A DNA stretch of 60,470 nucleotides, filler included, from Hausera hauseri (lineage: Eukaryota): NCBI GenBank assembly GCA_046269625.1. It is 10 parts of 10 records of this genome, joined end to end, with 100 filler letters (N's around TTAATTAATTAA, not from the genome) between each part and the next. Parts side by side here need not be neighbours in the genome. Positions count along the whole stretch, not along the records: positions 1 to 8,897 come from JBJURY010506574.1; 9 more parts are not named here. One strand, 5' to 3'. Shown here one piece after another: positions 1 to 60,470 of the stretch (position 1 is the first letter of the stretch; each line of letters starts with the position of its first letter). The translations under genes were made by a program, and so were the position numbers. The notes under the pieces were generated by a model, which had not been told where the DNA came from, ran no database searches, and worked only from the letters and a program-made list of their open reading frames with translations.

Positions 1-26
1 GCCCTTTTCGTCATTTCGGTCGTCTT

Positions 27-1493
27 TTAAATTTGGTCGGTTTTAGTCATCTTATGTGTTCTTCTAAATATATAATCATATAAGGAAGGTTTCTTCTTTG
101 GGTTTTGGATCGGTAATTCGATCTTTTCCTTTTTCTTCGGAATTCGAAAGATCTTGAAAATTACGTTTTTGGTCAATTCTTCAGTCGATTTTTCGGATTT
201 CCTGTAGCTGGTACCGGGTAGTTCACTTAAGGTAATTTGAAGTGCAGTTATCTTCAAATTCTCCGTTTTTGTAATTTCGTCAGTTTTATACGGTTAATAC
301 TGTTTCCGGTACTTTCTATTTATTCTGTCTGGATTCGAAGAACTACATAAGTTGCGTTCAGGGTTACGAGGAACCCGTTCGTGTTCCCACTTAATCCGGC
401 ATAAATATCTCGGAGATATTGGGTGCGTTGGCTTGCTGTTAACATTTTACTGACCTTGATGCGGCCATTACTCATGGCATCTACTACTAGCTTGAAGTAA
501 GCGTCCGTGATTCTCGGCATCGGGTAGTCACTTTCCCGTAACTATTTCTTCGTCCATTCGGCGATATCAGAGTGCGTACCGAGCTCTCTTATTCCTGAGA
601 GTTTCGAGTAAGGAAACTCCAATAGGGTTATAACTTCCTCCACACGGTATCCAGCAAGGATGTATCCGTAGAGACAATGTTCTAATTCTGTTTGTACAAC
701 TCTGATGTCCTTCCCCTTCCTAAGGTTTTCTTTACGAATTCCTGTTTGATCATAATGTCCCTCTGACGCGTTTCCTAGGGCTAATAATTGTATGGTATGT
801 TTCCATTCCATTTGTTTCTCTGACTGAAACCTCCAGCAGAATTTTCTCCGTTTTACTCCCTTCGTCACAGTTGATGGCTATAATTCTTACATTTCTGGCA
901 TTTGGTACTAGTCTATATGAGTACAAAGAATCTTCTAATTCTTTTTATAACGGTTTCTGCTGAACTTTTAGGGACGGCAACGGATCATGGGATTGTTCAT
1001 CACATGTTACTTCAAACATCGTCTTGACCGGAGAAGCGGCAACTGGGAATTCTAATTCATGATTTTGCAGATCTTCACTCCGTAATTTAAGAGTACTAAA
1101 CCTATATTGGCTTTCGTTTCCCGTGCTGCACTCTTGGTCTCGGAGCCGGTAATATATTTCGCCATCGGCTAGATGAACATGTAGGTTCCGGCCGAATTGG
1201 TAATTTATTAAGTGCTTGAGTGAATAAGCCTTGGCGTCTCGGTCTTCTCTCAGGGTATAAAGATAGATGACTCTGGCTTCTTCTTTGGTGCACTTTAAAT
1301 TATTCGGAATGGTATGAACCTGATCATATTTTACGGCTGCTCTCCCGTGCAGTTCGTTACGGATTTCTTGATAAATAAAATTAGAGTTCATGATAAGTAT
1401 GGTAGCGCAATCCTGTAAAAATTCGTCGATACTACATCGGCATCCCAAAAGGACTTCTTTTTTTGGTTCGTCGATGCTACATCGTCCGGCCAT
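27..1493 (-). pseudogene. Orphan 3' accessory ORF (~490 codons when reconstructed), copy A
   Basis: Track ORFs 945-1493, 542-868, 320-520 and 27-257 read through single stops or frameshifts. They are homologous to 39124-40408 and 28027-29502 (shared YLRDIY.AL.W.HE motif). Confidence 0.7.
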
Positions 1494-1503
1494 GTTCTTA
1501 GAT

Positions 1504-1534
1504 CTAAATAATAAACAATAAGGGTTACTCTTAC
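1504..1534 (-). promoter_or_regulatory. Putative splice acceptor before the orphan ORF (copy A)
   Basis: GTAAGAGTAACCCTTATTGTTTATTATTTAG followed 10 nt later by ATG; conserved in copies B and C. Confidence 0.55.
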
Positions 1535-1589
1535 AGTAAACAATGTTGCTAAAGTTAAACTAATGATATAATAACCCGCTCTGTAATTG

Positions 1590-3030
1590 TCAGGTTATTT
1601 TATCATATAGATCAATAGGGGCTTCCAATTCCTTTAGTTCCAACTCTGTAATTTTAGGACGCTTAGAATGATAATTTTTGGCAACTGACCGAAAAATCGG
1701 AATTAGTATAATGAGAACAAACGTTGATAGCACGACAATGGATATTATCGGTAGTGTTAATTCCATTGGGGCTTGTGTGGTGACTGGAGTTGTGACTTCG
1801 TTGTCTATGTTTTCGTATATATACGATTCTGAACGAATTTCGTCTAAGGTACGCAATGCAATTGTTTGATTTTGTTTATTCTCTGCATATACTTGTACTT
1901 TGTAATCGGATCGTGGTTTTAACAAATTGCATTTTGTCTGATAAGTGTTTTTAAATAGTGTTACAATTTGCTTATTATACGTTGTTCGGCAGCTTATATG
2001 TATATCGTAATTTAGTTTTTCCTATACAAAGAACACAATTTTAAATCGATGTGCCGAATATTTAACAGGTACACTTTCTAATTCTCTTCTAGGTCCACTG
2101 CTTGATGTAACGGGTCTCATAATGGCACTAACTCGAGTAGTCGGCTTTTCGGTTGTCGTTTCTATTGGAATCATGCATATTCTATTCTTTGGCTAATAAG
2201 TTCGCGGATGTTTGCTCGGTTTATTCGGTCGTACTTCATATAAGTCAAATTTTATTTTGAATTCATGGTTTACTGGTACCTTACAGCATGTGTATTGCAC
2301 ACAGGCATGAACGGAACAGAATTTTATTTTCGGAGTTTTTCGTCTACTGCTTCGAAAACAATACTAATTTTTTGACTAATTGTTAATCCTGTTCGAGCAT
2401 CTACTTGGATGCATTGTTTTCCTTGGTATACTAAGATCTCTTTGATATTTTCATCTTATAGCCTTATATTTGCGTCGGTGGATTGTAGCATTTCGTCGAG
2501 TTTCACTTCGAATTGTCTAGGCCAAGTGGGAATGACCAACTAAAGTCGTTGGTTTACTTCGATATAAACTTCTGATGAGCCTGGTAAGTATAGTCGAGAA
2601 GTAAAGATGTAAACATGTTCATAATTTATGTCGCAGCATTGTGTATAATCTCCGGGTTCAAAATCGCGGTTTTTTACTTCTTTTGTTGTTACATCATATG
2701 GTACAACTTGAAATCTTCCGAAATCGTGATGCGGTGTCCAAGTTTTAAATCCGACGCACACAGAGTCTGGCGAAAAGTAATGAGCCTTCATTGATTGTAT
2801 TAAAATAGTGTCTTCTCGTTTTCGGATCTCTCAGGCCGTTGGTTTCGTTTCCATTATAGTATTTATAGGCTTTGATCTGCCTTTCCGAATTCCATATACG
2901 TCTCCTAGCATAGTTCTATCGTCCCACCATTGAGTTTGTGTTCTTGGAATGTAAGATGTATTTAGTGATAGTGCTAAAACTATCTGAACGTATGATATCG
3001 GTCTAGCAATTATTGAGGAAGTTTTTATCT
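1590..3030 (-). pseudogene. Type-I membrane protein: signal peptide, two Cys modules, FN3-like domain, Thr-rich stalk, TM, short tail
   Basis: Hydrophobic ISYVQIVLALSL in frame after IN; LKPRSDYKVQVYAEN matches the FN3 L.P.T.Y.V.V.A.N signature; TM LPIISIVVLSTFVLIILIPIF; tail ends YDKIT. Confidence 0.7.
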
Positions 3031-3059
3031 CGCGATGACGTAAATTGCAACGTTTATTG

Positions 3060-4200
3060 GGCCGTATCTCCGCCTTAACGAGTCTTTGTACTGATACGAC
3101 TTCTTCTTTGCCGTTTTTGTTAATGTACACTGTGGTTAGTGTAGTTCTGGTAATTTCGTACGGCCGTCTGCCTGTACGAGTCAATTTTAATGATGTACCT
3201 TTCTTGTCTACTGGATAATTTACATAAACCCAATTTTCTTGTTCTAAGTCATGCGGTTTCGCTTTCTTATAATATTGCTTTTTAAACTGTTCTTGATATT
3301 CTTGGGACATTCTTGATATTCTTGTTACCTAAGTCTGTGGATAACACAGCTTCACGTCCATACATCATGAAAAATGGCGTAAATCCTGTTGCCGGATGTG
3401 GGGTGGTATTAATTGCAAATTGAGTTCCTTCTAAAAATTGGTCCCAATCACTTTGGTTCTTAGCTACTACTGTTGATAATATGCGTCTGACAGTTGCATT
3501 CATTCGTTCAACCATTCCATTACACTGAGAGTGATGCGCGGTAGTAGTTAACTGTTCGATTTTGAATATTTTGGTAATCTTCTTGAATAGTTCACTTGTA
3601 AAATTTCTTCCTCAATCTGTTAATATTTGTTCTGAAGGTCCATATCGCCAAATAGTTCTTCTTACTACTACTTTGGCCAAGGTTTCTGCCTTTTGGTCGA
3701 TTAACCCTACCAACTCGACAAAATGAGTCAGCCGATCAATACAAGTTAAGATGTATTTATTGTTTTTGTGAGTCGTAGAAAGCGGTCCTACGATATCCAT
3801 TGACATGGTTTGCATAGGTCTATAGGGTACATTAACTGGTTTTAATTCCGCCATGTAATTCTTTGTCTTCTTTTGTTTAGTTGCCCATACTTCACAGGCA
3901 TTTACCCAATTTTTTTACATCAATATAAATGCTTGACCAAAAGTATTTGTTCAATATCCTTTCTAATGTTTTCTTCCAGGACATGTGTCCTGCGAAATAT
4001 GAGTGGTGTACCGATATCAAAACTTTAGTTCGTAAGTTTTTCGGAATGACTATCAGTTTTCTTCCTTTTCGCTCAAAATATAGAAAGTTTTCGAGACCCT
4101 TGTTGTTTGTAACACAATATTTGTGTCCATGTCGACGCAGATGCTTCTTTAATTGTCGTCCTTTTGGTATTATATCTTTCTTAGTAAATTCTATAATCTG
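3060..4200 (-). pseudogene. Integrase (HHCC, DDE core, GPY-like C-terminus)
   Basis: MDIVGPL..NKYILTCIDRLTHF, ILTD, VERMNAT, WDQFL..FAINTTPHPATGFTPFFMMYGRE, KL..GRRPYEI. Confidence 0.93.
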
Positions 4201-4209
4201 CCGGATAAT

Positions 4210-4756
4210 TCAATCCCTTCTTTGTTCGGTTGAGATTTTAATCGCTTTATCCAACGTTAAGGCACGTTGGCAATCTATTATTTTTTCAAGCTGATTTTTC
4301 TTCATTACAGTGATTGCATTTGTTTGGGTCTTTAATCTTGATAGTGTATCGGTATCTACATGTTTATTTCCTGGCTTACATTGGAATTCGATATTGCATC
4401 TAGAAATTTCTACGATCCATCTGTTAAGTCTACATGTCGGGTTATCTGTTCGCCATTTTAAAGTCGTGACGGCTTTGTGATCAGTGACAATTATAACTTT
4501 CTGCCTGTACACGTAAACGTTGAAGTGTCGAAGCGCTTCTTTTACAGCTAGTTTCTAATTCAGTAACAGAATAATTTTTCTCGGCTTTCTTCAAGGAACG
4601 TCCTCCATAAGCAATTGGGTGTTCTAATTCTTCATCTTCTCTTTTCTGCGCTAACTCATAACCAATGCCTTCCTTAATGGCGTCTGTCTTGATTATAAAA
4701 GGTAAGCTAAAATCTGGATATCGCAAAACTGGTTCGCTTGTTAATATTTTCTTCAT
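4210..4756 (-). pseudogene. RNase H (Ty3/gypsy)
   Basis: PVLRYPDFSLPFIIKTDA, PIAYGGRSL, NYSVTELE, TDHKA, RLNRW, KPGNKH. Confidence 0.92.
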
Positions 4757-4792
4757 ATCATCAAAAGCTTTCTGTTCAACGTCTGTCCATTT

Positions 4793-5569
4793 CTATTTAA
4801 TTCCTTTTTTAAGCAAGCGGTATAAGGGTGCATTAATTTTCGAGTTATCCGGCATGTAAGTTGCGTAATATCCGCATAATCCTAACCAGTGCATTAGCTC
4901 TTTTTGATTTTGTGGTTCCATACAATCGGATATTTTGTTCAATAACGATTTATCTGGTTTCAATCCTCCTTCGCCAACTATATGACCTAAGTAGGATATG
5001 GCGTTTTGGGCCCATTTGCATTTCTTCGGATTTAATTTCAAACCAGCTTGTTCTAGTCTCATCAGCGTATGTTCGATATCTTTTAAGTGTTTCTCTTCTG
5101 TTCTCGATGCTATCATCACATCGTCTAAGTACGCAAAAGCATGATCCAATCCAATTAACATTTTGTTCATCATCCTTGTATATATGGCTGGTCCGGTAGT
5201 AATACCGAAAGGCATGACATTAAATTCATAAACGCCATCATGAGTTTTGAATGCCGTTTTATAGCGGTCTTCGTCCTCCATCTCTACTTGCCAATATCCG
5301 GATTGTCAGTCTGGAATGGTAAACCATTTCGCTCCTGAGAGTCGGTCTAACGCCTCTTTGACCGACGGTAGTGGAAAAGAATCCTTCATCATAAGATTAT
5401 TTAAGGCTCTGTAATCAATACAAAATCGATGTTTCGTGGTACCTTTCTTCTTAACCATGAGGATTGTTGAATACCAAGATTTATAGCTAGGCCTGATTAT
5501 GTCTGCATTAATCATTCGTTCGAATTCTTTTGTTATTTTGGGCCTTAATGAATGCGGCGGGGGTACCAT
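4793..5569 (-). pseudogene. Ty3/gypsy reverse transcriptase
   Basis: RFCIDYRALN, FPLP, KTAFKT..YEFNVMPFG, AYLDD, KLNPKKC, YLGHIV. Confidence 0.95.
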
Positions 5570-5970
5570 TTTGGCATCTTTTGGTCTTCCAAATCTGTTT
5601 TCTCGTTTGACCCTGGCTTTTTCTTGAATGGAATAGTTAGTTTTAAGGCTTTCGCTCTCCCGATATCTTCTTCGTCTTTTGCAATAATCGATTTATTTCG
5701 GCATAACAATTCGTAGAATCGACAATAAGACTCAGGTGAAAATTTAGTTTCGACACGAGGTGGAAATTCGGCATTCTTGTAAGGTTTTCCTTTGATAGTT
5801 ATTGACGATACTCTATACGTGTCTCCTAAAGTAGTATAAGCATGGAGCTTGACAGGAGTTTGCGCGTTATTAGCTATTCTGATTGGTACTCGACCGGAGT
5901 CTACTCTCGTTAATACATTGCTGAGTAATATATTCGGATCTAACATATCTCTTGGCTCAAAATATACTGG

Positions 5971-6400
5971 TTAATTGTCATCTTGCTGTATCTGGGCATA
6001 AATTATAATTTCTGTTCTTGGAGGAATGTTTTTGTCAACTGGTATCCACAATTCTCCAAATTTTCTATCCTTAGCATTTTTCACACCTTTTTTGGACCTG
6101 ATTTCTATTAATTTTCCTGTTTGTAAGACGATTGCTATATTTGGTAGCCTTTTCAGTAGATCACATCCTAGAATGATGTCATCCGTTAATTGTTCCATAA
6201 TTGCGAATTTATGATGAAATGTTTGCCCAACTATTTGGACTTCTGAGTTCCATTTAAACATTGGTTTTGACATTTGGCCAAAAGCTCTTGTACTTCCTGG
6301 GTCTTTTGCAGATGGAGGATATAATTGTCCTCTTAGAGTTTTGGTATTGAATCATTTTAATGCAAGACATTTCCGATCCTGTATCGATTAAGGCATAAAC
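5971..6400 (-). pseudogene. Retroviral-type aspartic protease
   Basis: VYALIDTGSEMSC at 6400-6362 (DTG at 6385-6377, not in the ORF track); DIILGCDLL downstream. Confidence 0.9.
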
Positions 6401-6990
6401 TTCCCAATTTTCAATATTGATTTTGGCGAAGGGTCTCCTTCTATTACTGTTCCGAAACAGTTCGGTGTATCCTTTGAGAGTTTTGCCCCTGATAATTTGT
6501 GTCCATTAATTCGGATTTCAAGAGAGGATACTATATTCTCCGATAATTGTTTTAATTCTTCATTTGGGTATAATTCGTTGATTTCTATGTGTACTTCTTC
6601 CGCTTCATGTGTACTGATTAGTGGTTCTCGATTATTAGTATGTAATTCAGTATTCTGGAAAGTTTTTAACCATGGATTGTCCCAAACCATTGATCGAGTT
6701 TCTATATTCCGAGGTTTTCTAGGGGAATACAACATCTTGGGACCATCCGTGGATTGTCGGTAACACATTTTCCGTAGAATTCCGTAACGCTTTGTTCCCT
6801 CATAAGGATCTTCTACATTAATTGTTCTTTTATAGATTTCCGTCTGATATAAACTCATGGATTGTTTGTCGCAATCTTCATAGAATGGAACTGTAGGAGG
6901 TAACATGGGCAATGGCGCTTTAACGACAGAGTACATCTTATGTCTATTTATTCCTAAAAGTACTTCTTCTTCCTTAGGGTCGTCATCATC

Positions 6991-8897
6991 TTAATTATTT
7001 CTTCGTAAATTGGGTTTTGAAAGTTTCTGCTTCCGCAAGAATATGAGTCTTCCTTTTCGTTTACGATTGTAATAGTCAACATGGCGTTCTACGTCCGATT
7101 TCCATCTATTTTCTTCGTACGCTTTCAAAAATTTTCCAAAAGGCGTTATGATTGCCGTCAATACCTTACATGAAAATCCAGTCAATGTAAATATTTCATA
7201 ACCACTTATTACTGCTTGGATGACTGCTTTAATCATCTGTATCAAGAAGTATATCGCTAAAAATCCGGATGCAGTTTGTCCGAATATCAGAAATTTTCCC
7301 AACATTTTGTAAGGTATTTCGGTTGTTACTCGCTGATAATGATTCACACCGAGTAAAGATTCCAATTTAGCTTGATATAGGGTGTCGTCTACTACCCACG
7401 CCATAGCTCGGTTTAACTCGTGTGCTCGTTGTCGTGGAAAAGCAAGGAATTGTCTGAAAGCCTCAATTTTTTTCGGTCTGTATATACCTTTTGAGGAGGT
7501 GTCTTAAAATTTGTCGTCAATTTATTTGGAGCGACAATAATACCTCCATTTGGCAAACTAACCCAATCTGTCTTACTACGTCTAAACATAGGTTCTCCTA
7601 AGATTGCCTTACAATTTTTAAGAATGGTCGGTTGGGTAGCGTTATCCAATAACACTTTCGTCAGCGGTGTAGCCAATCTCGGAATATTTTGGTAGATAAC
7701 AGGAAGTTCCTGGATGCAACGTTTTTCTTTTACGTTGATGGGTACATCTCTCTTTTCACATTCATAAGTTAGCAATACCTCGCTTGTAAACCTACCAAAA
7801 ATTCCTTCTTTCATGGAAATTATCGGAGAAGCTAATTCTGGGTTTGCATATATCAGAGCCATTTTAGTTCTCATAATTTGTGTATCCAATTTGCAGTCAT
7901 TCATTATCATTTTGTGATATAATTCTGTTATTCCAACTTGTCCTTTATAGTAGAAGAAATCATCTCTATTTTTCAAGTAATCTTCGACGCGGACATCCTA
8001 TGTTTCTAACTTATAAGTTTTCGCACTTATCTCCGTTTCTGCGACAAAAAACGCTTCATAGTTTGTGACAAACATCACTACATTACATGGAGAGATCATC
8101 TCTTTTTTAATAAACTTCAACCCATGTTAACCCGAAATTAATATAGTAGGTGTAGCGTGTTCCAATACATCTTCACAGGTCCTCGAATTGGATTCTGATT
8201 TGTCCACATATCGTTTTCCTGTAGTCTCATTGAACTTTAGTTCTTTAATTTTAATAAAATTACAATTTCTTCCAGAAGGAGGTTCCCATATTATCACCGA
8301 GCTTCTAAAAGCACAGGTTACATCTTGTAAATGACATTTCTGATTTTTAGTGTATAACTTAGTGACATTATGGAACATTACCTTCTGTGATCGCATTTTT
8401 GATTCGTAAAAATCCACAACCACCACATTTGATTTTAATCCTTTTCCGGTATCGTATTCGGCTCTATTACAATGTCCACTATGCATATCTAATCTTCTGG
8501 CTACTACTTTTTATGCCCTGATTATTTTCCCTGGCTGCATCTCCAATTGCATACTATCCAATTGTATTCTCCCAGTTTCCTTGGCTTGCTTGCAGTGTTG
8601 ACGTTCTAAGTTCATCGGAATTAATGGGGTTCTTGGTTTGATTATAGATGAGTGTCCATGAATCAACCCACAGTGAAAAATTCTACGTGATCGTTTCAGC
8701 ATGCATTCCATTCCATTTAGCCATATCAATTCTTACTGATGATACTGAAAATAATTTTTCTCTTTTGTCTCCAACTTGTGTGGTCTAGCATCATCGCATG
8801 CTTCCAGATCCATTAGAGAATATCTCTGTCCTAGCTTAAACTTATCGCAGTCGTAGACAGTTACAGCGTCTATATGCTTTATTAGCACCATCAAGGT
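6991..8897 (-). pseudogene. env: Chuvirus-like / herpes gB-like class III fusion glycoprotein (env)
   Basis: One frame from 8897 reads TLMVLIKHIDAVTVYDCDK..YSLMDLEAC..CMLKRSRRIFHCG..VIIWEPP..C..GIFGRFTSEVLLTYECEKRDVPINVKEKRCIQELPVIYQN..PLTKVL..C. After a frameshift near 7410 comes a hydrophobic C-terminal segment FLIFGQTASGFLAIYFLIQMIKAVIQAVISGYEIFTLTGFSCKVLTAI. This Cys/motif pattern is what I recognise from chuvirus-type glycoproteins carried by retroelements. Confidence 0.8.
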
Positions 8898-8997
8898 NNN
8901 NNNNNNNNNNNNNNNNNNNNNNNNNNNNNNNNNNNNNNNNNTTAATTAATTAANNNNNNNNNNNNNNNNNNNNNNNNNNNNNNNNNNNNNNNNNNNN
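8898..8997. other. Artificial contig linker
   Basis: N44-TTAATTAATTAA-N44, with stops in all six frames. Confidence 0.98.
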
Positions 8998-11910
8998 ATT
9001 CTTCGGATAATCCGAGGTATCCATATGTTGGGCCAATTGGGCAATGTCCTTATAAATATCATCTGTATGGATCTGATAGACAAAACTATCAGTATCCATA
9101 TACATCAGCTACATGGACTTGGAGACTTGGGGACCATGATGTCATAATGGAATTGATACATCAAGGTGTTTGACAGATTTAATATTGCCATACCCACATA
9201 TATGGGCTTATTGAATACCAAGGATATTTTCAGCATATGGATGCTGACAATGTTCTCAGTATATATGGTGCTACTGTGGAAGTTAGGCTTGGCAATAAGC
9301 TTCTTTGCCCGCTTTCACTGAGAGACCAGGTCGATGTTGATCCTGTAGCGGATATTCTCCACCGTCTTGCCAAAAACGCTGTTGTTGTAAAGCTTGAAGT
9401 GATCCTTCTCAAATTCGTTCTTGGCATTTGTCCGCAACTTGGTATTGAGATCTATGTAGAGCTGAAGCCACATGGACTGGCTGAACTGCAGAGTTCTATG
9501 GATCTTTGTAATGCGGAGTCCATGTCTAAGTGTCTGCTGGAGATTGATGTAATGGACTACATACCTCTCCCTATTACCCAGATGACAAAGCAGCTTTCTA
9601 TGCTTTCCATGGGGCGGAGGTCTGCTCTAAGGGAGGAAAGGCAGCTGTTGATGCCTTGCGTGGATAGAAGCCGGATATTCCATATTCACCTCAAGTATGT
9701 AGCCCGTATCTCCAGTGGGATCCAGATCCAATATAGGAATGTTTTCAGGATTCGCGACCCATTTAAAGTTATTATATGGCAATGGGGCGCTCATTACATA
9801 TCCATACAAGTTGTTGGCATTCAGGTATGATATATATGATGATTTCTTGGATGAATCATACTGGACTATATACTTGTTGTTGGCCTCGCTATACCGATGA
9901 ATGGCTTGGCATATTTCGCCCCTAATGCCTCTCTCGATCGTAAGGATCATGTCGTAATCCTTAATGATCTGCAACCTAATACCAGTATATCTCAGCATAG
10001 CTGCCCAGCTCATACTTAAAACCGTAAAGAAATGAGCCAAATCCAATGCATGGCTCTTCATTGTAATATCCCTGAAACTCTCAAAGACATCTGTCAGAAG
10101 AAACACGTCCGTTTTGAGGTATACGTTGCTGTATTCCCCTATTGTCCTGTAGTTGAATGCCTGCCGGACATTCTGAGCTTGCTGATAGTCCTCATTATTA
10201 ATATCACGGTTCGACAACTGGCTATAAAGTCAATTCTTTGGCAGTAATTATGTCTCATCTAGTGTTTCCCATGATGTTATATAGTCGTGGGGAAACACTG
10301 CTTTCCTTTTAACTAGGTCAAATTTAGTGGGAAAGAACCGCTTGGTCTCCTTGAGTTCTTCGTCAGGGAGGTTCTTCATTAAACTATCCTGTAAAGACGA
10401 CATGAAACGGAAACTGTCTATGAAGCGAAGCTTGATTCTTCCAACATGCTTAATGAAAATAATGAATTTTTCCTCACTATTGGGAAAGATATCAATGTTC
10501 CCATAAATGTTGCCCAGTTCCCAAACAATGAAGGGGGAATCATATCCACAGAGATTGTAGAACACTACATGCACACATGTGAATATTTTGCAACGCAGAT
10601 TGCAGTTGTTTCATGCTGCACCTCCATATTTGCCTGTAAAATGGCAATGATCCATGACTTTATGATTAGTAAAGGACATATCGCACAAGTAACATGTTGA
10701 TGCCTTGCGCCATTCTTCTTCTTGCTGCTTCGACATGCTCATATTATCCTTATGCTGAAGCATATTTTCAAGCCTATGAGCCATGTCTTCAAGTCGTTTC
10801 ATGAAATGTGCTGCTGCACCTAGACCTCTGAATGGAAATGGTTCATTGTCCAGTCATTTGGCATACATGCAATATGATGAGAGTTCATTATATTGGTGTG
10901 CCGTTGTGCTACTATGTTGAAGATTAGGGCTGCAGCTGAGAATTGGCCTGAGAATAGCTTCAAAGTCGCCTTCCCAAACTCCTTGAATTCAATGTAGTCT
11001 TCCTTGGGGAATTCTGGCCTGATGGAGTAATTGTTGTTACAGTACATCTTGTGCTTCTTCAACTTCTCCACAGCTAACTTGCCGCTGAAATGGGAAAAAC
11101 ATCGTTCGCATATTTCGATTCTTGTTGTGTATTTATAATTTGGGATCTGACTAGACGTTCAAAGTTCTTGATTCAAACATAATGTTTCTTTTCTCCATCG
11201 TTTAGCAGGAACCGATCCCTATGATCTTCCAATTCAATGTCGCATATATGCAGGGGATAGAATTAGTCCTCGTCATCCAAGCCAATGATGTTGATAGACA
11301 CGTTGTTGATTCGACTGAACTTTTTGACTTCATCTATGGATGGAGGGAATGTGATACACTGGAAGTCATAGTTGTGCTGCACATCCTTATATAGCCAAAT
11401 TCAATCTGTTGCATGTTTTGGATCCTGTACGAATTTACATAAAATGGCATACATAAAACACTTGTTGTCATCATTAAGGACATTAATGCATGCCTTTTTA
11501 TTAACGATCCATTCTGGAAGTTGTATATAGGAGCTGCCCCGCATGGGAGAGTAATTGTGAACATACACAAGCAATCTCTTGATGGTTGCCAGAGTCCATC
11601 CGCTCTTCTTACGCTGGCTCTCATCGGCTTCACGGATCAGCTTCGCATGCTCTTCATGCAGTTATTCTGCTATATTGGCGTTTTCCAATATGGGCCTACT
11701 TTTGGTCTTGAAGGCTCTATTGGATTCTTCGCCATAGACATTGATGTATGTAACCTCCAGTTTCATATTAACCTTAATGGCCTTGAGCTCAGCTATGTTG
11801 TCCTGGTGAATTCCTTCTGTTTCTTCCTTTGTATATTTTAAGAACTCCGTGACGGTTGTTTGGTCAGTTGTATCAATAACATATCTACGGCATTTTCTCT
11901 TTAATGCTGC
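8998..11910 (-). pseudogene. Polinton/Maverick/adintovirus-type protein-primed DNA polymerase B
   Basis: INVLNDDNKCFMYAIL (OTU-like region), TCYLCD..DHCHFTGKY (endonuclease VII-like insert), RFIDSFRFM, YLKTDVFLLTDVFESFR, YLNANNLYG (motif A), KLYNNSVFGKT (motif B), YMDTDSF (motif C). Confidence 0.92.
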
Positions 11911-11914
11911 TGCA

Positions 11915-12600
11915 TCAATTGGCCGCTGTCTTTGACTTTTTGTTGGAGCTGCTACGCTTGATGGGCCTCAAGGCGTCTGATGGGCCTGATGCGCATGATG
12001 CGGCTGCACGTTTCAATTCCCTAAGATGTTTCGCAGCTGCTGCACCAGATTCTGCAGCATAATGCAAAGCAGAGTACTGCGAATAATGCTGCGAAGTAGA
12101 TGCATCAGTATTATGTTGCGCATTATAAATGGCCTTCTTTGATTTTAATGCGAAGTGACTCAAATGATGTTTGTGATAATTATAGAACCGTATGTAAATT
12201 GCACCGCATACAGTCTCGCATCCCGGACATATATAATATTGGATCCTTTTGGATTTGTGTCCATAATACCGCTGCATCGTTTCATGACACTGTTGCAAAT
12301 TATGTGCTTTGTTGTGCAATAAGGATAGGAACAGCACATCTGATTTGCTTTTGGGACACTTGTTGTCATTGGCATATTACTGTTCAATATTTCTTTCTTC
12401 GATTTTGTGAACGAATCCAGATGTTGTTTATGTTGATTATAAAATTCCTCGTAATCGCTCCGGTACACTACCTCACATGCAGGACATACATAGTATTGAG
12501 TCCTATTGTGTTGGTATCCAAAGCAATGCTGCATTACCCTGTGGCAATTCTGCTCCTCGTGTTTCTGCGCCATGCAAAATTTGTAGAAATTGCAAATCTA
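11915..12600 (-). pseudogene. Duplicated Cys/His (zinc-finger-like) region, probably the N-terminal part of the pPolB ORF
   Basis: QNCHRVMQHCFGYQHNRTQYYVCPACEVV..FYNQHKQHL versus QQCHETMQRYYGHKSKRIQYYICPGCETV..FYNYHKHHL. Confidence 0.55.
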
Positions 12601-13168
12601 AACAAACTAATTATTTGAGGCGCACAATTAAAAAACTCACCACTTGTGGAATTAATTTTGGAAATAATGAAATATATTGTCATATCAACACGCACTGCTC
12701 GTTTATTGAATTTTTGATTATTTTCTAACATTCTAGAACACTTTGTTTTAATGCATCAAATGAATTAAATTTACGTTGGCGCCAAATTCAATTTACAAAT
12801 AGGTTTTCATATATGCAGATTCGAATGACGTCATTAGATTGTTTGATTGATGTATTCTTAACCGAATATTTGAGTTTGGATCGATAATTATTTGAGTTTA
12901 AGCTCGATTTCAAATATTTGACATCATGTACCTAATCACAATATACATGTTCCTATCTATCTGTGCTTAAAGATTTTTTGATTTTAATGTGGTTTACCTT
13001 CAAATTCAACTCAATTGCTTAATCAGTATAAAAATGACTTAGCATTTATTAAGTACTTTACCATATTGGAAAACCTTGTTTTTATACACTGCAATGCACT
13101 AATATTGATTGATGTATAGGTTTTTGTATATGAGGAATTGAATGAAGTCTGTCTCACTTGCAATTTGG

Positions 13169-13268
13169 NNNNNNNNNNNNNNNNNNNNNNNNNNNNNNNN
13201 NNNNNNNNNNNNTTAATTAATTAANNNNNNNNNNNNNNNNNNNNNNNNNNNNNNNNNNNNNNNNNNNN
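13169..13268. other. Artificial contig linker
   Basis: N44-TTAATTAATTAA-N44. Confidence 0.98.
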
Positions 13269-14539
13269 AGAAAAAAGGGCTAGTTGAGGCCAAAATGATC
13301 CAATTTTTAGTCAAAAGAGAGAAAGAAAACAAATAAACAATGAATCATGCTAAAGGAAATTATTGAGTTTATTTTAGTTTATCATCCGTTTAAATGATTT
13401 ACTGATTACTGTGATAGGACAGATCCACACCTTTAAGATTCTATTTTGTAAAAAATACAAAATAAAAATTTGAATCCAATATAAATTTCCTACCACTTTG
13501 CATTCATGTCCTGTTTTGTTTTGGGATAAAATCCCTCCGAAAGAAGACATTCGTTGAAACATGGCCATATGTCTTAAAGTTCAGGAGTTAATGCTACTTT
13601 TGCAAGTCACAGTAAATAAAATATAGATTACTTATATATAAGGCCAGAACATACCAATTCTGTTTAGATACTTGGAACTGAACAGCATAAATTTAGAGTT
13701 TATCAGTAATTAAATTCAGTTCAACATTCTTTGCATATTCTGTTTTCTCAATTACAATTCTCCGAAGACATCAGCTCTCGAAGCATTCACGAATATTTTC
13801 TAAGTCGTTCTTCCATGTCTACCTCTTATTGTTGATTTTTCTGTCATAGCATATTAGAGATAATTATGGTCACTTATAATTCTAAAGACTTGGCAATGCA
13901 CACGCTGTATAGTCGACAATTCCAACATTTGACATAGTTTTAAAAAAATATTACTCTTGCCTAAATAGACAAACACAGCAGAGCTGACCGGCAGAGCCGC
14001 AGAGTTCCGCTTTACGGCAATCCCAGACCATTATGAGTATCACGTATGGGAAAACATGATACTAGGTATTTCGCTAAGTAAGCGCCGTCTAGGCGCAGGC
14101 CACTACCATTTTGAGTAGAGGGGATGCTTGTTTTTGAACGAAGTTCTGGTATGTTAGTTTTGTTCGCAGGTGCAAATAGGTTTTCTCACCTTGGTGAATG
14201 GTATTGATACCTTCTTCCACGCTGATCTGAAAAATTAGATGGGTGATTGTTTTTAGACGAGTGGCGCTAACCAAACGTATTTTATTTCGAAACACAAATA
14301 GAAAACCACAAAAATGAGAAGTGGGAAGAATAAGATGGTGCTGGTGAGGGGAGGGTTTTGTTGATCACCAATGTCTGTTTGCGAGCAGCCCGTTTTTTTT
14401 TATTAGTCTAGTCGAAGGGTCAACATCTACGCACACGGATAGAACCATAAGTGCTCCGTTCTCCTCCATTCTGGAGGATCTCAGCTCAGTGCGCTTACTC
14501 AGCTGCACCGGCGAGGACCCCGTAGGGTGTCTGCTGAAT

Positions 14540-15060
14540 GGTATTATGTATGCGGCACATGCTCATGTTGTCTGTCGAAGGTCGGTTAGCAAATAACCAT
14601 GTGGGGAAGCCGTCGCATTCTTAAAACAGTCGTGTATATACGAACCGCGACCTGTATACGTATGTTAGGTCAAGTTGGTAATCTGCGATCCGTAGCAGTA
14701 TCATGTAATGCGAATTTAAACTAATAATGCGTTGATCTTTGTCTTTTCAAAACAGGTTTTAACAATTTACATCAAGCTGAGGTTCCGAGGGGTGGCTACC
14801 CTTATAAACAATTTTGTGACTCTATCGTCCGTCTCGGTCGGCAGATCGTCAGTGACGGCTAGACGTCTCTTGTCCACACACCCTTTAATCCAATATCGGG
14901 GAAAACCTTCCCAAGCGGACATTATTCATCGTAACATCAGATCATCTCATCTCTCATCTGGGACGTGTACGACCAAACAGTTGTGCACAAATATGGTTTT
15001 ACCGCTCCCGTTAGGCCTCGCAATAAGGGCTGTAAACGGGTGTTTCCACATAGGATCCAT
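14540..15060 (-). pseudogene. Polinton/Maverick A32-like packaging ATPase remnant
   Basis: Not in the ORF track. ATG at 15060 reads MDPMWKHPFTALIARPNGSGKTIFV (Walker A); later LAVTDDLPTETDDRVTKLF (Walker B region) and FKNATASPHGYLLTDLRQT. Confidence 0.82.
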
Positions 15061-15789
15061 AACTAGTAATGCAACGTTGTCTTATTATGTCCCTTTTTTT
15101 TTATTCCCTCCTAATATATCGATGTCTTTCTCTTCCACAGATAAAATGACGTTCATAGAAACTATCACTAACAAATAGTGGGCGTCCTCGTTTAAATATA
15201 TGCCGTCTGTATTTTCTGACATCGTCTCGTTTGCAAAATATTTCTGTGGTACACGATTTACACGGAGCCACGGTGCATAGTGATAGGTGCGCTCGCTTTC
15301 CATTTTATGGTCGGAAGTTCAAACCTGCTGTGGCTGATTACATTTTTCTGACCAAAATGGCTCCATGGACCACCCATTGGTACTGGAGAAATTGTCTGTG
15401 AAAGTAAAGAGGCCCTGGTGTTATGCTGATCACATGCCAAATTAAGTGCTGTTGTAAACACTAAATCCACATTCCCTTATTCGTCTTCTAGGCTTTAATG
15501 GGCTCCATTTACAGGATTTGTGTCTTTTTGGCTATTTAAAAAAATGTCGTATGGAGTAAAGTCGTATGGAGGAAAATATCACTTTCAGAGAATAAACACA
15601 GTGCTAGCACTATAAGAAATCATAATGAAGATTACCAGACATAAAACACCTTAGACAATTGAAAAAACGCTTATCAAACTCTGCAGTCTGAAGATGTAGA
15701 AGTTAATTCTCAGAATTCTTAAAAGACTTACTTACACAAAAACATCTGAGACCAACAACTGAATTTGAAACTCAAAGGAAAGGAAACAG

Positions 15790-16980
15790 TGTCTTGTCTT
15801 GTATTCAATCCATAGTCATCGCGAATCAAGTCTTCTTGAATCTGAAGACAATATGTCGTACTGCAGTTTTAATAAGCGGCTGTGGGCTGCCATTTAAGAC
15901 ACAGTCAATGTTTGGGTTGTCAGGAGGTAGAGTCCGTCTTAGCTCCTCGAGTGTGGTGCAAGACAGCAGGTGGTGCTTCACTGTCTCATTTAGGTGTTTA
16001 CAATGTCTGCATATTGCTGTAGTAGGTATGTCTAATCAGTTTCTGTGAGCATTTAGTGTATAGCGGCAAGTTCTCAACCTGAAGATCTATGTTTGTTAAT
16101 TTCGTTCAATCTTGTTGATAGCATCTTTATTGTTGGATGATGTAAGGTGACTGAAATGTTTCCTTCCGGTTTTAGCATGTGCCCACATATTCATCCAATC
16201 CTATCTGCAATTATTCTTGATTATATGTCTTTCTATTGCCAAACTTAATGGATGTTGTATCTGGAACATTTGTGCTACAATCTTTGCAAGTGCCGCGTAT
16301 CTCATTGAAAGTGATATTTGTGTGGCCTTGTATCCACTGCTTATGCACATCACCACCATATAGGTTTATAAGAGAGGGGATTTGTTCGTACCTTTGGTTT
16401 TTTCAGTGAGGTGGAAGATTAGGTTCGGGTATTGTTGTTATTCTTGTCTCTGTTAGGTAATGCTTTTCTGATAGCTCTTTATATCTTTTCATGAAAGAAG
16501 TCTTCTTGATTCGTCTCCAGGGTTCGTAGTTGGTTACAATCTTCTTGCACGGATTGTGTTTGGATTTTCTCAGAAATAGTTTTGCTGTTAGACTCCTTAT
16601 CTCTAGGGGTTCCACACTAGCAGAAATCTCACACCCATGTGTTGATATAGTCGCAGGCCGCCGATAATTAATCTTTGTTCTGGATACCGTCTAACCTGTT
16701 CCTCGTGATCTGACTGTTAATGGCTTGCAGTGGCAAGAGTAGGCCATGACAGAGCATTCATATCCCAGGTATAATTGTTGCAGTGTGTGCTGATTGACTC
16801 CTCAATTTGTGTTTACCAATCCTTTTATAATAGTTAGTCTTTTTGAGGTCTTTGCTACCAGTGCCTAAGCACGTAATCTGTAAGTAAGTATAGTGTCAAG
16901 AAGAATTCCTTGGTAAGTCTGCATGGTTGTTTTCTTTTGCCATTATTTTTTTTCTAACTTTAGATGAAAATGTTTCCTGG
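15790..16980 (-). mobile_element. LINE (I/Ingi-like) 3' fragment
   Basis: Degenerate ORF2 end: EPLEIR..HNPCKK, then a C-terminal ETVKHHLL.C..L.ELRR.L knuckle region and a CAAGACAAGAC tail. Confidence 0.6.
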
Positions 16981-16994
16981 CTATCTGACTGCTG

Positions 16995-17240
16995 CGGGTG
17001 AAAAGTGTCTGCAATAGGCTGTTAGTGCAGCTAGGGTATGATTTACAGTGAAGCACCACTTGCTGTCTTGCTCCGCACTCCAGGAGTTAAGACGATCTTT
17101 ACTACCTGACAACCCTAACATAGACAGTGCCCTATATGGCAGGCCACAGCAGCTTATTAAATCTGCACAGTACCACATATTGGCATTAAAGTCTACAAGA
17201 CCTGACGCTCGATGACTGCGGATCCAAGACAAGACAAGGG
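16995..17240 (+). mobile_element. Second LINE 3' end, opposite orientation
   Basis: FTVKHHLLSCSALQELRRSLLPDNPNIDSALYG..QLIKSAQYH, ending CAAGACAAGACAAG; related to 15790-16030. Confidence 0.6.
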
Positions 17241-18459
17241 CATGATTTTGTTTTATCTGAGGTTGAAGTGGTGATTTTCCTTCTGCCCATAAAACTTGAT
17301 CGTCTGCAAAGAAGGCATTGTGCACATTAATATATTTTTCCAGTTCGCTGATATAGATGAGGAAAAGTGTGAAGTTTAGGCGTGAGCCTTGCGCGAAGAC
17401 CTTTCTTTGATCGTGTTTTCCTTAATGTTGTCCCATTGTATCAAGTGTTTTGATTTGTTAAAAATCTTTGGTCCATTTATAGTCTTCCTTCCACAGACAG
17501 CGGTGCTCAAAATTGTCAGTGCAGTTCTCAGCATCCGCTTCACATGAAAGCTGATACAGGCTTCACCAGGTCGCAATTTTGGCTCATCTACACACATAAT
17601 AAAGTTAAGAGCGTTATCAGTATATGGGAGATAACAAGAAACAAAACCATTTCTGTTCTTTAGGCTTAAATGATTATCACACCTGAAAACACTTTTTGAA
17701 ACAAAGCGTCACGGCGCAGGTCTGTTAGCTTTCAAATTGTGACAGAAAACCATTTTTCCCTTTGACAACTGATCAAACAATCAGCGCAGATGTAGGATTT
17801 GAACCATTCGGCATAAACATAGAACATCTAACAGCTTATCGAATCCACCGCTTAATAATTATTATATTATTTCACTTGATGTAAATGTTTATTGGTGTCT
17901 ATCATTTTAACTTTCATTGATCAAATGATCCTCTTTGTAAGGATTGCAATTTTATTTGTTTCTTTTAGTTAGTATATTGCTTAAAAGGACTATGATAATT
18001 ATGCCTTAGATTAAATAAACAAAAAGAACTACAGTAAAACACGCTAATAATAAGTAATATTTATTACTTACCGCCTTTTCCAATTTCTGTGATAAATGTA
18101 AAAAAATAAAACTAGTCATAGTTTGTGGCAATAAAATGATACAAGTTTATAATCATAGTGTTCAGGCATATTGGATCTGATTTAAGAGGTTTGCTTTGTT
18201 CTTCTTCAAAACAAATATACTTTAATGATAATTTCAAAGAGTTTTAGCGTCGATGTGTAAAAATTACGAACTTAGTTATCAGAAAATAGCATCATGGCAT
18301 AACAATTAATAATAATAATAATAATAATACTAACGTTTCAAGGCGTACTACAATCTGACTTAAATAGCAGAATATGCAAAGTAAGAATAACTTTGATAAG
18401 ATGAACAGTTGACAATTATTTGCACATCAACACGTGAACCAAAATCAAAATGTATAAAC

Positions 18460-20900
18460 TTTATACTGTCAGTGCTGCTGTATGGAGCAGAGTGTGGAGA
18501 GCAACGTTAAAAACAACGGCGAAGCTGTCATTCCACACAGTTTGCCTGGGAATATTCATAATATACAGGCTACAGGCCATTAGTAAACAGCAATAAGAAA
18601 ACGTCGATGGAGATAGATTGGACATGTGCTCAGGAAAGATCATTACTAGAACCTAATGTGATGGAAACCAGATGAATAGAGAAATAGAGACCGGCAGAAG
18701 GCAAACTTACTTAGAACATGGGAGGCATAGATAAACAACGACATTACAAAAACTAGCTGCAAACGTAGAGAAAAAGAGAACATGTGTTCTGTCCTATGAA
18801 ACCTTACAAAGCAAGATGGATGAAGCCTGCTCTGACGGTCTTCTGTCAGATACACATGATGATGATCATCTCCGTCCGCATCTGTGCCATTCACGGAAGT
18901 AAAGTCCATTTCAAGCCTAAAGTCAGGCGTATAAGAAAATGTGGAGTTAGTGCGCAAATCTTTTCCTTTACACCAGCACATGAGTAGGTTATGTTGTCAG
19001 CATAACGCCAGGCCACCTTTACTTTCCCAGGACAACTATTTTTAAAGATGGCCGATCATGGATGATATGCTTGTCTGTTTCTGATCCTTTTTGGTAAGAG
19101 TTATATTTGGATTATTCTTATGCAATGGGTCTTCATATGGTATTACTGATTGATATGGGATTTTCTGCATTCTTATGAAAAACCCATGTCTTTGTTGCTT
19201 ACAAGGTATTAACCAATGTTGCTTTCTTCATGACCCAGTCAATTGCTATTAGGAAACGCATAGGAAAAAAAGATACATTTCTGTCTAGCATCCCATTTGT
19301 AGAACTTGATTTGGCTTTTAAACTGTTTGCAATGTAAACCTTGATATTTAACATAGCATCAGTTGTTTGACTGATGAAGTGATTTTATATGCATACTTTC
19401 GTTTGAAATCCATATTCTTCTAGGGTCTTCAACTATGCGTGATATCGTTCACTGTCGAATCCATGACAATTAATATACAATTATGATCGACATTCCAACG
19501 ATCTTTCAGTTATTGTCCTCAATACAAAGATCTGCTCTGTGCATGGTCTGCCTTTCGTAAAACCTGCTTGTTCTTTTAACAGTTTTGTTAAGGACTGTTT
19601 CCAAGCCTCGAGGGCAAAACAATGCAAACATTTTTCTTTCCCGAGACTGATAATAGATTAATTACTCTCCAGTTATCACGTCTAAAGAGGTTTTGATACT
19701 TTCACCATTACCTTCTTCATTTCAATGTTTTTTTTTCGGACACTTTCTTTCTCCAACACTTTGTTGTGCAGATATGCAAGGTATTTTGAACTGATGATAG
19801 CTTTAAGCATTTGCTGTAATTGCTGTTTCCCAGGAAATGGCTTTTTAGTTGTAAGATGCTTCTTTTATTACTGCACGTGTGACTGGTGCTCCTTTCATTT
19901 CTGTTGTCTGGACAATCGTCTTGGCTTTAATTAATAGTTCTTCTATTTTAAGCAGCAGTTTGTGAAAAATCTTTCTTTTTGTCTATTTTGATCATCTTTA
20001 TCTTGAAAAGCTTTCTGCCATTCACTTCTTTGACTGTTGCTTCTCTGTTGGCGTTTCCTAACGTTAACTCCTTCTATCTTGTACATGACTAATACATGAT
20101 TTCCTTTATATGCAGTTTGCAGGTCTTATTGAGACCTTTATATATTTCTTAATTGTCATTTCAGACCCTTCTCTTTAAAACGGTATTTTTTTGTCTCACT
20201 GTCTGCTTTTGTAAATGTTATCTGTTGTCTCACAAACTAATAATAATATTTTTATCTCTCCTTTTTCTTTTTAAGCCTCGTTAAACCTTCCTCTGTACGT
20301 TGCTTTTATTTCCTTGTTTTGTATCCAAGAAATGTTATGGCCGTTTCCACAAACGTTTTATAAACTATGTAGTTAACAGGCATATCGTTCAGGGCATGAA
20401 CTCTGAAAGTTCTAAATCAAAATTCTCTCTGTCTTGCTACATGTCTTTTCCCCTCATAGTTAAACGTTTGCGTTTGAGTTTCAGCTAGACTTTGCTTTGC
20501 AAGACAAGACTGGCACTATTTGCATCAACTCCACTTATGAGTTTGGCATTATGAAGTAAAGCTCTCCACTTTTTGCACATTGTTATGTGATTGATCATGG
20601 TTCGTTATTCTTCGATCTATGATTTGCATGCGATTTTGTGGAGTTTCTTAGCTTGAATAAAAACTATTCCACTTGTTACCAGGTTGTTGTTCGTTCAGAA
20701 GTTGATGGAGTTTTTGTTGTTGTCATTTCTGGCTCGTTTACAATATTACAGCAATATCCTGAATGATTCACTCATTTTACATGTCATATGTCATGTCTGA
20801 CTGAATAGTATACTATGTTTCTCTAATGGGTAGTTCTGTGTTTACCGTGCCATCCTACCCCGTTTTAGTTTGACTAGAATTGCAATGTATAATTTTCTCA
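18460..20900. mobile_element. RTE-like LINE debris on both strands
   Basis: Plus strand: SVLLYGAE..WIGHVLRK near 18465-18640. Minus strand: KEQAGFTKGRPCTEQIFVLRTITE near 19500-19580. Confidence 0.6.
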
Positions 20901-21249
20901 TCCCATTAACAGCCAATTCTCTTTTTTTAATGGGTGATGCGGTTGCCAAGATATAGTTGGCGGATGGGCTTATCAAACGATTCATCAAGCCTTGTCACAC
21001 GTGGAACTTTTACCGTTTTCCTGTCCACTTACCTAGATTTAATTTAACTCTTCTGGAGTCAGTTGTGGATTACTGAAACTTTAAAAACAAACATGTTTCT
21101 GTAGCTAACTTTGTTACCATGGTAACTCACTGACCCAATGCACCTTTCTATATGAAAGGTAAGGTGGGTCTCAGTCGTTCTGGCCCTCGAACATTTAACC
21201 TTGACTGGGTGGTTAAACCTACTGGTAAGTAATACTTAATATAATGCAT

Positions 21250-24140
21250 TGAATTGGATAGAGCATCAACATCACGAGAGATGGGTACAGGAAAAAATTA
21301 GAGCTTGAAAATATTATAAGCGAAGAACAAATAAACATTCGCTGTCTACAAAATATTGATCTGAATAGAGATATATCATTTCGAATCAGAGACTATCACG
21401 ACTCAGATCTGACTGTCAGAACAGAAGTAAAGGTGGAATATTGATAGTGGTAAAAAAAACAATATTAGTACACGCCATATGAAAGCATATATAAAAGGGG
21501 CAGAATGTCAAACGCTCCGTGTGGAAACAAACTTCCACCTGGCCAACTACAACAGTCCAAATAATCACCGCCTTGCTCTGGGCACAATCACCATGGGAGA
21601 GAGCACGATAGTTCTGGACACTTAGTAGTCACTCACAGAGCTGGGTTATGATCATATTGACAGGTTAGCAAGTTAGCTCGAAAGTTGACAAGATGACCAT
21701 GGACTCATCTGCTAAACCAACCAGATGCCCCACCAACATTTTATTCGAGATCATGGCACAATACTTCAACATTTGAGTTTGCATTTCGCTAGCCAGGCTT
21801 GGAATGGAGCATGTCAAGAGTTGTGGGAAACAACTGGGAGGCTGTCACAACGGGCCAGTTATCCTAACCGTGTAAACAAAACAACGAAAGAAACACCCCT
21901 CATAAGATGGCAGACTCGACAATGTTCCAACATCGCAAAAACATTTGAACCAGAAACATACAGATTGGGAGGAGGGACATCAATAAAATAGATGATGAAT
22001 TTAATAAATGCATTCTGAACGCTGCACATGAGACAATCACAAGCCCGCAGAGACTATAAGCCGTTCTTAAGTAAAGAAATAGAGCAGCTACAGAACGATG
22101 AAGAAATGGCACAAAAATAAATCGAGACTAGACACAAAAATTACTAGCATGCCAAGGGCAAGTTCAAAGGGGCAAAGCTTAAAATAAGACTCAAAGCTGG
22201 AAATAGAAAAGATAATTCCCAACTTCAAAAAAGATACAAAGAAACTCTGGAGGTTGGAAAAACAACTTAGTCATGAGGATACAGATACAAAATCCAGTGT
22301 TTGATTTATAAAAGTAAACAACATGCTTATTGGACAGCAAACAGCGAATCATCTGGCAGACATCTTTGCTGAAGACAACAATGTTGAAATCACCCCAGAG
22401 AAACAACAGAAGGTTTCAAAAAACGCTAAAACTGGGGGAGGGGGTGGGAAGGCAACAGGCCAGAAGTCATTGAACCGCCAGTCACATGTGGAAAACCTGA
22501 TCTGGCAATATCCAATCTAGAACCCACGAAATCACCAGGACCAGATAAGGTGACTAATGAAATGATTAAGAACCTGGGAAAGACAGCAAAATTACAATTG
22601 CTGGAAATATTTTTCCTGTTCTTGTTCTCGTTTGATCTCCATATCACCGAATGTTCGTTCTTCTGGATGAGTCCTTAGTCCTAAGAAGGAATCTGGAAAT
22701 GGAGTTTAGCATTCCCGCTGTTCCAGTGGTGACTACAAGAGCGGACCCAGGCCTTCCAGGCTTTAGTGCAATGCTTGGCCTGCTTGAAGTGATCCACCTC
22801 TCAAATAGGGACTAAGTCGATCCTCCCAACGTTGGCCAAAATGTCTTTTGTTTCTAGGACGCACGTGCGAAGAAGTGTTGAGATGTTGTGGCAGTTATGT
22901 TGGTCTTGGCCACGACTAGATCGCGAAGCGATCGCAGTCTCAGCGTCCCTTCTGGAAATATTAAACTTTAGTTGAGCATCTGATATGTTTCCACAAGCAT
23001 GCCGTGAAGGAATCATGATGCCACTATTAAAACCAGAGAAAGACAAATCCACATCATACGATTACAGAGTAATTAGTCTCACTAGCTGTCTATGTAAAAT
23101 CTTGGAGCACATTGTAAATCATAGAATGCAACAAGCATGTTTCAGGCAGTGCTGTTCTACAGAGGACCAGGCATCGTACCTATCTCAACAGATTGAGCTT
23201 GAATTTCAGGATAAAAAACTGGTGCTGGAAACATGCATAGATCTAAGGAAAGCATTTGATAAAGTCTGGAAAGAGGGACTGTTTATTAAATTTTGAAATA
23301 GTAACGTGACCCGGAGGAAGTACAAATGGACTGAATCAAAAGTGTACAATAGAGGATCCCTGGTACAACTGGGTGGTCTAAAATGCAAAACAATTTTACT
23401 ACAGCATGGAGTCCCCCAGGGATGAGTCTCTTATCTCCCACACTCTTTTTCGATATTTATAAATGACTTGATTTCAGAACTACCACATGGAATACAAGAC
23501 GCAATGTACGCGGATATCCTGGTATTGTGACGCACAGAAGAACATGGCAAAGTAGCCATCAAACAGCTACAGAGAGCAGTAGATGCCCTAACCAAGTGGG
23601 CAAACAAAATATGTGTCAGCAGAAATACATAAAAGACCAACACTACACTATTCATGCTCTCTCCAAAACAAAAACCAGGCATCATCAATATAAATGGAGA
23701 CACCAATAACAGAAGATTCTCAATACACCTACCTAGGAGCAATATTTGAAAACAGGATGACATGCAAACACAATATCAACAAAGCAGCAAACCATCCTTA
23801 GAAAATTAAGGGAACAACATGGGTAGCCAGTGCTAAAATAAGAAATGTCTACCAACAGGGTATAAGACCACACCTTGAGTGCGGCTCAGCAGCATGGTGC
23901 GCATCATCTAACAGTGCATACAAGAACTAGATATAGTACGAAACCAGGCACTTAGAGTAATCACAAGGCCAATGAAAAAACACCCACAGTGGAGATGGAA
24001 AAAATAGGATGCACACATGAATTATGAACGCCAAGATACAGGCTGAGGAACTCATATGTATGCCACACCATCCTATGAATGATAGATTTCATTACCTAGT
24101 CATGGGAAGACTGAACAGAGGCAGTTGTATCCACCAAAAA
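21250..24140 (+). mobile_element. Degenerate I/Ingi-like LINE ORF2 (APE endonuclease + RT)
   Basis: KSPGPDKVTNEMIKNL, YRVISLTSCLCKILEHIVNHR, DLRKAFDKVWKEGL, GVPQG..LSPTLFSIFINDL, MYAD. Confidence 0.85.
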
Positions 24141-25415
24141 TAGCGAAATATATCTTTGTGAAGTTGTTAGATCTTGTGATGTGAACATACCATCTCTGCT
24201 TCCGTTTCTTCATAGTTGTATGAAGATCATTGTATTGGTTAAAGATTTTTTAATTGTCTGATGTATTTGTTTGTTTGTTTGTATCTTGATCTATGAATGC
24301 TTTTGTTGTGAGAACTACCGATAATTTCTGATCTGTACTGCTTTTGGTGTCCAATGCTCGCATCCATACTGAATTACTGGTTTTACTGGTAAGATCAACG
24401 TGACATTGGATCACATTTATTCCTATTAAAAGCTAACTAACATAATTATAATAACAATAGTAATAAAATTAGTACCTTTCACAGTTTCAACAAATCCTGA
24501 AAAGAAATTGAAATATGTTAATTAAAGCATAAAATGTATTTAATAACAGTGAAAATGATAGTGGATTGTAATTTAGAATGAAGCGAACATTCCCTTTTTA
24601 TTAAAATAGGAAGTTTGCATTCAACGAGGACGTGTTGAAAGGTCTTGGCCAGTACGTTTGTTCCTGGCGCTGACGAGATCGTGAAGACATTAGTAAAGTG
24701 CGTCAAAAATATATATGTATATACAGCGAGGTATTATAATCACTGGAGATATTACAATCTCAAACCACCGCACCTGCATTTGAACCTCGGACCATGCAAT
24801 CAAAAACTAGCGCATTAACTACAAAGCCATCACGGCTTCGTAATACAAAAGTACACCATCTATCATTTTCCAAACGAAAGTCTATATCAAAGGTTGAATT
24901 CGTGATTTGCAGATATTTCCAGCCCAATTCACATTTTCCAGTTAGTAGATATCCTTATTTTACTTTGTATGGTTAATATTCTGAGCCTGAAGCGTGTCTT
25001 TATGTCATTATTTTCATCTGCATGGTTTGTCTTAATTTTATGGTTGGGGTGTATGGACCATGAGCTTCCCGCCATTTACACATGGATCTGAATTTTTTTT
25101 TGGATTTTACCCGACTGGAGCTCGTGAGCATGACCGGATGTTCACTTTGACTGCCTGGTTACACAAATCTATCTGCCTTTTCACTGCCTGGAATTCAGGC
25201 AATATCCAACCTGCACCAATATCCAATATAATGTGATCTGAAAAGTTATTGTCAAAGTTCTTTAATGCATTACTATCTCTTTTTATATTATATTATATAT
25301 TGGCTTTTTCGTCTTGTCAGACGGTTTTGAAAGCAGACAATGCTGGCTGCTGTCCTACTGAACAGCTTCTTTCATGGCTAAACTTACCAATGTTTGACTT
25401 ACAGATTCTGCCACA

Positions 25416-25515
25416 NNNNNNNNNNNNNNNNNNNNNNNNNNNNNNNNNNNNNNNNNNNNTTAATTAATTAANNNNNNNNNNNNNNNNNNNNNNNNNNNNN
25501 NNNNNNNNNNNNNNN
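25416..25515. other. Artificial contig linker
   Basis: N44-TTAATTAATTAA-N44. Confidence 0.98.
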
Positions 25516-26387
25516 CACATACGATTCGTTAAAGATACGATTTGGAATGCGACGACTTTTCGCGCCCAAATTTTCATCGAGAATGTTCGATTCGTCAATG
25601 GTTCGCTTTATTGCATGAGGCTTCGTTTGTGTCAAACTGTCATCGGCTAGATTTGAATCGTTGACAGTTTTCTTTGATTTGCGGGGTTTCTTTTCTTTCA
25701 AACTTTCATCACCGACATTGGATTCGTAGAGGGTTTTAATTGACTTGCGTTGTTTCTTTTCTTTCAGACTTTCATCGACTAAATGAGATTCGTTTGTAGC
25801 CTTGACTTTTCTCGGTATTTTGTTTAATTTAGCATTTCTTAGAGAACCAGCTTCCATGGTTAACATTATCTTAGATTCCGGAGAAGTTAAACCAAACTCA
25901 TTTCACTGTTTTTACTTTGTGTTGGTATTTTGGGCGTATCAATAGGCTTGAATGGATGTATATTATACAAGTCTTGAATTTGACTGCCTGTCAGTTTTAA
26001 TAATGTTGTAAACGATAAAGTGTCCATATCAGTTGTGATTTCTTCTGATAGTGTATCATTAACCTTTGCTTCTTTCTTAATCAATTTATCAGAAGAACTG
26101 ACAGTAACATCTTTTTGTAACGTGGTAGTTGTGGCACCAGAACATTCAGCATTTTCCGTGGAATTCAAGTTGTTAGTTTGACTATCTATATTTTCGATTT
26201 CACCTCGTACTTCGTCAGAATTATCTTTACCCACAATTTCACTGTGATCTTCGTCATTTTCTTCTTTGTCTATAATTTCTCTTTCATTTTTCTCAGTTTC
26301 ATCTTTATCTACAACTTCAATATCATTTTTGTCATTTTTACCAGCATCCGACACAAACAGTAATATGTTTTCTTCCGTTTTTATCAT
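25516..26387 (-). CDS. Low-complexity acidic/basic protein fragment with 22-aa tandem repeats
   Basis: Two adjacent ORFs in different frames; repeat units TLYESNVGDESLKEKKPRKSKK, TVNDSNLADDSLTQTKPHAIKR, TIDESNILDENLGAKSRRIPNR. Confidence 0.4.
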
Positions 26388-26759
26388 CTTTGAGTCCGAT
26401 TTGCATAAAATATCTTCAAATCATTTCATGCAATTATAGCAGAAAATTTTATATAAGACCGTCTAACGGCCTTCAACACTCGGTAAAACATGATTATTTT
26501 CGCCTTCCAGTTTTCCGAACCCTGCCAGAGGTCATATATTCATTATTTTGCACACTGTTTTTATATCACGCATATTCATTTAACAGTCTAACCTTTAACA
26601 ACCCTTATTTTTATACAACTTTTTATGTACAGTACAACCAACATGGACACACATACATTTATATATACACTATATATGATTTTATATATATATACACATA
26701 TATATCTTATGCGTCCTCTATCTCTCTTCCGTTGAAGTTCGACCGGATTCCCTAACCAG

Positions 26760-29503
26760 TCAATCTGGTTCCAACAGATGGTTTAAGGCAAGTAAACCCG
26801 CTAAAGGCCATGTAAAATTTCAAATACAGTTCACAGACAAAATAAATGATGTAACGAAAATGTGTGAATTCCAATACGGAATACAGCCGAAATGTTGCGA
26901 ATTGGACTTCGGACAAACAGACAAATACAAATTTCGTATGTACTATTACAAAATTCTCGGAGTCCAAACGGACGTAAATCTGCAGTTCGAAATAGCCATG
27001 CCAGGACAAAATAGAACAAACAAAGCGGAAATTAACAATTTAATTCAAAGTACTTACCCACAAGACAAATCTTGAATGATAACATAATCGGAATCTTTAA
27101 GGGCATCAAAAATAGATGTATTCAGATAAAAACCAAAACAGAATTAACGGGTAAGAGACAAATTTCCATTCGGTTCATGCCAATAAAAAGTCATTCCCCC
27201 AGTAAATTATTGTTACGTCGGATGTGATAGAACCAATCCATGTTGTAAAATACCAATGAGTCACAAATTCAAAATACAGTTCGATCTATAAAAAACCCGA
27301 CACAACGAACCAAGTATTTATCTAAGTAGCTATTATCCGAAAGATCGAGTATAGAAAAATCCTTTTCCAGTAATTCCGAGAAAACCGTCTTCTGTTTCAT
27401 GTACAATGACTGTTACTAATATCGTCACTTCGAGTAAAATGCCTGAAAGAGAATTAGAAAATATACCTTTTAAATATTTGAAGCACCACTATAAAATTGT
27501 TTTTCGTTGAGGAAAAGTTAAACTACGATATTAAGACCGAATGCCGCACCTTACACACCAGTCAGACAGTAATATTAAAAAATGGCAGCCACGAAACCAA
27601 ATGTAAACTATTACGACCACAACAAGACTATGTAATTCAAGTCTTTGCAACCAATAAAAAAGGCAAAACTTTTACGCTACGAACATTGAGCGAAATTCAT
27701 GCAAAACCCTGTGTATATTAATACCGAAAATATGGTTACCACTGAAAAATCAACTGAACTAACAACCTTGCCGATAATATCAATTTTCGGTTTGTCAACA
27801 CTTGTTATCATGATGATAATTGCGACTATTTTATTAATTTTCAAAAATTGTACTAAGCGTTGTAAAAATCAGAAGGTAGATATTAGGGTGAAAGTGTACC
27901 GAGACGAAAATAACCTGACAAATGCAGATCGAGATATCCTATCATCAGAATGAGAAAATATTTCATTTTGAAACGATGATCTGCCTTAGGCTTAATCTTT
28001 ATTTCTTTATTTTTAGAAGTGTAAATATGGCGGAAAAGCCGAAATTATCAGTTCAAACCAAAAGAGAAGACACTATGTTGAAGAATTTTTCCGTGAACAT
28101 GTAAGAGTATTAATGCCAATTCCAAATCCCTAAACCGCCAAATGAACACAGAATTACAAAACAAAACATTCCTAGAAATTAACGAAGAAAATAAAGTACT
28201 AAACGAACTAAAAGGAATTACGGAGGAAAGTTGAACTATCCGATTACATGCAATGGGAAATGACCCAAACGCTCGTATTTATGCGCTGAAATATCTGATA
28301 AATTACGAAACAGGCAACAACTAACAAATTTACATTCCCCTGGTAGAAGGCGAACTAAATTATAGAATCATCGAACAAACTTGGGACCTTAATCAATGCA
28401 GACAATGTAGGTTAAGCACCTTTAGTCTCTGCAGTGGTAGTTTTGTGCAAATGCGAACTAGAGTTTCGGATTATTGTAGTGTCAACAAAGATTATGTTCG
28501 AAATTACGTACGAAGATATACTTTTCGTCATCTTTTCCCCATAGTATCAAGAACTGCCATTGGAAAAGATGTAGAACAACATATAATGACGATCTACTAT
28601 CTAGAAAATGAAGAAGGCTCTTATGTTCCTATTGAAATTTCAAACCAAGAAATAAACAGAAAGAAAACACTTTCCAAGATTATTGCGCCTTGGGAAAGAG
28701 TCTGGGAAACTTTTCTGGACTTCACCGGAATTGAAAGGGAAAATCTCATCGAAGGGAGAGATATGAAAATACTTAAAGAAGTAAATCATGCAATATACGG
28801 GTGCATAATCGTTGGATATCAAGTCCAGAATGTGGGAGAGAAGATGTATATTAGACTCGAGAACATCGCAGGGATACGCGAAATGGATATACACTCGGTA
28901 GTTACGAAATAATTAGTAGTCACACTACAACAAAAGAATGGCTGTTTGCCCCTAACTGTAGAAGCTGGGTTTAAACTTATGCTAGAAGCCATGAGTGCTA
29001 AATACGTCCATATATAAAAACTATTATCAGCGAGATAGCGCAGTCAATACCTCCGAGATATCTATGTAGCTTTAAATTGGAACCATGAATGGTTACCAGA
29101 AAATTCGACACAGAACCTTCGAAGTAGAACTAACCTAGAAATGTTGAGCCATAAACACAGAAAAAATTACCGCGCTTATTCCAAAATATGAATTATTAAC
29201 CCCACGGAGGGAAACAATTTCCATGTCACTATTCCCACGCGGATAGAACGGAAACAACTCGACAACTCAAGGACTGCCTCGGAAGGAATAAATAGGCCAA
29301 GCACCAGTTATGGAATCAATTCAAAATTTCAATGAGCCGCATATCAGAAGAACGACAATTCAAAATACCAGAGGTTCCAAAGAAAACAAAGAAACTGAAG
29401 ATTGATGAGCCTCTCAAAGAAAAAAACGGAAATCTTTCTACGACTACCTCATCGGAAGAAAAGACAAATCCAAGAAGGAAAGGCACGAATCCCTCCATAT
29501 AAC
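26760..29503 (+). mobile_element. Copy C (more divergent) of the 3' cassette: FN3 membrane protein + orphan ORF
   Basis: CEFQYGIQPKCC; CYVGCDRTNPCC; CKLLRPQQDYVIQVFATN; TM LPIISIFGLSTLVIMMII; YALKYLINY; QYLRDIYVALNWNHEWLP; FKIPEVPKK. Confidence 0.85.
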
Positions 29504-29603
29504 NNNNNNNNNNNNNNNNNNNNNNNNNNNNNNNNNNNNNNNNNNNNTTAATTAATTAANNNNNNNNNNNNNNNNNNNNNNNNNNNNNNNNNNNNNNNNN
29601 NNN
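29504..29603. other. Artificial contig linker
   Basis: N44-TTAATTAATTAA-N44. Confidence 0.98.
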
Positions 29604-30392
29604 TGGATCATAATCTGCCATGTATTTGTTGTTGGCCTCACTGTACCTGTGAATGACCTGGCAGATTCCGCCCCTGATGCCTCTCTCAACCATGAGGACC
29701 ATATTGTAATCGTTCAAGATCTGGAACCTTATGCCTGTATAGCGCAGCATCGCCGCCCAGCTTATTCCTGGAGCTGTAAAGAAATGGGCTGGATCTAACT
29801 TGCGACTCTTAAGGGTCACATCCCGGAAGCTTTCGAAGACATCTGTAAGCAACAGCACATCTATGAGGAGATAGATATCACTGTATTCCCCTATTGTCCA
29901 GCATTGGAAGGTCTGCCATACTCTTTGGGCGTGCTCATAGTCAGCATCGCTAATATGACTGGATGACAACAGACTATAGAAGTCCTCCTTGGCCGGTAAT
30001 GCTTCTTCATCCAGTATCCTTGAGCTCATCAGCTGGAAGATTCTTTACGAGGCTGTCCAGTGACGAGTTCATGAAGCGGAAGCTATTGATGAAGCGAAGT
30101 CTAATGCGGCCCACATGCTTCGTGAAGGTGATGTACTTCTCACTATTTGGAATCACATCAATGTTTCCCTCGATATTACCCTATTCTCGAACAATGAAGT
30201 GTGAATCGTATCTACTAAGATTGTGTAATAACGCAAGAACATATGTACATGTCTTGCAGCGTAAGTTGCAATTGTTGCACGCTGCGCCTTGGTATATGCC
30301 TGTAAAATGGCTGTGATCCCTGACTTTATGCTTGTCTCATGTGAATGGCTTTCTGCATAAGTAACATGTTGCTGCTTTGTGCCTATGGTGTC
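29604..30392 (-). pseudogene. pPolB fragment (exonuclease/EndoVII region, with internal deletion)
   Basis: DVLLLTDVFESFR, LDPAHFFTAPG, ERGIRGGI; continues the fragment at 32500-33950. Confidence 0.9.
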
Positions 30393-32500
30393 CACAGCGG
30401 CCGGTGCCTTTTGGCCAATTTAGTCGGGCACGGCCGGGCCTCCGTTGCCACCGCGTCGGGCCCATAGTTGGGCCCGATTCCGCGCCTCGAAAATTTTCCT
30501 AAATTTGTCGACAGGAGCAAGCACCACTGAATTTTGATTATATTTTGTAATGGTTATATTAAACAAATACCTGTAATATAAGATCTGAAGAGAGCCATAC
30601 TAGAATTGTTCAACTATACTGTGAAGAACTATCCAACGGTGTATATCTGTGCCATTTGGCCAACATTCTCATTTCCTATAGCATTCCTACCGTCTATACG
30701 TCCAGTCCCGGTCAGCGTGAATTAGGAAAACGGAAATCAAGAAAGAATTTTAAAAAAATACTTTTTGGAAACTTGTCGACGAAACGGTGTTCCTGAAATC
30801 TGCAATCGAGGCTTTCTGCACATCATGAAACATCTCAAAACAAAATCTCTAAAACAATGCAGTAGAAAACAACCAAATCGTTCCTCACATTTAAATCTGG
30901 ACTTTACCAATTTCACCAAAACGTTTCCTGCAAGTTAGTCTCATATCGAAACCATTACAAATGAAAATGGAAACTCATCCCATCTGCCATCTGCCGATTA
31001 TGAAAGCGATTCAGAAAATGCATTCACCGAAGAGTATAATAACAGTCCAAAATCCCAGCTCAACAACACAGAAGATTCTATGAAAGAACAATTAACACGT
31101 TCTGATTTGGGTTACAATACTCAATGAAACCCAAAAATCCGAATTTGCTCAGAAAGAAATTCCAAAATTTCCGGGAAGTCAAAGACGATAAAATACATGG
31201 CAATTTGGCGGCTGAGACGAAAAATGAAACGGGCCCAACGATGAATCTGTATTCACCAGATGGAATGTCTAAAAAGAATCGAAATTATTGGTCTTTGAAT
31301 ATGACAAGTGCTATGCTCAGCTTTTATCAGACATACAGACCATCACGCTTCGGTTTTAACCAAAAGAATAATGATAATATCAAAAGTCGACGAGCTAGTC
31401 TGCCTGATGAGAACACTGACGAATATGATACAGCGAACGTGGCCGAAGCCAATTCTCAGTGTATTGTTATTGTAGATAACTCAACTTACGATATGGATAA
31501 ACCAGCTAATCTTTCTGCCGCTATTTAAAAGCAGTCAAACAATAACAATATATTAAGAGAGAGAGTTCCACAGTCCTATCAAATCACCCACATCATCAGA
31601 CTATCACAAACCAGAATACAAACCAAAACCCAGACTAACGAATAATGTCAGACGTTTTAGCATCGACAGAACAACTGGAAACAATATCCAAAATCAAGTT
31701 CATGAAACGATAAAGAAATTTCATAAAATTATCGAGGCCCAATTACATGTACAGATTAACTCTAAGAAACTCTGTGATTCAACAATCTCTGATTTATCTA
31801 AACGTCTACAGGCTTTTATTTTTAATGTCTGGGAGGGAAAGGAAGACATTCTCAAGAAATATTACTCACAGACCGTCAATACAAACAAACCGTGACTTTT
31901 CATCGGAAGAAATTGATCTCAATAATTCCGATTTTTCTAGATTCTTATTTTTGAAACGAATGACTAGCAATTCGATTATCTATGGCAACGTAATTTTCTG
32001 TATTGTTTTCTAATTCCATTTTTATTCGTATTTTTGTCACTGTTTAATTGATAATTTTGTGGGACATAATGGATTAGTGCCGTGTTGTATATGTAAATAA
32101 TGTTTTGGCAATTTGTTTAAAAAAAATTTAAAAAAATTTTACACGTTTGAATTCGAACTCTTGTTGAGCCATATTTAGCGTAAAAATTCCTTCTTGGTTT
32201 AATCTTACAATTATCAATCGAAATTTGCTTATATTTGGAAATTTATTGTTTCAGTTTCTATAAGCGTGAACGGTGTGATCATATTTCAATTGTTGCTACG
32301 AATTTGCATATTTGGCCTATTTATTGTGTATTCAATAGTTGGTTGATTACAAGGTTAAAGAAACAATGCAAGTCGCAATAAATTCGTTCGGAGCTGGTGT
32401 ATACAGATGTCATCTTATTTTCGTGCAGAAGCGAACAAACCAACATCGGAGTTTAATTTGTCCATTTATAAGACCTAATAGTGCCATTCACATTTTTCTT
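30393..32500. mobile_element. ~2.1-kb insertion splitting the pPolB, with a GC-rich palindromic left end
   Basis: pPolB reads ..LQQHKGYMVM on the right side and ..HKAATCY on the left side. Left end starts CACAGC and contains TCGGGCCCA-tagt-TGGGCCCGA (30456-30477). Confidence 0.55.
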
Positions 32501-33950
32501 GCTGGGACATCACCATGTAGCCCTTATGCTGCTGCAACGTCTTCAAATTTGTGGGCATACTGTTCCAGACGCTACATAAAATCTGCTGCTGCATTTAAAC
32601 CCCTGTATATGTAGGGTTCTTTGTCCAGTCCTCTGACATACATGCAGTATGATGATAACTCATAGTACTGGTATGCTGTAATACTGCTTTGCTGCAGATT
32701 GGGGCTGCAGCTGTGAACTGGGCTGAGGATGGCCTCAAAGTCACAATATATGACAATCGGCACGTTCTGCATCTTCTCGAACTCCTTGAATTCCAGGTAA
32801 TCCTCCTTGGGGAATTCTGCTCAGCTGCAATAGTTTGTATTGCAGTAGGTCTTGTGCTTTTCCAGCTTTTCTGAGGCTGTCTCAAATAAAATGGGTAATG
32901 CATCTTTTGCATATTTCTAGCCGGGATTTATGCTTGGATATTTGAGATCCTACGAGGCGCTCAAAATTCTTGACCCAGATGAAATGCCTCGTTTCTCCAT
33001 TATCTAGCAGAAGCAGATCCCTATGATCCCCCAATTTTTCCTTGCACACATGTAAGGGATAAAATTTGTCCTCCAATCCGATGATGTTGATGGAGATGTT
33101 GTTTACGCTTTCAAATTTCGCGACTTCATCTAGGCTCGGCGAGAATGAAATACAGCTGAAGTCGTATGTGTGCGGCACTTTGTCATATATGAAAACTCGG
33201 GAAGCATTATGTTGATCCTGGACTAGTTTTGATAAAATAGAATACATGAAACACATGCTGTCCTCATTATGGGCATTGATGCATGCCTTTTTCTTAACAA
33301 TCCATTCAGGAAGCGGTATGTAGGAGCAGCCTCTCATGAGAGAATACTTCTGCACATGCACAAGTAACCCCTTTATTTTTGCTAATGTCCAACCGCTCTT
33401 CTTGTCATGGCTTTCTTCGGCTTCGCGGAGGAGCCTTGCATAGTCCTCTGTAATGAAATCATTAATGTTAGAGGATTTTAATCGTGGCCTGTTCTTTATC
33501 TTGAAGACTCTATTAGACAGCTCTCCTTTGACATTGGTGAAGGTGGCTTCTAATTTGAAGTTCACGTTAAGGACCTTCAGCTCCAACAAGTTGTCCTGGA
33601 GAATTCCTGCTGCCTCCTTTTGAATATTCCAGGAATTCATGGAGCGATGTTTGCCCCATTGCTGTTATGAAGTATCGCCGTACTTTGCTCTTCAGTGCAA
33701 CTACATGAACTGGTCGATGCCGTTGACTTTTTCTCGATACGTTATTCGCTGCCTGGGATGCAGGGCGTTGTGTTGAGGTTGATGCTGCATGCGCTGCAGA
33801 TGTACAAGGCATGACAGGAACAATGCCTTCCATCTGTGCAGATAAGGTTGGTATAACTGGAACAATACCTGCCATCTGTGCAGGTGTTGAATGCATAAGA
33901 GGAACAATGCTTGTCTTGAATATGGCCGTTTTGGACTTAGCCGTGAAATC
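32500..33950 (-). pseudogene. pPolB N-terminal part (terminal-protein/OTU-like region)
   Basis: SGWTL, GCSYIPLPEWIVKKKACINAHNEDSMCFMYSIL, HFIWVKNFERL, VIYCDFEA. Confidence 0.9.
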
Positions 33951-33991
33951 GCGCTAGTGGGTTTTATGAAATTTATAAAACTTACAGTATT

Positions 33992-34091
33992 NNNNNNNNN
34001 NNNNNNNNNNNNNNNNNNNNNNNNNNNNNNNNNNNTTAATTAATTAANNNNNNNNNNNNNNNNNNNNNNNNNNNNNNNNNNNNNNNNNNNN
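33992..34091. other. Artificial contig linker
   Basis: N44-TTAATTAATTAA-N44. Confidence 0.98.
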
Positions 34092-36150
34092 TGCTGTAGT
34101 CAATACGGTTGTGGAGAGTGGCCATGATGAGTGATGATGTGGCCTAGGAAATTAACAAGTTTTTGAAAGAAGTAACACTTGGAGAAATTGACTTGTAAAT
34201 TGCTGTGATGTAGTCTGTGAAAGATAATATCGAGGTGTTCTTGATGTTGCTTAACAGATGTGGAGGCAACTAATATGTTATCAATGTCTGGATGAGCAAA
34301 GTCAAGACCTGAGAGGATGGTATCAATGTGTCGTTGAAAAGTTTGGGAAGCACTACGTAAGCCAAATGGCATAACGATATATTCATATTGGCCAAATGAA
34401 ATAATAACAGCAGGTTTTGGAATGTCATCAGATGCAACCGGAATTTTATGATAAGCTTTATGCAAATCAGTTGTGGAATATGTATTAGTATTGGTAAGAC
34501 TGTGCAGAATATCCTTTATGAGAGGTAAAGCGTAAGCATCCAGAGTTGTTAGGTTGTTTAACTGCCGGTATTCACCACCTGGTCTGTAAGTGCCATCTTT
34601 CATTGTTACTACATTTAATGGTGAAGCTCACGGTGATTTTGATCTTCGAATAATACCAGCCTTTTCGAGTTCAGTGAACTCTGATTCAACGGCTTTTCGC
34701 CTACAAGGTGACAGTGGTCTGACCTTTTGTCTGATACGTCTTTGGTTTTCGGTGACTATATTGTGATAATTTGTAGAAATCGGCTTGAAATCGCCGTCCT
34801 TTTTAAGAGTACGGAAGCAAGAAGTTGTGATGTGGGATTTAAGATGGATTCCGGCGATAAGAATGAGTGGCATATTGGATGAGCCAATGGCTGTAATTGA
34901 TGTAGAATGACTGGACATGCCATTAATGACATTCGGTTCAACTGATTGTTTCAAAATTGACTTGGTCCAACTTGATTAAATTGAAAATATGGATGAGTTA
35001 TTAAGCGTATTGTTATCAACAGGCAAACAGCATCTCAAATTGACATTTCAATGAACAGAGGAAGGCAAGAAGGTATCCAACTGGTATCTACAAAGGAGTT
35101 TCTACGCAAGAGACATCCATGCTTACAGTCAACTAACAGATCGTACGCAGCCAGGAAATTGAAGACTATTATGGCGATCTAATATTGACTACGTGAAATT
35201 TCCAAGAAAATTTGCCTGGTAGGTTGGAGAATGTGAAAGACAATTTTGTGGTACCTACAATGAGTAAGGGTTGACCACAGGCAGTGAAGAGTGGAGGAGA
35301 AAAAACAGTATTAGATGTAGTAGCGAAGGACAAAGGGAGAAGTGAAAAGGCAGCTTCTGAATCGATAAGGAAATCTGTGTGAGGTGTCACCAAATAACAG
35401 TGCAGCTTTCAATAGAAAGACTGCAGAAGCGGTGTTGAAACGGCCAGAAGACTGAACGGTATTGCCTATGCCAGAATATATCGTGGCATCTGGTGAAGTT
35501 GTTCGTTTTTTTATGCTTGTCGGGAAAAAGATGAATGAAAAGAAAACCGAGGAGAAGAAGATGGAGAAAAGCTGAAATATTTTATAATGTTTGCATCCTG
35601 GCATATATGACCTAGCCTTGGACTGATACTTTGTATGATATATACAAATAGTGGTGCCCACTGCAAAACGCTCCTTATAGAAGCGACAGCCTAAAAGACA
35701 CTTTTTTGCGTCTCTGTAAAACTTTTCATGATAAAAACAAATTATTCGTTCGCCTAACGATTTGTTAAGAAAGGAATGCTTAGAGAGACTACGCTCACGT
35801 GAGTGGCGGGTCTCACCTCGTCGAGATGCAGCTAATGTATTTAGCTGAGCTGTATTGGCCGAAATTTAATGTTGCAGGGTCCGATCCACCGGATACGAAA
35901 GTGGAGAGTAAGGTAGATAATTGGAGAAGAAAAGGAAGAAAGTCTATCATAGACTTTAAAGACAGAGCCATGATACGATAGATAAAATTCTGAGGTATGA
36001 AGCAGGAAGTATAGATGTGTGTAAAGATATTTTGCAGTCTCTGTGTCGCAGTGAACATATACATGTGCTTTTTATTAAAAGAACAAAAGGGAAAAGGGAT
36101 GTAGTGCAGTAGGCGCCCTCGGTCCTTCAACGAGACAATTCCTTCGTTGT
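34092..36150 (-). mobile_element. Degenerate Ty3/gypsy element, second family (gag CHCC knuckles, PR, RT)
   Basis: ICFYHEKFYRDAKKCLLGC and ICIYHTKYQSKARSYMPGC; FLIDSEAAFSLLP; GIIRRSKSP; VMPFGLRSASQTFQRHID; FLGHII. Confidence 0.88.
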
Positions 36151-36464
36151 GCATGTAGTTTACGTAAAATTTCTTTATCGTCAGAATTATCTCTTTATAA
36201 TGATAGTTGTGGTGGTTGTGATGACCTATGATTGCTTACATTTCGACCGAAATCATTAAAACCGGTACTACTTCTCGATGAAGAAAAGACAACTCTTTTT
36301 TGATAAGGACTGTCATGTGGATTACTAACATCGTTCCATATTTTAGATGATAAAATACTGATATATGAATATCTTTCACAATTACCTTTTAATGATAACG
36401 ACTCGGGCAATCGTTCTTGTGGTTTTCGCGCCAACTGAACTGATCCCACTGACGTCTGGACTTC

Positions 36465-38955
36465 GATTTGAATCACCACATGCACTTAATAATGACGGTA
36501 TAACCACTCTCGTAAACCGTTCAGCGTCCTTCTTGTTCAGACCTTTACAAAACACCTCAACGGTAGCCACCGCCAATATTTGATAACCTTGTTGACATCA
36601 CCGCAATTTCTCTGCAACAGGAGTGATCGTGTTTTATAGACCTCCTCCCGACATACATGGTGTATTTTCAATGATTTTCAATATATCCTCATAGCCGTCT
36701 TTCTTTACTTTCCAATTGATGAAGAAAGACAATTTGTTTAACATTCCTTCTGTAATCTTTCCACTGATATTTTCACGAAGAATGAGATCTTCAACTTCAA
36801 TGTCAACAGAAGCGGCGGTATTGTCCCCGCCGGCATCTTCTTCATCTACACCAGCCGCTATTTTATCAGTCTTTGGACCCTGAGTCGGAACTGGTGCATT
36901 CATCGCTTTCGTGGACTCAATAGCTTGATAAATTAATTGTTTTATTGATGACTTTTCATCTTTCAACAAAACCCCAATGGCATCACGCATATGAAATGGT
37001 ACCGATTATCGAATAGCTGGATTTGTATGTTGAATAGCTAATCGAATAAGCAGATCTTTAGCAACCAGTTTGAATCCAAATTATTTTATTGCTTCATTAA
37101 GCCAATTGACAGCTGCAATGAGATTTTTTATGTTACCATAATCAGACGCCGTTTTTATGACCAGACTAGAAACAAGACTCAAATTGAAAACATCGCTCAT
37201 TTCTGATAGAATACTCTTAACATTTTTGCTATTTTTAGCATCGCCAATCTTTTCCGTTAACTCGGGAATGCATACCTCCGCTGCAGTTCCTACAAATTAA
37301 CCTGTTTTAACAACAAGAGCCGAATTAATAATTGACAAGGTAACTCATTTCCAGATTTCTCCTTTACAAAATATTGAAATCTCTCTACGGCCTCCAATCG
37401 CTATTTCCAATTGGAAGAGACAATCTGTGTCATGAATGCCTCATAAAACACCAGTTCCTCGATAAATCACGTCATCATTGGACAGAAGAGACTCAGTAGT
37501 TGCAACAGAATCTGTCTGTTCTGCCATTGCTTTGATGTAAAATACCTTTATTCGCACCATTTTAACGGCATCAATGTTTTCAAGACACGGCATCAAGACC
37601 TTTTCCGAGACAACTTTCATCGCAGTGCCGAATGTTTGAAAACAAGCGTCACGTACTTCGGGAACACTGTCCAAACAAGTGGTAGCGAGAGGAGTAACGA
37701 GACTCTTCAGATTCTTTTTTGGCAATGTTTCTTTGGTGCTCTTCTCAAACAACCGATTCAAAACTAAGACGGCTTCTGATCTACAATTAGGAGTTTTATG
37801 GGAAAGAACATTGGTTATTTCTTCAGTGAACGAATCGAGTGTGGTAGTTTGAATAGCCGCGTCAACGCAGCTTCGTAAGGCTTGTACGACATTTGATCTT
37901 TTTTCATTAAATTTCTCCAAACACACTTGTATCGTCAATACAGCATATGCAGAATATTTCTTTCGTAAACCAGTAGCAATCTGACACATGATTTTTGCGC
38001 CTAGACAAACTAGGACGATATTTGTATCCTTCGCAACAACCTTCTGAAGTATTTTAATCAATTCCCCATAATCACCTGGTACGAGTTTAGATTTATCAGT
38101 GACTTTGTCAACAGACTCCAGAGCATCTTTATGATCGGTCCATTTTTTCTCTTCAATTTTTGTGTAGAAATCTGCGGGAATTTTCGATAACGCATCAAAT
38201 GGCTCAATAAATTCGTACGGATCAATGTAATCATTGACAGCAGACTTTGAAACAACAGTGCCACTGTCGCTGCTGTTTGCAACTGATGCTGAACCAGCAC
38301 CCGTTGCAGATGGAAGAACTTTTGGTTTTTGAGATCGTAGATATCTCGTCGGAATTGGTTTTTCATTAGGCAACTTTTCAAATTCCGCATTCAATTCCGT
38401 AACATGAATGGCCTTCAGTTCATTCATGTGATTTTTCATTCCGGGTATTCCAACCCATCGACAGATTTCTAATATCATTTCTATTCCAGCGTCTCGAACA
38501 CTTTTATCTCGGTCTTCTAACAATCGTGGAAGCGTTTTAACCATTTCTTTCATCGGTACAACTGCCGGACCAAATTCACTTAAAGATTGTTTCAAAATTA
38601 AAGCTGATCCAATAATAACTTTCGGCTGTTTGCAATTTAAACCCTTAATCAATTCTTCACCAACAACATCTTGTTTTTCAATTTCAATGAACATTTTTAA
38701 AATATCGGTTCCGAGGCCTTTGGTTTTCTGACGAATAGAATTCAAACATTTATTGACAACTCCCGGACAAATATCAGAAGCGACTTTCGAAGCAACATTT
38801 GCTTCTTCAACAAAATACATAACAACTTCAAGAGCTTTTTCTTGAACCACAACATTGCCGTCAATTACCATTTTCTTTACTAATCCTAAATACTGATTAA
38901 AAAGCGGCTCTTTGGGGCTATCGGCTTTTTTCATTTCTCCTAATGCTTCTTCATT
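36465..38955 (-). pseudogene. CKAP5: XMAP215/ch-TOG/msps family, intronless truncated pseudogene (TOG1-TOG2 intact, TOG3-4 decayed)
   Basis: DGNVVVQEKAL, IEIEKQDVVGEELIKGL..KQPK, EDRDKSVRD, PTRYLRSQ, IDPYEFIEP, KIEEKKW, VVAKDTN, CLEKF.EKR.NVVQALR, DSVPEVRDA; later SSNWK*RLEAVE with frameshifts. Confidence 0.9.
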
Positions 38956-39023
38956 TGTAGGTAAACGGAAGATATATAAATGAATTCCCGCAATTTTACA
39001 ATGAATGCATTTATCAATGCATT

Positions 39024-39123
39024 NNNNNNNNNNNNNNNNNNNNNNNNNNNNNNNNNNNNNNNNNNNNTTAATTAATTAANNNNNNNNNNNNNNNNNNNNN
39101 NNNNNNNNNNNNNNNNNNNNNNN
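39024..39123. other. Artificial contig linker
   Basis: N44-TTAATTAATTAA-N44. Confidence 0.98.
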
Positions 39124-42100
39124 AGTGCACTATTGATCTGATTTCCGAATAGTTATTTTGAAATTATTCTGTCCCATGGGTTCCACGACTCTACATAGGG
39201 AATACAGACGGTACTGCTCCAGATACTTTTTGTTTATAGTTTCCGGGTCGGATGTACTTAGTAAATTTTGTTCTGGATTACTGGGTGTCCACTCATGGTC
39301 CCATTTTAAAGCTACGTAAATATCGCGCAAGTAGTGAGTGCGCTAACTTCCGGTTAACAGTTTGCTAATCTTAACATGTTCGCTGTTCATGGCGTCAACC
39401 ATTAATTTGAAATAGGCATCCAACTTTTGGCATAGGGTAATTCTTTTCTCACAAAATTCGTATAGTTTGTTCAGCAACTACTTGGTGTGTTCCGATCTTA
39501 CGCATTCCCACGATGCTTGAGCGGGGTATTTCCAGTAATTCAACAATCCTGTGTACGCGATATCCAGCGAGGATATATCCATATAAACAATGTTCTAATC
39601 GGCCTGAACAAGTTTGATGTCTCTACCTCTCGAGAGTGTTTCATTGCCAATTCTTGTCGTATCATGGTACGTCTCGCGAACGCATTTTCTCGGGCTAACA
39701 ATCGTATAATATACTTCTGTTCCTTGTGTTTCTCGAATTGAGACTTCCATTGGAATCTTTTGCGCATCATTCCCTTCTCCACAATTGAGTGCTATGATTC
39801 TTGTATTTCTGGCATCTCGCATTAGTCTATACGATTGTAAGAATGTGTCCATATCCCTTTCTTACGGTTGCTGATGAAATTTCAAGGGTGGCAGTTTGAT
39901 ATAGGGGTAATCATCGTACGTTATTTCGAACATTATTTTTACTGAAAAGGCGGCTACTCGGAATTCTAATTTATACTGCTGTAAATTTTCGCTACGTAGG
40001 CTAAGGGTGCTAAATCTATATTCCCTTCCGTTGTTCGTGTTCCATTCTTGATATTTAAATCGGTGGTATATCTCACCATCTGCTAGATTGATAAAAATAT
40101 TTTGGCGGTTTTCGCACGTGATCATTTGTTTGAGTGAGTATGCTCGGACATCCTTATCTTCTCGCAATGTGTAGAGAGAGACTATTCTATTACCTTCCTT
40201 TATACCCTTTAAATTTTTAGGAATTTTATTGGTCTGGTAATACTTCACGAAAGTTCTTTTATGCAATTCGTTATGAATTTCTTGATATATGGATTTGGAA
40301 TTTTGGCGGAAGACAGCAGCGTTATTCTACAGAAACTCATCGATGCTATATCGACGTTCTTGACTGGTTCCTTTTTGTGGGTTGTCGATACTATATCTCT
40401 CAAACATGTGAATACTCTCTAATCTGAAAAATAAACAGTAAGGATTACTCTTACAATGAAGAATGATCTTGAAATAGAATCAACTCTTTATTTGATGATA
40501 CAATAACCCGCTCTATAGATGTCAGGTTATTTTATCATATGGATCAATAGGGGTTTTCAATTCCCTTAACTCCCATTCCCTAGTTTTAGGACGCTTAAAA
40601 TGACAATATATAGCAACTAACCGAAAAATTGCAATTAATATAACGAGAACAAACGTTGCTAGTACAACAACTGATACGAGTGTTAAAGTGGTTAATCCCA
40701 TTGGTGCTTGTGTGATTTCATCGTTTATGTTTTCGTATATATGCGATTGTGTACGAATTTCATCTAAGGTACGCAACTTAATCGTTTGGTTTCGTTTATT
40801 CTCTGATATATACTTGTATTATGTAATCGGATTGTTATGTTAACAAATTGCATTCTGTCTGGTAAGTATTTTTAAGTAATGTTACAATTTGATTATTATA
40901 AGTTGTTTGGCAGCTTATATGTATGTCGCAATTTATTTTTTCTTCTACAAAGAACAATTTTAAACCGATGTGCCGAATATTTAATAGGTATACTACCTAA
41001 TTCTTTTTAGGCACACTGCTTGATGTAACGGTTTTCGTAATGGCAGTAACTTGAGTAGTCGACCTTTTGGTTGTCGTTTCTATTGAAGTCTTCCATATTC
41101 TATTCTCTGTGTAATAAATTCGCAAGTGTTTGCTCGGTTTATTGATCGTACTTCATATAAGTCAAATTTTATTTTGAATTCTTGGTTTACTGGTAGCTTA
41201 CAACACGGGTGTTGCACACCGGCATGAACAGAGCAGTATTCTATATTCGGGATTTTTCCGTTTACTGCTTCGAAAACTACACTAATTTCTTGACTAATAG
41301 TTAATCCTATTTGAGCATCTACCTGAATGCATTGCTTTTCCTTATATACTGTGATTCTTTTGATATTTTCATCTAATAGCCTTATATTTGGGTCGGTGGA
41401 TTGTAGCATGTCGTCGAGTTTCACTTTGAATCGTTTGATCCAAACGGGAATAACTAACTAAAGTTGTGGGTTTACTTCGATATAGACTTCTGATGATTCT
41501 GATAAGCATAGTCGATAAGTAAGGATGTCGATGTGTCCATAATTTATGTCCCAGCACTGTGTATAATATCCGAGTTCAAAATCACAGTTTTTCACTTCTT
41601 TTGTTGTTACATCGTATAGTACGATTTGAAATCTTCCGAAATCGTGATACGGTCTCTAAGTTTTGAATCCAACACACTCAAAGTCGGGCGAAAAGTAATG
41701 AGCCTTTACTGATTGTAACAAAATAGTGTCTTCTCGTTTTTGGATCTCTTCGGCCATTGGTTTGTTTTCCATTATAATGTTTTTCGGCTTTAATCCACCC
41801 TTCCGAATTTCATATACGCCTCCTAGCGTAGTTTGATCGTCCTACCATTGAGTTTGTGATTTTGAGATATACGAAGCAATTAACGACAATGCTAAAACTA
41901 TTTGAACGTATGTGATGGGTCTAGCAATTATTGACGAAGTTTTTGTCTTGCGTTGTCGTGAATTGTAACGTTTATAGGGTCTTATATTTGTCTTAACGAC
42001 TCTCTATAATGATATGATCACTTCCTTTCCATTCTTGTTGATGTACACCGCAGTTGGCGTAACTTTAGTAACTTCATACGGTCCTCTGCCTGTACGAATC

Positions 42101-43654
42101 AGTTTTAACGACGATCCTTTCTTAGCTACCGGGTAATGTACATAAAACCCATTTCCTTGTTCTAAATTGTGTGGCTTCGCTTTCTTTTCATATTGTTTTG
42201 TAAACTGTTCTTCATATTCTTGCGATAATTTTTGGCAATTTCCCAACATCGTGTCGGTAGCACTTCTGCAAAATTTTGTTCTAAATCTTCGGGGTTTACT
42301 GTGTATGGTGTAATTCCTAAATCTGTGGGTAACACAACTTCACGTCCATACATCATAAAGAATGGTACAAATCCTCTTGCTGGATGTGGTGTTGTATCAA
42401 TGGCAAATTGAGTTCCTTCTAAAAATTCGTCCCAATCTTTTTGGTCTTTGGCTACTACTGTAGATAATATGTGTATGACGGTTAAGTTCATTCGTTCAAC
42501 AATTCCATTACATTAAGGATGGTATGCGGTGGTAGTTAACCGCTCAATATTGAATATTTTAATAATTTTCTCAAACAGTTCACTGGTGAAGTTTCTTCCT
42601 CGATTTGTCAGTATGTGATCTGGGGTCTATAATGACAAATTATTCTTCTCACTACAGCTTCTGCCAAAGTTTCTGCGTTTTGGTCAGTCAAAGTTACTAA
42701 CTCGACAAAATGCGTTAGCCGATCAACACAAGTCAAGATATACTTATTATTTTTGTGGGTCGTAGGTAGCTGTCCTACAATGTCCATTGATATGACTTGG
42801 ATAGGTCTGTATGGTACAGCAATCGGTTTTAGCTCTGCCATGTAGTTCTTATTTTTCTGTTTAGTTGCACATAATTCGCAAGCATTTACCCAATTCTTTA
42901 CATCAATATAGATACTGGGCCAAAAGTATTTATTCAATATTCTTTCCAGCGTCTTTTTCCATGACATGTATCTTGCTAAATATGAATCATGTTCTGCCAT
43001 TAAAACTTCGGTTGGTAGACCCTTTGGAATAACTACCAGTTTTTTTCCTTTCCGTTTGTAATGTAAAATATTTTCACTGCTCTTGTCATTCAAGACACAG
43101 TATTTATGTCCGTACCTGTGTAAATGTTTCTTTAGTTGTCGTCCTTTTGGTATGATGTCCCTTTTGGAAAATTCTATAATCTGCTGAATAACTTTGTACC
43201 TTTTTGTTCTGTTGAGATTTTAGTTGCTTTATCCTATGTTAAGGCACGTTGGCCGTCTATTATTTCCTCGAGCTGAGTTTTCTTCATAACAGTAATTGTA
43301 TTCGTCTTAGTTTTTAATCTCGATAGAGCATCAACATCTACGTTCTTGATTCCAGGCTTATACTGAAATTCGATATTGTATCTAGAGATTCTGTTAAGTC
43401 TACATGTCGGATTATTTGCTCGTCCTTTAATGGTCGTGACGGCTTTGTGATCAGTAACAATTATGATTTTCTGCCCGTACACATAAACGTTAAAATGTCA
43501 CAACGCTTCTTTAACGGCTAAAGTTTTTAATTATGTAATAGAATAATTCCTTTCGGCTTTCTTCAAGGAACGTCCTCCATAAGCGATTGGGTGCTCCAAC
43601 TCTTCATCCTCTCTTTTCTGAGCTACTTCGTATATAATGCTTTCTTTACTGGCA
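39124..43654 (-). mobile_element. Copy B of the retrovirus-like Gypsy element: RNaseH - IN - FN3 membrane protein - orphan ORF
   Basis: Colinear and clearly homologous to ~250-4690 at nucleotide and protein level, with different inactivating lesions. Confidence 0.93.
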
Positions 43655-43754
43655 NNNNNNNNNNNNNNNNNNNNNNNNNNNNNNNNNNNNNNNNNNNNTT
43701 AATTAATTAANNNNNNNNNNNNNNNNNNNNNNNNNNNNNNNNNNNNNNNNNNNN
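43655..43754. other. Artificial contig linker
   Basis: N44-TTAATTAATTAA-N44. Confidence 0.98.
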
Positions 43755-44089
43755 CCTGCTTAGTACTAGTTGTAAATGTGTAAAGTTTTAGTTTCCAACT
43801 GTAAGTGAAATGTAGTGCTCAACGATCTTGAAGTTGTACCTGTAGAGGTTTATTTGGTATAGAAAACACATTTTTCTTGTTTTTCAAGTTTTGAGCGTTT
43901 TATATTATGCAAGTAGAACAATGTTACAAATAAGACTGTATTTCTTAACAAAATTATGTATTTGAAAAACAATCTGATTGTCCAATACATGCACAAATGT
44001 AACACAGCGAAAATCTTTGAAATATTATGTGTGAAGCCTTTTAGTTACTCATAGTCACCAATGACTTAGTTTGTTAAAGCATTAACAGG

Positions 44090-44625
44090 TAACTTCTTGA
44101 TTGTTTGAGTTGGTACACTTTGATAGTGATCAGCTGCTTCCCTTGTTCATCTTAGGTCAGGTCCAAGTTAAAATCTTTAAGCAACTTTACACCTCTCTCT
44201 GCTGTGTCATTTACATGATACAGACTCAGAACGCGACGCTGTCCTTCTATATAATCTCTTCTATTATTACAATTATCTGAATGTGTCTCAAGGAATTCTG
44301 TGTTGATATTTGAACATTGAAATACTGCATTAGTCCGACTGGTTGAGAAAGACCCAAAGTGGAGATCCGATCCTGACAAAAGCCCTGAATCTCCAGTTAC
44401 ATTGTGTGTGATGTTCGGACGAGAGAGTCCTCCAATTATTGCTCTATTTTCATCTGCTGTAATTCTCTCAGAAAATAATGCCAATCCAATCAGTTTATTG
44501 GAAAGATACCAGAAACCATTCTGCATATCAGGCTTTGAAACTATGCTAATTTCTGGATCAGTAGCTGCAAACTTTTCAAGATCCAACCAGAGCTGCAGAT
44601 CATTTATTGGGGCATCAACTGAATC
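44090..44625 (-). pseudogene. DNA transposase C-terminal fragment (hAT-related, hATm-like)
   Basis: APINDLQL..FWYLSNKLIGLALFS..VNDTAERGVKLLKDFN. Confidence 0.6.
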
Positions 44626-45319
44626 TTAGCTTGGGTCCACATCTTTGCGTAGAGGGGATCGAAACTGAACAAATCGTTATCCTAAATTCATCGTCATTTA
44701 AAAACATTCCAGTACTATACAATACTGGATCGAGTATCCGCCAGTTATCACCAGTTAAGTCGATTATATGTCTTGTTCCAGTTTTCCGTCGGAAGCTCTT
44801 ATTGCGATCTTGCACAGAAGATTTTATGGTTGAAGACCGCGAGAGACCGCTACCGATTTGATTGGAACTTGTCTCTAGTTTTTGCCAATAATCTGTATGA
44901 GGAACAGTACTTATACAAACCTCGTCTTATATTTTGTGACTGATTGCTAATTCCTTCACTGAGGCCAGAATTCGGGTCTATGTTAGGTTCATTTAGACTA
45001 CGTCCTTCAAGGGAAGCAATACTTTTACTGATTGTTGAGAGATTTTCTCGTCTGGTCCTCCAAGTATAAAGGTGATTAAGGAGAGTATGTAACAATGGTT
45101 CCTAAACATTTATTTCGTTAGAATAGAAAAATGTTTCAAAACTTCGTAAAATGGAGTAATTCGGACACCAACTAATTTCTCATATTATAACACTACCAGA
45201 TTTGACCTTGCAATCTTCACACATAAGCTATATGTTACATTTCATTTGCATGTACGCATGCCCGGTAAGCCATCAAAATTCACACTCGCCACCGTATAGA
45301 TAGTTAGAGTAGTAGTGAA

Positions 45320-46310
45320 ATGCCCACACAGGTAAACACACAGACATATCTAAGCTATACCTTTTCTCAGATTACTTACATTTTACAAGCACAGACATGC
45401 ACATGCACAGGCAAACACACAGATATACCTGAGATATACCTTTTCTCACGTTAGTTGCACTTTACAAGCACAAGCATACAAGCATATATCTGGGATATAC
45501 CTTTTCTCAAGTTAATTGCATTTTACTCACACAGGCACATACACACACCATATATCTTAATCATTCATTTCTCAAGTTAATCACATTTTTACTCACACAA
45601 AAACACATACATATATCTGAGCTATACACTTTCTCAGGTCACTTACATTTTACAAGCACATACATGCAGATGAACCCCATATACCTTAATCATTCATTTC
45701 TCAGATTACTCACATATTAGAAGCACAGACAAGCATACAGCCACAAAGACATATATCTTAATCATTTATTTCTCAGGTTACTCACATATTAGAAGCACAG
45801 ACAAGCATACAGCCACACAGACATATATCTTAATCATTCATTTCTCAAGTTACTCACATCTTTATTCACTCACACACACACAAACACATGAATATGCGCA
45901 CAGATATATATCTTAGCTATAAATTTCCCTTATTGCGTTTTACCCATACAGACAAATACACGCACAGCATATATATTCCACATATGTTACCCATATATTC
46001 CTTCCCTATATTGTATATATATTCCCTAATTATCCTGATATATTCCCTCACTATTCCTAATATATTCCCTCAGTATTCCTTATTACCCTCATATATCCCC
46101 TCTTAATTCCTCACCATCCTCATATATTCCCTATTGAATACTTATTATCTTTGTATATTCCTCTATTGAATCCTTATCATCTTGGTATATTCCCTTATTG
46201 AATTCTCATCATCTTGGTATATTCCCTCTCTATTCCCTACAATCCTGATATATTCTCTCCATATAATCCTCCATAATACTGATATATTCCTTCAATAATC
46301 CTTATGCCAA
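45320..46310. repeat. Degenerate minisatellite arrays
   Basis: ~55-80 bp units with a TTTCTCA core (72-bp period at 45685/45757/45829), then short ATATTCCC-core repeats. Confidence 0.85.
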
Positions 46311-46587
46311 TATGTGCATATGAATGTAACAAATGGGTAACTATACCAAAGAACATTACATGTATTTATCGTGAACATGATTCATATTGTGGATATAAAA
46401 AGTGTTTAGCGTTATGCCAAAGTTATATTGTTACTAAATAAATGTGTTATGAAATTAGTTGGTCTTATCCTATATAGTTGTTACTTAGTTTTACTTGGCC
46501 TTATGCTATATCCCACATTACTTGATCAAGACAACACGATATTTCTATACAACATTTATTGAACAAAGAATAACAATATGTACATAG

Positions 46588-49255
46588 TTACAATAATGCC
46601 ACATGTCCATGAGGTAGTGTCTGAATTCCGTCTTCAAGAATGTGCCTCTTGTCATCGAACCAATCGAGACTTTTCTTCCGCAGCGCAACTGTGGCAATCT
46701 GATGTTCCCGGGACTGGATCCTTTTTATCGCGCTGATTATGTGACTGCTCCCGCAACACTCTCAAAATCTCCAAAGCCAATGTCTTTAGCTAATGTGGCC
46801 CTTTGAACACCCTTAGCCCGCTTCTTTACCTGACCATTTACATCGATGGCGTACATTTTTAATCTCACGCCACGAAACGGGTGATGATCTTTTCATTCAT
46901 CTCGTCTTTAAACTTCCCGAGGACCTTCTTGTCGGTAATTTATTAATTTACAGGATTCCTTTGACGGATCATAATCTATCATGTATTTGTTGTTGGCCTC
47001 ACTGTACCTCTTAATGGCCTGCCATATTCCACTCCTGATGCCCCTCTCAACCATGAGGACCATATTGTAATCCTTCAATATCTGGGGCCTTATTCCGGTA
47101 TAGCGCAGAATCGCCGCCCAGCACATTCCTGTAGCTGCATTGAAACGAGCTGGATCTAACTTGTGGCTCTTACGGATCACATCCCGGAAGCTTTCGAAGA
47201 TATCTGTGAGGAGCAGCACATTTGTGAGGAGGTAGATATTACTGTATTCCACCATTGCCCTTCTTTGGGAGGGTTTCCATACTCTTTGAGTATGCTCATA
47301 GTCAGAATCGCTATTATGACTGGATGAAAATTGACTATAAAATTCCTTCTTGTCCAGTAATGCTTCTTCGTCCAGTGTTTCTCATGACGTTATATAGTCA
47401 TAGGGAAACATGCCTTTCTTCTTGACGACGTCAAATGCAGTGGAGAAAAACCGCTTCGTCTCCTTGAGCTCTTCTGCAGGGAGGTTCTTCACTAAACTAT
47501 CCAGTGACGAGCTTATGAAGCGGAAGCTGCCTATGAATCTAAGTCTAATGCGGCCCACATGCTTAGTGAAGGTGATATATTTTTCCTCACTGTTTGGAAT
47601 GACATCAATGTTCCCCTCAATATTACCTAGTTTCCAAATAATGAAGTAGGAATCATAACCACTGAGATTGTGGAACACTACAGGCACATATGTGCATGTT
47701 TTGCAACGGAGATTGCAGTTGTTGCATGCTGCACCCCGATATTTGCCTGTAAAATGGCAATGATCCCTGTCTTTATAATTATCCTTGCTGAAGGACTTGT
47801 CGCACAAGTAACATGTTGTTGCCTTGCGCCATTTATCTTCTTGCTGCTTCAACATGCTCACTGTATCCTTGTGCTGCTGAAGCATGTTTTCAGGCCTATG
47901 AGCCATGTCTTCTAATCTCTTCATAAAATGTGCTGCTGCGTCTGGCACTCTAAATAGAAATGGTTCATTGTCCAGTCCTTTGGCATACATACAGTATGAT
48001 GAGAGTTCATGATATTGGTATACTGTTGTGCTGCTATGTTGAGGAATAGGGCTGCAGCTATAAACTGCGCTGAGGGTGGCCTCAAAATCACAATAAACGA
48101 CAAATGGCATCTTCTGCATCTTCTCGAACTCCTTGAATCCCAAGCAATCCTCCTTGGGGAATTCTGCTCGGATTAAGTAGTTTGTATTACAGTAGGTCTT
48201 TTGCTCCACCAGCTTTTCTGCGGCTGTGTCACCATTAAAATGCGTAAAGCATCTCTTGCATATTTTCAGCCTTGATTTATGCTTGGATATTTGGGATCCA
48301 ACGAGGCGCACGAAATTCTTAATCCAGATAAAATGCCTCGTTTCTCCATCATCTAGCAGGAGTAGATCCCTATGATTCTTTAATTCCTCCTTGCACGCAT
48401 GTAGTGGATAAAATTTGTCTTCATCTAATCCGAAGATGTTGATTGCGATGTTGTTTATGCTTTCAAATTTCACAACTTCATTTAGGCTCAGCGGGAATGA
48501 AATACAGCTGAAGTCGTATTTGTGCTGCACTTTGTCATATATCCAAACTCGGAAGCATTATGTTGATCCTGGACTAGTTTTGATAAAATGATATGCATGA
48601 AACACATGTTGTCATTATTATATACATTGACACATGCCTTTTTCTTAACTATCCATTCAATAAGCGGTATGTAAGACCTGCCTCTCATGGGAGAATACTT
48701 GTTCACATGCACAAGTAACCGTTTATTGTTGCTAAAGTCCAACCACGCTTCTTGTCCTGGCTTTCTTCTGCTTCGCGGATGAGTCTTGAATAGTCCTTAG
48801 TAATGAAATTCTTAATGTTAAAGGATTTCAATAGTGTCCTGTTCTTTGTCTTGAAGGCTCTCTTAGAGAGCTCTCCTTTGACATTGGTGAGGGTGACTTC
48901 CAATTTGAAGTTCACCTTAATGGCCTTTAGCTCCAACAAGTTGTCCTGCAAAATTACTGCTGGATCCTCCTTTGAATCTTGCAGGAATTCATGGAGCGAT
49001 GTCTGCCCCACTGTTGTTATGAATTATCTGCGAACTTTGCTCTTCATTGCAGCTGCATCAACTGGCTGCTCTCTTTGGCTTTTTGATGGAGCATCTGCTG
49101 CTACTTCTGATAGGCATGTTGGTCCTGCATCAGGCCTTGCTGCTAAAGCAGGCTGTACAACTGGCTGTGCTGTCACTACAGGATGCTGCTCATTAAATAT
49201 GACCTTCTTTGGCTTTGAATTGAAGTCTGTCAAATGGGCAATATGATCTTTGTAA
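46588..49255 (-). pseudogene. pPolB with deletion of polymerase motifs A-C
   Basis: Long ORF 47382-48530 (YCDFE, DHCHFTGKYRGAACNNCNL, VVFHNLSGYDS). After YDPSKES the sequence jumps to KFKDE..KMY..KRAKG and ends DDKRHILEDGIQTLPHGH..TAA at 46588. Confidence 0.92.
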
Positions 49256-49355
49256 NNNNNNNNNNNNNNNNNNNNNNNNNNNNNNNNNNNNNNNNNNNNT
49301 TAATTAATTAANNNNNNNNNNNNNNNNNNNNNNNNNNNNNNNNNNNNNNNNNNNN
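49256..49355. other. Artificial contig linker
   Basis: N44-TTAATTAATTAA-N44. Confidence 0.98.
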
Positions 49356-50090
49356 TTGAAGACTAAAGAAAATTCTGCTAAAAGTTTTACTGAATTTCTG
49401 ACTAACATTTTACAGAATTAGTTATGACTCGTGTAATTATCAATTTTGTAGCACAGCACTCTGGCACGTTTTGCTCTCTTCTATGATAACCTAATTCACT
49501 CGTCGCTGATATTCACCGTTATGTGGGGCAATTACAATCGCTTTGCGCTTTCAATTGCGACATTCTACAGCGTTGAGCCGTTGGATAAACATTTGTCTGA
49601 TCTAAAATATAATTTTTCTTTCGTGATACGGCAATTTCTAACAATATTCAGACACTGTGTGACAATTTGAGTAAAAGATTCCCATCTACTATTACTGACT
49701 TTCTTTCACAATTGATTTGCTTTCATTAATTCTAAAACGGTGTTAATATTAATCCATTTTACCATTTGTCGACGTTCGCTTACACGTGATTATTACACCA
49801 TGTCATCTCGTCACAACTTGGTAGACTACACATCATTAAAACTTCACAATCGCTTTTGATTTTTGATGGTCTTCTGCTTCGAATTCGTTGATGTTTACTG
49901 TGGTTCTCACATTGGCCCACCAAAAAATAACTATATATATGTAAACATTTTTTTGAAAAATGTGTTCTTTAAATATTCGTATTTACGATGATGGTAAAAA
50001 TTTAAAATGAAATAAAAATTATGGCAGTTTAAACACGACTTTTAGTAAAACCTCATTTCTATCACTTTTTAAACCACGAATTTCGAAGAT

Positions 50091-50807
50091 TCAGGTACTT
50101 TGGAATATATTCGAAATAAAAAAATCTTTCAGCAAAATTTCATCGATACGCTGAATCGGTTGCTTTAATTCTAGAATATAAAACTGACGTTGTTTTCCAT
50201 CTTCCATAGGAATTGCATTGAACGATACTGCTCCATCAATATTTTGGGCTTCATAATTGAACGTCAATATCAGTTGGTCTTCCGGTAGGGATTCTTTGAG
50301 TTCTACATTGCTCTGTAATTGGTATTTAGTAGAAGTCATTAAAATTGGAGTGGCGCATGGCGGAGGAGTAATAGATGCTTTTTCTTTGTATGTTGCATCA
50401 GAAATGATAGGCGGCATCGCAGATGATTCTTTTACTGTTGTCCACAAAGGCTGGATTATATCATGATCTGTTTCTTCAACGTTCGATTGTGAATGGTTTG
50501 ATATTACTTCCTTAATGGTATTCCAGTCGAGCATAGGGTCCGTTAAACTCAGTAGGAATTTTATGTATTCTGGGCATGGATTGTTGGCGCCAAAAATATC
50601 TGAAGTTCCATTTAGTGTATCAAGATAGTGGAAGGTAAGAGAAAAGAAGAGTGACCTGTCCATAGAACTCAGAAATAATCCGGCTGACCACCTTGCGTGT
50701 ACCATTATCCACGGCAATGCACTGTTATTGTTAAGGAAAAAAGACGCACTATAAATATCGTGGGTCTCCAGAAAAATCGTTTTCTGGCATTCCAGTTCTG
50801 ACACCAA
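50091..50807 (-). CDS. Hypothetical protein, 238 aa
   Basis: Open frame in AT-rich DNA; no recognisable motif. Confidence 0.3.
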   Translation of the reverse strand: MVSELECQKTIFLETHDIYSASFFLNNNSALPWIMVHARWSAGLFLSSMDRSLFFSLTFHYLDTLNGTSDIFGANNPCPEYIKFLLSLTDPMLDWNTIKEVISNHSQSNVEETDHDIIQPLWTTVKESSAMPPIISDATYKEKASITPPPCATPILMTSTKYQLQSNVELKESLPEDQLILTFNYEAQNIDGAVSFNAIPMEDGKQRQFYILELKQPIQRIDEILLKDFFISNIFQST

Positions 50808-50945
50808 TGTGAAAATCTGTCATTTTGTTTCGATCATGTTTTGTAATAAATCCCATATGAATAATTTGATTGTGATTCAGCAATATTAAAACGACAAATA
50901 GTATTCTATTTCACTAAACATTTTACAATCAGCGAATACAAATAT

Positions 50946-51930
50946 TTAAACAGCAAAAGTCACCATAATTTTGTATCCTATTGGGTGAATGTGGGCACCA
51001 CAAACACGAATAACTGTTGTACTTGACCTGTTATAACACTGATTGCATGTGGAGACCGATAGAAGTATTGGCTCGAAGTCGCAGCAAATTATAAATGGCA
51101 CACGAATGAGTTTTTCGAATTCATTGAATTTAATACTGTCTTCATTAGGAAAATCTGGTCTTAGTGTTTGTTTGGTGTTGCAGTACAACTTATGCTCATG
51201 TTACTTCGATTGATCGCTGAAATGTGTAAGGCATCTCTTGCAAATGTAAATTCTGTGTCAGTTTTTTGTAACTTGAGATTTTATTGGTCGTTCAAAATTT
51301 CGGATATAAACGAAATGGGTTGTCTCGTCATCATTGAAATGAAGTAGGTACCTGTGTTCACCCTTTCAAATTTCTTAATATTTTGCATGCTTGGCGGATA
51401 CTGTATGCCTGATAAATCGTATGTATGGTGAATACTTTCGTATTTCGAAGCACGATATAGGTGCTGATCATTTTTGTCTGAAAGAAGATTTGGCAATATT
51501 GAGTATTTGAAACACAGATTATCGAAGTAATTTTGCACTTTGATGCATGATTTTGTGTTTGCAACCCAGTCTGATAAAAGTATATATGATGAGCCTATAA
51601 TTGGAGAATATTTATTCAGTCTAATACTGATTCCCTTAATTTCAGATAAGGTCCATCCACTTTTCTTAGATTCATTTTCCTCAGTCTCATATAATACTTT
51701 TTGAATTCGGTTACGATAAATCTATTAATATTCATATCTAACAAGTCGGCAGTGCTTATTATTTTAAACACCCGTTTCGTAATTTCTCCATTTATGTTCA
51801 CATATATTACCTCTAAGAATAAATTAACCTTTATTGTGTTAAATGATAAACGAAAATAATTAAGTTGTATGTGCGTAATTTCAGTATATGCGTTATTAAA
51901 GCAAGTATTATCATTGTGTGGTCTAACCAT
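50946..51930 (-). pseudogene. Divergent pPolB N-terminal remnant
   Basis: KVNLFLEV, GSSYILLSDWVAN, FDNLCFKYSIL, YPPSMQNIKKFERVN, PFIICCDFE. Confidence 0.8.
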
Positions 51931-54249
51931 TAGATTACATCTGCATGCATAACTATTTAATCGATATTATATGTAAATTACCCAAAGTCCAAATAATGAC
52001 TAATTTATGTACTCACGCCTTTATATGCACACACTGAGCACATCTCATTACTCATCAAGCTCAGTTCATTATTCATAAAGCACTATTGAAAAAAACACCG
52101 TGGTTGTACTGACCTGAGCTTCTGTAACTTATCGAAGAACCGGATTGATTCAAGTCGGATACCAATTGATAGAGCTCGGAAAATACTACTACATAGCAGG
52201 ATAAATCAATCTGGTACATGTATGGATTTTAAGTAGTGCTCACAACAACATATTTGGTTTTTTGAGTCTTGTGCTTATTGGATTTACCGAAACCACTCAT
52301 GACCTGTCATTCGATGCGCCTGTATAAGACGCGGTTCTGTATAATTTATTGTTGCTGACTTATTGCATATTAAATATTTCAAGAAAAATGCAAATTGCTC
52401 TAGAGCAAAATGCTCCTGCACCTGACCGTGACCATCAGACAGACTAAATTCGGGCACTGACTGATAGATCTCGGAAAATTATACTACGATGCATAATCCA
52501 TCATTCGAATCCATCGGTGGGCTTTGAGCTGTGCTCAAAATAAATTGTTTTTTGCTCACTTTTTTCTTATAGATCTTCCTTTGATCGCATAACGTCGTGA
52601 TACATACCGGAGATCTCGGCTAATTGAGTTGCATCGAACGACACCTCATCGAACTCTGTGTGACTCCTATGTGCAGAGATTGAATTTCCGACCATTTTCA
52701 TTGAAAAATCGGAACTGTTCCAGAATAACCATAAGGTTTTCTTGTCCCGTTATTCAAGCTACCGACCACTGTTATAGACCGTTAAAACCGCGCTGATGGG
52801 CTGAGCTCGTTTTCGAAAAGAAAACGGTTCTCATGAAATTCTCAAAAAAACACTTTTAATATCGATTGCGCAATCTTCTGAACATATTTCGGAATTTTTT
52901 AAATTGTCACGTGAGCACGTCACGCATTGCACAATTTTCGCGATAAAATTGCGTGAAAACCACGTGTGGCATGGCTAAAATTGCGTAAAATTTGCCGGAA
53001 ATTACACAAAATCCACTGGAAATCGCGCAAAATTGACCCGAATTGACAGAAATCGATGCAAAATTGCGCAAACTATCACATGACCGGGAGTTTGGGGACG
53101 GGAGATTACTGAACCATAATCGACATTTTCATACTAATTATTATTGCATAAAGTAACTGTAAGTAGAGTAAAACTGTTTTATTCAAATCGTATCTTATGC
53201 CGCATAAATATAGCTGTTATATACTGGGTTGCCCTTAATCAACTCCCGCTGTATAACAATAGTTATAATTGTTTTGATCGTTTATTAAGCAGGTTAAGTT
53301 TACTGTTCTCGGTAAATCAGGATGTCCCTTAATACCTTTATTATAGTTTACTGAGTGTGCAAGTACTCGCTTGCGGTCCTATGCAAATTCGTTTACTAGT
53401 TCTAGTCTTACCTAGAAATTTTAAGTACAGTTTAGGCCTTAATGAAGTCAAACCACCCTTAAGAGGCAGTGAAAAACTATAAAGATTTTAATACAACGAA
53501 TATATTAATATAACAATACTAACGTACTCTACAGCTTTTCCACAATAAATAACAAATATGAATCGAATCGTCTTCGGAATTTTAACTTCAATCACTGAAC
53601 TCTGTTTCGACACTGCTACTAATCGATAATTTTTGGCTATTAGATAATTGACTTTGCAGTTTTCGATATATCAGTATCTCAGTTGTCACTGTTTCACCAA
53701 CTTCTCATCTTCTCTGATTGCACTGATTATATATACACCTCATCAACTACGTGTTACGTATCTATCTAATTTCAAGTAATATTTTGAATTGTTCTTGATT
53801 ATCCACCGTCTTTAATTGGATAAGTTATGATTCTTTTTTATTTTACTTCGTAGAAATTTGACTTTTTGTTTTAAAAATTTTTTAAATTCGGCAAATCTTT
53901 GTGAAAACTACTCTCGACATTAATACCAATTTCTAAATTCATACTGCTATCTACATTGTCGAAAATAATATTTACATTTCTATAACAGCATATTTCTTTT
54001 AAAGCTAATTATAAATTTCCTGTTACTATTGAAGTGAAAATATTTTAGACAAGTGAATTTTTTGTGGAAAGCTTCGTGTTATATCTGGTATTGAAATGCT
54101 TATTAGTTTATTAAATAAAAATGTCATTCTTTTGGACGTTTTTTGGTTTCATATTGGTGAATTACTTATGCAAGAAATTTCTGGATAAGAGCAAATATAA
54201 TTTGCGTATTTCAATTCAACACTTCATAATTATTTTACCATACAGAATT

Positions 54250-54349
54250 NNNNNNNNNNNNNNNNNNNNNNNNNNNNNNNNNNNNNNNNNNNNTTAATTA
54301 ATTAANNNNNNNNNNNNNNNNNNNNNNNNNNNNNNNNNNNNNNNNNNNN
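54250..54349. other. Artificial contig linker
   Basis: N44-TTAATTAATTAA-N44. Confidence 0.98.
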
Positions 54350-55402
54350 CTATTAGAAGAAAAAGCAGTACGTCCGTCGTTTGTATTTGATTTGAAAGTG
54401 CAGCCCGGAATGCATTTACGAGCCTAATTTTTGAACCTTGCATGGTAGATGCAAACAACGGTGTCTGAGGAAAAACACTTGTTTAAAAAATTTGCTCCCT
54501 AGGCAGCATTTCTGAGCATTAGTGTTGAATCTGCTGTGGTAATAGCAGATCGACGAACGCGCAAGCCATGGTAAGCGGTTTCTAGACGTAGAGCGAACGC
54601 GGTCAGCGACAAAATGCCTCCGGCGGGACAGGGTGAGTTCGCGTAGTTTATTACTGATATTGTTGATTGTTGCGTGTAGTGCAATATTTTCAGCACGTAG
54701 CTGATTAAGCTTTTGTTCTATTGATGTGTTATTGGTATATATATCGTTAGAGGCAACTACTGCTGAAACAACTGGTGGGGAATTTACGTGTAGGACGTCT
54801 TGTGTCCTATCGGCTAATTCGGCCAATTTCTCAAGAGGTGTGGAGTCCTTCACTATGGTAAGTATGGCCCGGATTTGGATAGGTAGCTCACTGAGCAAAT
54901 ATTGGCGCAGTAGGTCTGGATTGTGTTCTTTAGTGACATCGAGGGTATGTAGATGTGCCAAAGAGGTGCGTAAGAATTCTGATGGTCGTTGGATGCCTAT
55001 AACATTGTCGTGGAAGAAACGTTGTATGATCGTGTCCATGGAAGGTTCTGTGATCATACGAACTGCGTTGAAAAGTTAGGAATATGGGCTGGGAAGTTCA
55101 AAGATTTCAGTGACGTTGTAAATGCATGTTTTGATGTTATTAACGAGTAAGAAGAGAAGATTATGTGCTCTAGTTAGAGTCAGTAATGTTATTTGCCTGC
55201 AGCCATAGTTGATGAAATTGTAACCAAGTTTTGCTGCAGCCTTGGTTGTCAATAAAGCATTCGGTGCATTAGGGAAAGGAGCGGAAGAGGTAATGGATGG
55301 AAGATTACTAGCAGGGGTAGAAATGGGTTTTTGAAGCCTTATAACAGATTTTGGTTTCCTGGTGGTTTTATCTGTAGTGTATATGGTTGGCGAAGAGTTC
55401 AT
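54350..55402 (-). mobile_element. gag: Ty3/gypsy gag remnant, same family as 34092-36150
   Basis: QRPSEFLR, LLRQYLLSELPIQIRAIL, LEKLAELAD, ICYYHSRFNTNAQKC, and a second knuckle VCIYHARFKN*ARKCIPGC. Confidence 0.82.
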
Positions 55403-56196
55403 GCCACCACGGGTACGGATATGTATGTGGAGACAAGTGTGGTTTGGGAAAGGCGGTCGGGTTCCGGTGAGGGGTATTATAGAACCGTTATATGTAAGAT
55501 AGAAATCGGAAGAGTTGAGTAAGAAAGAAATGAAGGTACAAATGGTTGCAACATGTAAATGTAATGTAATGAGTGTATATGTGCTTATTATTTAGGAAAA
55601 GGAAAATAGAGAGGGGAGTAGTGTGCCTGGGAGCGTGTTGCGCGGCTGAGGCAAAAGGCGCCGTCTGACCGACCGGCGCAGGGTTGACGGCCAGGACCTC
55701 AGCCCCATCGCGATGGGCCCCAAATTGCAGGGTGACCGACCTCCCCACCTGTATTGTTTTTTTACTTGGTGACATAGAAACTAAGGTGTTTAAATCGTTG
55801 GCGAAATTTATACAGAGTGTAATTAGAATAGCTTACATGCACCGATATGGCTGTAGTTGCATTGTATATGTCCTATGATCGGATAGGTAATTTTTCGGCG
55901 ATGACGGGGTCCAATGAATGGAAATGCTGAGAGCTCTCCAGTTGTTTGGAGTTGTCGAAGAATTGAAAAAATTTCTGTCTTTGTTAAATTGTTTCTGATC
56001 TGTGATACTGACTCTTGTAACAATTGGAGTTTGAACAGCTTTTGTGGCTTGAAGAACAATTGTCATATTTTCAGTTTGTTTGAACGGTAGATGTTTGTAC
56101 ATGTCATTTGTAAGTTGTGGAAAATTTTCTTTGAGATTTAACTTAATTGGATCATATGTATTTGCTATGTATTCGCCGCACTCTTCAACAAGATTA

Positions 56197-56541
56197 TTAG
56201 TGAGTGTTACCATCAGAATCAGTAATAGCGCACTTGCTGCAGAAAAAATCCTCTGCATGCACTTCGTCCTCAGTGGTGGGACGGTATGTATGAACCGACA
56301 TATTGTCTAAGTCAGTAGATGAAGCATCAGTGTGTCTTTTTACAACGTGTCGTTGAAACGCAAATGCGCAACAGCTGGCAAATCGGCATATAGAACGCGG
56401 CAGGTATCTCTTATGCTCATCGGAGCTCAACCGCTCACCGCACGCCAGGCACATAACATATTCAATTTGTTCCGGCAATGCAAGATTAAGATCTTTTACT
56501 CGATTTCCACAAAAATGAATCAAGCTCGTTAAACATTCCAA
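56197..56541 (-). pseudogene. POGZ/ZNF280-like zinc-finger fragment
   Basis: CLACGERL..HKRYL.RSICRFASCCAFAFQRHVVKRH..FFCSKC resembles the CLEC..HC..CRYSTCC.RAY.NHM..H cluster of POGZ/ZNF280. Confidence 0.5.
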
Positions 56542-56599
56542 TACTTTACTGATTAAATTCTCATCAATTGATAGTTATGGCAAGTTTTTTAGAGATTCA

Positions 56600-57900
56600 C
56601 GCAAAATCTTAAAACCATGTTCTTTGGTTTGGTAATCTAAGCTGGGAATGCTGATAATAGCTCAAAACAATTTAACGGAATCTATGGATATGTTGAAATG
56701 TAACGTGTCAAAACTATTCAAAATCAGCGTAGCGAATTTCGTATGCTTTTCCAAATCGTCGTCGGTAAAGGACAAGCATTTTGTAAGTAATGGAATCGAC
56801 TGTTCAAAAACAGACGGATCGAGAACTCGTTTTTTAGAGTAACATCAATAGATTGATGTGTCGGGCTACAGTTTCCGCTTGAGTTAATTCGTAGATTTTA
56901 CTTTTAAATGCACTGCTTTGAACCAAACGAACAAGATGCGAAGTCGTCGATTTCCACATGATGTTAGGAACAATTTCCAAATCGCTCAATATGATTTGAT
57001 AGAATGTGGTTACCGTTGACGGAAGCAGAACCAATTCTATCACTCACGAATTTATACGCCAATTTACTGTAAAATGTCAATCCGTAGATGCATGCGTAAA
57101 TCCAATTTAACGGTAAAAATAATTGAACTAATGTTTGGGGATCGAGATAGGTTTTCGTGATGGAAATGTAGAGAATAATCAAGTATGACTCGACCAGTTC
57201 TCGACTGTAGAAATTGATGTTATTACTACCATCAATTACCGAACGTGATTGCAGCGGTATCGTCGTACCTAAAACGTACCGCAAAACAGATGAACAAGCC
57301 AACTTAACTGATTCATGGTTGCCTAGTAAACAGATCAGATGGATCAAAACGGTATTTGGTTGTAACAAGAGATTATCAAAATCGATCTGTTTGTTATATT
57401 TGACAATTCAATCCGCCAATTTTTTAATCAATCCCAAAACGTAATTATACGGAAGAATTTCCGGCAGAAATCTCGTATGGACCTCCACATCTAACACGTC
57501 GGATATTTTGCTTATCCACGATGTTACACGGCTCAGAGAAAAACAGAAGTGTTTGATTTTCAATTTCAAATCGTCCACTCTCGACCGTTGCTTTTCTATT
57601 CTGTGAATCATGTACAACGTTTCACAGTTCGTCATAATATCTTTTTGCAAACTGTTCAGGATTTTCTTCAAATTGCTCACATCCGACAATCAACACTGAT
57701 GCCGTTCAACACTGCGCAGTTGTAGCGCTTTCAAAATACTCAAATTAATATCGGTTTCTGTTAATTCAACAGCATTTCGTGCGATATTGAATGTATAGCT
57801 GCCAAAACACGTCGACACTTCAATAAACATATTATGAAATTCATCTGCGGGCTTCGATGATTCAATTTCCTCTGAGGATTCTTGTGACATTCTCAAAAAA
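56600..57900 (-). pseudogene. Decayed intronless eukaryotic gene fragment, weakly RPAP1 C-terminus-like
   Basis: In-frame ORFs 57690-57896, 57408-57689 and 56964-57368; LFLPLNWIY motif. Identity uncertain. Confidence 0.3.
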
Positions 57901-57905
57901 TTCTT

Positions 57906-59147
<1,242 letters not shown>

Positions 59148-59333
59148 GTTACAGTTTGATCTGCTACATTTTCTGATACCAATTTGTTATGTATTTGGCT
59201 GATAAATATCCACGTATATAATGTAAATTCCTAATGCCTAAACCAACAAAGTACGAAATTCAAGACCTATTTTGCAGACAAATGTTTAAATAAGGTGTAT
59301 TGTGATTTAATCGAGTTGAGGTCTAACCTACAG

Positions 59334-59381
59334 TGGTGTCAGAAGTGGGATTCAAACCCACATCCCAGTCGGGGACCAGAA
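59334..59381 (-). tRNA. tRNA-Leu 3' half including CCA (reads as an extended primer-binding site on the plus strand)
   Basis: Plus strand TGGTGTCAGAAGTGGGATTCAAACCCACATCCCAGTCGGGGACCAGAA, preceded by ..CTACA-G. Confidence 0.7.
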
Positions 59382-60470
59382 TTGTGTACCTGCGATAGTG
59401 AGAAGTACTTAATCATAAGTCAGTCATATAGTGTACCATTTTTGTACCAGTCTTTATTCTCCTACGATTCCTTGTAAATAATTTATTTTCGCCATGTACG
59501 ATTTATTTTCATGTTTAGTACGATCGATCTGTCCATATCTGCCCGTTTTGTCCCGCTTTGTTGTGGACAATTGTGGATCTGCAACACAATAATCTCCCCG
59601 GCCCCAGTGTTCAGTTTCAATATTTTAATTAATAAATTATACAAACATCGAGATACTTCCATCATATTGACAACGTCCAAAATACACACTACATATGGAG
59701 AAGCGCCCATAGAATAAAACAATTGACTTGAATGATAAACAACAATTTGTTATGTTACAACCATATTAAAATACATTTTATAAAATTGTTTCTTATATGC
59801 ATTTATAGATGAACTTTTGTATTTACGAAACATCTGAATTTTTATCAACGTTGAAGTCTAATTTAGAACCACTGGCTCAAACGGCGAAATTAGAATATGA
59901 AGAATCACTGGAAAATAACAGTTCAGACATGGTTGGTGTTGTACGCGTTATTTATCGTTGTCGACCGTCTCATATTGCACTACAACCACCAGTCGTTAGC
60001 AGGATTCGTTTGTGACTTAGTGATGAAGACTTGCCAATTTACAACTATGAAACTGTAAACAACTTAGGGACCAAAGCGTCCTTAAAACATGGAGATTGGC
60101 AAGGTAATGAATCTGCTCTTAACATGGAAGATGACAACAGTAGCAATTTGAATATTTCGATTCTGAAATGTATTCAACAGGTCGGTATGCAGAATTTTAC
60201 AAATGGTAAATAAATCATAAAAACATCTGGTTTCGACTCTCAAAAATTCAGATGTCTACTATTGAAGGGAACTACTATGAAAGGATCTATGATGATTTAT
60301 CTCGATCGTTTACGTTAATAGGCATTGAATCGATTCTCTTTGCCGGTGACCTTTTCCAACAAAAATGTTTGTCTGTTTGTGATTTTCAGTGTCTTGCGAA
60401 GTGTAGAAATCTCATGGAAAATTTCCAGCAGAGATTCAAATTGGGTGAGATCAACTTCGTTGATCAAGAA

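Follow-up and report, generated by a model that had tools for sequence, protein, structure and literature searches.

The window is a stretch of 60,470 nucleotides of Hausera hauseri DNA, joined from ten records of one assembly. Its positions 1-8897 are a single contig, with an N spacer beginning at 8898. On the minus strand of this contig, Pfam matches placed a gB-type env, a protease (PR), reverse transcriptase (RT), RNase H, integrase (IN), a signal-peptide/three-module/transmembrane protein and an ORF of about 490 codons in that order, as the sequence-only reading had claimed. All of the coding parts are interrupted by stops and frameshifts. The contig begins within the env signal peptide, and gag, long terminal repeats (LTRs) and primer-binding site therefore lie outside the window, in which no tRNA gene was found. 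The features are as follows.

7100-8897, minus strand: gB-type (chuvirus/Monjiviricetes-like) env with signal-peptide end, ectodomain and transmembrane (TM) region, broken (PF24664).
6440-7100, minus strand: env tail and linker, sharing a frame with the env TM region and the C-terminal half of PR (frame analysis).
6100-6450, minus strand: retropepsin, PR (RVP; P0067 1284-1326).
5620-6100, minus strand: PR-RT spacer, homologous to the spacer of relatives (tblastn, 26-29% with P0067, P0068, P0069 and P0078).
4380-5560, minus strand: RT and RNase H, broken (Pfam; 49% to P0067/P0068; tree).
3020-4200, minus strand: integrase with H2C2, core and C-terminal domain, broken (Pfam; colinear with relatives to 3023-3095).
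1590-3015, minus strand: second membrane protein, of type I, whose frame is shared with the IN C terminus, broken (homologue P0128; models; dN/dS).
1504-1530, minus strand: candidate splice acceptor, a pyrimidine tract with AG at 1505-1504 (same arrangement in 3/3 copies).
27-1493, minus strand: accessory ORF of about 490 codons, broken (dN/dS; profile match; tail match).
39124-43654, minus strand: second copy, with RNase H end, IN, second membrane protein, acceptor and accessory ORF (sequence comparison).
26740-29503, plus strand: third, more distant copy, with modules, TM, acceptor and accessory ORF only (tblastn).

The env assignment rests on the chuvirus-type fusion glycoprotein family PF24664, which extends over about 8890-7100 and matched 7500-8897 at E 6e-32 (stops read as X) and 6991-7503 at about 1e-18 to 2e-17. 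Env carries four stops within 7500-8897 and a frameshift near 7500, is colinear with residues 562-1164 of P0067 and 556-1155 of P0068, and shows two hydrophobic stretches by eye in its TM region. One frame of 635 codons (7503-5599, four stops) holds the env C terminus, the TM region, the linker, most of PR and the PR-RT spacer; the PR catalytic motif lies in a neighbouring frame over a short stretch, and the RVP match covers about 6440-6350 (E 0.003). Env stands 5' of pol in the same frame and about 0.7 kb away, where up to 2 kb was allowed. The linker of about 200-230 codons between the env TM region and PR showed no significant likeness to the linkers of relatives, its score being reached by 30-107 of 300 shuffles. 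No long relative carrying the linker appeared among 391 candidates and no relative with the env-linker-PR frame among 3,847, both of which are weak evidence, and an env query of metagenome contigs was answered by 0/164 pattern matches.

Pol has the Ty3/gypsy order PR-RT-RNase H-IN, with Pfam matches to RVT_1 (E 2e-27), RNase H (2e-26), the H2C2 domain of IN (5e-12) and rve (5e-7), and falls among gypsy-type Pol in an RT tree. Assignment to BEL/Pao elements with a chuvirus glycoprotein was rejected, as Pol matches gypsy-type families and env lies 5' of PR rather than 3' of IN. A quick RT tree built from 72 rows placed the window with P0067, P0068, P0069, P0078 and P0133 (SH-aLRT 96), on a long end branch (1.6) and with an odd composition; 4 of 121 rows had been left out because their alignments were short, and 46 pseudoscorpion rows had been thinned as near-redundant. 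Metagenome contigs passed an RT query in 13 of 128 cases, all only 27-43% identical, and viral contigs in 0/11 for the RT query and 0/2 for a P0128 query.

Three relatives of this clade, P0067, P0068 and P0133 (the last drawn from the cluster of P0078), are intact natural ORFs of 2,694-3,735 amino acids. Each reads gag-signal peptide-gB-TM-PR-RT-RNase H-IN-signal peptide-ectodomain-TM, with Gag in P0068 assigned by its likeness to P0067. By tblastn, P0067 is colinear with window 8894-3095, and P0068 is colinear with the window as well. The two RT relatives of highest identity (49%, among 120 listed of 1,213 found) carry PF24664 before PR within a single ORF. A polyprotein in which Pol sits between two membrane proteins, as proposed from the sequence, hence does exist in P0067, P0068 and P0133, except that Gag belongs to the same polyprotein. 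The further proposal of an arrangement without a Gag-Pol fusion is wrong at the level of the ORF, because Gag heads it in 3/3 full-length relatives; cleavage at the first signal peptide would split Gag from Env-Pol.

The C terminus of IN and a second signal peptide lie within the same stop-free ORF (2831-3328). The signal peptide, weak in the window copy (hydropathy 1.7), is followed by two Cys-containing beta-sandwich modules, a Thr-rich stalk, a third FN3-like module, a TM segment at about 1765-1670 (hydropathy peak 2.9) and a short tail. The tail ends in a YxxPhi-like motif, and in the window family the tails end YDKIT or YDRIT, to which a PDZ-binding end does not correspond by eye, although the STFV of P0069 may be one. 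An intact homologue, P0128 (E 3.5e-27, 35%), is recorded as a separate 479-aa protein with a Met just ahead of its signal peptide, and may therefore be translated separately in that family. The second membrane protein is under purifying selection, with dN/dS of 0.40-0.42 in two of three segments; the remaining segment, which includes a locally shifted stretch in copy 2, gave 1.04.

The sequence-only reading had set Cys modules apart from FN3. Two Cys-containing modules are indeed present, but they are probably FN3-like beta-sandwich repeats themselves, and a low-confidence structure model (pLDDT 46), with a best Foldseek match at E 1.8e-3 and VIA Z values reaching 6.5, makes the ectodomain of the window protein probably FN3-like. 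Pfam gave a weak fn3 match near 1900-2010 (E 0.025), a nine-row profile of the protein found no FN3 in the PDB, and Pfam, PHROGs and NCBIfam named no family in P0128. Bacterial cadherin repeats (P0131, E 9e-5) and a shark tenascin (P0132, E 9e-4) were not accepted as homologues. Of 121 relatives scanned, 100 have an IN motif, and seven of these show at least two hydrophobic stretches behind IN, among them 5/5 of the window clade. What lies in this slot differs: two FN3-like modules and a mucin part in P0133, a short Cys-rich domain in P0067 and P0068, and ankyrin repeats with extra PR copies in P0069. Likeness between P0128 and the ectodomains of P0133 and P0069 was marginal (score reached by 6 and 10 of 300 shuffles; profile E 0.4-6.5).

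The sequence-only reading was right that the 3' half recurs in two other contigs. It is repeated at 39555-43653 with 77-79% nucleotide identity, and its module/TM/ORF part in the contig at 25516-29503 (tblastn, 23-50% amino acid identity), where neither IN nor a signal peptide stands ahead of the module block. In 3/3 copies a pyrimidine-rich tract and AG precede an ATG, which lies 10, 16 and 10 nt downstream. The accessory ORF that follows comprises an orphan N-terminal part, a weakly DEDD-like domain at about 900-370 and a basic C-terminal tail. It is under purifying selection, with dN/dS against copy 2 of 0.19 (268 codons) and 0.14 (59 codons), and two short stretches of the basic tail align colinearly with the third copy (E 0.013 and 7e-4, as single comparisons). 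Copy 2 has only 55% protein identity over 300-1485, which is why low depth in that stretch at an 80% threshold was not counted as absence.

By profile, the accessory domain weakly resembles a DEDD 3'-5' exonuclease that has lost its acidic residues. The match to DnaQ 8h18 was weak (E 0.035), and hhalign to Escherichia coli DnaQ gave the expected register at E 0.4, no better than two controls (0.15 and 0.41). In the DnaQ profile alignment the acidic positions of ExoI and ExoII are mostly replaced, ExoIII having been judged by eye only, and the full set of four acidic catalytic residues of DEDD 3'-5' exonucleases is not present in the accessory ORF. A fold search with the model (pLDDT 46) returned only common helical matches, with no DEDD nuclease listed; Pfam, PHROGs and NCBIfam named nothing in the ORF, and tblastn of the nuclease-like part against phages found no match.

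An env in this position has precedents. Nematode NERVs, reportedly described by Sacco et al. in 2022 (J Gen Virol), are said to have a continuous gag-env-pro-pol ORF, an RNA-virus-like glycoprotein and additional ORFs; they are not known outside nematodes, nor to carry a second membrane protein behind IN. The sequence-only reading knew of no element with the window's layout, a view that the literature does not support: because Burro/GYPSM1, with env in frame between gag and pol (PMC6431247), and the GAG-ENV-POL errantiviruses (PMC13524379) are already published, as the parts of both papers available to us make clear, the placement of env before pol is not new. According to the same part of PMC6431247, Burro/GYPSM1 are giant gypsy-like LTR elements of planarians. 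Their single large polyprotein includes a mononegavirus-type Env, encoded between gag and pol without a change of frame, and a dUTPase-like domain separates PR from RT; they also have accessory ORFs, and Burro-like elements hold many host-derived regulatory domains. To judge from it, the window resembles them in its env-to-pol frame, the gag side being seen in relatives only, and in having an accessory ORF. Its PR-RT spacer, in which Pfam found no dUTPase match, takes the place of the Burro domain, and ankyrin repeats occur in P0069, a member of the same RT clade as the window. Among the 22 window ORFs scanned, from which the gag-env part is missing, there was no match to the BIR, ankyrin, MATH/TRAF, BCL2-like or SUMO-like domains of Burro. 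The window differs in its signal-peptide/beta-sandwich/TM protein behind IN and the accessory ORF after it, neither of which is named in the available part of PMC6431247; Burro elements are set at above 25-30 kb, and the window contig measures 8.9 kb.

Chary and Hayashi describe gB-type GAG-ENV-POL elements in flatworms (Platyhelminthes, Smed_errantivirus_1-6), Bryozoa and Nematoda (PMC13524379, in the portion available to us). From that portion, a Ty3/gypsy Pol with a gB-type env on its 5' side is common to these HSV/gB-type errantiviruses and the window, and env domain I-II of P0067, P0068, P0133 and, more distantly, the window looks by eye like their Platyhelminthes C1a rows. The Smed spans listed there, 14.5-18 kb including 3 kb added at each end, are compatible with ORFs of about 2,850-4,000 codons. 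The main text mentions neither a post-IN membrane protein, nor a polyprotein, nor Burro; its figures or sequence repository may show such a membrane protein. Env before pol is thus already known; what our literature search, which covered few subscription papers or Repbase reports and did not include the original Burro and NERV papers, did not find in gag-env-pol elements is a second membrane protein behind IN, whether FN3-like or of another type, or the accessory ORF.

That the layout is a chimera, of nested or tandem insertions or from mis-assembly of a high-copy repeat, is largely refuted, and we hold it to be highly improbable. The env-PR junction does occur in only one window copy, and run X1 is fragmented, with no listed piece spanning the whole stretch, and may be the source sample itself. 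Yet 2,852 run X1 contigs map on 6250-7300 and cover 30/30 bins, 3% of them continuing unlike the window; pieces 11-19% divergent (eight listed) tile most of the linker without a dominant loose end; and the longest direct repeat within the contig is 34 nt at 76% identity, which is not LTR-sized. Nothing between env and PR pointed to elements nested in one another or joined in tandem, a possibility raised in the sequence-only reading, and the single frame from env TM region to PR-RT spacer, the same order in three intact ORFs and the ordered 3' half in two other contigs all speak against such an origin.

The second membrane protein could also be a separate product, made from its own start or from a spliced subgenomic RNA like a classic ORF3 and merely in frame with IN, so that Pol would be tethered only at its N-terminal side. 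The stand-alone record of P0128, with three Met in its first ten residues just before the signal peptide, fits this, as do the third window copy with its module block and no IN ahead, and the candidate acceptor that the element already has for its last ORF. The start of P0128 may, however, be the gene caller's choice in a broken copy; both junction-bearing window copies keep IN and signal peptide in one frame with no Met there, and the hydrophobic pair behind IN lies inside the Pol ORF in 5/5 clade relatives, which makes separate production unlikely. A stronger case can be made for a role outside entry, in which the protein modulates the host in the producing cell as a receptor or adhesion mimic, an immune decoy, or an adaptor for sorting or scaffolding. 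Ectodomains vary widely among clade members, host-derived regulatory domains abound in Burro-like elements (in the part of PMC6431247 available to us), the P0069 slot holds ankyrin repeats and extra PR copies, and the YDKIT and YDRIT tails resemble short sorting motifs. Against it, a protein translated from one ORF together with Env and Pol would be expected in the same membrane and in equal amounts, and a stalked beta-sandwich protein resembles attachment proteins; we consider this role a real possibility, if one somewhat short of even odds.

The contig is probably one decayed copy, cut at its 5' end, of a Ty3/gypsy retroelement that is present in several copies and belongs to the Burro-like GAG-ENV-POL kind. 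In working form the element likely made one polyprotein (Gag, gB-type Env, Pol and second membrane protein), which its signal peptides and anchors would thread through the endoplasmic reticulum (ER); a spliced RNA likely gave rise to a separate accessory protein. In such a form, signal peptidase would cut after both signal peptides, Gag would stay anchored by the first, and Env and the second protein would be luminal. Pol would be cytosolic, tethered on one side to the Env tail and on the other to the second signal peptide until PR freed RT and IN. It would enter budding particles by way of Env and the membrane instead of Gag, with Gag, Env, Pol and second protein made in equal numbers. The slot behind IN may be reserved for a surface protein with an ectodomain that varies by exchange from family to family and that most likely serves attachment or cell-to-cell contact beside the gB fusogen. 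This second, likely cell-surface protein and the likely spliced extra gene may help such elements to pass between cells.

A bolder reading, which we rate as less likely than not, extends this to a flatworm-type clade of enveloped retroelements. Like flaviviruses and alphaviruses, these would derive the entire particle from a single polyprotein threaded through the ER; they would package Pol via the Env tail and not Gag, and would keep a fixed post-integrase slot for a second, exchangeable surface protein. That protein would determine attachment and so form an entry pair with the fusogen, as the sequence-only reading had proposed; the window family would add a spliced accessory protein from a dead nuclease. 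The papers searched did not discuss the membrane-topology implications of env before pol. If this reading holds, such elements would have solved Gag:Pol:Env stoichiometry and Pol packaging unlike retroviruses and would carry a surface protein that is separate and can be swapped. This would have a bearing on the origin of infectious retrotransposons and on their movement between cells in flatworm-like hosts.

The accessory protein encoded by the last ORF would combine a basic tail with a domain that resembles a nuclease but is catalytically dead, and it would probably bind nucleic acid. The bdelloid LTR elements Juno and Vesta likewise have an additional ORF behind pol that is not env: their ORF3 encodes a DEDDy-type nuclease or short TM proteins (PMC5408684, in the part available to us). 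According to that part, the catalytic residues in Juno/Vesta are intact and the ORF replaces env, whereas in the window env is present and the weak nuclease likeness comes with the acidic residues gone.

The element fills the entire first contig of a window whose contigs are separated by N spacers, and Pfam profiles matched its domains in this order:

1-8897, minus strand: PF24664 chuvirus-type fusion glycoprotein, then retropepsin (PR), reverse transcriptase (RT), RNase H and integrase (IN)

A weak fn3 match lies downstream of IN on the same strand. This copy (copy 1) is dead, with stops and frameshifts in every part. A single frame of 635 codons with 4 stops runs through the env C terminus, the membrane anchor (TM) region, a linker of 200-230 codons between env and PR, most of PR and the PR–RT spacer. 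A second signal peptide is joined stop-free to the IN C terminus. The protein that it opens is built from Cys-containing modules, then a Thr-rich stalk and one more module, and ends in a strong TM with a short tail. Downstream of the tail, a pyrimidine tract and AG precede the ATG of an accessory ORF of ~490 codons. The 3′ half is repeated at 39555-43653 (copy 2; 77-79% nucleotide identity), and contig 25516-29503 carries the module/TM/ORF block once more (third copy). The Pfam order, the shared frames and these 3′ repeats in two contigs bear out the domain order noted on contig 1-8897 in the sequence-only reading. Acidic low-complexity ORFs with short repeats (25516-26420, minus strand) and this third copy are arranged head to head on either side of a TA-rich tract near 26640-26700.

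We compared the window with the sequencing contigs of run X1, which is possibly the window's own source, so that these matches are not independent of it. At a likeness of at least 80%, 24,460 contigs matched 1-8897, covering 30 of 30 bins. From the env TM to PR, 2852 contigs matched, with an unlike continuation in only 3%. Eight pieces shown from this run, 11-19% divergent, tile 6355-7004 and 7031-7236; such divergent pieces show many further copies having the same env–PR junction. Several breaks look private to copy 1, because most other matching contigs read differently there. No LTR-sized repeat was found inside contig 1-8897, which is, as judged from its sequence, one element.

An RT search limited to proteins of 1226-3500 aa gave 1213 matches; among the best 120 of the 1213, the highest identity was 49%, for P0067 (2871 aa) and P0068 (2694 aa). 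Each is one ORF with Gag first and PF24664 ahead of PR. The window is colinear with P0067 over 8894-3095, and its contig opens with the last part of the env signal peptide. P0133 (3735 aa), drawn from the cluster of P0078, starts with Gag bearing CCHC knuckles, a signal peptide, a gB-type env, a TM and two PR-like domains, and continues through RT, RNase H, IN, signal peptide, ectodomain and TM. A quick RT tree of 72 rows placed the window, on a long branch, together with P0067, P0068, P0069, P0078 and P0133 (SH-aLRT 96). The IN motif was present in 100 of the 121 relatives scanned, and at least two hydrophobic stretches lay behind it in 7 of these 100: all 5 of the window's clade and 2 outside. 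The suggestion of a one-ORF ancestor holds in that Pol lies between two membrane proteins in the intact relatives' single ORFs, with the amendment that Gag heads that ORF too. As read from protein sequence, this arrangement is a trait of the clade.

Domain content varies among the relatives. P0133 has PR doubled ahead of RT, P0067 has one extra PR-like copy behind IN (by eye), and in the ENA protein P0069 several additional retropepsin-like copies, along with ankyrin repeats, lie behind IN before its signal peptide, ectodomain and TM. Of the two relatives outside the clade with such hydrophobic stretches behind IN, the ENA protein P0122 is a 2439-aa gag-pol-chromodomain ORF running on into a signal peptide, a glycoprotein match and a TM; the match is of rhabdovirus type and weak (E 0.002), as expected of ordinary pol-env.

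An env-first polyprotein is already published. The claim that this layout was undescribed fails because gB-type GAG-ENV-POL elements are in print and because Sacco et al. 2022 reportedly described a continuous gag-env-pro-pol ORF in nematodes. According to PMC13524379, flatworms, bryozoans and nematodes carry GAG-ENV-POL gB-type elements, and mites carry ENV-GAG-POL elements. By eye, the intact relatives have an env like that of its Platyhelminthes rows, a kinship that makes a flatworm host likely. No membrane protein behind IN is mentioned in the accessible texts, figures aside, of PMC6431247 and PMC13524379, and none in such elements was found in the literature, with figures, Repbase reports and subscription papers outside the scope. 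A clade-wide second membrane protein with an exchangeable ectodomain appears to be undescribed, as does the accessory ORF of the window's family.

We searched 1.84 billion representatives by phmmer with the IN-end/signal-peptide region and obtained 5 matches, the sole strong one being P0128 (479 aa; E 3.5e-27, 35%). P0128 and the window protein align colinearly from the signal peptide through the last residue, and modules 1 and 2 of P0128 are repeats of each other (a score reached by 0 of 300 shuffles). Its ectodomain is marginally like those of P0133 and P0069 and unlike those of P0067 and P0068; post-IN ectodomains differ among clade members. A single-sequence model was poor (pLDDT 46), with three strand-rich modules visible. 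Tandem FN3 domains made up most of the top Foldseek rows, of which the best had E 1.8e-3 and none reached 1e-3, and VIA gave Ig/FN3-like sandwiches for module 1 (Z 5-6.5). No FN3 domain came up when the PDB was searched with a profile. On the modelled fold, the second membrane protein is likely to be FN3-like.

Between copies 1 and 2, dN/dS for this protein was 0.42 (222 codons) and 0.40 (93 codons); a middle segment of 112 codons, part of which is locally shifted, gave 1.04. For IN the values were 0.05-0.28. Over the second membrane protein (1590-3015 against 40525-41916) dS was 0.24-0.39, and far higher elsewhere (IN 0.64-3.1; accessory ORF 1.65-2.5). The low dS hints at module recombination between subfamilies or at RNA-level constraint.

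The domain order, the frames, the selection and the relatives' intact single ORFs are observed. General rules of signal-peptide and stop-transfer topology lead us to infer the following scheme. The first signal peptide would direct Env into the ER lumen while Gag stayed cytosolic, anchored to the membrane; the Env TM would bring the chain back to the cytosol, where Pol would fold; and the second signal peptide would insert the second ectodomain, the last TM leaving a short tail. Signal peptidase would split Gag, Env–Pol and the second protein from one another, and PR would set RT and IN free. For the scheme to hold, the chain would have to cross the membrane an odd number of times after the Env ectodomain. 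Some families may instead translate the second membrane protein on its own; in P0128 a Met stands immediately ahead of the signal peptide. Attachment or cell contact is the most likely role of the second protein, closely followed in likelihood by modulation of the host within the producing cell.

The tract, AG and nearby ATG, a candidate splice acceptor, precede the accessory ORF in all three copies. Its dN/dS was 0.19 and 0.14 against copy 2, rough values with synonymous sites near saturation, and 0.43 against the third copy. By eye, its middle looks like a DEDD exonuclease. A 6-row profile matched a DnaQ structure (E 0.035, 94 positions), and hhalign against E. coli DnaQ gave the expected register, yet scored no better than two controls; a structure model of the domain was uninformative. 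The acidic residues of DEDD exonucleases are largely absent, and the odds that the middle is a dead nuclease are about even.

Elsewhere in the window, 8998-13168, 29604-33991, 43755-49255 and 51281-51721 hold decayed DNA polymerase B-like gene copies, 68-85% alike, which by eye we take to be of Polinton/Maverick type. An uninterrupted ORF of ~520 codons (37441-39023, minus strand) resembles, by eye, the TOG domains of XMAP215/ch-TOG; it shares its contig with gypsy gag- and RT-like ORFs and may derive from a host gene by capture or retrocopying. An uninterrupted 220-codon piece (57933-58595, minus strand) is like S-adenosylhomocysteine hydrolase by eye, on the same contig as a gypsy gag-like ORF (54416-55075). 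An imperfect tandem repeat occupies 45334-45977 (units 68-72% alike), and 15793-15984 and 17045-17238 form an inverted repeat of ~190 nt at 80% identity.

What the first reader, a model, noticed from the sequence alone, without database searches (positions are those of the whole stretch)
27..1493. Four small ORFs are one ~490-aa orphan protein with a basic tail
Seen: stops fall at different codons in different copies. At one junction A has QKPL*KE and B has QQP*ERD. At the next, A has HSDIAEWTKK*LRE, B has HQVVAEQTIRIL*EK and C has HSVVTK*LVVTLQQ. The ancestor was therefore open throughout. Conserved blocks are Y(S/A)LK..I, L.(D/E)GE.Y.R, R(F/L)ST, YG.I..GY, (D/E)A.FKLM..AM and YLRDIYVAL.W.HEW.P, plus a Lys-rich tail (FKI..(I/V)PKK). 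Inference: a regulatory accessory protein or, since no gag is visible, a candidate alternative structural/nucleocapsid protein.
Basis: partly seen in the sequence, partly recalled or inferred. Interest (0 to 1): 0.7.

Follow-up and report, generated by a model that had tools for sequence, protein, structure and literature searches.

The report
Retrotransposon accessory gene: disabled exonuclease
The broken reading frames are decayed copies of one extra gene of a virus-like jumping gene; its protein keeps part of the sequence of an RNA/DNA-trimming enzyme without the cutting residues, and an intact relative adds a RING finger, so it is likely a nucleic-acid-binding counter-defence protein rather than a capsid.

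Summary
Confirmed: 27-1493(-) and two other window copies are one decayed gene. Breaks are copy-specific, selection was purifying, and an intact natural relative (P0018, 870 aa; 1 of only 2 hits among 1.84 billion proteins) spans all pieces. It is not an orphan. The middle is a DnaQ/DEDDh-type exonuclease domain (profile vs PDB DnaQ E=8.5e-6) that has lost the ExoI and ExoII acidic residues in every copy. P0018 runs on to a C-terminal RING finger. The copies align only to residue ~580 and meet sequence ends, so '~490 aa with a basic tail' is probably a truncation; the tail is a linker. The N-terminal ~170 aa stay unidentified. The capsid idea is not supported: env lies before pol and the contig ends inside env, where GAG-ENV-POL errantiviruses keep gag further upstream. 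Best guess: a nucleic-acid-binding pseudonuclease/E3 ligase against host silencing (inferred, ~45%). Synonymous divergence differs sharply between pol, the neighbouring membrane gene and this gene, suggesting cassette swapping. Active DEDDy ORFs are known in rotifer LTR elements; this scan already noted the same pseudonuclease(-RING) on other DNA of this genome.

The parts
27..1493 (-). Copy A of the accessory gene (decayed: 3 internal stops, 2 frameshifts); matches P0018 residues 58-580 of 870
948..1439 (-). N-terminal domain, about 165 aa, conserved in A, B, C, P0018, P0019; family unknown
   Evidence: alignment; no match in Pfam, PDB, Atlas; fold uninformative; AlkB profile test negative
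398..923 (-). DEDDh/DnaQ-type exonuclease-like domain; homology shown for its first ~110 residues, the rest inferred
861..884 (-). Strand matching Exo I; the D-x-E pair is absent in 5 of 5 sequences
632..652 (-). Segment matching Exo II; the Asp is a hydrophobic residue in 4 of 4 sequences that reach it
297..412 (-). Conserved block after the exonuclease-like core (IY..W.HE..P..N..S), broken by a frameshift in A
30..293 (-). Basic low-complexity linker, with a basic cluster plus S(L/F)YD motif at 72-98 shared by A, C and P0018 (NLS-like, inferred); internal in P0018, not a C-terminal tail
1593..3020 (-). Second accessory gene: decayed type-I membrane protein in frame after integrase (hydrophobic start, Cys-containing ectodomain, weak FN3 match, one strong TM helix)
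   Evidence: (fn3 E=0.025, under cut-off)
2834..6420 (-). Decayed Ty3/gypsy pol (protease motif by eye, RT, RNase H, integrase)
6994..8897 (-). Decayed env (PF24664 viral fusion glycoprotein) upstream of pol, cut by the contig end
   Evidence: (E 1e-18, 8e-14)
39124..40407 (-). Copy B of the accessory gene, cut by the contig end; preceded by the membrane gene and RNase H-integrase (to 43654)
28027..29503 (+). Copy C of the accessory gene, cut by the contig end; preceded by the membrane gene (matches from 27196), no pol match in this contig

Best explanation
The region is a decayed copy of an accessory gene of an env-before-pol gypsy element, whose protein joins an unidentified N-terminal domain, an exonuclease-like domain lacking its catalytic acids and a basic linker, and (in the intact relative) a RING finger; it likely worked as a nucleic-acid-binding ubiquitin ligase that would disarm host silencing factors. 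Shown: one gene, purifying selection, position after pol and a membrane gene, DEDDh-type homology, loss of Exo I/II acids, RING in P0018. Inferred: the dead nuclease domain still grips RNA or single-stranded DNA ends (as EXD1, Maelstrom and PML's PXL do), the basic motif takes it to the nucleus, the RING recruits an E2 and tags host proteins that gather on the element's RNA or cDNA, and the window's copies once carried the RING too.
For: Profile of the domain (A8) vs PDB: the top 4 of 6 hits are DEDDh exonucleases (DnaQ 8h18 E=8.5e-6, PolC exo 8e-4, SDN1 3.5e-3, ISG20L2 0.15). P0018 alone: DnaQ E=8e-4, phrog_192 E=1.1e-4, NCBIfam DnaQ/PolC E=0.004-0.01, Atlas top 3 hits RNase_T clusters at 0.87-0.89, leads only. 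Reverse test: a profile of 8 annotated phage/plasmid exonucleases scores P0018 23.7 and P0019 20.8 bits, best of 500 shuffles 3.9; profile-profile probability 80%, E 1.4e-5. The reference set keeps D-T-E, N..D and H.A..D invariant; none of the five sequences has D-x-E in either register. RING: PF00097 E=2.6e-7, 30.8 bits over the cut-off of 21, residues 747-790, the only well-folded domain of the model. Selection. Follows the membrane gene in 3 of 3 copies and pol in 2 of 3. Precedents: inactive RNA-binding DEDD derivatives (PMC5408684 passage; PMC13659232 abstract); ubiquitin/apoptosis domains in planarian Burro elements (PMC6431247 passages).
Against: No binding, ligase or expression data. 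The RING is seen in 1 protein only (P0018); no window copy reaches it, A has a stop at 27-29 that could be a true end, and no further full-length relative was found. P0018's own genomic context could not be seen, so its tie to a retroelement is assumed. Exonuclease homology covers only Exo I-II; Exo III could not be aligned with confidence and the window pieces alone do not score. Pfam RNase_T is under its cut-off (E=0.017). Invariant His/Asp/Glu residues leave room for a rebuilt active site. About a third of the conserved core has no assigned fold.
Confidence: 0.45

Rival explanations
1. A RING-less end-binding decoy: in this lineage the protein stops after the basic linker and only shields the 3' ends of the element's RNA or cDNA, or soaks up small RNAs; the RING is an add-on of P0018's lineage.
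For: A has a stop at 27-29, about 15 codons after the last motif shared with P0018; similarity is strong only to residue ~460; modules of this family appear to be swapped.
Against: C is open across that codon to its contig end; A has three other premature stops; an earlier scan note (e1-9139971, unchecked) reports a RING remnant in another copy in this genome.
Confidence: 0.2
2. An active nuclease with a rebuilt active site that trims the element's RNA or destroys immune-triggering nucleic acid, as the rotifer DEDDy ORF3s and arenavirus NP are thought to do.
For: Invariant polar residues in the domain (E253, E263, D291, E298, D305, H315, H351, H415, E416 of P0018); rotifer ORF3s keep their catalytic residues; Atlas lead to Arena_ncap_C.
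Against: Exo I D/E and Exo II D are lost in all sequences; several of the invariant residues match structural positions of DnaQ; no model good enough to show that they cluster.
Confidence: 0.15
3. A captured host or viral gene that merely rode along and did nothing for the element.
For: Earlier scan notes report frequent host-gene capture by LTR elements in this genome (118, unchecked); P0018's context is unknown.
Against: Synonymous sites are saturated between A and B while 58% of residues are kept, so selection acted long after the copies split; same place in 3 of 3 copies; only 2 relatives among 1.84 billion representatives, no named host gene.
Confidence: 0.1
4. A structural protein replacing Gag: it packages the RNA like a viral nucleoprotein, with the exonuclease fold as in arenavirus NP.
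For: No gag match among 76 window ORFs scanned; basic linker; arenavirus NP exonuclease domain among Atlas leads; N-terminal domain unassigned.
Against: The contig ends within env, before the place of gag in GAG-ENV-POL elements; it is the most divergent module between A and B; no Arena_nucleocap, Gag or capsid match; a RING follows in P0018.
Confidence: 0.08

Closest known systems
DEDDy exonuclease ORF3 of bdelloid LTR retrotransposons Juno/Vesta and of Terminons (PMC5408684, passages read; PMC6431247, passages read)
   Same: A DEDD-family exonuclease gene carried downstream of pol in a Ty3/gypsy-type element, shared between lineages as a module.
   Different: Those are RNase D-like DEDDy with catalytic residues intact; this is closest to DnaQ/DEDDh, has lost Exo I/II acids, has an extra N-terminal domain and, in P0018, a RING; the element also has a gB-type env and a second membrane gene.
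GAG-ENV-POL errantiviruses with HSV/gB-type env of nematodes, bryozoans and flatworms (PMC13524379; abstract, section 5 part 1, passages, rows of supplement 1)
   Same: Fusion glycoprotein gene upstream of a gypsy pol.
   Different: gag and LTRs not visible here (contig ends); two further genes follow pol; the paper's main text has no occurrence of 'exonuclease', 'RING', 'accessory' or 'fibronectin'.
PML isoform 1 with its PXL pseudo-exonuclease (PMC13659232, abstract only); EXD1 and Maelstrom (passage in PMC5408684)
   Same: Catalytically dead exonuclease fold kept for nucleic-acid binding; PML also has a RING (recalled, not from a call).
   Different: Host proteins; PML's RING is N-terminal in a TRIM (recalled); no sequence link to them was shown here.
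Burro/GYPSM1 giant gypsy elements of planarians (PMC6431247, passages)
   Same: Gypsy elements carrying RING-like, BIR and other ubiquitin/apoptosis domains thought to act on the host.
   Different: There the domains sit in a giant gag-pol polyprotein; no exonuclease is named in the passages read.
Arenavirus nucleoprotein C-terminal exonuclease (PF17290)
   Same: DEDDh fold in a virus protein (Atlas lead 0.87; listing of PMC13483370).
   Different: It is an active enzyme joined to a helical RNA-binding core (recalled); no Arena_nucleocap match here.

Membership tests
DEDDh/DnaQ-like 3'-5' exonucleases (fold) | Sequence homology over the Exo I-Exo II core | tested here: met
   (23.7 bits vs 3.9 best shuffle)
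DEDDh/DnaQ-like 3'-5' exonucleases (fold) | Exo III helix and complete RNase H-like fold | tested here: inconclusive
   alignment beyond Exo II has zero confidence; model pLDDT about 40 there; Foldseek no match
Active DEDD exonucleases | Exo I Asp and Glu | tested here: not met
   absent in A, B, C, P0018, P0019 in both registers
Active DEDD exonucleases | Exo II Asp | tested here: not met
   V, I, V, M in A, B, C, P0018
Active DEDD exonucleases | Nuclease activity | not testable with these tools
   needs an assay
RING E3 ligases | C3HC4 RING domain | tested here: inconclusive
   met in the relative P0018; window copies end before it
RING E3 ligases | E2-dependent ubiquitin transfer | not testable with these tools
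   needs an assay
GAG-ENV-POL errantiviruses | gypsy-order pol (RT-RH-IN) | tested here: met
   no RT tree was built
GAG-ENV-POL errantiviruses | gB-type env upstream of pol | tested here: met
   PF24664 hits at 6994-7997 (13); equating this family with the gB type rests on the paper's statement about chuvirus-like glycoproteins and recall
GAG-ENV-POL errantiviruses | gag upstream of env; LTRs | not testable with these tools
   contig ends at 8897; no genome held; no long repeat in 1-8897 (50)
Gag, capsid or viral nucleoprotein | Capsid/NP sequence or fold match | tested here: inconclusive
   no sequence match; folds too poor
AlkB/2OG-Fe(II) oxygenase barrel (lead from e1-9332486) | Profile match of the N-terminal domain | tested here: inconclusive
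   score 11.7 against 7 bacterial AlkBs, below at least 8 of 40 column shuffles; shallow profiles and one oxygenase family only, so a weak test

The most novel reading that the evidence does not exclude
A gene-rich invertebrate retrovirus-like lineage (env before pol, then a second surface glycoprotein, then a pseudonuclease-RING) carries an exchangeable counter-defence cassette: a nucleic-acid-guided ubiquitin ligase aimed at the host's transposon-silencing machinery, the invertebrate counterpart of the accessory genes of complex retroviruses, swapped between lineages like a phage anti-defence island.
Probability: 0.3. Interest if true: 0.75.

Novelty: new variant of a known kind. Interest (0 to 1): 0.48.

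Why it matters
Few LTR retrotransposon proteins are known to act against host silencing. A selected, catalytically dead nuclease fused to a RING, next to a second surface glycoprotein, would give these elements a complex-retrovirus-like accessory region and a testable handle on how they persist under small-RNA control. As it stands the identity of the domain is solid, the function is not, and the scan has seen this family before in the same genome.

Tried and rejected
No genome held for the window. Pfam on window pieces: nothing for the gene. PDB with window pieces alone: only a short 6-phosphogluconate dehydrogenase match (E 0.003-0.05), judged chance because it fades to E=1.1 once P0018/P0019 are added. 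Word-based homolog search with window pieces: 0 of 2706 candidates (it also missed P0018, so it is insensitive). Related loci: none in viral or metagenome contigs, so 'always next to pol' could be tested only in the window. Phage tblastn: no match; plasmids: 1 weak 3'-5' exonuclease hit, E=0.06. AlphaFold2 of P0018 (pLDDT 37.5) and of A's N-terminal stretch (35.2), and their Foldseek searches, were uninformative apart from the RING. N-terminal domain as a second exonuclease copy: no match. As AlkB-like: no match. Atlas on the N-terminal part: no usable hit. Sequencing runs: no RNA holder listed. The fall in contig depth from thousands over env/pol/membrane gene to about 5-600 over this gene (71, 135) was not used: depth is no copy number, the gene falls below the 80% threshold between lineages, and the 34 loose ends at 1563 resemble copy B's spacer (22 of 30 letters, by eye). 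A conserved split at the B/C shared stop was rejected. Literature: seven searches listed no paper describing an inactive DEDDh or exonuclease-RING gene in an LTR element; the library lacks most subscription journals and Repbase, and five of six spreadsheets of PMC13524379 were not opened.

Full report
Setting. The window is ten pieces of a eukaryotic assembly joined by N-linkers; no genome is held. The first piece (1-8897) reads on the minus strand: env (PF24664, E 1e-18 and 8e-14; cut by the contig end), a 200-codon linker, a gypsy pol (RT, RNase H, integrase), a membrane-protein gene in frame after integrase (weak fn3 match, one strong hydrophobic helix), then the gene in question. Everything is decayed. 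Copy B (39124-43654) has the same order from RNase H on; copy C (25516-29503) has the membrane gene and this gene but no pol match.

The observation. The quoted junctions are exact. Over 357 codon columns the copies have 2, 3 and 7 stops; one is shared by B and C, open in A and P0018, with 0.24 expected by chance. A also has a stop at 294-296 and frameshifts near 757 and 393. Substitutions are those of a protein under selection: A-B pS 0.78, pN 0.235; A-C 0.73 and 0.42; B-C 0.74 and 0.36. Contigs of run X1 reproduce A exactly over 96-421 and 439-1177, and others differ at A's breaks. A profile of the central pieces found 2 proteins among 1.84 billion representatives: P0018 (870 aa, E 2e-50) and P0019 (333 aa, partial), both unnamed single-member ENA entries. 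P0018 is open across every break and aligns to all three copies at 33-50% identity. Two more searches found no other relative: P0019 only among 1219 short candidates, and P0018 plus one RING-only plant hit among 5575.

Length. A matches P0018 residues 58-580 up to window position 3; B and C end at their contig ends; C is open past the codon of A's last stop. The basic stretch, with a basic cluster and S(L/F)YD motif shared by A, C and P0018, is an internal linker in P0018, followed by about 140 unassigned residues and a RING finger (PF00097, 30.8 bits, cut-off 21). Whether the window's copies had the RING is not shown.

What the middle is. P0018 alone hits DnaQ (E 8e-4) and the PolC exonuclease (3e-3) in the PDB, phrog_192 (1e-4) and NCBIfam DnaQ models. 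The domain profile gives DnaQ 8.5e-6, PolC 8e-4, SDN1 3.5e-3 and ISG20L2 0.15 as its top 4 of 6 hits. In the reverse direction a profile of 8 annotated exonucleases scores P0018 23.7 bits against 3.9 for the best of 500 shuffles. The window pieces alone do not score in that test, and homology is shown only for Exo I to Exo II; Exo III cannot be placed. The Exo I D-x-E is missing in 5 of 5 sequences and the Exo II Asp in 4 of 4. Since the replacements are themselves shared (A-I/L/V-N in A, B, P0018, P0019), the loss predates the decay. Nine invariant His/Asp/Glu remain, so a rebuilt site is not excluded. The h/y subtype rests on the nearest hits, not on Exo III.

The N-terminal domain remains open: no Pfam, PDB or Atlas match, AlphaFold pLDDT 35 (106), no likeness to the exonuclease. 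An earlier scan note calls a domain of a similar protein an oxygenase-like barrel; my test against seven bacterial AlkBs was negative, but it is a weak test.

Modular history. Between A and B synonymous difference is 0.52 (RNase H), 0.58 (integrase), 0.28 (membrane gene, 0.23-0.34) and 0.79/0.73 (the two halves of this gene); nucleotide identity steps from about 0.85 to about 0.65 near position 1600. The simplest reading (inference) is that the two accessory genes have different histories from pol and were exchanged between lineages; constraint on the RNA of the membrane gene is an alternative for its low value.

Mechanism. Shown: accessory position, selection, dead DEDDh-type core, RING in the intact relative. 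Inferred: binding of RNA or ssDNA ends by the dead nuclease, as for EXD1 and Maelstrom (passage in PMC5408684) and PML's PXL domain (abstract of PMC13659232); nuclear import by the basic motif; ubiquitination of host factors met on the element's nucleic acid. I put this at 0.45, a RING-less end-binding decoy at 0.2, a rebuilt nuclease at 0.15, a passenger at 0.1 and a Gag substitute at 0.08. The Gag substitute loses its premise because GAG-ENV-POL elements with gB-type env exist (PMC13524379, section 5 part 1 and passages) and this contig stops inside env.

Comparison and novelty. DEDD exonuclease ORFs downstream of pol are known from bdelloid LTR elements, with catalytic residues intact and of the DEDDy type (47); ubiquitin-related domains are known from planarian Burro elements. 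Seven literature searches listed no dead DEDDh or exonuclease-RING accessory gene; Repbase and most subscription journals were not searched, and only one of the spreadsheets of PMC13524379 was searched. This scan noted the same kind of gene twice in this genome (e1-9139971, e1-9332486), after I had reached the same reading; these are not independent support. Verdict: real, a new variant of a known kind, interest 0.48.

Noticed in passing
window 1593-3020 (-), 40525-41920 (-), 27196-27870 (+): A second accessory gene, a type-I membrane protein with a weak FN3 match, sits in the usual env position although the element already has a fusion env before pol; no Pfam family over cut-off. A possible separate attachment protein.
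   Followed up: partly
window 2540-2542 and 41458-41460: Copies A and B share a TAG at the same codon of the membrane gene (141); chance, inheritance or read-through not decided.
   Followed up: no
window 250-4700 vs 39124-43654: Synonymous difference between A and B is 0.5-0.6 in pol, 0.28 in the membrane gene and 0.73-0.79 in the exonuclease-like gene (142), suggesting module exchange.
   Followed up: partly
window 6391-6993 (-): env, one stop, and a 200-codon unassigned linker run in one frame towards the protease; env and pol may have been one long frame.
   Followed up: no
window 1420-1493 and 40340-40407: A and B both begin with a short duplicated motif (R-C/Y-S-I-D twice) not seen in C or P0018.
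   Followed up: no
window 9300-11950, 29604-33990, 46900-49100: Three related decayed stretches with type-B DNA polymerase and endonuclease VII matches, Polinton/adintovirus-like (label recalled).
   Followed up: no
window 37444-39021 (-) and 57936-58595 (-): Uninterrupted CLASP/TOG (526 codons) and S-adenosylhomocysteine hydrolase (220 codons) frames; host exons or retrocopies.
   Followed up: no
window 8898-8997 and eight more: Nine N-linkers with an all-frame stop spacer join unrelated contigs; neighbours across them are not real.
   Followed up: yes
P0018 residues 600-740: An unassigned segment with predicted strands lies between the basic linker and the RING.
   Followed up: no

Follow-up and report, generated by a model that had tools for sequence, protein, structure and literature searches.

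Evidence for a decayed Ty3/Gypsy-type element with a class III envelope directly ahead of pol in Hausera hauseri

The analysis of a 60,470-nucleotide stretch of Hausera hauseri DNA (the window; 10 short contigs with N spacers between them) identified what is very probably a broken copy of a Ty3/Gypsy-type element, with a class III env directly ahead of pol, relatives in which the two are fused, a gag that likely lies beyond the contig end, and junction breaks that are probably decay. The env-protease locus is present on the minus strand of the first contig (1-8897). This contig ends at 8897, in a hydrophobic segment that lies ahead of env in the relatives, and its other end falls inside the 3' accessory region. 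The gene order was determined by three-frame translation and Pfam analysis, and runs on the minus strand from env through a 200-codon linker to the protease, reverse transcriptase (RT), RNase H and integrase. The order of the pol domains is that required for Ty3/Gypsy (Metaviridae). The features were as follows.

7518-8897, minus strand: Env ectodomain, class III (chuvirus G/herpes gB fold), with four in-frame stops, truncated at the contig end (PF24664, model, Foldseek)
6994-7503, minus strand: stem of Env, followed by the membrane anchor (7293-7237), a further hydrophobic stretch (7194-7138) and a basic tail (PF24664 positions 474-603, hydropathy, tblastn frames)
6991-6993, minus strand: in-frame TAA within the env tail, taken as decay (translation)
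6436-6990, minus strand: open linker from the env tail to the protease, non-Gag, with a Tyr-Pro motif (LYP at 6573) (stop counts, Gag profile, Pfam, Atlas)
5590-6433, minus strand: aspartic protease and the next domain, with shifts near 6435, 6345 and 5588 and one stop (RVP, gag-asp_proteas, tblastn)
3910-5587, minus strand: RT, RNase H and integrase zinc finger, interrupted by stops and shifts (Pfam, identity to relatives)
3041-3914, minus strand: integrase core and C-terminal part (rve, E 1.8e-12; tblastn)
1590-3040, minus strand: second membrane protein after the integrase, broken (hydropathy, fn3, weak homology)
100-1493, minus strand: downstream accessory ORF, broken, with an approximate 3' limit (kept in three copies)
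39124-43654, minus strand: second family copy on another contig, from RNase H to the accessory ORF (77-79% nucleotide identity)
26782-29403, plus strand: third, more diverged copy, with the second membrane protein and accessory ORF (tblastx)

The env matched PF24664 over 8897-7413 (E 1.6e-32), with E 6.5e-18 on the stem half (Pfam positions 474-603). A fold model of 8897-7518, built with stops read as X from an alignment of 120 sequences, had a pLDDT of 90.9 and a pTM of 0.69, and contained a long central helix (304-351). By Foldseek, the best solved-structure matches of the model were all herpesvirus gB (PDB; E 1e-11, TM 0.27-0.52), and the best viral matches were chuvirus-type glycoproteins (BFVD; E 3e-28, TM up to 0.73). 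The env profile also matched gB by sequence (E 3e-4). The sequence and the predicted five-domain fold confirm membership of the class III fusogen family, and the chuvirus/gB-like env of the first-pass annotation was thereby borne out. Chuvirus-type glycoproteins, those of mosquito BEL/Pao elements included, fall in this fusogen family too (PF24664); they are stand-alone genes and ~20% identical, whereas the env here probably belongs to a Ty3/Gypsy polyprotein.

The placement of env 5' of the protease also held, with the class III env (8897-6994) preceding the motif VYALIDTG on the minus strand. The reading of 8897-6991 as a single frame did not: the env contains stops at 8735, 8513, 8129 and 8000, and a frameshift near 7510 parts the stem frame from the ectodomain frame (tblastn frames). 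Hydropathy analysis showed two hydrophobic stretches at the C-terminal end of env. The catalytic Asp codon of the protease motif lies near 6385, and the two protease halves matched RVP (E 0.009) and gag-asp_proteas (E 0.23) in Pfam. The domain that follows occupies the position of the Burro dUTPase-like domain. Pfam matches in 3910-5587 were RVT_1 (E 1.9e-36), RT_RNaseH_2 (E 5e-25) and Integrase_H2C2 (E 2.6e-11). The RT is 41-47% identical to that of the relatives and, in a tree without a named Burro sequence, joins five of seven unnamed env-pol polyprotein RTs (support 95/98) on a long branch.

Longer env relatives were sought first with a word index, which gave none; a full HMMER env search over 1.84 billion proteins then gave 319 matches, 17 of them at E<=1e-30. 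An aspartic protease follows env in one stop-free record in 11 of these 17 best relatives (in P0007 at E 0.002 only), of which five reach the RT and four the integrase. The same holds for P0151, a cluster mate of P0006 with 4,844 residues. The remaining records end inside the ectodomain (4/17) or just past the env anchor (P0004 and P0017), and these six therefore either say nothing on an env-protease fusion or speak against it. A CCHC knuckle was present upstream of env in six of the 14 relatives scanned, the other three of the 17 being env sequence only. In P0013, the knuckle, env, protease, RT, RNase H and integrase are all in one frame, and P0015 additionally has a Retrotrans_gag match (Pfam). 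Identity to the relatives in env is only 25-32%, so their traits need not all be common to this family. The NCBI record of P0001, the closest intact relative, is a hypothetical protein of a Flavobacteriaceae MAG, and is probably animal DNA placed in a bacterial bin. Two to seven aspartic-protease-like motifs per polyprotein were seen in P0002, P0003, P0005, P0006, P0014, P0015 and P0151, some of them after the integrase; the window copy has one.

At the env tail, the reading RRNN*DDDDPKEEEV was confirmed, with the TAA at 6993-6991, and the annotated open frame beyond it runs from 6990 to 6391. Within 6990-6436 this frame has no stops in 185 codons; the two others have 12 and 18. A comparison of the linker with Gag had been suggested in the first-pass annotation. 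On a Gag profile built from four relatives, with held-out relatives as controls, the linker scored -0.2 to 1.2 bits compared to 76-111 for the held-out relatives, and thus does not score as Gag. The profile gave no reported match in six frames of the whole window. The linker had no Pfam match, no Atlas match, and no blastp match below E 2 among 153 stored proteins. The annotated absence of a zinc knuckle was upheld, with no CCHC in three minus frames of the first contig. A Gag capsid remnant in the linker was therefore rejected, with no CA or CCHC likeness by profile, Pfam or Atlas. The spacing from anchor to protease is ~306 residues here and 131-391 in 12 relatives.

The linker contains a Tyr-Pro motif (LYPNEEL), which lies at the same distance from the protease as the Tyr-Pro of the relatives. 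With P0151 omitted as a near-duplicate, Tyr-Pro was present in the linkers of 10 of 11 relatives (3.2 expected by shuffling) and the YPx[L/I] form in six of 11 (0.6 expected), although the motif was picked after the sequences had been viewed and the shuffle test is not independent. PPxY and P[ST]AP were not enriched in the linkers of the relatives (1/11 each). Aromatic-Pro pairs are cleavage sites of retroviral proteases, which Tyr-Pro would fit. It would likewise fit YPXnL, an ALIX-binding late domain in the available part of PMC12789967. From its sequence and position, the motif is possibly a cleavage site or a budding signal. No description of it for these elements was found in the literature listings, and the figures and supplements of the cited papers may already cover it.

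The first-pass annotation had placed a single 1-nt shift near 6400 and had offered an env-pol fusion or a recoded junction. The shift is present; homology to intact relatives puts it near 6435, and it is not single, a second protease shift lying between 6359 and 6327 (tblastn to relatives). The fusion is supported by the intact relatives; recoding is opposed by the unbroken relatives, the breaks throughout the copy, the lack of a heptamer and the variation at the shift. As the intact relatives have env and protease in one protein, the breaks here are likely decay. Outside the junction, 12 stops in 2174 codons and seven shifts were counted from 8897 to 1590. Since the copy is broken throughout, one stop and one shift are expected in the junction: its 240 codons give expectations of 1.5 stops and 0.76 shifts, with P 0.41 for both kinds together. 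The junction is present once in the window, as annotated, with no repeat found elsewhere by blastn. The family is present in one public run, from a single study (X1; possibly the source sample itself). In X1, 10,056 contigs align to 5600-8897; a likeness of 99% or more was seen in 446 and one below 90% in 4,555, and by contig number the family is high-copy. At the shift, 18 contigs that make up approximately half of the depth there have a length other than that of the window copy. Whether the shift is common to all copies, a check proposed with the annotation, was thus answered in the negative. The junction breaks are probably decay and not recoding, with the copies compared at the shift only.

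A programmed junction, in which readthrough of the TAA and/or -1 frameshifting would lower Pol relative to Gag-Env in the subfamily, would be consistent with the -1 sense of the shift, with its position, which is like that of retroviral gag-pro shifts, with four in-phase heptamers in the frame overlap (one mismatch each), and with the remaining X1 depth at the shift, approximately half, which has no length difference. However, no canonical X XXY YYZ slippery heptamer was found in the overlap, the codon after the TAA is GAT, which to our knowledge differs from known readthrough contexts, 11 relatives have no break, the decay rate predicts both breaks, and other copies vary at the shift; we regard programming as very improbable. 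Only slightly more credible, and still improbable, is a gag that is not in frame (a separate upstream ORF, elsewhere, or lost or supplied in trans), so that the env-pol protein starts at the env signal. No Gag was found in any frame of the window, P0010 and P0017 have no CCHC knuckle in the 350 and 1340 residues before env, P0002, P0003, P0004 and P0006 begin only 130-160 residues ahead of env, and ENV-GAG-POL elements with a short GAG are described in two mites (available part of PMC13524379). The contig, however, ends inside the env signal segment, so the absence of Gag here says nothing; furthermore, P0001 has a knuckle upstream in frame and the linker is not a short Gag. The annotated option of a gag upstream of env, past the contig end, is thus supported as probable, a knuckle preceding env in six relatives.

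The remaining explanation, an assembly chimera or nested insertion at the env-protease join, is the least credible and was given almost no weight. In its favour, the assembly consists of many fragments, the family has many copies, and none of the X1 contigs spans this whole region. Against this, X1 contigs of other copies (~83% alike) cover 6355-6716 and 6569-6889, and further contigs join 6879 to 7050 and 6943 to 7049; other copies thus tile the linker and join it to env, which argues against a chimera. The same order and similar spacing were present in 11 unrelated records, and the Tyr-Pro motif is at the expected place. An env directly ahead of pol in a decayed copy remains our preferred reading.

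Downstream of the integrase, hydropathy analysis of the second membrane protein showed a signal-like segment (3019-2963), a Cys-containing FN3-like ectodomain, an anchor (1748-1692) and a short tail. The fn3 matches (E 0.04 here, 0.0075 in the contig-4 copy) were both below the curated Pfam cut-off. The protein weakly matched the same region of P0001, P0002 and P0151 (E 0.0004-0.007 over seven targets), which have the same post-integrase layout. Hydrophobic segments were present in P0001 and P0002 before env, after env, after the integrase and near the C-terminus. The figures and supplements of the cited papers, which were available in part, may already cover this protein.

In copies 1 and 2 the second membrane protein ends in DKIT, which departs from the consensus of C-terminal PDZ-type motifs. 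All three copies share a 14-base block without any difference, between diverged flanks (1600-1493, minus strand; 40530-40410, minus strand; 27950-28030, plus strand), and in each of them a T-rich tract with AG at its end precedes the accessory-ORF ATG by 9-15 bases. From its sequence, this tract resembles the splice acceptor of a subgenomic mRNA. In the first two copies the membrane-protein stop falls within the block and the accessory ORF shares the frame of the membrane protein, and readthrough in place of splicing is an alternative for these two; in copy 3 the block is read in another frame. The accessory ORF (1493-100, minus strand; 40416-39130, minus strand; 28028-29197, plus strand) had no Pfam match and no homologue was found. 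By eye it resembled a degenerate DEDD exonuclease; Pfam, the homologue search and a fold model (pLDDT 36.5) did not confirm this. DEDD exonuclease ORFs occur in rotifer elements (available part of PMC5408684).

Other sequences were noted in the window. Intron-free pieces of the host genes CKAP5/XMAP215 and S-adenosylhomocysteine hydrolase (37441-39021 and 57933-58595, minus strand) are possibly retrocopies; identity between the CKAP5 piece and its four best matches is 41-45%, which did not place the animal host in a phylum. Broken copies at 9000-11000, 29556-33664 and 46908-48557 (-) resembled, by eye, a Polinton-type protein-primed DNA polymerase B, with Endonuclease_7 as their only Pfam match. 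Pieces of an unrelated gypsy family (34100-35865 and 54416-55075 (-)) have an RT 31% identical to that of the first contig, and include Gag-like pieces with CXYH motifs by eye.

The layout suggests how such a polyprotein might work. One chain would thread the ER membrane, crossing it four times. Gag would remain cytosolic, and an internal signal would direct the env ectodomain to the lumen. The env anchor would return the chain to the cytosol (a single crossing being assumed for the two C-terminal hydrophobic stretches), where the protease, RT, RNase H and integrase would hang on the env tail. Past the integrase, a second signal would give rise to the other membrane protein. Cleavage by host signal peptidase would expose the N-termini of both ectodomains. 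The element protease would release Pol, the most likely cut being at the Tyr-Pro that precedes the protease active site by 30-60 residues; this Tyr-Pro may also bind ALIX for budding. Carried by the Env tail, Pol would reach the particle, and the three products (Gag, Env and Pol) would arise in a 1:1:1 ratio with no need for recoding. A more far-reaching proposal, which we consider doubtful, is that these are four-pass, alphavirus-like polyprotein retroviruses in which the budding signal has shifted from Gag to a YP(x)L in the Env tail, serving as both ALIX site and Pol-release cut, so that Env tethers Pol and calls ESCRT, and in which the post-integrase glycoprotein is the attachment partner of the gB-like fusogen.

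The layout itself is already published, and the window copy is probably a member, now dead, of the elements with a gag-env-pol polyprotein. In the available part of PMC6431247, the env of planarian Burro/GYPSM1 lies between gag and pol in a shared frame, which is presented as the first case; Burro exceeds 30 kb, with a ~5,000-residue ORF that carries BIR, BCL2 and ankyrin cargo. Burro has env between gag and protease in one polyprotein, and the window copy has env before pol, with gag probably beyond the contig. Further likenesses in that part are an env akin to the glycoproteins of mononegaviruses, one more domain placed between the protease and the RT, accessory ORFs, and decayed fragments known in D. 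japonica. The relatives resemble Burro in cargo (ankyrin in P0151, a weak Bcl-2-like match in P0004). In the 8.9 kb covered, from which the 5' half is missing, the window copy differs from Burro in having a single protease and in showing no BIR, BCL2 or ankyrin domain by Pfam, and it has a second membrane protein after the integrase, which is absent from the available part of the Burro account (PMC6431247). The available part of PMC11410931 merely names Burro. As no named Burro sequence was compared, the element is called Burro-like and not Burro.

A continuous gag-env-pro-pol ORF is also said to occur in nematode endogenous retroviruses, the host and clade of which probably differ from those of the window element. 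For these, a flipped order of ENV and POL is given (Sacco et al. 2022, as cited in the available part of PMC13524379). That source (Chary and Hayashi 2026) describes GAG-ENV-POL 'ancient errantiviruses' with an HSV/gB-type env in Platyhelminthes, Nematoda and Bryozoa, nine of them in flatworms, and the window element shares with them a Ty3/gypsy pol, a gB-type env and env before pol. By eye, its env domains I-II were closer to six Schmidtea 'C1a' rows than to ten Bryozoa rows in the available part of supplement 2. Those elements are intact, whereas the window copy is dead; in its available part the source does not state one frame for the three genes, and there the main text has no mention of fibronectin or frameshift.

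With this finding, another high-copy family joins those of gag-env-pol design, and its odd junction probably requires no recoding. The puzzle of this design is how Gag, glycoprotein and Pol would be made 1:1:1 out of one membrane-threaded chain, and both the Tyr-Pro motif and the membrane protein after the integrase may serve as testable handles on it.
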